A stretch of DNA of 41,453 bases from Cyanophora paradoxa CCMP329. Its lineage: Eukaryota > Plantae > Glaucophyta. The notes under the pieces were generated by a model. It ran no database searches and had not been told where the DNA came from. It saw nothing but the letters and a program-made list of their open reading frames with translations. The DNA lies in the NCBI GenBank assembly GCA_004431415.1, contig QPMI01000440.1, positions 1 through 41,453 on the forward strand, given 5' to 3'. Both the position numbers and the translations under genes were made by a program. Positions 1-41,453 of this stretch are shown one piece after another (within the stretch, counting starts at the first letter, position 1; every line of letters begins with the position of its first letter).

Positions 1-84
1 AAATGACAAGGGATTTAAGGGTAAGGTGTGTTTGATTGGTGAACCGGACAAATTATTTTCTCGTCCATATAAGGAACATATCAA

Positions 85-276
85 ATGGAAACTGAATCTG
101 TGGTCGAATTCGAACTTGCAATGAGCGAAATGGATCCCAATGAGAGGAAAAGGTTGTATGACCGCTTGTATTTCCAGAAACGCTATCAAGATGAGGAATT
201 TCGTGAATTATATCGTAAAAAGGCACTGGAACGATATCGCAGGAAAGCTGCTGAGATGGATCCAATAATCCAGTAA
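85..276 (+). CDS. Small basic/helical hypothetical protein
   Basis: 63-aa ORF rich in R/K/Y/E (RKRLYDRLYFQKRYQDEEFRELYRKKALERYRRK), preceded by the AAATGACAAGG motif. Confidence 0.55.
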   Translation: METESVVEFELAMSEMDPNERKRLYDRLYFQKRYQDEEFRELYRKKALERYRRKAAEMDPIIQ

Positions 277-436
277 AACGCCCAGTAGGTCGTCCCAGGA
301 AAATACTGAACCGCCCCAAAGTCCAGATATCCGCTGAATCCTTTTTGTTACCATGATCAATCGACTTTTCGATGGATCATTACCATATATCGAGCGCCAA
401 TCGGAAAACCCAAAGGTATTTAAAGGTTAGGCGCGC

Positions 437-450
437 AAAAAATGACAAGG
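437..450 (+). promoter_or_regulatory. Putative early promoter motif AAAAWTGAC(AAGG)
   Basis: Recurs at 1-11, 437-450, 3136-3145 (+) and 8555-8569 (-), each upstream of a same-strand ORF. Confidence 0.55.
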
Positions 451-502
451 ATCCGGAGAAATTAATTTCTCCATTAAGTATAAGAAGCCCCCGATTTTCG
501 AA

Positions 503-2858
503 ATGAACGCTGCCGCCAAGAAATCCCTGAAACGCCTTGTTGACTGGCTTCGTGAAGACGATGTCCTGTCTGAGAATCTCGTAATTCCTGTTGATCCTGA
601 TACCAAAAACCGCTTTTCGCTCATAAAGACGGAACCTGGATTGGGATAAATTCGATGAAGCCCTGAAATCCGGTAAATATACTGCTTGGGGCATTCTCGC
701 TCGTAATATCATGGTAATTGACTTTGACCAAGAGGAGGATTTCGCCAAATTCGAGGAGCAATTCCCTGATGATTTCGGTGGTGTCAATCCTCTTGCTAAA
801 ACCAAAAAAGGATATCATGCATTCTTCGCTCGACCTGCTGAATTCGACACCATTAAGATCTGGGATAAAGCAGGTGCATTCAAAGGAAACCCCAAGATCG
901 ACTGCAAAACGATTGCATCCACTGGGACTGCTGGGGTGATTAATGTTTGCCCCAGTCCCAACAAAACATGGATCAGAGAGCCATGGGCATCTGAGTGTGA
1001 GTTAAATGAACCACTGCTGAGTTGCAAAAGTGGATTGTTGAAAACTACGAATTCCCCAAAGGTGCACATTCTTATATTGCAGGTGCGCTGAGGAGAATTT
1101 GCAGAAACACATTCTTTCTAAACTGGAAGAATTCGGTTTCATCTTGCCCACAATCATCAATGAGACCAAGATGGGATACAATTTCACTGCTGAGAACAAA
1201 GGTCTGATCTGTCCCTGCTGCAAGGGAAGCCATGACTCGAACAATTGGTATATTGTTCAAGGGAAGGAGAAAGACAAATATATTGTTTCGAGTTACAGTG
1301 CAAACTGCAAGAAGCGAAGCATCACAGTTCGTGTGAAGGAAGAGACAGATGTGAAGATCGAAAATCTGATTGATCGGTCTGCTGGATCTGATGGTGCCCA
1401 TTATGATGTTGCACAGGTTGCCTATCTTGTTCTGCAAGACAAATACAAGTATTCCAACAAGACCTGGTTCAAGTTCAATGATATATGTGGGATTTGGGAG
1501 ATGGATGAAACTGGGAAGCGAATCTTTCTCTGTTTGAGCTGCAAGGTCTGTCCAGTTTATCTTCAACGTTCTGTTCAACTCGCACAGAGAGCTCTTCGTG
1601 ATGAAGAGAACCGCAATTCCTTGGAGGAAAGGTCAAAGATTCTGCTGGGAATTGCTAAGAGCCTCAAACAGACTACATACAGAACTGCACTTATGTCTGA
1701 TCTTTCAGTTCTGTTCAGTGACAAGACCTTTTTCGAGAGACTTGATACTGTTCCCAACATCATTGGATTCACAAATGGTGTATTTGACTTGAACTCCATG
1801 ACTTTTCGACAGGGACTCCCAGATGATATGGTGAGTAAGACTGTTGGCTACGATTACACCACAGAAATTGACCAAGAGAAGGTTGCAAAGATTAAATCCA
1901 TCTATGCAGATATTATTGAATCGGATACAGACCGCGAATTCATGCTGGGATTAATCGCCTATGCCCTGAGTGGTTTGACAGAAAATCAGAGATACACTTG
2001 CTTGGACTGGAATTGGAGCAAATGGGAAATCACTGCTCCAAGAGTTGGTGAAAGACACATTTGGTGAGTATTATGGGTCACTGGACATGACATATTGGAC
2101 TAAACCCAAGAAGAGTTCGTCAGAGGCTTCCCCAGAACTCGCTTGCATTCTTGGTAAACGAATTGTTTTCAGTAATGAAGCAGAAGATGGTGATATGCTT
2201 CAACTGAACAAAATCAAACAGGTTACTGGTGGGAATGAGATGAAGGTTCGAGCTCTTTTCAAAGATCTTGTTACATTCATTCCCATGTTCCAGTTGTTCT
2301 TGTCCACAAATGACAACTGGGAATCAGTAAACCAGATGCAGCAATCCAAAGGCGAATTATCTACTACCGATTCGAAAATGTCTTCAAGGTCGATCCTCAG
2401 CCTGGTGAGAAGAAAGCAGACACCACTCTCATGCGCCTAATGAAGAATGATGACGATTATAAAATGGCGCATATGTCCATTCTCCTGGAAATGTGGAGAA
2501 CCCATTCTCTCAATGAATTCGTCACCAAACCCCCCAGTCCATTGTTGATCAAGGTGTGAATATTTCAATGAGAATGACAAGATTGGAGAATGGATTCGTG
2601 AGAGTTATGAACTCACCAAGAGTCAAGGGGATTTCGCCACAAGTGAGTCCATTATCAGTCACTTTAAGATGATCACATGGGCAAATCTGATGAGAAAATC
2701 ACAGAATGCACTATTTGAAGAGACTTCGCGAAGTCTTTAATGTGAAGGCTGAGAGAAAACGAGTCAATGGTGTTCTTGCTCGTGGCTACTTTGGGATCAA
2801 AAAGAAGCATAGTCGCAAGTTGGTGGATGACAGTGATGTTGAAGGTGGGGATGAGTAA
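503..2858 (+). CDS. PrimPol (AEP) - Zn finger - D5-like SF3 helicase fusion, frameshifted in the assembly
   Basis: AEP motifs VIDFD and TKKGYHAFF; CPCCKGSHDSNN Zn finger; D5_N-like GFTNGVFDL; Walker A read across a frameshift (~2003-2035, TGIGANGKS); ELACILGKRIVFSNE (Walker B region); LFLSTN (motif C). Confidence 0.88.
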
Positions 2859-2919
2859 AAAAACGAATCGATTCTATACTGTTGAATTTCTATTTTTTAA
2901 AAACCTTACTGTAAATGGT

Positions 2920-3056
2920 TTGTGTGACAGCTGTGACACCTTTTTAATTGAGTGTGACGCCTGTGACGCCTGTGACGCCTGTTTTCAAACTAATTTTTAA
3001 AAATTTAAAACCTCTGAAAACAGGTGTCACAGGCGTCACACGTCACACCCAATTAA
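2920..3056. repeat. Palindromic TGTGAC/GTCACA iteron module (internal copy)
   Basis: TTAATTG-(TGTGACGCC)x3-TGTTTTCA, AT-rich spacer, TGAAAACA-(GTCACA)x3-CCCAATTAA. Homologous to modules at 31831-31950 and 32119-32240. Confidence 0.85.
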
Positions 3057-3437
3057 CCACAGACTCCCCCTGTGGGTCGATCACTTTTCCGAAATCGACA
3101 ATATAAAACGTATCGGAAAATCGGTGTGTTGTGACAAAAATTGACTGGCGATTTAAGGGATCGTTGCGTTTTCACTTGACTAAGACAGAAAATGGATTAT
3201 TTCGATGAAATTCGGCGGCAGCTTGTCGAAAAGAATGATATTGCAGAGGTGGCGGATTATATTGCAAAGATCAGAGCAGGTTATGGTAGACCTATCAAAA
3301 GAAGCGTGTTTATGCAAGCAGACTCGACACAGTAATGTATATGTCCCCAAAGGCACGAATGTGCGAATTATCAGAACCTGAAAAATGGGAAATGCGTTTA
3401 AAATGCCCAAAAATAATATGTTCCCTTAAAGTAAAAG

Positions 3438-6400
3438 ATGCCCCGCCAATCCAATAGAATCATCAAAGAGAAGAAAAACGAAATACTCGGTCTTTTAGGA
3501 ACCCTTTTAGTCACTGGTGATATTACAGAATTCGAATATGATCGCCAGGCAGCAATCTTGGATAGGAGACCAAGATTATCTCAACTCACAGAAATTACAA
3601 ATCGCCTCTATGATCGTTTTGAGAAAATGGAGGAATTCAGGGATGAAGGTTTAAGGTTGGGAACAATTGAACCCGAGATTGAGATGGGGAAGCAATGAAC
3701 AAAGCATATTCTTGGTTAACCTATCGAGCAAGAGGGAGGTTATCCAAGATGGGATTGAATTCTTGGAGAGAATTGCACCCACTCTACCTCAGAGACTCAG
3801 ACAGAAACTCCAAGACCTGAGAGCAATTAAGACTCGGTTGACCTTCATTTGTAAATTCACCAAAGTGAGTGATCCAAGGGTGTGGATCACCAAATTCATT
3901 TACAGTGATTACTTTGTCATCACAAGATCACGAAATATTGATGTTGAACTGCGAAATGCCCTTCAATCCATGCAGGAGCAGATGATGCAGGTGGACAGTT
4001 ACAGACTGGATCGCATTGAGATGCTGAGAGTGGTTATAATGTCTTATGCTCCTGTGGGTGGTTGCTTCTTCTCAACACCTGAGTGGATTGGATCAAAGAG
4101 AGCAACTGTGAATGTGAAGAATATTGATGGTCAAGACTGCTTCAAGTATGCAATCTTGGCTTACCTGCACCGAAATGATATTAATAAACACAAGAGCAAT
4201 GAACCCAGCCAGTATAGAAGATGGTTAAACGAACTCAATTTCGAAGGCATCCAGTTTCCAGTTGCCTGTGATGCAGAGGTTATTGATCGATTTGAGGAGC
4301 AGAACCCTGAACTGAGTATCAACATTTATGGGCAGATAATCAAGCACAGTGTTTCTATCCTCTCCATCAATCCAGCAACCCCAGGAGAAAGACCAAGATT
4401 AACCTTTTATTAATCGAAAACGAAGAGGATGATAGAGGGCATTATATCACCATCATGTCTCTGAGTAGACTTCTGAAAACCACCTTTGATAAAGCCCATG
4501 ATGGTCGCATTTATTACTGTGAGACCTGTCTGTCTCGTTTCAGAACTCAGGAGAAGCTGGATGTACATATAGAAGCGAATCGCTGCATTGATTGGAGGGA
4601 GAGCAAAGGTAAATGCCCGAAATCTGGAAGTCACATTGCATTTGGTTCAACACCTTCGCAAAACTGTGTGGCTTCCCACTATCTGCTATGTGAAAATGGA
4701 TAGTCACTCGGTTCCAATTGATGAGAACCGCAGTAAGAGAGAGGTAAAATCGGTTTCTCTAACAGTTGTGATGGGGGATGAGGTGATCTCTCATTATTTC
4801 GAGGATCAGATCCACTTGGTGCTCTGTTTACCACTCTCACAGAGATCAGACCCCAAGTAATTCGCACTCTATTCACCAATATTCCAATGCACCACTCACA
4901 GAGAGCAGAAAGCACAATACAAGATCACTAAACACTGTTATATCTGTGCTGAACGATTTACCCATGAGAATTTCCCAGTGAGAGACCATTGTCATCAATC
5001 AGGGAGCATTTATTGGGAAAGCATGTCGAAACTGCAACCTCCACAGGAGAATCTCAAAGCAAACGAAAGTAGCAATTGTGGTGGATCACAGGATGAATGT
5101 GGACACGAAATATCCGCAAAATTGCACAGCAAGATGATAAACTTCGTGTTGAGATCCTGAGCAAGAATTTCGATCAATACCTCTCTCTGCAATGGGGCAT
5201 GTGGAAATTCATAGATGCTTCGCACTTCATGGACTTCCAGGCAGTGGATGCAAGTGATCTAATGGGTAAATTCCAGAAATTCCGAGAATTGGCGTTTTCC
5301 CAATATGATTAGATCCTGCCCATTATGTTTCGGCTCCTGGATTATCCTGGGATGCAATGCTAATTTACAACCAGAGCAAAGATCGAGCAGATCAGTGATG
5401 TAGGGCAATACGAATTTAGTGAAGGGCAATTCGAGGTGGGTTTGCTACAATGCCTACTCGATATGCAAAGGTGGAAAACCCAGATGACCATATAGTTTCT
5501 CTTGGATGCAAATAATCTGTATGGTTTATGCTCTCATTCAAGAACTGCCCATTGGAGATTTTCGATGGGAAGATGTCACAGAGGCACTTAAAGAGACCCT
5601 GGACGAAGTGCCTTTATTGAAGTAGACTGGAATACCCACAAACTCTCACAGATCATTACGATTTTCCACTTGTAGTTAATAAAGAGCAAATCACCACCGA
5701 AATGCTGGGTGAGTATCAACGAAAACTACTGGATATCACAGGTGAGAAGATAAGCAAAGACCCAAACTCACAGCAACATTCTCACCCAAAACAACTATGT
5801 GATTCCCAACCTCTCTTGATCTATCTGTGAGCAAAGGTATTATAATTAGAAGGTTCACAGGTTCTCTCATTTGCAACCTCTGCATTCATGAAGAGTTATA
5901 TTGATCTAAATACGAAACTGAGGCGCCAATCTATGTCCAGATTCGAGAGTGACTTCTTTAAATTAATGAACAATGCAATCTATGGTAAATGCCTCGAATC
6001 ATGCAGGGGTCGCTCTGTGGTTAAGATTGCTAACAGTGAGAAACTCTGCAAGAAATATGCTGCAAGTCCACTCATCAAGGCAACCAATGTATTAAACGAA
6101 AATGCTGTTGCCTTTGAGATGTACTCAAAGCATGTTCACTTAGATAAACCTGTTGCAATTGGTGCTTTTGTGCTGGATTTCGCGAAACTCCATAACAGCA
6201 GGTTCTTTTATGATGTGGTGAGGAGAACTTGGGAAACAGCAGAGCTACTATTCCATGATACAGATTCTTTCTGTCTAATGCTTCATACCAATGATCTTAA
6301 TAATGAGATGAAGCGAATTTCTGAACACCTGGATTGCAGTAATTATGATCCCTCCCGCCCTCTCTTTGATAGGAGCAATCGTTTGATTCCAGGTAAATAT

Positions 6401-6703
6401 AAAAACGAGTTTCCCAATGCAAAGATTGTGGAGTATGTAGGTCTGAGATCGAAACTCTATGCTTTCAGAACTGAGACCTTTGATAAAATTAAGATGTCTG
6501 GTACTTCCTCCAAAGAGGTTCACTTTGATGATTTCAAGAGATGCCTGTTCGAAGGCATCACCAAAACAGTAGCAGTAGTAAACAAGCGAAGGCAAGACCA
6601 CAACCTATATGATTTGGAGAGCAGAAGGGTGGCTCTAAACCAACTCGATAGCAAAAGGAAGATATTAGACGATGGAATTCACAGCATTCCATTTGGGCTC
6701 TAA
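3438..6703 (+). CDS. polB: Protein-primed family B DNA polymerase (Polinton-type), frameshifted in the assembly
   Basis: CFKYAILAYLH..FPV..FEEQNPELSINIYG N-terminal block; C2H2 (CETCLSRF..H..C); Endo VII-like CYIC..VRDHCH..CNL; DPAHYVSAPGLSWDAML; LDANNLYG; KLMNNAIYGK; FHDTDS; GKYKNE; EYVGLRSKLY. Confidence 0.92.
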
Positions 6704-6886
6704 TCTACTTCATCAATCTTTCTTTTTCTTTGGTTTCGCTCTCCAAGAAGTAATAAACCGCGAATTAAATGCAGCAGCCATATACATCTTAATCCTGGAT
6801 CATTGGGCTCGATTGCAAAATAGTTGGGAATGGGACTGTCTTTCCACACAGACTCTTGCATTTATTATATGAGAGATAAGGTAAAG

Positions 6887-8150
6887 ATGCCTTCTACACA
6901 AATAGGATTGAGACAACCACCCAGAATTGTTAGAAAAGAAGCAATTGAAGATCGAGGGAATATTCTGCCCATCACAGTTCCAGTGGAGGAGAAGAGCAGT
7001 CGAATATTAAAAAGATCAGAGATGGTCAAGCAATTAATTCCAGAGACCCTCCCAGCTGAGACAGCACCAAAAGAGTCGAAGATTGCTAAGAAGTTCTATG
7101 ATCCCAGAACAGGTTACAAGGGATTTACTGCAATGAGACAGGAACTACCAGAGGAGAACTACAAGAAAATGAGAGAATGGTATGATAAGCAGGAGGTTGT
7201 CCAAATTAATGCACCTACCCTATCTCGAAAGAGAGATCCCATGATTCCAATTAGGCAACCCCTTGATACATATGTGATTGATCTGCTCTTCTTTCCTGCA
7301 TACAAAAAGCAGAATGATGGTTATGATACATTTATGAGTGCAATGGAATCAACCCTAAGAACTGGGTTCATCATTCCAATGAGAGACAAGAGTGCTCTTA
7401 CTACACTTGCAGCATTCAAGCAACTTGAACAGAGAGTCCCCAGACCAATTGTTCGCATTCAGAGTGATAGTGGAAGCGAATTTACCAATGTCTTATTCAC
7501 AGATTATCTGGGAACCAAATTCATTGAGCATCAACTAAGTGATGTTGCAGATCACAGAACCCAAGGTCGGATTGAAGCCTTTAACAGACAGATCAAGAGA
7601 TTAATCACAAACTACTGCATTGCAAATAATACTGCACGATTTTTTGATGTGTTGGGTGATATTGAGTATAATTATAATAATACCATTCACTCTGCAACCA
7701 AGAGAAAACCAGCAGAGACACAGAAGCCCACTACAAAGAGATTGTGAATATGGAGGATCAGAGATTCAAGAAATCGATTGAGTATCTTGATGCTCTGAAA
7801 CCTGGAATGTTTGTGAGAGTGAAAGTTGAAAAGAACCCATTTGCAAAGCAGGGAGTTAATTGGTCTCGAATTGTTTATAGTGTGGAGGGCAGAGAGGGCT
7901 TCAAGTTCAGAATCAGAAGTCCCAGTGGTGAGATAGTTGATGGTAGATTCGCTTTTCATGAACTGCTGCCCATTAAGGCGTTGAGTATCATGAAACTCCC
8001 ACAGTGGATGCTCTTGAACAGGCAAAGGAGGAAGCCAGGGTTGATTCAGCAATCAGAAAGGAGGGCATAGAAAAAGCAAGTGAAGTACCAAAGAACCCCT
8101 TACAGAAGCAAGAGCACAAAAGAAGGGTAGAGTAGAGAAAGAATTAAAGA
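6887..8150 (+). CDS. Retroviral-like (rve) DDE integrase, Polinton type; 3' end frameshifted and approximate
   Basis: YVIDLLFF (D), IQSDSGSEF (D), GRIEAFNRQIK (E), YNNTIHSATKRKP; SH3-like LKPGMFVRV..FAKQGVNWSRIVYSV in ORF 7744-8070. Confidence 0.9.
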
Positions 8151-8284
8151 AGTTGACCATAGCAGGAACCAGAAATTATCAGAAGTTAACAGTCAGAGAT
8201 GGTATAATGACTTTTCAACCACCAAGGAAACATATACTGCACCCCAAACTCGATTCAATCTACGAAGTGGGCAGAGGAAATAGA

Positions 8285-8527
8285 TTAACAACGCTTTCGG
8301 AATCTCTTAGACCTCTGGCGAATTTTTCTCATTTGTCTATCTTTTTCAAGAATTTCCAAGAAGAAAGTTTCAAGGTTTGAAACCAGTTGGTAATTATAAA
8401 CAAAGAACAGTCTCACATGCTCTGGCTGTGACATGAAGAAATTGTAATAGAAAGCAGTTTTGAAATCATGGATCCAGTCTGATTGGGCAGCATGGATGAT
8501 AGCAGGGTCTTGGTAGATGGGATCCAT
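8285..8527 (-). CDS. Hypothetical protein (~80 aa, starts MDPIYQDP)
   Basis: Open frame preceded ~30 nt upstream by AAAAAATTGACAAGG, the motif also found upstream of the replication genes. Confidence 0.5.
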   Translation of the reverse strand: MDPIYQDPAIIHAAQSDWIHDFKTAFYYNFFMSQPEHVRLFFVYNYQLVSNLETFFLEILEKDRQMRKIRQRSKRFRKRC

Positions 8528-9677
8528 AGCAGAATTTGAGAGAATCCAGAAAATCCTTGTCAATTTTTTATTTTGTTAGTGCCCGATATCAACGGAATCT
8601 GATAGCCGCTGACGAGAGGATTCCGAATCTGTTTTCAGAATTGAAAACGGAGCAGTTGGTGAAGAGTTACCTGCGTTTATCGGTTGACTCAACTTGACTG
8701 TGAACTGCGCGCAATCGCGAACCGTCAAGTATATATGCATATATATATATATATACACTTTTTTACCAGAAATTCCGTTTGACCAAACCGAGATTACGGA
8801 GGTTTTGTGTATATATGCGGTATATATGTCGAGAGTTGTCTGTTGGATTTCCTGGGCTCCCTCTGGACATCAATCTTGTAATAATTGTTGTATTTCATAC
8901 AAAACATCAATGGAAGTTGTATTCGATAGCGATGATGTCCATGAATGTTGAGGCTGATAGAAAATATTAATGAGTTTTGAGGCTGATAGAACTTATGAAT
9001 TGTTGTTGAGGCTGATAGATTGCAGAAGACTTTTTGATGATGCAGATAGAATTTCCAGATGCAGACATCTATGATTGTTGTACTCGATACAAAACTCTGG
9101 CTTCCCTATTGATGAAAGACTTTGGTTATGACTCATTGTTGATATAGATATCAACAATGAGTCGTCTTCGGATATCTACCTCAACAGTTAGTCATAACCG
9201 ATATCTATATCAACAATAAGTCATAACCTCCGAAAGAGTGCAACATATATACACCATATCTACACCATACATTTCGTGTGACCCTGAGCCCCAGAGTCGC
9301 CGACCGATCGCGACCAATCCGCTATTTTGTGGTCAAAATGTATATTTGCGCATATATACTTGACGGTTCGCGTTACTACTGTCGGCATCGCGTAACGTTC
9401 CCACTGTGGGGCTTTCGGCATCTTCAAACGCTTGTATCTCACCACCAGATCATCAGATCGTGACCGTCAACATAGCGCTGGAAAGCGCTTGCAAAGACCT
9501 ACACGATGGTGTAGGTATCAAGTACATATACGTATATATTACATACAAATATTTCGAAAAACGATTAATCGGCTACTTTCTACTGTAAGGAACATACAGT
9601 AAAATAATGCGAAAATACAGTAGCTACTGTAAAAATCGCCATAATCTGGTGCACCATACATCAGAAGTCCTGATGTA

Positions 9678-11215
9678 TCATACACTTCGAATAAATGCAC
9701 CTGTGACATCCACTCTCATAGTTGGGCATTTATATATACAATTGGATAAATACGAATAAACTTGTCCTCAGAGGGTAGCCAATATAGAAAACGTCTTTAA
9801 TAGAGGTGGGATACCCAGAACTGTATGAGACATCACCACTGTTATGGCATTATTAATTGTTTCACACATGAACACTCTATTCACACTTCATACTTGATAA
9901 ATGACCAGGAAACACCATCTTGTGAGGTTGCAACATTGAAGGTCTTAACAAAGGCATTGGTCACACCAGACCCATATGCAATTATAGATGCTACCTCATA
10001 TATATATGGGAAGGATACTTGGAGATACTCAGTGGGAACACTCCATATCCCATCAGGAGCAGATGCATTTGCCTCCCAACCTGTTAAAGAAGGTCTTGCT
10101 TTAAATGCCTCCCTTCCAATTTTTGATGATGAAGCAGTGAAAGCACCATCTGATAGAAGATACCAGTTAGCATCAATGGGAGGTATGTTATTCAGAGTTG
10201 ATGATATATAGAACCTTGCAGGGTTCTTGATTTCATAATTTGCAACCAGTAAATCACAGAGTCTATCAATCATCACAGTGTTTGCTGCTATATACATTTC
10301 GGTTGCATCTATCATATCAGGGATCTTAGAGGTATCATCCAGGGAGTTTACTATGGTCTTTGGAAGTGGGACAGAGAGTCTATAATATCTTGCATATCCC
10401 TGATCATCATTATATGGGAGAAACTCTTGCATCTTTTCCAGGGCTGAGAGTTCACTTGCAGCCATCAACATATTAATTAATGGACTCCCAGAGGTCGAAG
10501 CAATCCATGAGAGAATGCCCCAGCTGTTGACATCTTCATAGGAATATCCCACATTTGGGGCATCTGTTTCATTGACCTCACCACAGGATATACTGATCAC
10601 AATTATATCATCATCATCATCATAGATCTTTTTAGCATGGCTGTAACCACATACACTGGGATTGTTGTTACCTGATATTGCACCATCAATTAGAGACATC
10701 CCATCATAGTTCACAGGTGAGAAGTAAGTAGGTGCAGCAGAGGTGGATCTTGCAGCAATCTTGCTGGGGATGGATTTGTAGGAATTATCATTGGTGATAA
10801 AGATGGGCTTCATGCTCACAGTGTCAAAACTGGTGATCACCACATCTTTCAGAGAGTCTTGAATGAGAGACTCACCAGTAACAGTGAGAATGGCTGTCTC
10901 CAATGGGGTCACATCATACTTGGTGTTGAAGAGGGCATTATCTATTATATTTCGGGGATTTGCAAAGATTAAAGGCAGTTGATTGAGATAAGTGGAATGC
11001 AAATCGGTTGCAGTGAGTTTAGGTTCGTTTGGAAATTCGGGATTTTTCACATTGAGACCAATAGCAATTATCCCACCAGTGGATGTACCACTCACCAGGT
11101 CAACAAGGTCAATTACTCTTTTTCCTGTTCGAGTTTCGATTTCTTTTAGCAATCTCGTAATAATTATACCACGAGCTCCCCACCTGAGAGACTGAGAATT
11201 ACACGAAGGGGCATC
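9678..11215 (-). CDS. Patatin-like phospholipase fused to a C-terminal discoidin (F5/8 type C) domain
   Basis: N-terminal LSLS-GGARG oxyanion loop (across a frameshift), GTSTG nucleophile, ARSTSAAPTYF, DGA acid. C-terminal ASS..W..EYLQVSF..VKTFNVATSQDGVSW, and FIRIYP..MRV.VTG in the next frame. Confidence 0.85.
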
Positions 11216-11263
11216 TTTACTTTACTCAAATTTAATAAATCTCTATAAGTAAAGTGAACAGGG

Positions 11264-14200
11264 ATGAGTTTCAATTACCCAGCAAACCTGCAAACCATTC
11301 CCTCATCAGGAAGAGGGAAGGCAGATAACAAACATGTAAATTTCGATAACTTGACAGCCAGAGGGTCAATCTCAATTGACCACAGTGCAGATGAACCCTC
11401 AAAGACTCACCCAAGAATGCATGCACTTTCAATAAACGAAATGGATCCCGAAAAAGAGGATGTGAGTGTTGCTTTCAGCATGGGAAATGTGAAATCGAAT
11501 CAGGTAGCCCAGATTAAAGCAACCAGGAGCAGACCAAGAAAACTGAAAACCAGTGGAACCCATCCAGATATTCCAACTCGATTCGATAGTGGTAGGTTAA
11601 TATTCAATGTTCAAAATGAGAAGGGTGGGCATCAGAGTGGTTTAAGAATCTATAATGAAGGATCAAATGCAATTGCACAAATTCCCGAAATATTACAGAT
11701 AGCCCCCCATGGAGAAACCAACAAAATCGAGTTCACTAACAATGTTTATCCAAGGGATATTGTGGCGAATTCGGCTTCTAATGCACAATTCGGTTTCCAA
11801 CTACCTGGTGATACAGCAAAGAATAAGGCGTCTATCACTGTCAACAGTAGCCCCACTCAACCAGTAACAGTTCATTTACACCCAGACCTTGTCGAAATGG
11901 ATAGGCACCTTTTACCTTTGGTCACCAACACCAAAGATCTTGGTATCAGAACCAGGCAATGGCGAAATATCCATGGAAGCAATGTGTATGCAAATGGTGA
12001 GAAACTGGTAAGTGAGAAGACCATAAGAGAGATCTTTGAATATTATGGACCTAATGGACCTGTCCCAGTTCCCTTTCCTCTTCCATGGGATCCACCAGAT
12101 TTAACACCCAAAAAGCAACCAGGAAGAGAGTATACAGCAGATGAGACAGTTCCCTTTGGGCAGCACATTGTGAGTTGGGAGCAGGTTCGAAATAAACCGA
12201 TAATTGAACCAAGAAAGCAAATTGATGAGCAATATTTACCTCCCGAAATCGATATATTGGAGCTTGATGATTACTACTTCGTCCCAGATGAGGAGGAATA
12301 CCTACCAGACGGTTTTGACCCACAGGAATATGAGTATGATCAATATGACCCAATGAGGAAGAGTATTTACCAGATGGTTTAGATCCACAAGAGTATGAAT
12401 ATGAGCAGAATTATGAACCCCATGAGGAATATTTAGCAGATGGTCTCGAACCACCAGTTGTGGATTATGAGCAACCATATGAACCCATGAAGAATTATTA
12501 CCAGATGGATTTCGCCCAGAGATTTGGGAATTCTTCCCAGATTGGGAGCAGATCAACAATAAACCAGCCAGATTTCCACCAGAGGATCACAACCATGACT
12601 GGGATGAGATATTAGGTAAACCAGACAAATTCCACCAGAGGATCACAGGCATGACTGGGGTGATATTGATGGAAAACCAGAAGAGTTTCCACCAGAAGAT
12701 CACAGACATAAATGGAGCGAAATAGATGAACAACCAAAATTCGCATCAGCAGGTGATGATTTCGACACCTTACATGGTGTTACTCTCTACCAAAGTAATA
12801 TCATACCAGAGAGATTAAGATTAGATGAATATTACCTGAATCTCAAAGGAATAGATGCAGGAACCAAATGCAGGGTGAATTATACATCAGACCCCTACAA
12901 GGATGCAGATAATTGCAGCAGGCGGAAATTTCGGTTTGATGGACACCAAACCAGGTATCTATTTAACCAGTTACTATGCAGATGACATCCCAATGACAGG
13001 AGGATTGATCTCTCTACCATCTGATCCAGCAAACTATGATGACAAAGATGCAGCAATCCAAATTAATGTAACTGATGTTAGTGACTTAGATAGTTCAAGA
13101 CCCAAATTAATATTCAGCAGAGAGAGATTGTTACCCAATGCTCTCATTGGAAATCGAGATGACTACAAGAGATGCGAAATCTCATGGATAAAAACGAATT
13201 ATAATGGTGGAGTTGGTGAGGGAGTTTTAGAAATCAATCAAAGGGCAGCAGCAAAGAATATTCACAATGAGACCATATCAAGAGTGGTAACAGAGGATTA
13301 CCTTCAAGCCCAAAACTACATAGATGAAACAGAACTGAATACAATTATTGCAGGTATTAATATTGGTGTGACAGGTGATTACCTCCTCTCACAGGTGGAA
13401 TAATTGATGGAACAGTGACAGCATGTAACTTCTTTGTCCACACTGAAAGTAATCAAACCTTCCCAGTTGTACATCCAGGAGGTGAGTATGAGATCCCAGA
13501 TGATCCAGCTATTATGCCCATTAAGATTGACCTACCTTCTGATTATGTTGGAAGGGGTGAACTGAAAACGATCTCTTTCACAGGAGATTATAATGATCTC
13601 CTCAATAAACCCACCCCATCCAATTTACACCCTGTTGCATACTCAGGTAGTTTCCTTGATCTGAATAATAGATCACACACCCACACAAAGGCAGAAATTA
13701 TAGATTTTGCACACACTCACACCAAATCCCAGATAACAGATTTTGCTCACTTCCACACCAGAGCAGATATCACGAATTTCGCTCACACTCATTTTAAATC
13801 TGAAATCACAGATTTCGCACACACTCACACAAAGTCACAGATAACAGATTTGCACACACTCACACCAAAGGAGAGATTACAGACTTTGCTCACACCCATG
13901 TAAAGAGTGAGATAACAGATTTTGCACACACTCACACCAAAGGTGAGATTACAGACTTTGCTCATACTCATACTAAGTCTCAAATTACAGATTTTGCTCA
14001 CACACACCTTTGGGGAGATATTACAGATCGACCTACTCTTGATCCATTCACAGCAACCACTATTAGAGCCAACAACACGATGTATGTAGGATCAGGTCAG
14101 ATTGTAGAACCAGCAGGACCTATGTTTGAAGAAACATGGTTCTTCCACAATTCGCAGAATTACTTTGATAAAACCTTACTTGTTCGTGGAAATGCATATG

Positions 14201-14594
14201 CAAGGAATTTCTATGCTATGAACCCTCAAATAATGCGACCATCAGTCGATGCATTACAGAAGCAGATCTTTCCAGTCAACTCAATGCATATTTTAATGGG
14301 AAAATTCAAGCAGGTAAGTATGTTTACACTACTCCTGTTTTAAATTACAATAATCTATATGTGTTCAATCTTACTATCTATTTTACCAATGCCTTTGCTT
14401 CTCCTCCTGTTGTTACAGCAACTGTAAGGCATGAAGGACAAGAACCAAATTATCAAGTAACTCCCGTCATTTTTACTGTGAACCTGTTGAATGTTTACAG
14501 TAACTATTTCACTTGTGAACTTTTCACTGATCCATATGCAATGAATAATTCATCCAAAACTGTAACAATCCATTACATTGCTGTCGCAATTTAA
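11264..14594 (+). CDS. Large phage-tail-fibre-like protein (probably one ~1100-aa ORF, possibly two; frameshifted)
   Basis: LLPLVTNTKDLGIRTRQWRNI motif; acidic EEYLPDG repeats; WxxIxxKP/FPPEDHxHDW repeats; FTGDYNDLLNKP and VAYSGSFLDL; HTHTKSQITDFA repeats; C-terminal FTNAFASPPVV H-lectin/gp53-like head. Confidence 0.7.
13672..14030 (+). repeat. 33-bp coding tandem repeat (HTHTKxxITDFA), about 10 units
   Basis: Repeated GATTTTGCACACACTCACACCAAA-type units; inverted copy at ~41155-41453. Confidence 0.9.
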
Positions 14595-14613
14595 CTATTT
14601 GATTAATATAAAG

Positions 14614-15680
14614 ATGACCTCTCTATTAGAAATCCCAAACTATGAACTTGCAGCCAAATCACTGCACAGCACCTCTCATGGAGTAGTTGATTCAACCCCT
14701 GGGTATATTTGTACTGAAACTTCAAGTAATACCTCTTTCACAGAGAATAATATACTCAGAGTCAAAGAAATTCGATGTGATAGGAATGGAGGCAAGATAA
14801 GAACCACAGGAATTATTATCTCGAATAAAAATCAGGTTCAAGCAGGTCAAGTAGTCCAGATTCAGCAATATATGATAATGTAGGTGGATTTACCACAGCA
14901 CAGATAGTTTCTTTTGGTAACACAAGTAATACTTCCGCTCTTGTAGTCAAGAGTGGAGGAGCATACTTTGGAGAGGCATTAAAGGTGAATGGAACAGTAA
15001 CAGCATCCATACTAAATGCTGGAAGTGGAATGTTTGAGAGTCCAATAAATTTTGAGGGTGGATATAATGCGAGTAGTTTTTCAGTTGGTGTTGGTGTCTT
15101 TTCCACAATGTTAAACACACCTGAAATTGAATCATCGAATGCACTCAATATCAAGAGAAATGCAGTGGTTACAGCAACCATAAACAATGTTTCCCCTTCA
15201 ATAAATCTAATTAAATATCTGAAAGCTCCTCACCCTCGGTTTTGTATTGTAAATTATTCAACATCAGCAGTTACTGTGGGAACCACATCAACAGCAAGAA
15301 GATTCGCTTTTAACAGAACTCTTGTGGATGCAAGCAATAATATCACATTATCCACAGGCACCTTTACAGCACCTGTGTCCGGAATTTATAGATTCTTCTT
15401 CATTGTTCAAATGTCAACAGCTTCATCAACAGGGGAGTGTAGAGTTGCATTTAGAAAGAATGATTTGGCTCTTTCCCCTCAATCGGTTCAAGAATTTTCA
15501 ACTTACAATGGAAGGCGAAGTGTTCATATGGAGGCTTCTTTTGCTGTATATGCGAACGAATTTGTGAATGTTATACAAACCTGGACATCGTCCATGCAAT
15601 ATGATGCTACAATACAAGGTATTACCTGTTTTGGGGGCATCTCATCAGTAGATTATAAACTTTTTGTTGGGAATTTATAG
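14614..15680 (+). CDS. Fibre/adhesin paralog 1, C1q/TNF-like head
   Basis: Shared N-terminal block (CTE..F..N.I.R.KEIRCDRN.GKIRTT); C1q signature FN..GTFTAPVSGIYRF. Confidence 0.78.
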
Positions 15681-16701
15681 ATGGCTACCCAAATTGCAGT
15701 TCCTGTTTTCTGTTATGCAGCACCTAAATTGCATCAACTGAACCACACAGTTACAGATGCTATTCCCGGGTTTATTTGCACAGAAACCACAGGAGCAGAT
15801 TCGTTTACTCAAAATTCGATTATCAGATGCAAGGAGATTCGATGTGATAGAAATGCTGGAAAAATAAGAACCACACAATTAATCGTAAGTAACAAGAATC
15901 AGGTGTTAACAGGTGGTGTAGTTGCTGATGCAGCTATTTATGATGATGCAGGTGGGTGACCACACCACAGATTGTTACTTTTGATGGGACAGAAAATAAT
16001 GCAGCACTTGTAGTTAAATCAGGTGGAGCATGGATAGGTTCGGGAGCTTTTGTGAATGGAACACTCTCAGCTGCAAACGTCTCAATTTCAGGCCAAACGA
16101 CATTTACAGGTGTTGTGAATGCAAATGGTGGTCTTTTTGTTCCTACTTATACAGTCCTGTGATGACCACAACCACAAAGATTCAAACACCTGAAATAGAT
16201 ACAGGAGCAAATGTAGATCTCATTCTGAAACGCAATAGCACAGAAGTCGCACGAATTGATGCAGGGGGTCTTACAATCGCAGCAAACTTTTATTTGAAGC
16301 AAGAAACCCAACCTCGATTTTGTGTTGGGTTTGGTGTAGCAACAAGAAGTGGAGTATATGGGCGTCTTACTAATTGGTTGCATGAATTCTTTGATAATAC
16401 CAACTCATTTGATGTAGTAGAAGGGAAATTCACAGCGCCTATAAGTGGAGATTATAGATTCTCTCTTAATTCTTATAGTATTGTTACCTCATCTGTGAGT
16501 GTAGATCTGAAAGTAAATGATCAGAATGTTTCAACAGAATTCAATTTCAGGGTAAACAACTCACAAACAGTAACCAACAAAACAATCATTTTGAGCGCAA
16601 TACTCAGACTTGGAGCCGGGGATAATGTCTCTATTTATGCTGTTGATACTTCCATTTCAGAATTCACAACGTTTAGTGGCGAATTGCTGAGCATAATTTA
16701 A
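15681..16701 (+). CDS. Fibre/adhesin paralog 2, C1q/TNF-like head
   Basis: Same N-terminal block; C1q signature NSFD..GKFTAPISGDYRFS..LRLGAGDNVSIY..TTFSGELL. Confidence 0.8.
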
Positions 16702-16720
16702 TTTCTACAAGTAGTTTAGA

Positions 16721-16983
16721 ATGTCGAATATATACCAAGTAGTTCTGACTGATACCGAAAAGTTGGAATGGAATATTGCGCTGCTTCTGTTCAGGACTGG
16801 ATTGATAATGCTGCCCACAACAGGGCAAGAATCGCAATTGATGAGATTGTTCAGAAAGAGATCCAATCTTGCATCTCATCAGGAGTTCAGATACCAACCT
16901 CAAAGGAAGCGATTGTATTACAGGCATTCCAAAGGGGAACTGTAAAGAAAGGCATCGAGTATAACAATGTCACAGAAGAGTAG
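16721..16983 (+). CDS. Small helical fibre-associated protein (87 aa once one frameshift is corrected)
   Basis: MSNIYQV..MEYCAASVQDWIDNAAHNRARIAIDEIV; copies A and B have complementary indels. From memory it resembles small phage proteins next to fibre genes (unverified). Confidence 0.6.
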
Positions 16984-17021
16984 TGTACATTATTTTTCTT
17001 TCCTTCTTAGTAAAAGAAGCA

Positions 17022-17863
17022 ATGGGTGAATATAATCGAGTTCAACTTCCAATATATTCCCTTGGATCCCTGCTATGCACTTTCGCCAGCATGAAGTTAA
17101 TGATGAGGTTCGTGGTTTAGAATCCACAGAGAGACCCAATTCCAATGGTAACTCTTTTGATAAGAATTCGATTATTCGAGTTAAAGAACTGAGAGCAGAC
17201 AAGAATTCGGTGTGGTTAAAACAACTCGACTCCTTGTCTCAAATGCGAACTTCTTCCAACCCACTAATGGAGGTCCTGATGCTTACAGTGTAGACCTGAA
17301 AGCCCTCGATTTTGACAAGAATTCTGCTGCTGTAACTGTGAGATCAGGTGGAGCATTTATTGGTGGTGGTTGCAGAGTTTCAGGTCAACTCTCCTCATCA
17401 ATTGCATACAATGATGTCCCAGATACTCTTGAACAGAATGTTGAAGACCCACAACGAATTCGATTATATATACCAGTTGCACAACAGCCAATTATTCAAT
17501 TTTACCAAGGTTATACTGTCACACTTGAAAACTCTGAATTGATTGAAGGAACCAAAAGAGTAATGAGAGGGCTGGTCATTCCTTCTGCAATGCTTTCTTT
17601 ATGTAGAGCCAACAATAACCAGCCAGGTCACAGATACAATTTCAGTGTTCAAGGATATGATCATTTCGGCACAGGGTTCTGTGTTTATAATAACAATTTC
17701 ACCTATGATCTGTTTGTTACAGATATTGGAAAATATACAATTACAGTTATGGGTATCAGAACAGATATAGCTGCTGTCTCAGCTCTAAGAGGTGTTACTC
17801 CTGATACTCTTTCTCAACAGGGTTTTACCAGGAACCAGATGTGATTGATAACCCAACCCATAA
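17022..17863 (+). CDS. Fibre/adhesin paralog 3 (non-C1q C-terminus)
   Basis: N-terminal block STE..SFDKNSIIRVKELRADKNSGVVKTTRLLV; AVTVRSGGAFIGGG shaft motif. Confidence 0.72.
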
Positions 17864-17917
17864 ATTATATATTACTTTAATGTAAAATGGCTGCCCCAGT
17901 AGAGCGAATTATTACAC
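17713..17917 (+). repeat. Left copy of ~206-bp target site duplication
   Basis: Matches 29871-30077 except two homopolymer indels; present once at the empty site in copy B (37260-37466). Confidence 0.92.
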
Positions 17918-17960
17918 TTTTTTTTTTTTTCAGTAATCCCTAGTGTATTAGGGGACTGGT
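17918..17960 (-). other. LINE 3' end: poly(A) preceded by a short stem-loop
   Basis: Minus strand reads CAGTCCCCTAATACACTAGGGATTACTG-A13; CAGT/ACTG and CCCTA/TAGGG can pair. Confidence 0.55.
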
Positions 17961-18446
17961 GCCCCAAGTTGACAAACAGCTAATGCTATCTGCCTACCCT
18001 AGGCCTAAGCCTACAAACACACGACAAGTCTAGCTTACCTCCCCCCTATTGGGTCTCCAGCTAGACTAACCCCGAGGGAATCTCCCTACTGCGAGCCCTA
18101 CCCCCTAAGGCCACTCTTGCGGCCCTCGGTGGGGCCTCCCCCAGCGGCCGCGCGAGCGCGGCCATTGGGGGGTGGGGTTGGGGTGGGGAGCTGGGCCGGA
18201 GAGTTTATTGGGGCAGGGCCCCGGAGGATTTAATTGCGCACCGCCTCTGCGGTGCGAGCGCCGCCGGGCGCGGGCCCCCGGGGAGGGTTGGGGCCCCCAT
18301 CCGGCGGCGGGTCCCGCCCTGCAGGCTGCCAGCGGCGTGGCAGCCTGCACCTGCGCGGGCGGGACCGGACCTGGCGCAGGCAGGCAGGCCACGCCCGAGG
18401 GGCCTGCTCTCCTCCAGGAGTGGGCCTCTCAAGCGCGAGCGTGGCG

Positions 18447-21400
18447 TCAGCCCGGCGCGCGCGGGCAGGGAGTGCACACTTTGGGCTCAGGGTCTGTAGC
18501 CCAGCGGGGAGAGGCGAAGATGAGGAGGGACTGGATGAGGTCGCCGCGGTGGAGCAGGGGTGGTACTTGGGGGCAGAGAAGGGGTACGGGGCTCGGTGGA
18601 GGCGGCGGTGACGGCCCAGGGGTGTAGGCAGAGGGGACATCGGTCTGGGGGCGGGAGTGCCTCGGGGTGGAGCTGGCGCGCGCGGGCGGAAAACTCGAAT
18701 GGGGGCGGTGGTGCGGGGACCGAGGGCGGTGCCGGCGGTGGTGGGGGGCCCGGCGGCGGGGGCGCGGGCTGGCGGGGCGGGGGCCGGTCTTGCGGTTCGA
18801 CGGGTGACGGCGGTGTGGGGGGTCAGAGAGGCTCGCCGAGGCGGGGGAGTCCGGGGGGGGGCGGTCCTGTGGATCAGGGGCTGGGACAGCCGGACCTGCA
18901 CGTCGGGCTCCGCGGTCTCCACGTGCAAGAAGATTGTTGCGGGCGGAGGTGAAGCCGGCCGAGTCACGGAGGGCGGCCAGCTCACGCTCGCGGCGCGTGA
19001 GGCGGCGGGGTAGCGGGGCTGGGCTGCGGGGAGGGGGAGGAGGCTGGGGGGTGTGGGGGGGAGGGGGCTGGGGGGGAAGGGGGGGGGAGACGGGGCCGGG
19101 GGACGGTGGAGGGGCCGGTCGGGCGGGCGAGGGGGAGGGGGCCGGGGGTGGCGGAGGGTCCGCTGGGGGCGGGGGCGGCGGGGAGTCCGGAGGGGGAGGG
19201 GGCAGTTGCGAGTCGGGGCCGGGGAGAACGGGGGAGAGACCGACCGCGGACCGGAAGTAGGATTGGAGGGGGCGCATCGCCACGGTCGTCCCTCTGCCGC
19301 GGCCTTTGCCGCGGCCCTTACCGGGTCGAGCTGTGCCGGCACCTAGTCGGGAGGAAGGGCCTGTCGCCTCCGGTCGGCCTGTCGGAGGTGGGCGAGGCGA
19401 GGCGGGGGGCGGGGCGGGGCGTGGGGGGGGCGGGGGGTCCGGGGCTCGCGGCGGCGGGGGTGGAGCCGGAGCCGGAGGGGGCTGGGGCGGACCTCTGGGG
19501 CCGGGTCCGGGTGCTGGGGGCCGTTGGCTTGTGGCTAGGATTCGGGTGAGGATGAGGCTGCGCCAGTGGGCGCAGCACCGGCTGCTGCCATCGAAGGGCG
19601 AGTTGGGGTCCGTGAGCGCGTCTTCTTGGCCCGGACCAGGGCGTCTGCCAGGGCACAGACAATTACACCGCAGCTGAAGCGGTCCCGTTGTTCGGGGATG
19701 GGGTACCTGGTGGCCGATGCAAGCGGCCAGGCGGTGGGGTCGTCTGAGGGGAGGTTGCGTTCCCGGCGCTCGAGCTGGAGCCAGCGGAGAATCGGGGCCA
19801 GCTTCTCTCGAGCCGACTCTGCGTTTGGCAGGTTGTAGGCATCATAGAGTTCGGCTCGACGGTCACGTACGTGGATCGCAGCGAAGGTCCAGTGGCCCGG
19901 TGAGTGGATCGGGAAGAGCAGAACATCGAAGTCGAACGGGCTGACCCGCGGGCTACCAGCTTGTTGTGAAGGCGCTGGGGGCCTCGGCCTGGCGCGGAGA
20001 GGTTAGGGTACTCAAGCGAGTCAAAGATTAGTGGACGGCGGGCCAGGGCAGGGAGTTGGGCGAGGAGGGCGAGGTAGAAGACAACGGTCTCGTCGTCTAA
20101 CCAGGTCTCACCATTGAGCCGACTGAGAGATCTCCTCGTGACGTTGATGCTGCCCGAGGTACCGAGCAGCGGCGAGGAGATCTGTCGGAGTACTTCCTGC
20201 GCAGGCTTTAGCGGGCCGGGTCGGGTCTGTGCCCACGCTAGGCGGACCTCTTCGGACGGCGGCAGGGGGGGCCACGGGCTGGGCTGCGGGCGGGTCGGGG
20301 CCGCGGGCAAGGGTGAGTGCCGGGGCTCCGGCGGGTGAGGCGCTGGGGGGCTCAGGGGGGGTGGAGGGTTAAGCTGGGGGGCTGAGCTCACGGGAGGGGC
20401 GTCCGATCGCGAGGTTGCTTTGAGGTTCGTGGGCGGGCTGTGCGGGCTGTCTGCGGCGACATTCATCAGGTCATGGGCGTCGGGCGGGGAGGGCGGGCAA
20501 GCTGGACGGTCTGTGCTCGACCGGCCTACTGCTGAGTGCGCATCGCGCGCTGGCGCTGCCGTCGGCTGGAGACGGGCGCGTTCCGGTACGCTTGGGGGTA
20601 CCGGAATACTACTGACCGGCACTACGGGTGCGGGCTGCGGGTTCGGGTCCGGCTGGGGGCGTGTCTCCCGGGCGCGGCGGCTTCTTCGGCGGGCCGCGGG
20701 GTCTGTTGCTGGCGGGGGTCGAGGCGCCGTCAGAGTCCGACGCGTGAGGCCACAGCGGCGCTGCCAGGCTTGGACGTCCGAGTTTCGCGCCTGCCAAATC
20801 TCCTGGAGCCCAGTCACAAGTACATCAAAGATCCCGTTCGCGCATTTCCGAGCAGCGGGGGCGCGGACATGAAGGTACTCGAGGGCCGGGACCAGACTGC
20901 GGGGGAGGAGCAGCCGGACGGACAGGCGGGGCGAGTCGTGCGAGAGGTCGGTGAAAAGGGCCTGTCCGTGAGTCAGCCAGCGGGAGGGGGAGCCGTAGAG
21001 ACAGGCACGGAGGTGGGGGGTACAGGCCCGGGTCGCGAGCGTTCGTGCACGGTCTGACGCCAGCGGCGTTCGTCAGCGAGGGCGAAGGCGGGAAATAGGT
21101 CGCGGAGGAACAGGCCGTCCGACTTCAGGCCGTCCGGGAGCTCGTACCTCGTTGCGGCCGACTTTAGTCTCTGCGTGGTGATCGTTGTGTGGAGGAGGTT
21201 GTAAATCTTGGATTGCATAGCGAGCCGGGCCGCTTGCGATGCCAAACAAAGGCCGAAGGCGTGGTCGTGGGTCTCGGGTTGACTCGCGCTGTGGAGCGCC
21301 GGCGGGGGGTCGCGGTCTGCGGTTGCGGCGGCTCCTGGGTCGCGCCTCGGTGCCCAGGGGGGTGCCGGGATGGGGCCGCCGGAGGCGTCGGCGACGCGAG

Positions 21401-24400
21401 CGCACCCAGGGCGTACGCACAGGCCTTGCGGGTTGATGTTGCCGTAGAGGTGTGGGGCATCGCGGGCACGGACAGGTAGGAGGGGCGCGAGTTCCATGCT
21501 GAATTTGGTGAGCTGCGCAAGGCGGGCATTGAACGGGGCTGACGCGTCGCGGGAGGCGCCTTGCTTACGGAATTCGCGCGCGAGCCGTGCCCGGTCGGCC
21601 GGGGCGCCGAGCCACGAGGATTCAAGCGACGTCAGCCGCACGAAGTTACGCATTTCGCAGACGGCGCGGACGTGGGCCCGGGGGTCGGACTCGACGCGGT
21701 ACGCTCTGCTGGAGTCGTACCCTCCAGGCTCCTGCGGGGGGTGAGAAGAGGAGGACGAACTCGAACCCGCCGGGGGGAAAGAGGGGCTCACGCCGTGCTA
21801 GCCATGCACGTTTTGCGGCAGCCGAGACGGCGGGGTCGGATGCGACTGCGGGATCTGCCTGCCAGGTGGCGCTCTCGACGTCAGCCCAGGCATTGAGGCC
21901 GTGGCCATCGCTGCAGACCTTGGAGAACGGGGCGCAGGGGTGCAGGGCGAGTGCCGCTGCGGCGAGGCGGTCGGCTCGGTGGTTATCCCGGTCGTACGCA
22001 TCATTCAGTACCCTCTCCATGCGTTGGGCGATCGGGAGGCCGGCGAGGGCGGGAACGTGGGGCCCGAGAGCCGCGAGCGCGTCTCGACGGCGCTGGCGTT
22101 CCTCCCGGCGCGCCGTGCGGGTCTGACGTTCGATCTGGTGGAGAATGCGTCGAGTCTCGCGGCGGCGGAGGTGAGCAGTGCGCGCACGGATGTGCTCGGA
22201 CAGGTAGTTATAAGCGCCCGAAAGCGGGTTCGGGCGCCCGGCGTACACCCCTTGTCCCTCGCCGAATTTGGCGATAAGCTCGGCGTCAGAGGGCTCGGGG
22301 GGGAGGTCGTCCGGGGCGGAGAGGTAGGACACGTACGATCCGGAGTCGTCCGCATCGCTGTCCGTCTCGGGCTCTGCCGGGGCGACAGGCGCAGGCCGGT
22401 CAGTGTACTCTTTCTGATGCGCCTTCACCTTCTGTACGCGGACCTCGGCGGGTGGCCTTCCGGCGGCGGCGGCGAGGGCTCTGCGGTGCTGATGGACTTC
22501 TGCAGCCGCTCGCAGATGGTGCGAGAAGTTGGTGCGAAGGCCGCTGCGGACCGTCGAGTCAGCGCGGTGCAGGACAGAGCGGCGGATGAGTGACATCGCC
22601 GTCGAGCTGTCTGTCTTAACTGTGCAGCCCTCGGGCGACTTTAAGAAGGCCGTGAGGACGGCGAGGAGCTCGCCTTTGTTGTTGTTGACAGTGCCCGGGC
22701 ACGGGGCGACAAAGAAGTCGCTGCCGTCCGTGGGGATGGCTTCGGCGAGCTCCCGCAGGGCCGCCGCCTGTGGGGCGTCATCTTCTGCGCATGCATCGGC
22801 TTCACGCAGCAGCTGGTTTTTCAGCTGTATACCTTCGCTGCGGCGCTGGGCTTCCCGCTGCCGATCCGCTGGGGAGTGCGCCGCGTTCTGCTCGTGGTCC
22901 CGGGTCCAGACACCCGCGTAAGCCGTTAGCGCCGCCTCGGATCCGAACCCCGTTGTGCTGGCATCGGTCGCCGCCACTCTCGGGGCCGGGCAGCGGGGAG
23001 CTCCTCGCGGCGAAGCTCCTGGGCTACGAGGTTCCAGAACGGGTCGGCTAGGGGCTCCGGGTCGATGAGAAAGTGCTCGAGAGGCTGGCGATCCGGGTAT
23101 ACAGGCGGTGCGGTGCGCGGTGGCACTGTACCCGGGCGGCGTTGCTTGTAGCCCGACGGCGGCTGGGGCTGCGCGGAGGGATCCGCTTCGTAATCCCAAT
23201 CGCGTTCCCACGGAGGAAGGAAGAGCGTCGTGCGGAACTCGGTCCACCACTCCTGACTCTCTAGCTTCACAACCGCGTACGGTTCGTGCTTCCGCGTGCG
23301 GGTCGCCGGGGTGATTAGCTCGAGGAGGCGGGCCGGGTGAATGTGGATAGAGTCCTCGGTCCACTGGCAGGCGCCTGACTCCGGCTCAGAGTGGTCGCAG
23401 CGCTGGCGCGCCGCCTTGGCTGTCGCATCGTCCGTCGTGTACCGCGCATCGCACTCATCTTTGAGCATCGTGCACTTGTAGAATCGGGCGGCGCCCTCCC
23501 CGTCGCCGTCGCGGATCGTGCGGTCGCGCCAGATCCAATGTTCCAGGCGGACGTACACGCGGAGGCGCCCATCGTCTTCATCGCGCTTCTCCCATTTGCT
23601 AACGATGCGCGTCAGGTAGCCCTGCGGGTGCCAGGCGAACTGTCCCTCCACGTACGGCGGGCTCATCAGGTTCGCTTCGAAAAGCGTCTGCTGGCGCCGC
23701 GCCCCCTGCTTGAGCACGTGCATGGGGAAGCGCAGGGAGCGTGGGAGCTTCCTCGGCGGGACGGGCTCGCAGATTGCGCGGAGGAAGTCTGGGAACCACG
23801 ACGGCGCCCGGCTGAGACGCTGGCGGACGCGGCCGCTGCCCCAGAGGCTCGCCCAGTCCAGAACGGTGCGCCCGTCCGGGCCCGTGATGTCCGCCGCCGT
23901 CAGCAGATCGTGTTCCCACAGGAACGGCGCGGCGCTGCGGAGGAGGGCTGGCGGTAGAAGCGTAGTGAGGACGAATCTTCGTTCGAGTCGAGGATGCGGG
24001 AGGGCCGGAGTCAGGTGCGACCTTCCCGAGTCGAGGATGTAGCCCTCCGCATTCATATTTCGGGCTATAGCGAGGGCTAGATGATCGCGCCGGAGGGCCG
24101 GGCCTGGATCTAGGTTCGGATAGCAGTACGGGGGAGAGGAAGGCATAGCTTTTCCTGCGCCGCGAACACGCGGTGGAGGAGATACGGGCGAAGCGTCGGG
24201 TGGTTCGCGCGGATTGTTTCGTCTAGGACGTGTATGGCGAGCTGCTCGTCTGCCAGGCGCTTCAGCCCATAGAATCCGCGGCTCCATATTAGGGCGTTGG
24301 GCGCCGAGCGGCGGAGGCGCGCCTGATGCTTGACTAGCGTCATCCACAGGGTATCTATCTGGGCGCACTGGCGCTCGGTGTACGCGACAACCTTGCAGGC

Positions 24401-27400
24401 GTACGTGATGCGCGGGATGAGTACGCTGTTCACGATGTACACTGCTTCCTTTGCGGTGAGCTTCTTTTTCTTTAGGATCGCGCAGGCGGTCTGCGCCATC
24501 GTGTAGACCGCTTCGAACTGATGCCTCCAATTTAGGTCCGCGGTAAACCAGACCCCCAGGAACTTGAAGGGCTTCGTCGGGGGCAGGACGTGGTGCGCAC
24601 GCTCCTTAGCCCCGGGCGGGCCAAGGAGGGGCGGTTTGGGCTCGGGAGATACGTTGTTATAAGTGAACTCAGTCTTCTTCGCGTTCAGGGCGATATCGTG
24701 GATCCAGAAGAATTCCGATACCAGGTCCGCATGCAGTTGTACCCCCCGCGCGGACGAGCTGATGAGCACGGTGTCGTCCGCGTAGGCCTGCCCTGGCGAG
24801 TCAACGTCGGGGAGGTGAGCCCGGAGGCGGTGAGCTGGCGGGGGGGCCGGGCGAGGTGCGATCCCGGGCCCCATGCGGTATGTTGTACCCTCCGCCGCGC
24901 TGACTTCGCGCAGGGCCGTAAGGAAGACATCGTAAAAGATGAGCCAGTGGATAGGCGATTCCGTACCCCCTGGGGAAGCCCGCACTCGACATCCAACGGT
25001 TCGGTGGGGCCGTACCCGGTGAGGACCGATGCCTTGCGCCGCGTCGTGAGCTGTTCGTACAGCTGAATGTACTTCTCAGGGATGCGGAGGCGGCGGAGGG
25101 CCATCGCCATGCTGGGCCAGCTCACGCTGTCGTAGGCTCGACGGATGTCAAGGAGGAGCAGGTAGATCGGTTTAGAGAACTGTTTCGCATCTTCAAGTAA
25201 TGCGCGCATCATGTAGAGCGGCTCGTCCGTCGATTTACCACGTGTAAAGGCGTAGTTTGCGCCCTTCAGTAGTTCGTTCTTTCGGATGATCCTGGAGAGT
25301 CTATCCGTGAGAAGAGCTGTTACCAGTTTCAGGGCGCATTCTTGCAGTGTTATCGGTCTGACGTTGTCAGGGTGCCCGTCCCATTCCCCGCTCTTCGGGA
25401 TCAGGCAGATATTTCCGTAGAGCAGAGGTTCAGGAACAGCTCCGAGCTCTAGAATCAGGTTGACCGTCACCAGTAGAAGCCGCCTGCAGGTTGGCGTTCT
25501 GTTTTCGGACTGGAGGGCCGAGGTGTCCAGGCCCGCTTTCTTCAGCTCTTCGAGCGTTTTCTTGGGGAGGACAGGGTCACTCCACAGCATCTTAATCATT
25601 TCATTCGAGAGGCCCGAGGGCCCTGCCGCCCCGTTTCTCAGCGAGCCAATGATTCTGCCCAGCTCCGTGTCCTCCGTGCGATTCAGTAGGCTATCGAATA
25701 GGGCTGCATCTATGTCGTCCCGCGGCGCGTGCAGTCGCTGCCAGAGGCGGGGGTCCCGGGCGCATTCGCTTAGCGGGAGACCTAGCGGGTCGGGGCAGGC
25801 CGTTAGGGGTGCTCTGCGCTTGGTCCAGGCGTGCATGTGCTGGCGGGCAAAGGGACAGACTTGCTCTTCGGAGTCATACACTTTGTATTCGAGCCCATCG
25901 AAGAACGAGAAAGATGTGATACCTCGGCGAGCCGGCGCCTCCAGGACCAGTCGGAGGTGCTGCGCGAGGTCAACTTTGAACATGCGGCGCGTGCGTTCGC
26001 GGCTCGCCAGGATGCGCTTGGTCTCGAAGCCGCGGATGTGCAGGTCGACCTTCTTGTCGAGCGCCGAGACCCATGCCAGGAACACATCGTAGTGCTCGAG
26101 CCAGCGGGGCTGCGGCGCTGAGAAAGGAGGAGAGGGGGGTGGAGCCGGGAGGAGACTATAGCCGGACCGTTTCTCCACGGGGAGCTGCGAGATGCGACGG
26201 TTATGGTTCGAGATGGCGAGGCGGAGGTCCGATAGCGCGTGTCTCACTCGGCAAGGCGTGGAGTCGGGTCCGTGTCGCGCCGCCGCCCAGGTGCGCCGGA
26301 GTTCCTGCGCGCGCGTGAGCAGCGCCGACTCTGGCCGGCCCCTGCGGGAGAACTTTTGGGTCTTGCGTGCGGGCGTGTACATGCCGAAGTCCGCGGACTG
26401 GCCGATCTCCTTGACTCGATCGAGCGCCCCGTCGAGCGCGGCGCTGAGGCGGGTCAGGCGCTGCTGCGGCGGCGCGGCGGCGTCCCGCTCGATTTCGTCG
26501 AGGATTGCTGCCACGCATTCGGCGCCGGGGCTGGTCCGGCTCAGGCTGGCCTCCAGGAGCTCCTTGAACCGAACTTTCGTCAGAGCGGCTTGCTTTCCGT
26601 ACTGGAACCTAGGCGGGCGCTGGGGGGCGGGCGGCGGGCCGGACGAGAACTGGAGGCCGAGTCCGCGCCTGTCGTACTCGGCGAGTACCGGGAAGTGGTC
26701 GGACTCGTAGGGCGCGTGGCGGGGGGATACCTGAACTGCCCGGAGTCCGGCCCCGGCTGCCGTGGACTGGAGAATGTAGTCGAGCCGAGCAGCTGTCCGC
26801 AGGTGGCCCGTCGCAGTGATCCCTCGCGGCTCAGGCCCGCGCTGTTTGTCGGGGAAGATGAAGGTGATCTGATCGTCCGTGCCCGCCAGCTTCGCAGCGT
26901 CGCGCAGGTTCCAGGCGCTCTCGCTGAGAAGCTCTCTCCACCAGCGATGCTCCGGTTCGTGTGAGCTGGCGTAGCGCGCGTTGCGGATCCGGCCGGTCGC
27001 CGGGCAGACACAGCTGTTGAAGTCACCGAGCAGGAACAGGTGCGCCTTGTGTCGGGCCGCCCAGTCGGCGAGGATGTTGTTTCGCATGTACTCGATGATC
27101 CGGGCGCTCTCCGTGTTCGCTGAGGTGCGGCTTTCTCCCGGCGGCAGGTACACGCTCGCTACGAAGACCTGCACGTTGTCCGCGAAGCGCAGCTCGCACC
27201 CGACGACTCGCCCCGGCATTGAGTAGGTGCGGAAGCAGTGCTTCGCCATGTCCGCGGACAGCAGCAGCGCAACGCCTGACCCGCGCGCAGACGGCTCCTT
27301 GGGGTCGTTCTTCTTCTTCTTCTTCTTTTTCTTCATCGGCTCGGCGCGGCGGGGCGCGCTAGGGTGGACCGAGGTCAGCATGACGCCGGCGTCGATGGCC

Positions 27401-27975
27401 TGCCTCATCGCTCGGGCTGCCGCGGCGGTACAGTTAAGTGATTGGACGCCCATGACGCTGATCCCCCAGTCCTTCATGTACTTTTGCAGGTGGCCGACGT
27501 GGTTCACGCTCGAGCACGACCGTGCGTTCCAGGTGGCGATCCGCCAGGCCTGCTTAGCGTCGAATTGGCGCTTCAGCGTGCGCGGCCGCGCGCCGAGCTT
27601 TGCGTGGGTGAAGAGGTCCGTCGGGAAGAGGTCAATTATACGGGGCGCGGCCCGGCCCTGTTGCGCCCCCCCCGCCGTGTTCACGTTATTGTTCATTGTC
27701 CCCTCAGTATGTCCCTCTCGCTCGGCGGGCGTTTGGCTAGGAGGGGAGTACGCGGGAGTATGTCCCTCTCGCTCGGCGGGCGTTTGGCGACTAGATCTAG
27801 ACAGGGACCTAGATCTACTGAGCCTGCAGCTTTCTGAGAAGCTATTGACTGCTGCTCGGGGCACACGACGAAGAATCCTGCCTCTGTCTTGCCAGAAAAG
27901 ACTGTGCACTGCGACGCGGGCGCAGCTATCGATGCCCCGAAGCTGACACGCCCGCGCGCCGTCTCCATCGTCCAT
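18447..27975 (-). CDS. LINE polyprotein: APE endonuclease - RT - RNase H - CCHC - Ulp1/C48 protease - Pro-rich tail (several frameshifts; ends approximate)
   Basis: APE: IATWNARS, GVALL, LLGDFNS, RLDYIL, SDHFPV. RT: RPITL, LLDIRRAYDSV, GLPQG, YADD, FKFLGVWF. RNase H: ATDAS, GELLAV, KTDS, KVKAH, NHRADRLA. Zn knuckle CVRPGC..ETHDHAFGLC, then IWQARN. Ulp1 motifs follow. Confidence 0.9.
19530..20140 (-). CDS. Ulp1/SENP (peptidase C48) domain of the LINE polyprotein
   Basis: LSRLNGETWLDDETVVFYL; after a frameshift FDFDVLLFPIHSPGHWTFAAI..ELYDAY..PEQRDRFSCGVIVC. This gives the His-Asp-Cys triad and oxyanion Gln. Confidence 0.85.
20415..21353. repeat. Internal LINE segment duplicated at the element's 5' end
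   Basis: Near-identical to ~28930-29870 in direct orientation. Confidence 0.92.
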
Positions 27976-28949
27976 TGCTGCGTCGCGTGTTGGCGGTGCA
28001 CTGCGGCTAAGGGAGGACGCCGCGACACGCGCACCCCGACGTTCGCGGTCGGGCGGCCTAGAGGCTTCATCCTGGAGCCGGCATCCGAGCGCGCCGCGTT
28101 CTGCGATGGTCGGCGATGAGCGGGAGGAAACGATCTTTGGTGAGGAGTCGCGTGCGGCACCCGTTGCTCAGCGATCGAGGGCCTTTCGGGTTCCTGTGAT
28201 CTGGACTGGCGGGACCGTTCGAGGGCCTGCGGTGGTTGGGAGCAGATCAGACTTGCTGTGTACAGGCGGGAGAACTGCGCGTTCGTGCTCACGTTGTTAG
28301 GCAAGCCACCGGCTTCGGCGCGCGATCGCTTCGCCGGCGTGCGAGCCACCGGCTGCTGCTGATCTGCTTTACGCTTGCCCTGTGGGTCCGGCGGCGGAGA
28401 ACGTGGGTCGCCGCGCCACTCGGACCCGCCTTCCCTTCCCGAAGACATCGCGTCGTCCCGCATGGCCACGAGTGCTTGGAAGGGGTTGGCGTGCGTGAAC
28501 GCCAGTGCCGGGCGTGCAGAGCTAGAGCTGCTCGCGTACGGAAGGGGCCGAGAGTGTGATCTATACCCCCCCTTCGTTCGCCGTGGTCGTCCCGCGGCGT
28601 CTCTAGCGCGGCTCGGCATGCGCCTACTAGTCCAGGCGATTCTACAAGAGCCCCAGAGACGCTTGGAAGCGACTCCGAGGTTTCGGCGCCAAGTGACCGT
28701 TGGCGCTGATGACGTGCGCACGCGCGTGACCTGTGCGGCGCGGCGCGGGCACAGGTTAGCTAGCGCACGGGATAGTGATATCGATCCAACATGTAGTCGG
28801 GCACGCGAAGAGGGCGAGCGATTCAGTCCAGAGGTTCGGGCGAGCATGTCCGGCAGGCGATTTGGGCAAGAGGCCGTGTCCTGAGCGAGCACGCCGCTCG
28901 ACTGCAGGCTTAAGGCACGTGAGACATCCGAGGATGCTCTGAGGTTCAT
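27693..28949 (-). CDS. Possible LINE ORF1 or N-terminal extension (low complexity, R/S/P-rich)
   Basis: 418-aa open frame upstream of and overlapping the APE ORF. No recognisable domain, and GC-rich DNA makes spurious ORFs likely. Confidence 0.35.
   Translation of the reverse strand: MNLRASSDVSRALSLQSSGVLAQDTASCPNRLPDMLARTSGLNRSPSSRARLHVGSISLSRALANLCPRRAAQVTRVRTSSAPTVTWRRNLGVASKRLWGSCRIAWTSRRMPSRARDAAGRPRRTKGGYRSHSRPLPYASSSSSARPALAFTHANPFQALVAMRDDAMSSGREGGSEWRGDPRSPPPDPQGKRKADQQQPVARTPAKRSRAEAGGLPNNVSTNAQFSRLYTASLICSQPPQALERSRQSRSQEPERPSIAEQRVPHATPHQRSFPPAHRRPSQNAARSDAGSRMKPLGRPTANVGVRVSRRPPLAAVHRQHATQQWTMETARGRVSFGASIAAPASQCTVFSGKTEAGFFVVCPEQQSIASQKAAGSVDLGPCLDLVAKRPPSERDILPRTPLLAKRPPSERDILRGQ
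27706..27789. repeat. Direct repeat AGTATGTCCCTCTCGCTCGGCGGGCGTTTGGC x2 (QTPAEREGHT)
   Basis: Two identical 32-nt units with a 51-nt period. Confidence 0.85.
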
Positions 28950-29870
28950 GGGAGGCCGTGCGGGCTGTCTGCAGCAACATTCATCAGGTCATGGGCGTCG
29001 GGCGGGGAGGGCGGGCAAGCTGGACGGTCTGTGCTCGACCGGCCTACTGCTGAGTGCGCATCGCGCGCTGGCGCTGCCGTCGGCTGGAGACGGGCGCGTT
29101 CCGGTACGCTTGGGGTACCGGAATACTACTGACCGGCACTACGGGTGCGGGCTGCGGGTTCGGGTCCGGCTGGGGGCGTGTCTCCCGGGCGCGGCGGCTT
29201 CTTCGGCGGGCCGCGGGGTCTGTTGCTGGCGGGGGTCGAGGCGCCGTCAGAGTCCGACGCGTGAGGCCACAGCGGCGCTGCCAGGCTTGGACGTCCGAGT
29301 TTCGCGCCTGCCAAATCTCCTGGAGCCCAGTCACAAGTACATCAAAGATCCCGTTCGCGCATTTCCGAGCAGCGGGGCGCGGACATGAAGGTACTCGAGG
29401 GCCGGGACCAGACTGCGGGGGAGGAGCAGCCGGACGGACAGGCGGGGCGAGTCGTGCGAGAGGTCGGTGAAAAGGGCCTGTCCGTGAGTCAGCCAGCGGG
29501 AGGGGGAGCCGTAGAGACAGGCACGGAGGTGGGGGGTACAGGCCCGGGTCGCGAGCGTTCGTGCACGGTCTGACGCCAGCGGCGTTCGTCAGCGAGGGCG
29601 AAGGCGGGAAATAGGTCGCGGAGGAACAGGCCGTCCGACTTCAGGCCGTCCGGGAGCTCGTACCTCGTTGCGGCCGACTTTAGTCTCTGCGTGGTGATCG
29701 TTGTGTGGAGGAGGTTGTAAATCTTGGATTGCATAGCGAGCCGGGCCGCTTGCGATGCCAAACAAAGGCCGAAGGCGTGGTCGTGGGTCTCGGGTTGACT
29801 CGCGCTGTGGAGCGCCGGCGGGGGGTCGCGGTCTGCGGTTGCGGCGGCTCCTGGGTCGCGCCTCGGTGCC
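28930..29870. repeat. Extra 5' copy of LINE internal segment 20415-21353
   Basis: Near identity from ~28980 to 29870; partial identity over ~28930-28980. Confidence 0.92.
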
Positions 29871-30077
29871 TTTGTTACAGATATTGGAAAATATACAATT
29901 ACAGTTATGGGTATCAGAACAGATATAGCTGCTGTCTCAGCTCTAAGAGGTGTTACTCCTGATACTCTTTCTCAAACAGGGTTTTACCAGGAACCAGATG
30001 TGATTGATAACCCAACCCCATAAATTATATATTACTTTAATGTAAAATGGCTGCCCCAGTAGAGCGAATTATTACAC
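29871..30077 (+). repeat. Right copy of ~206-bp target site duplication
   Basis: TTTGTTACAGATATTGG...GAATTATTACAC repeats 17713-17917. Confidence 0.92.
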
Positions 30078-30873
30078 CCCAACTCTCATTAGCAGCACCT
30101 GCAAATCACGTTTTGCAGCATGCTACTTTTGATGATGTAGAAGGTCTCCAATCCACAGAAGTACAACCTACAATGAATACCTTTGGTTCCACCCATAAAC
30201 TGAGATTGCAGGAACTCAGATGTGATAAAAATAATGGTATAGTTAAGACAACGAAACTCCTTGTGACAAATGCGAACTTTTCTGCCCATTATGGAGACCC
30301 AGACAGTTATGGTGATCCTCTTTCTACTTATTCTTTTGAATCTCGGTCGGGAGCTATTAACTGCAAAACGGGGGAGCATATATTGGTGATGGTCTTCGGA
30401 TTGGTGGAGCTGTTGGTGCGCCTCTTTTCGTAAATGATCAACCCAATCCCATTGATCCCAACACCAGAATTCGCACCTATGTCCCCAGTATGAATGCACC
30501 ATATATTATCAAGATCTTCCCAATTGTTGTGAATGAGCAGACATCAGTAGTTGATTCTCTTGTTGAGATTGGTGACCACTACAAGGTGGTCGTGGATATT
30601 CCACCAGATGTTTATGCTGTCTGTCAAGTAGAGGGTGGAACCCCAAATATTGCAGTTGTAATCACTCCATATGACAATTTCGGGATTGCTTATCATGGAG
30701 TGAATTTCGGTCTTGAAGATTACCAGTTTTTGGTGAGAGCCACCAGATTTGGTATCTACAAATGCATTCTCTATGCTGAGAGAACCGATGCTATTGCAAG
30801 ACAGAATACATATGCAGAATATTACGGCACAAATCGATACTTCCCCATTTTCGGGCAGGATACTGCTCCATAG
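30047..30873 (+). CDS. Fibre/adhesin paralog 4 (frameshifted)
   Basis: N-terminal block STE..TF..LRLQELRCDKNNGIVKTTKLLVTNANF; C-terminus resembles paralog 3 (PYDNFGIAY vs GYDHFGTGF; AERTD vs GIRTD). Confidence 0.72.
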
Positions 30874-30898
30874 AAATCTCAGGTATATATAGAGAGGA

Positions 30899-31171
30899 AT
30901 GGATGATAAAACAAAGAAATTCATAGAATCTGCAATGATGGTTCATGGTGATGCTAAATTCGATTATAGTGAGACAGTGTATAAGAAAGCACAAGAGAAG
31001 GTCTCTGTTAGATGCCTTAAATGCAACAAGATCCTCCAAACCTACCCATTTAATCATGTAAGGGGAAGTGGATGCAGAGAGTGCAACAAGAAATCCTCTC
31101 ATGCTTACAGAAAAAAGACTACATCAGGAATTGTGATAGATGATAAACCAGTGGTACTGTACTTTGATTAG
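30899..31171 (+). CDS. Zn-ribbon protein (HG..DYS..Y..CxxC..H..G.GCxxC; DUF723/CapR-like viral domain)
   Basis: KFIESAMMVHGDAKFDYSETVY..VRCLKC..NHVRGSGCREC. Confidence 0.75.
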   Translation: MDDKTKKFIESAMMVHGDAKFDYSETVYKKAQEKVSVRCLKCNKILQTYPFNHVRGSGCRECNKKSSHAYRKKTTSGIVIDDKPVVLYFD

Positions 31172-31317
31172 ATCTTTGAGAGAGAAATGAGGATCTTTCC
31201 CCATTTTCCCTTTGTGATTATGCATGTGTCAAAGCAGTTTGGACAGGTCTTGTGGTAGTGCAGCAGAATGATATCCACCAACTCATAAGGTAGCACTCTT
31301 GCTAAGATGGTTCGCAT
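31168..31317 (-). CDS. 49-aa ORF with CxxCxxxC (MRTILARVLPYELVDIILLHYHKTCPNCFDTC...)
   Basis: Intact in both copies (36022-36171 on +); fills the gap between neighbouring genes; below the ORF-track cutoff. Confidence 0.45.
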   Translation of the reverse strand: MRTILARVLPYELVDIILLHYHKTCPNCFDTCIITKGKWGKILISLSKI

Positions 31318-31357
31318 TCTACCAATCGCGTTTTTAATTTTTCTAAATTATTCATAA

Positions 31358-31759
31358 ATGAATACTCATCGAGGCTTCCATGTGATGCTGGATTACAAAT
31401 TCAGAACCCAATTAGCAGTAGGAGTGGAAGACTTGGAGACAACGACCAGGTGGTTAATGCAGTTCTTACAAACTATTATTCAAGAGCAAGGTATTCGAGT
31501 AGTTCACAAGCATTGCGAGATTTTCGATGGTGGTATTTCTCCTCCTGGTTTTGCAATGGTTCTTCTGCTGGATGAGAGCCACTGCACTGCTCATTGTTAC
31601 TCAAATGAAGGTATGCTGGCGATTGATATATTCAGTTGTGGATTAGAAGCAGAGAGAAAAACCACGAGAGTATCTCATGAGATAGATGAGAGAATAACAG
31701 GTGTGTTTTCAGGGTTGGAGAAATCGGAGAAACATAGAGTATTGCGATTTCCGAGTTAG
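31358..31759 (+). CDS. speD: Pyruvoyl-dependent S-adenosylmethionine decarboxylase proenzyme (short, prokaryotic class 1b-like)
   Basis: GFHVMLD; PPGFAMVLLLDESHCTAHCYSNEGMLAIDIFSCG matches the E|SH autocleavage site and DxFxCG motif; 133 aa, intact. Confidence 0.85.
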   Translation: MNTHRGFHVMLDYKFRTQLAVGVEDLETTTRWLMQFLQTIIQEQGIRVVHKHCEIFDGGISPPGFAMVLLLDESHCTAHCYSNEGMLAIDIFSCGLEAERKTTRVSHEIDERITGVFSGLEKSEKHRVLRFPS

Positions 31760-32351
31760 TTGACACTGAGAAATTCAGAATTTCAGATGGTCTTACTGAA
31801 AATGGTCAGATAATCGGGTGTGACACCTATTTAATTGACTGTGACGCCTGTGACAGGTGTGACACCTATTTTCAAACTTTTTAAAATTCTCACAAATTAC
31901 AGACTTCTGAAAACACCTGTCACACCTGTCACACCCGTCACACCCAATTAACAAAAGACTCTATTTCTTACTGAGATATTCAAGAATTTATTGTTGTCTT
32001 ACTGAAAACAGTCTATGTGACAGGTGTGACACCTTCAAAATCCACCAACAATAGTCGATTTCATGAATACCTTTCTGTCTTACTGAAAATGGTAAGGAGA
32101 CCAGGTGTGACAGGTAGTTTAATTGAGTGTGACAGGTGTGACAGGTGTGACACCTATTTTCAAACTTTCTAAATTTTTCAAAAATGACAGACTTCTGAAA
32201 ACACCTGTCACACCTGTCACACCTGTCACACCTGTCACAGACATTCTACCCCTCTTACTGACTTTCTCAAAAACAAATATATCTATTACTGAATATCATT
32301 TGAATACTACCTGTCACACTTGAATTCAATTATTCTGTTTTATAGAACATA

Positions 32352-32615
32352 TGCAATCTAATCGATTGTTCAATTGGAGACCATGCAACTCTGTGACACT
32401 TTTTCGATCTAAAATATAAATCCGCAATCTCATCGATTGTTTAATTGGACATAATGCAGTTCCGATATATTCCAATAGAAAATCCCGCAATCTAATCGAT
32501 TGTTTAATGGGAGATAATGCAACTCTGTGACACTTTTTCGGTGCAAAAATGTACATCAGCAATCTCATCGATTGTTCAATTGGACACAATGCAACTCTGT
32601 GACACTTTTTGCGTT
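32352..32615. repeat. Four ~65-70-bp subterminal tandem repeats
   Basis: Core GCAATCTMATCGATTGTTYAATKGGASAYMATGCA, three units followed by ACTCTGTGACACTTTTT. Confidence 0.85.
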
Positions 32616-32930
32616 TTTCGATACAGAATGGGCGGTGGTCTACTTCAATACATGAGAGATATATCGAGTTTATGCGAATTTATGCAATTTAATCGCAATT
32701 ATATCGATCTTTAAGCAGTTTAATGTTAATCTATCGCAGATTTGTATGTAAACAACAAAGTACATAATCAATCGATATAAGATCAATTGAATCTATCGAA
32801 GTTTAATCGAAAATATGCATTTTGGTAAACGCGTTTTCATTTTTAATACAAAGTTTGCATTATTTTATACAAAGTTTGCATAAAAAGTTTAAGAAATTAA
32901 TCGAAAAATATGTATTTTAGTATTAAATTA

Positions 32931-33024
32931 ACACATATTGAAAAACGAATTTAAATCCAGAGTGAATCGAGATCGCGAAGCGATCGAGATGAACGAGGAT
33001 TTAAATTCGTTTTTCAATATGTGT
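32931..33024 (+). other. Terminal hairpin of copy A
   Basis: Perfect 28-bp stem 32931-32958 / 32997-33024 enclosing an imperfect inner stem with a GCGAAGC apex. Confidence 0.92.
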
Positions 33025-34323
33025 AACCTGGTCTTGGGATAAATTCGATGAAGCCCTGAAATCCGGTAAATATACTGCTTGGGGCATTCTCGCTCGTAAT
33101 ATCCTGGTAATTGACTTCGACCAAGAGGAGGATTTCGCCAAATTCGAGGAGCAATTCCCTGATGATTTCGGTGGTGTTAATCCTCTTGCTAAAACCAAAA
33201 AAGGATATCATGCATTCTTCGCTCGACCTGCTGAATTCGACACCATTAAGATCTGGGATAAAGCGGGTGCATTCAAAGGAAACCCCAAGATCGACTGCAA
33301 AACGATTGCATCCACTGGGACTGCTGGGTGATTAATGTTTGCCCCAGTCCCAACAAAACATGGATCAGAGAGCCATGGGCATCTGAGTGTGAGTTAAATG
33401 AACCCACTGCTGAGTTGCAAAAGTGGATTGTTGAAAACTACGAATTCCCCAAAGGTGCACATTCTTATTATGCAAGGTGCGCTGAGGAGAATTTGCAGAA
33501 ACATATTCTTTCTAAACTCGAAGAATTCGGTTTCATCTTGCCCACAATCATCAATGAGACCAAGATGGGATACAATTTCACTGCTGAGAACAAAGGTCTG
33601 GTCTGTCCCTGCTGCAAGGGAAGCCATGACTCAAACAATTGGTATATTATTCAAGGGAAGGAGAAAGACAAGTACATTGTTTCGAGTTACAGTGCAAACT
33701 GCAAGAAGCGAAGCATCACTGTTCGTGTGAAGGAAGAGACAGATGTGAAGATCGAAAATCTGATTGATCGGTCTGCTGGATCTGATGGTGCCCATTATGA
33801 TGTTGCACAGGTTGCCTATCTTGTTCTGCAAGACAAATACAAGTATTCCAACAAGACCTGGTTCAAGTTCAATGATATATGTGGGATTTGGGAGTTGGAT
33901 GAAACTGGGAAGCGAATCTTTCTCTGTTTGAGCTGCAAGGTCTGTCCAGTTTATCTTCAACGTTCTGTTCAACTCGCACAGAGAGCTCTTCGTGATGAAG
34001 AGAACCGCAATTCCTTGGAGGAAAGGTCAAAGATTCTGCTGGGAATTGCTAAGAGCCTCAAACAGACTACATACAGAACTGCACTTATGTCTGATCTTTC
34101 AGTTCTGTTCAGTGACAAGACCTTTTTCGAGAGACTTGATACTGTTCCCAACATCATAGGATTCACAAATGGTGTATTTGACTTGAACTCCATGACTTTT
34201 CGACAGGGACTCCCAGATGATATGGTGAGCAAGACTGTTGGCTACGATTATACCACAGAAATCGACCAAGAGAAGGTTGCAAAGATTAAGTCCATCTATG
34301 CAGATATTATTGAATCGGATACA
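33025..34323 (+). pseudogene. 1.3-kb internal fragment of the primase-helicase gene from a further copy of the element
   Basis: Aligns to 633-1929 with roughly 15-20 mostly synonymous substitutions (counted by eye); truncated on both sides exactly at element termini. Confidence 0.9.
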
Positions 34324-34418
34324 ACACATATTGAAAAACGAATTTAAATCCCTCGTTCATCTCGATCGCTTCGCGATCTCGATTCACTCTGGATTTAAAT
34401 TCGTTTTTCAATATGTGT
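34324..34418 (-). other. Terminal hairpin of copy B
   Basis: Reverse complement of 32931-33024 with one extra base. Confidence 0.92.
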
Positions 34419-35579
34419 TAATTTAATACTAAAATACATATTTTTCGATTAATTTCTTAAACTTTTTATGCAAACTTTGTATAAAATAATGCAAACTTTG
34501 TATTAAAAATGAAAACGCGTTTACCAAAATGCATATTTTCGATTAAACTTCGATAGATTCAATTGATCTTATATCGATTGATTATGTACTTTGTTGTTTA
34601 CATACAAATCTGCGATAGATTAACATTAAACTGCTTAAAGATCGATATAATTGCGATTAAATTGCATAAATTCGCATAAACTCGATATATCTCTCATGTA
34701 TTGAAGTAGACCACCGCCCATTCTGTATCGAAAAACGCAAAAAGTGTCACAGAGTTGCATTGTGTCCAATTGAACAATCGATGAGATTGCTGATGTACAT
34801 TTTTGCACCGAAAAAGTGTCACAGAGTTGCATTATCTCCCATTAAACAATCGATTAGATTGCGGGATTTTCTATTGGAATATATCGGAACTGCATTATGT
34901 CCAATTAAACAATCGATGAGATTGCGGATTTATATTTTAGATCGAAAAAGTGTCACAGAGTTGCATGGTCTCCAATTGAACAATCGATTAGATTGCATAT
35001 GTTCTATAAAACAGAATAATTGAATTCAAGTGTGACAGGTAGTATTCAAATGATATTCAGTAATAGATATATTTGTTTTTGAGAAAGTCAGTAAGAGGGG
35101 TAGAATGTCTGTGACAGGTGTGACAGGTGTGACAGGTGTTTTCAGAAGTCTGTCATTTTTGAAAAATTTAGAAAGTTGAAAATAGGTGTCACACCTGTCA
35201 CACCTGTCACACTCAATTAAACTACCTGTCACACCTGGTCTCCTTACCATTTTCAGTAAGACAGAAAGGTATTCATGAAATCGACTATTGTTGGGTGGAT
35301 TTTGAAGGTGTCACACCTGTCACATAGACTGTTTCAGTAAGACAACAATAAATTCTTGAATATCTCAGTAAGAAATAGAGTCTTTTGTTAATTGGGTGTG
35401 ACGGGTGTGACAGGTGTGACAGGTGTTTTCAGAAGTCTGTAATTTGTGAGAATTTTAAAAAGTTTGAAAATAGGTGTCACACCTGTCACAGGCGTCACAG
35501 TCAATTAAATAGGTGTCACACCCGATTATCTGACCATTTTCAGTAAGACCATCTGAAATTCTGAATTTCTCAGTGTCAA

Positions 35580-35981
35580 CTAACTCGGAAATCGCAATAC
35601 TCTATGTTTCTCCGATTTCTCCAACCCTGAAAACACACCTGTTATTCTCTCATCTATCTCATGAGATACTCTCGTGGTTTTTCTCTCTGCTTCTAATCCA
35701 CAACTGAATATATCAATCGCCAGCATACCTTCATTTGAGTAACAATGAGCAGTGCAGTGGCTCTCATCCAGCAGAAGAACCATTGCAAAACCAGGAGGAG
35801 AAATACCACCATCGAAAATCTCGCAATGCTTGTGAACTACTCGAATACCTTGCTCTTGAATAATAGTTTGTAAGAACTGCATTAACCACCTGGTCGTTGT
35901 CTCCAAGTCTTCCACTCCTACTGCTAATTGGGTTCTGAATTTGTAATCCAGCATCATATGGAAGCCTCGATGAGTATTCAT
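35580..35981 (-). CDS. speD: AdoMet decarboxylase proenzyme (copy B)
   Basis: Identical to 31358-31759 except V9M. Confidence 0.85.
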   Translation of the reverse strand: MNTHRGFHMMLDYKFRTQLAVGVEDLETTTRWLMQFLQTIIQEQGIRVVHKHCEIFDGGISPPGFAMVLLLDESHCTAHCYSNEGMLAIDIFSCGLEAERKTTRVSHEIDERITGVFSGLEKSEKHRVLRFPS

Positions 35982-36167
35982 TTATGAATAATTTAGAAAA
36001 ATTAAAAACGCGATTGGTAGAATGCGAACCATCTTAGCAAGAGTGCTACCTTATGAGTTGGTGGATATCATTCTGCTGCACTACCACAAGACCTGTCCAA
36101 ACTGCTTTGACACATGCATAATCACAAAGGGAAAATGGGGAAAGATCCTCATTTCTCTCTCAAAGAT

Positions 36168-36439
36168 CTAATCAAAGTACAGTACCACTGGTTTATCATC
36201 TATCACAATTCCTGATGTAGTCTTTTTTCTGTAAGCATGAGAGGATTTCTTGTTGCACTCTCTGCATCCACTTCCCCTTACATGATTAAATGGGTAGGTT
36301 TGGAGGATCTTGTTGCATTTAAGGCATCTAACAGAGACCTTCTCTTGTGCTTTCTTATACACTGTCTCACTATAATCGAATTTAGCATCACCATGAACCA
36401 TCATTGCAGATTCTATGAATTTCTTTGTTTATCATCCAT
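36168..36439 (-). CDS. Zn-ribbon protein (copy B)
   Basis: Copy of 30899-31171 with one indel near the start. Confidence 0.72.
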
Positions 36440-36464
36440 TCCTCTCTATATATACCTGAGATTT

Positions 36465-37290
36465 CTATGGAGCAGTATCCTGCCCGAAAATGGGGAAGTA
36501 TCGATTTGTGCCGTAATATTCTGCATATGTATTCTGTCTTGCAATAGCATCGGTTCTCTCAGCATAGAGAATGCATTTGTAGATACCAAATCTGGTGGCT
36601 CTCACCAAAAACTGGTAATCTTCAAGACCGAAATTCACTCCATGATAAGCAATCCCGAAATTGTCATATGGAGTGATTACAACTGCAATATTTGGGGTTC
36701 CACCCTCTACTTGACAGACAGCATAAACATCTGGTGGAATATCCACGACCACCTTGTAGTGGTCACCAATCTCAACAAGAGAATCAACTACTGATGTCTG
36801 CTCATTCACAACAATTGGGAAGATCTTGATAATATATGGTGCATTCATACTGGGACATAGGTGCGAATTCTGGTGTTGGGATCAATGGGATTGGGTTGAT
36901 CATTTACGAAAAGAGGCGCACCAACAGCTCCACCAATCCGAAGACCATCACCAATATATGCTCCCCCGTTTTGCAGTTAATAGCTCCCGACCGAGATTCA
37001 AAAGAATAAGTAGAAAGAGGATCACCATAACTGTCTGGGTCTCCATAATGGGCAGAAAAGTTCGCATTTGTCACAAGGAGTTTCGTTGTCTTAACTATAC
37101 CATTATTTTTATCACATCTGAGTTCCTGCAATCTCAGTTTATGGGTGGAACCAAAGGTATTCATTGTAGGTTGTACTTCTGTGGATTGGAGACCTTCTAC
37201 ATCATCAAAAGTAGCATGCTGCAAAACGTGATTTGCAGGTGCTGCTAATGAGAGTTGGGGTGTAATAATTCGCTCTACTGGGGCAGCCAT
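36465..37290 (-). CDS. Fibre/adhesin paralog 4 (copy B)
   Basis: Copy of 30047-30873. Confidence 0.72.
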
Positions 37291-37313
37291 TTTACATTAA
37301 AGTAATATATAAT

Positions 37314-38156
37314 TTATGGGGTTGGGTTATCAATCACATCTGGTTCCTGGTAAAACCCTGTTTGAGAAAGAGTATCAGGAGTAACACCTCTTAGAGCTGA
37401 GACAGCAGCTATATCTGTTCTGATACCCATAACTGTAATTGTATATTTTCCAATATCTGTAACAAACAGATCATAGGTGAAATTGTTATTATAAACACAG
37501 AACCCTGTGCCGAAATGATCATATCCTTGAACACTGAAATTGTATCTGTGACCTGGCTGGTTATTGTTGGCTCTACATAAAGAAAGCATTGCAGAAGGAA
37601 TGACCAGCCCTCTCATTACTCTTTTGGTTCCTTCAATCAATTCAGAGTTTTCAAGTGTGACAGTATAACCTTGGTAAAATTGAATAATTGGCTGTTGTGC
37701 AACTGGTATATATAATCGAATTCGTTGTGGGTCTTCAACATTCTGTTCAAGAGTATCTGGGACATCATTGTATGCAATTGATGAGGAGAGTTGACCTGAA
37801 ACTCTGCAACCACCACCAATAAATGCTCCACCTGATCTCACAGTTACAGCAGCAGAATTCTTATCGAAATCCAGGGCTTTCAGATCAACACTGTAAGCAT
37901 CAGGACCTCCATTGTAGGCTGGAAAAAGTTAGCATTTGTGACAAGAAGTCGAGTTGTTTTAACCACACCTGAATTCTTATCAGCTCTCAGCTCTTTAACT
38001 CGAATAATCGAATTTTTATCAAAGGAGTTACCATTGGAATTGGGTCTCTCTGTGGATTCTAAACCACGAACCTCATCATTAACTTCATGCTGGCGAAAGT
38101 GCATTGCAGGGATCCAAGGAATATATTGGAAGTTGAACTCGATTATATTCACCCAT
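37314..38156 (-). CDS. Fibre/adhesin paralog 3 (copy B)
   Basis: Copy of 17022-17863. Confidence 0.72.
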
Positions 38157-38194
38157 TGCTTCTTTTACTAAGAAGGAAAGAAAAATAATGTACA

Positions 38195-38457
38195 CTACTC
38201 TTCTGTGACATTATTATACTCGATACCTTTCTTTACAGTTCCCCTTTGGAATGCCTGTAATACAATCGCTTCCTTTGAGGTTGGTATCTGAACTCCTGAT
38301 GAGATGCAAGATTGGATCTCTTTCTGAACAATCTCATCAATTGCGATTCTTGCCCTGTTGTGGCAGCATTATCAATCCAGTCCTGAACAGAAGCAGCGCA
38401 ATATTCCATTCCCAACTTTTCGGTATCAGTCAGAACTACTTGGTATATATTCGACAT
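38195..38457 (-). CDS. Small fibre-associated protein (copy B)
   Basis: Copy of 16721-16983. Confidence 0.6.
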
Positions 38458-38476
38458 TCTAAACTACTTGTAGAAA

Positions 38477-39494
38477 TTAAATTATGCTCAGCAATTCGCC
38501 ACTAAACGTGTGAATTCTGAAATGGAAGTATCAACAGCATAAATAGAGACATTATCCCCGGCTCCAAGTCTGAGTATTGCGCTCAAAATGATTGTTTTGT
38601 TGGTTACTGTTTGTGAGTTGTTTACCCTGAAATTGAATTCTGTTGAAACATTCTGATCATTTACTTTCAGATCTACACTCACAGATGAGGTAACAATACT
38701 ATAAGAATTAAGAGAGAATCTATAATCTCCACTTATAGGCGCTGTGAATTTCCCTTCTACTACATCAAATGAGTTGGTATTATCAAAGAATTCATGCAAC
38801 CAATTAGTAAGACGCCCATATACTCCACTTCTTGTTGCTACACCAAACCCAACACAAAATCGAGGTTGGGTTTCTTGCTTCAAATAAAAGTTTGCTGCGA
38901 TTGTAAGACCCCTGCATCAATTCGTGCGACTTCTGTGCTATTGCGTTTCAGAATGAGATCTACATTTGCTCCTGTATCTATTTCAGGTGTTTGAATCTTT
39001 GTGGTTGTGGTCATCACAGGGACTGTATAAGTAGGAACAAAAAGACCACCATTTGCATTCACAACACCTGTAAATGTCGTTTGGCCTGAAATTGAGACGT
39101 TTGCAGCTGAGAGTGTTCCATTCACAAAAGCTCCCGAACCTATCCATGCTCCACCTGATTTAACTACAAGTGCTGCATTATTTTCTGTCCATCAAAAGTA
39201 ACAATCTGTGGTGTGGTCACCCCACCTGCATCATCATAAATAGCTGCATCAGCAACTACACCACCTGTTAACACCTGATTCTTGTTACTTACGATTAATT
39301 GTGTGGTTCTATTTTTCCAGCATTTCTATCACATCGAATCTCCTTGCATCTGATAATCGAATTTTGAGTAAACGAATCTGCTCCTGTGTTTCTGTGCAAA
39401 TAAACCCGGGAATAGCATCTGTAACTGTGTGGTTCAGTTGATGCAATTTAGGTGCTGCATAACAGAAAACAGGAACTGCAATTTGGGTAGCCAT
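38477..39494 (-). CDS. Fibre/adhesin paralog 2, C1q head (copy B)
   Basis: Copy of 15681-16701. Confidence 0.78.
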
Positions 39495-40558
39495 CTATAA
39501 ATTCCCAACAAAAAGTTTATAATCTACTGATGAGATGCCCCCAAAACAGGTAATACCTTGTATTGTAGCATCATATTGCATGGACGATGTCCAGGTTTGT
39601 ATAACATTCACAAATTCGTTCGCATATACAGCAAAAGAAGCCTCCATATGAAACACTTCGCCTTCCATTGTAAGTTGAAAATTCTTGAACCGATTGAGGG
39701 GAAAGAGCCAAATCATTCTTTCTAAATGCAACTCTACACTCCCTGTTGATGAAGCTGTTGACATTTGAACAATGAAGAAGAATCTATAAATTCCGGACAC
39801 AGGTGCTGTAAAGGTGCCTGTGATAATGTGATATTATTGCTTGCATCCACAAGAGTTCTGTTAAAAGCGAATCTTCTTGCTGTTGATGTGGTTCCCACAG
39901 TAACTGCTGATGTTGAATAATTTACAATACAAAACCGAGGGTGAGGAGCTTTCAGATATTTAATTAGATTTATTGAAGGGGAAACATTGTTTATGGTTGC
40001 TGTAACCACTGCATTTCTCTGATATTGAGTGCATTCGATGATTCAATTTCAGGTGTGTTTAACATTGTGGAAAAGACACCAACACCAACTGAAAAACTAC
40101 TCGCATTATAAGCACCCTCAAAATTTATTGGACTCTCAAACATTCCACTTCCAGCATTTAGTATGGATGCTGTTACTGTTCCATTCACCTTTAATGCCTC
40201 TCCAAAGTATGCTCCTCCACTCTTGACTACAAGAGCGGAAGTATTACTTGTGTTACCAAAAGAAACTATCTGTGCTGTGGTAAATCCACCTACATTATCA
40301 TATATTGCTGAATCTGGGACTACTTGACCTGCTTGAACCTGATTTGTATTCGAGATAATAATTCCTGTGTTCTTATCTTGCCTCCATTCCTATCACATCG
40401 AATTTCTTTGACTCTGAGTATATTATTCTCTGTGAAAGAGGTATTACTTGAAGTTTCAGTACAAATATACCCAGGGGTTGAATCAACTACTCCATGAGAG
40501 TGCTGTGCAGTGATTTGGCTGCAAGTTCATAGTTTGGGATTTCTAATAGAGAGGTCAT
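39495..40558 (-). CDS. Fibre/adhesin paralog 1, C1q head (copy B)
   Basis: Copy of 14614-15680. Confidence 0.76.
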
Positions 40559-40577
40559 CTTTATATTAATCAAATAG

Positions 40578-41453
40578 TTAAATTGCGACAGCAATGTAAT
40601 GGATTGTTACAGTTTTGGATGAATTATTCATTGCATATGGATCAGTGAAAAGTTCACAAGTGAAATAGTTACTGTAAACATTCAACAGGTTCACAGTAAA
40701 AATGACGGAGTTACTTGATAATTTGGTTCTTGTCCTTCATGCCTTACAGTTGCTGTAACAACAGGAGGAGAAGCAAAGGCATTGGTAAAATAGATAGTAA
40801 GATTGAACACATATAGATTATTGTAATTTAAAACAGGAGTAGTGTAAACATACTTACCTGCTTGAATTTTCCATTAAAATATGCATTGAGTTGACTGGAA
40901 AGATCTGCTTCTGTAATGCATCGACTGATGGTCGCATTATTTGAGGGTTCATAGCATAGAAATTCCTTGCATATGCATTTCCACGAACAAGTAAGGTTTA
41001 TCAAAGTAATTCTGCGAATTGTGGAAGAACCATGTTTCTTCAAACATAGGTCCTGCTGGTTCTACAATCTGACCTGATCCTACATACATCGTGTTGTTGG
41101 CTCTAATAGTGGTTGCTGTGAATGATCAAGAGTAGGTCGATCTGTAATATCTCCCAAAGGTGTGTGTGAGCAAAATCTGTAATTTGAGACTTAGTATGAG
41201 TATGAGCAAAGTCTGTAATCTCACCTTTGGTGTGAGTGTGTGCAAAATCTGTTATCTCACTCTTTACATGGGTGTGAGCAAAGTCTGTAATCTCTCCTTT
41301 GTGTGAGTGTGTGCAAAATCTGTTATCTGTGACTTTGTGTGAGTGTGTGCGAAATCTGTGATTTCAGATTTAAAATGAGTGTGAGCGAAATTCGTGATAT
41401 CTGCTCTGGTGTGGAAGTGAGCAAAATCTGTTATCTGGGATTTGGTGTGAGTG
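40578..41453 (-). CDS. Tail-fibre-like protein, 3' part (copy B)
   Basis: Copy of ~13715-14594 including the His repeats. Confidence 0.7.

What the first reader, a model, noticed from the sequence alone, without database searches (positions are those of the whole stretch)
32931..33024. Strand-specific terminal DNA hairpin built from tandem sheared G.A pairs and a GCGAAGC loop
Seen: a 28-bp perfect stem whose last base is the element's last base. Inside it, A-GA-GT-GA-ATC-GA-GATCGC-GAA-GCGATC-GA-GAT-GA-AC-GA pairs fully except for three regularly spaced 5'-GA/5'-GA tandems and one extra A. Known: tandem GA mismatches form stable sheared pairs, and d(GCGAAGC) is an exceptionally stable, nuclease-resistant mini-hairpin. 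The complementary strand would have weak T.C mismatches and a TTC loop. Inference: only the strand whose 3' end is at the terminus is selected to fold, placing a paired 3'-OH pointing inward. That suggests self-priming (parvovirus-like), end protection, or rebuilding a duplex origin on displaced ssDNA. This differs from simple Polinton TIR ends, and the 5'-ACACA terminus is also not the usual AG/TG.
Basis: partly seen in the sequence, partly recalled or inferred. Interest (0 to 1): 0.82.

Follow-up and report, generated by a model that had tools for sequence, protein, structure and literature searches.

The report
Streptomyces-style hairpin caps algal virus end
The end of a polinton-like virus inserted in what is likely an alga's genome is a 95-base palindrome whose mismatches are all G·A pairs on the strand ending there, so that strand is predicted to fold into a stable cap that would likely let the virus finish copying its ends much as Streptomyces bacteria do.

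Summary
The hairpin is real and sits exactly at the element's end, but it is 95 nt, not 94. The window's second copy and 4 of 4 short-read runs have one more G, so the 'extra A' faces a G. All 8 mismatches in register are G·A type. Sister tips in the reads change sequence yet keep a GNA cap and, where visible, G·A-closed loops. No inverted ('flop') tip was seen, which counts against parvovirus-type hairpin transfer. The element carries a Maverick-type PolB, an rve integrase and a Prim-Pol/D5 helicase followed by SaPI-like iteron arrays. Its 5'-ACACA end resembles a published Maverick end motif, so it is not unusual. Best reading (0.42): the 3' end folds into a cap and the 5' end is remade by protein priming after internal initiation, as at Streptomyces telomeres. 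Self-priming with one-sided resolution remains open (0.28). Terminal palindromes with a priming model are already in a 2026 preprint on Halocafeteria viruses. The strand-specific G·A grammar and the end-patching reading were not found in my searches. The left end lies outside the window, and nothing was tested at the bench.

The parts
32931..33024 (+). Terminal palindrome of the element (94 nt as assembled, 95 nt with the G missing behind 32996); the + strand ends here with its 3' end
32931..32958 (+). Inner arm of the 28-bp perfect stem (75% A+T); repeats the 5'-terminal sequence
32959..32996 (+). Tip: short helices of 2, 3 and 6 bp separated by one 3x3 and two 2x2 G·A loops
32975..32981 (+). 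GCGAAGC mini-hairpin cap; the only GNA-loop hairpin with a stem of 4 bp or more in the last 500 nt of either strand
   Evidence: PMC13037366 passages
32997..33024 (+). Outer arm; last base is the element's last base; the other strand starts 5'-ACACA
   Evidence: junction comparison
34324..34418 (-). Same terminal palindrome (95 nt) at the end of a second, inverted copy; same orientation relative to its terminus
33025..34323 (+). 1.3-kb piece of a primase-helicase gene (98% identical to 633-1929) between the two ends; likely target DNA of a resident copy into which both elements inserted
627..2858 (+). Prim-Pol / D5-type primase-helicase gene, in frameshifted pieces
   Evidence: Prim-Pol: Atlas 0.97, PF09250 E 0.016, below cut-off; D5_N E 2.6e-10; PHROG primase E 1e-25; stop position
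2923..3047 (.). Iteron-like array: TGTGAC(A/G) repeats facing inverted copies across an 82% A+T spacer, about 65 bp behind the helicase stop; candidate internal origin
   Evidence: SaPI layout in PMC9371898
3655..6721 (+). Maverick-type family B polymerase region, in pieces; 5309-6721 mapped by homologs, upstream part assigned by position only
   Evidence: 30 hits, 2 with PF03175; tblastn and motifs KLMNNAIYG, FHDTDS
6824..8277 (+). rve-type integrase, in two pieces
   Evidence: PF00665 E 0.001, below cut-off; 4384 hits
9881..11221 (-). Patatin fused to an F5/8 discoidin domain
13379..14594 (+). Fibre gene with phage-tail repeats and an H-lectin-like end (both weak Pfam hits)
17918..29870 (-). 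GC-rich non-LTR retrotransposon insertion (endonuclease, RT, RNase H) that interrupts the first copy
31358..31759 (+). S-adenosylmethionine decarboxylase gene
   Evidence: E 6e-11
31819..31942 (.). Second iteron-like array, 78% A+T spacer
32106..32239 (.). Third iteron-like array, 78% A+T spacer, about 790 bp from the terminus
32329..32610 (+). Four subterminal repeats spaced 63-72 bp apart
   Evidence: families D13 and D15

Best explanation
The 95-base palindrome at the very end of this integrated polinton-like virus is likely a telomere cap: when the 3' end becomes single-stranded during copying it is predicted to fold back, stiffened by G·A pairs and a GAA loop, and the missing 5' end would then likely be rebuilt by protein-primed synthesis, as at Streptomyces telomeres. 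Shown: the palindrome, its exact terminal position, the all-G·A mismatches on the 3'-end strand, one orientation in integrated copies, and the genes for both a Prim-Pol/D5 helicase and a Maverick-type PolB. Inferred steps: (1) the primase-helicase opens the iteron arrays and copies outward; (2) RNA- or DNA-primed copying leaves a 3' overhang; (3) the overhang folds, resists exonucleases and can repair its own tip on the inner arm, which would keep the 28-bp stem perfect; (4) PolB with a terminal protein docks there, opens the fold and starts on the (AC)n end by slide-back; (5) because each 5' end is made anew, the tip is never inverted.
For: Grammar: 8 of 8 register mismatches are G·A/A·G. Sister tip B, listed as a loose end in 3 of 4 runs (X4, X5, X6), has other letters but a GCGTAGC cap and GGA/GTA and GGA/GGA 3x3 loops closed by G·A; I read this by eye from 30 of 57 letters. 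Tip C (X4 only, 17 letters) shows a GCGAAGC cap; its right half is not shown. Only GNA triloops form mini-hairpins (PMC13037366 passage), and (GGA)2 is a known sheared-pair zipper (PMC11014236 passages). Orientation: 2 of 2 window copies agree; contigs running from the inner flank into the G·A tip occur in X6 (32921-32995), X4 (32866-32959) and X10 (variant arm, 32912-32977); no joint was listed. Protein-priming signs: PolB relatives include PF03175 proteins, and the dinucleotide end resembles the Maverick 5'-(AC)3A motif. Internal-origin signs: 37 iteron matches in the element against a shuffle mean of 4.4, maximum 9, in opposed arrays around 78-82% A+T spacers, one directly behind the helicase gene, which is the SaPI ori layout. 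Precedent: Streptomyces 3' overhangs fold with GNA loops and sheared G·A pairs, are patched by protein priming, and repair their tip by fold-back (PMC5449611, PMC4513846, PMC13685816 passages).
Against: No overhang, terminal protein or origin activity was shown. A paired 3'-OH beside a template is a ready primer, so something must stop plain extension; PMC5449611 raises the same problem for Streptomyces. In Halocafeteria, terminal palindromes go preferentially with non-pPolB replicases, which points away from protein priming. The replicases of the elements bearing tips B and C are unknown. There is one hairpin here against seven palindromes in Streptomyces. Computed strand asymmetry is only 1.4 kcal/mol, and a pyrimidine loop complementary to a GGA loop can be equally stable in one context (passage). 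The fixed orientation rests on integrated, near-identical copies and on contigs that drop rare variants. Whether the five changes in a variant inner arm are compensated in its outer arm could not be read.
Confidence: 0.42

Rival explanations
1. Self-priming. The folded 3' end primes copying by the element's polymerase, giving a hairpin-closed duplex and a dimer junction. A nick on one defined side then resolves it so that only one tip orientation survives, as recalled for the left end of minute virus of mice. The G·A strand would be the signal that makes the resolution one-sided.
For: The fold places a paired 3'-OH at 33024 against 32931, pointing inward. The Halocafeteria preprint proposes hairpin priming and links palindromes to non-pPolB replicases, and this element has a Prim-Pol/D5 enzyme.
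Against: No inverted tip was seen, which counts against simple terminal resolution and demands an extra asymmetric step. No HUH/Rep nickase was found among 36 ORF pieces scanned with Pfam or 13 with PHROGs; only a small nuclease-associated zinc-finger ORF at 30893-31171 and a weak endonuclease-VII/HNH hit inside the PolB region. The missing left part could hold one. A dinucleotide end and a pPolB would be unnecessary.
Confidence: 0.28
2. Recognition site rather than cap. The hairpin is a one-strand docking site, either on displaced single strands or extruded from the duplex, for the Prim-Pol primase, the integrase or the packaging motor. It would work like RSF1010 ssiA with RepB' or the N4 promoter hairpin; for PolB alone it could act as a local stand-in for the adenovirus-type panhandle.
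For: GNA mini-hairpins occur in ssiA and in N4 promoters (PMC13037366 section 14). The stem copies the terminal 28 bp exactly. Barth et al. propose that primase-helicases act on inverted repeats (PMC11296320 passage).
Against: Tips A, B and C differ in sequence while keeping shape, which suits stability better than base reading. A primase site alone would not complete the last bases of the 5' end.
Confidence: 0.22
3. Neutral by-product. The palindrome arose by fold-back repair or template switching at a DNA end and its mismatches are accidental.
For: The Halocafeteria authors list accidental annealing as an alternative. Copies are near-identical and may descend from few founders. The probability test is post hoc.
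Against: 8 of 8 mismatches fall in one class; a second tip family with other letters keeps a GNA cap and G·A-closed loops, and a third shows the cap. Template switching would be expected to perfect the tip, not keep the mismatches (inference).
Confidence: 0.08

Closest known systems
Terminal palindromes of Halocafeteria seosinensis virophages (subtypes 1, 2, 5, 6) and PLV subtype 4 (bioRxiv 10.64898/2026.07.28.741278; section 7 read in full)
   Same: Palindrome at the very end of an integrated rve-encoding element; hairpin role in replication proposed.
   Different: 52 nt in the example given, against 95 here. No mismatch pattern, strand asymmetry or orientation is described in the text read (supplements closed). 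Mostly linked to non-pPolB replicases; this element has both types.
Streptomyces telomeres, Tap/Tpg end patching (PMC5449611, PMC4513846, PMC13685816; passages)
   Same: 3'-strand fold-back with GNA loops and sheared G·A pairing; terminal sequence pairs back on an internal copy; internal origin; in the proposed model, protein-primed completion without inversion.
   Different: Bacterial; several short palindromes; uses Tap, Tpg and DinB, not a family B polymerase; no integrase. Overhang and terminal protein are not shown here. An analogy, not membership.
Polintons/Mavericks and glaucophyte PLVs (PMC8097293, passages; PMC12220804, section 13 part 1 and supplement rows)
   Same: pPolB-type polymerase, rve integrase, dinucleotide end motif; patatin-discoidin fusion and PTR/H-lectin fibre as described for glaucophyte PLVs.
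   Different: The words 'hairpin' and 'palindrom' occur 0 times in PMC12220804 and 'hairpin' 0 times in PMC8097293; an extra Prim-Pol/D5 replicase with iteron arrays is present.
Parvovirus 3' terminal hairpins (rolling-hairpin replication; mostly recalled, the likeness to Streptomyces ends from PMC4513846)
   Same: 3'-terminal fold-back able to prime.
   Different: Large integrase-encoding element; no nickase found in the window; no flip/flop seen.
SaPI origin (PMC9371898, passages)
   Same: Opposed iterons around an A+T-rich core directly behind a primase-SF3 helicase gene.
   Different: Three arrays here, two near the end; binding untested.

Membership tests
Polinton/Maverick | Protein-primed family B polymerase | tested here: met
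   30 homologs, 2 annotated PF03175; catalytic-type motifs. No direct Pfam hit on the window pieces; terminal-protein domain not identified.
Polinton/Maverick | rve integrase | tested here: met
   PF00665 E 0.001, below the curated cut-off; 4384 relatives; D-D-E-type motifs.
Polinton/Maverick | Terminal inverted repeats at both ends | not testable with these tools
   Left end outside the window; no genome held. Two unreviewed notes report the palindrome at both ends of other copies.
Polinton/Maverick | 5-6 bp target-site duplication | not testable with these tools
   Only one end of each copy is in the window.
Polinton/Maverick | Short tandem end motif | tested here: met
   5'-ACACA; published motifs include 5'-(AC)3A. 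Here it is (AC)2A, one unit shorter.
Polinton-like virus | Major and minor capsid, packaging ATPase | tested here: inconclusive
   None among 36 pieces (Pfam) and 13 pieces (PHROGs); no PLV capsid profile was used; the left part of the element is missing.
Glaucophyte PLVs of PMC12220804 | Patatin-discoidin fusion; PTR plus H-lectin fibre | tested here: met
   PTR and H-lectin hits are below cut-off.
Halocafeteria-type palindromic ends | Palindrome at the element boundary | tested here: met
Halocafeteria-type palindromic ends | Non-pPolB replicase | tested here: inconclusive
   Both Prim-Pol/D5 and PolB present.
Parvovirus-type rolling hairpin | Flip/flop inversion by terminal resolution | tested here: not met
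   One orientation in 2 of 2 window copies and in contigs of X4, X6, X10; no joint listed. Integrated copies only; rare variants are dropped.
Parvovirus-type rolling hairpin | HUH nickase | tested here: inconclusive
   None in the window; left part missing.
Streptomyces-type telomere | GNA loop and G·A pairs on the 3'-end strand | tested here: met
   the sheared geometry itself is inferred from model oligos.
Streptomyces-type telomere | Several tightly packed palindromes | tested here: not met
   One GNA hairpin in the last 500 nt; seven in Streptomyces.
Streptomyces-type telomere | Internal origin leaving a 3' overhang | tested here: inconclusive
   Iteron arrays present; activity untested.
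Streptomyces-type telomere | 5' terminal protein; Tap/Tpg | not tested
   No search for Tap/Tpg was run; linkage needs viral DNA.

The most novel reading that the evidence does not exclude
A eukaryotic DNA virus that has converged on the Streptomyces solution to the end problem. A primase-helicase starts at internal iteron origins, the leftover 3' ends fold into G·A-zippered, GNA-capped telomeres, and a Polinton PolB serves only to patch the ends by protein priming. This would be a third replication mode beside full protein priming and hairpin priming, and would make two-replicase elements a working design rather than a transient state.
Probability: 0.3. Interest if true: 0.83.

Novelty: new variant of a known kind. 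Interest (0 to 1): 0.6.

Why it matters
How polinton-like viruses and virophages copy their ends is open; the 2026 Halocafeteria preprint asks for exactly this kind of characterisation. A tip whose letters turn over while non-Watson-Crick pairs stay on one strand is genomic evidence that these ends exist as folded single strands. That makes the question testable with short oligos and with DNA from a cultured host. If the end-patching model holds, it would explain why some elements keep both a pPolB and a D5 primase-helicase, which two preprints treat as a stage of replacement.

Tried and rejected
No whole genome was held, so the left end and target-site duplications were not seen. DNA pattern scans found no relative. 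IMG/VR gave 1 hit for the exact tip core (L001, inside an unrelated GC-rich contig with no matching stem), 1 for the flexible pattern (L002, not palindromic) and 0 for tip B. The metagenome scan gave 99 stretches; none of the 100 loci then held resembled this end on inspection, most being one gut-bacterial repeat family. The search for related loci with the integrase and with the helicase found nothing in viral contigs. The genome-contig collection was not scanned. Rfam gave 16 sub-threshold miRNA-type matches, none at gathering score, so a known RNA is rejected. The single-sequence fold of the Prim-Pol piece was unusable (pLDDT 39.6) and was not searched; PDB sequence searches were blank, as was the longer-protein search. 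No RNA holder was listed. I first read the mirror-image contig breaks in run X5 (hairpin positions 17 and 79) as a compensatory change. I rejected this because a depth-6 variant at the loop centre gives the same breaks (records 21-24). Tip depth is about 1.3-1.8 times helicase depth in X5 and X6, compatible with two tips per genome, but the tool warns that depth is no copy number, so it is not used. The idea of one element with a TIR over 7 kb was judged less likely than two tail-to-tail copies: contig depth at 31193-31423 is near the helicase's, not double; this is weak for the same reason. Kapitonov and Jurka 2006 is not held. The supplement of PMC12220804 as held gave no TIR or TSD rows for glaucophyte elements. 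Supplements of the two bioRxiv preprints were not seen and may hold palindrome sequences that show the same G·A pattern.

Full report
Setting. The window holds the right-hand 21 kb or so of an A+T-rich (about 40% G+C) element, split by an 11.95-kb GC-rich non-LTR retrotransposon at 17918-29870. The element ends at 33024. A 1.3-kb piece of its own primase-helicase gene follows (33025-34323, 98% identical to 633-1929), then a second, inverted copy of the same end from 34324 to the window's edge. The simplest reading is two insertions into the helicase gene of a resident copy (inference). The genes are a Prim-Pol/D5 primase-helicase, a Maverick-type family B polymerase, an rve integrase, a patatin-discoidin fusion, fibre genes and an AdoMet decarboxylase. 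Many frames are broken, but short-read contigs show single-base insertions at full depth at several places (table 4), so at least some breaks are assembly errors. No capsid gene was recognised; the left part is missing and no genome is held. Unreviewed scan notes place the genome in Cyanophora paradoxa. I did not test this directly, but the patatin-discoidin fusion and the PTR/H-lectin fibre match what PMC12220804 reports for glaucophyte PLVs. Coded runs of one organism hold the stretch (14 rows with half the words or more).

Observation. The 28-bp stem, three GA/GA tandems and GCGAAGC cap are there, and 0 of 200 shuffles fold as well. The end is exact, because the native helicase gene differs at the first base beyond both junctions. 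One correction: the second copy is 95 nt and all 4 runs laid carry an extra G behind 32996, so the 'extra A' is part of a 3x3 AGA/GAG loop. In the 95-nt form, 8 of 47 register pairs are mismatched and all are G·A or A·G (post hoc P about 1e-6, or 2.4e-4 with the tip's own composition). Four other imperfect palindromes of the element reach at most 3/11, 3/13, 5/22 and 3/16. The nearest-neighbour model gives the strands -34.3 and -32.9 kcal/mol, and the tip alone is not significant. PMC13037366 states that current parameters do not explain mini-hairpin stability and that only GNA triloops form it (passages). So the strand bias rests on model-oligo literature, not on my fold.

Relatives. Public contig collections gave none. 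The reads of the same organism did (24 loose-end rows shown, 7 not shown; 32 records shown, 154 not). Tip B follows a similar arm (4 differences in 35 letters), is listed in X4, X5 and X6, and has depth 84 in X4 against 2852 for the main tip. Read by eye from the 30 letters shown of 57, it has a 4-bp helix capped by GCGTAGC, then a GGA/GTA loop, a 2-bp helix and a GGA/GGA loop, each loop closed on both sides by G·A in the sheared orientation. (GGA)2 is the centromeric guanine-zipper motif (PMC11014236 passages). Tip C, in X4 only, shows a GCGAAGC cap with GGA and GAA triplets on its left; its right half is not shown. A third variant has five changes in the inner arm (depth about 800-900 in X4, X6, X10); in X10 it joins the main tip, and its outer arm could not be read. 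The evidence is one contig per run and partial. Two unreviewed notes on other copies report the 95-nt palindrome at both ends of a 28-kb virus and a like reading of sister copies; they probably rest on the same reads and are not independent.

Orientation. Both window copies have the G·A version on the strand whose 3' end is terminal. Contigs cross from the inner flank into that version in X6 (32921-32995, 0 differences), X4 (32866-32959) and X10 (32912-32977); tip B is likely the same way round. No strand-change joint was listed. Ordinary hairpin transfer inverts the tip at each round (established for parvoviruses; recalled), so it is disfavoured. The limits are that only integrated, closely related copies were seen and that contigs drop rare forms.

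The end motif is not odd. Vertebrate Mavericks end in (AGT)2, (AG)3 or (AC)3A (PMC8097293 passage). Such short repeats serve slide-back or jump-back initiation in protein priming (established; recalled, with a reference title).

What the finding does not mention. TGTGAC(A/G) and its inverse occur 37 times in the element against a shuffle mean of 4.4. They form opposed arrays around 78-82% A+T spacers at 2923-3047, directly behind the helicase stop, and at 31819-31942 and 32106-32239. SaPI origins have this layout behind a primase-SF3 helicase gene (PMC9371898 passage). The element thus has the makings of an internal origin and of protein priming together.

Mechanism. Streptomyces replicons start internally, leave 3' overhangs that fold with GNA loops and sheared G·A pairs, pair the terminal sequence back on an internal copy, repair the tip by fold-back, and are patched by protein priming (passages of PMC5449611, PMC4513846, PMC13685816). 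That scheme accounts at once for the strand carrying the G·A pairs, the fixed orientation, the perfect outer stem, the dinucleotide end and the two replicases. I give it 0.42. Against it: nothing functional is shown, the folded 3'-OH invites plain extension, there is only one hairpin, and in Halocafeteria palindromes go mostly with non-pPolB enzymes. Self-priming with one-sided resolution gets 0.28; it needs a nickase not found in the window. A docking site for primase, integrase or packaging gets 0.22 (ssiA and N4 precedents, PMC13037366 section 14). A neutral by-product gets 0.08.

What is known. Terminal palindromes and a hairpin-priming model for endogenous virophages and a PLV are in bioRxiv 10.64898/2026.07.28.741278 (section 7 read in full; passages); it was the only paper holding all four terms of one search. 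Two-replicase elements are discussed there and in bioRxiv 10.64898/2026.10.13.758929 (passages) as stages of turnover. I found no report of G·A grammar or end patching in these viruses in searches; in one search no listed paper (15 of 28) held both 'end patching' and 'polinton'. The library lacks most subscription papers and the preprints' supplements were closed. PMC11296320 was seen as passages. Kapitonov and Jurka 2006 was not available.

Verdict. A real, likely selected single-strand end structure of a Polinton-type element: a new variant of a recently described kind, with a testable and possibly new replication mode. Interest 0.6.

Noticed in passing
window 2923-3047, 31819-31942, 32106-32239: Three opposed TGTGAC(A/G) iteron-like arrays around A+T-rich spacers, one directly behind the primase-helicase gene; SaPI-type origin layout in a eukaryotic virus.
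   Followed up: partly
window 33025-34323: Two copies of the element meet tail to tail around a 1.3-kb piece of the family's own helicase gene, suggesting that the family inserts into itself.
   Followed up: partly
window 17918-29870: Non-LTR retrotransposon (endonuclease, RT, RNase H) flanked by an unusually long duplication of about 205 bp (17713-17917 = 29871-30077), with a 945-bp internal direct repeat (20410-21354 = 28929-29870).
   Followed up: no
window 32898-32924: Short-read contigs of three runs (X2, X5, X6) join a reversed copy of this subterminal segment to the hairpin flank through 8 other letters (table 5c): a local inversion variant just inside the hairpin.
   Followed up: no
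window 9130-9217: A 15-bp perfect hairpin with a 4-nt loop, overlapping an 18-bp inverted repeat, in the non-coding stretch between integrase and patatin genes.
   Followed up: no
window 32329-32610: Four subterminal repeats spaced 63-72 bp, three carrying a TGTGACA motif; possible protein-binding array.
   Followed up: no
window 31358-31759: S-adenosylmethionine decarboxylase gene near the end; by my reading of the column order, Table S6 of PMC12220804 counts this family 66 times in its glaucophyte row of 156.
   Followed up: no
L004 8001-8075 and more than 50 like loci: A family of long imperfect palindromes in gut-bacterial contigs with tandem GCGAAGC motifs at the centre and variable outer arms; unrelated to this element, perhaps a REP-like repeat with the same mini-hairpin.
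   Followed up: no
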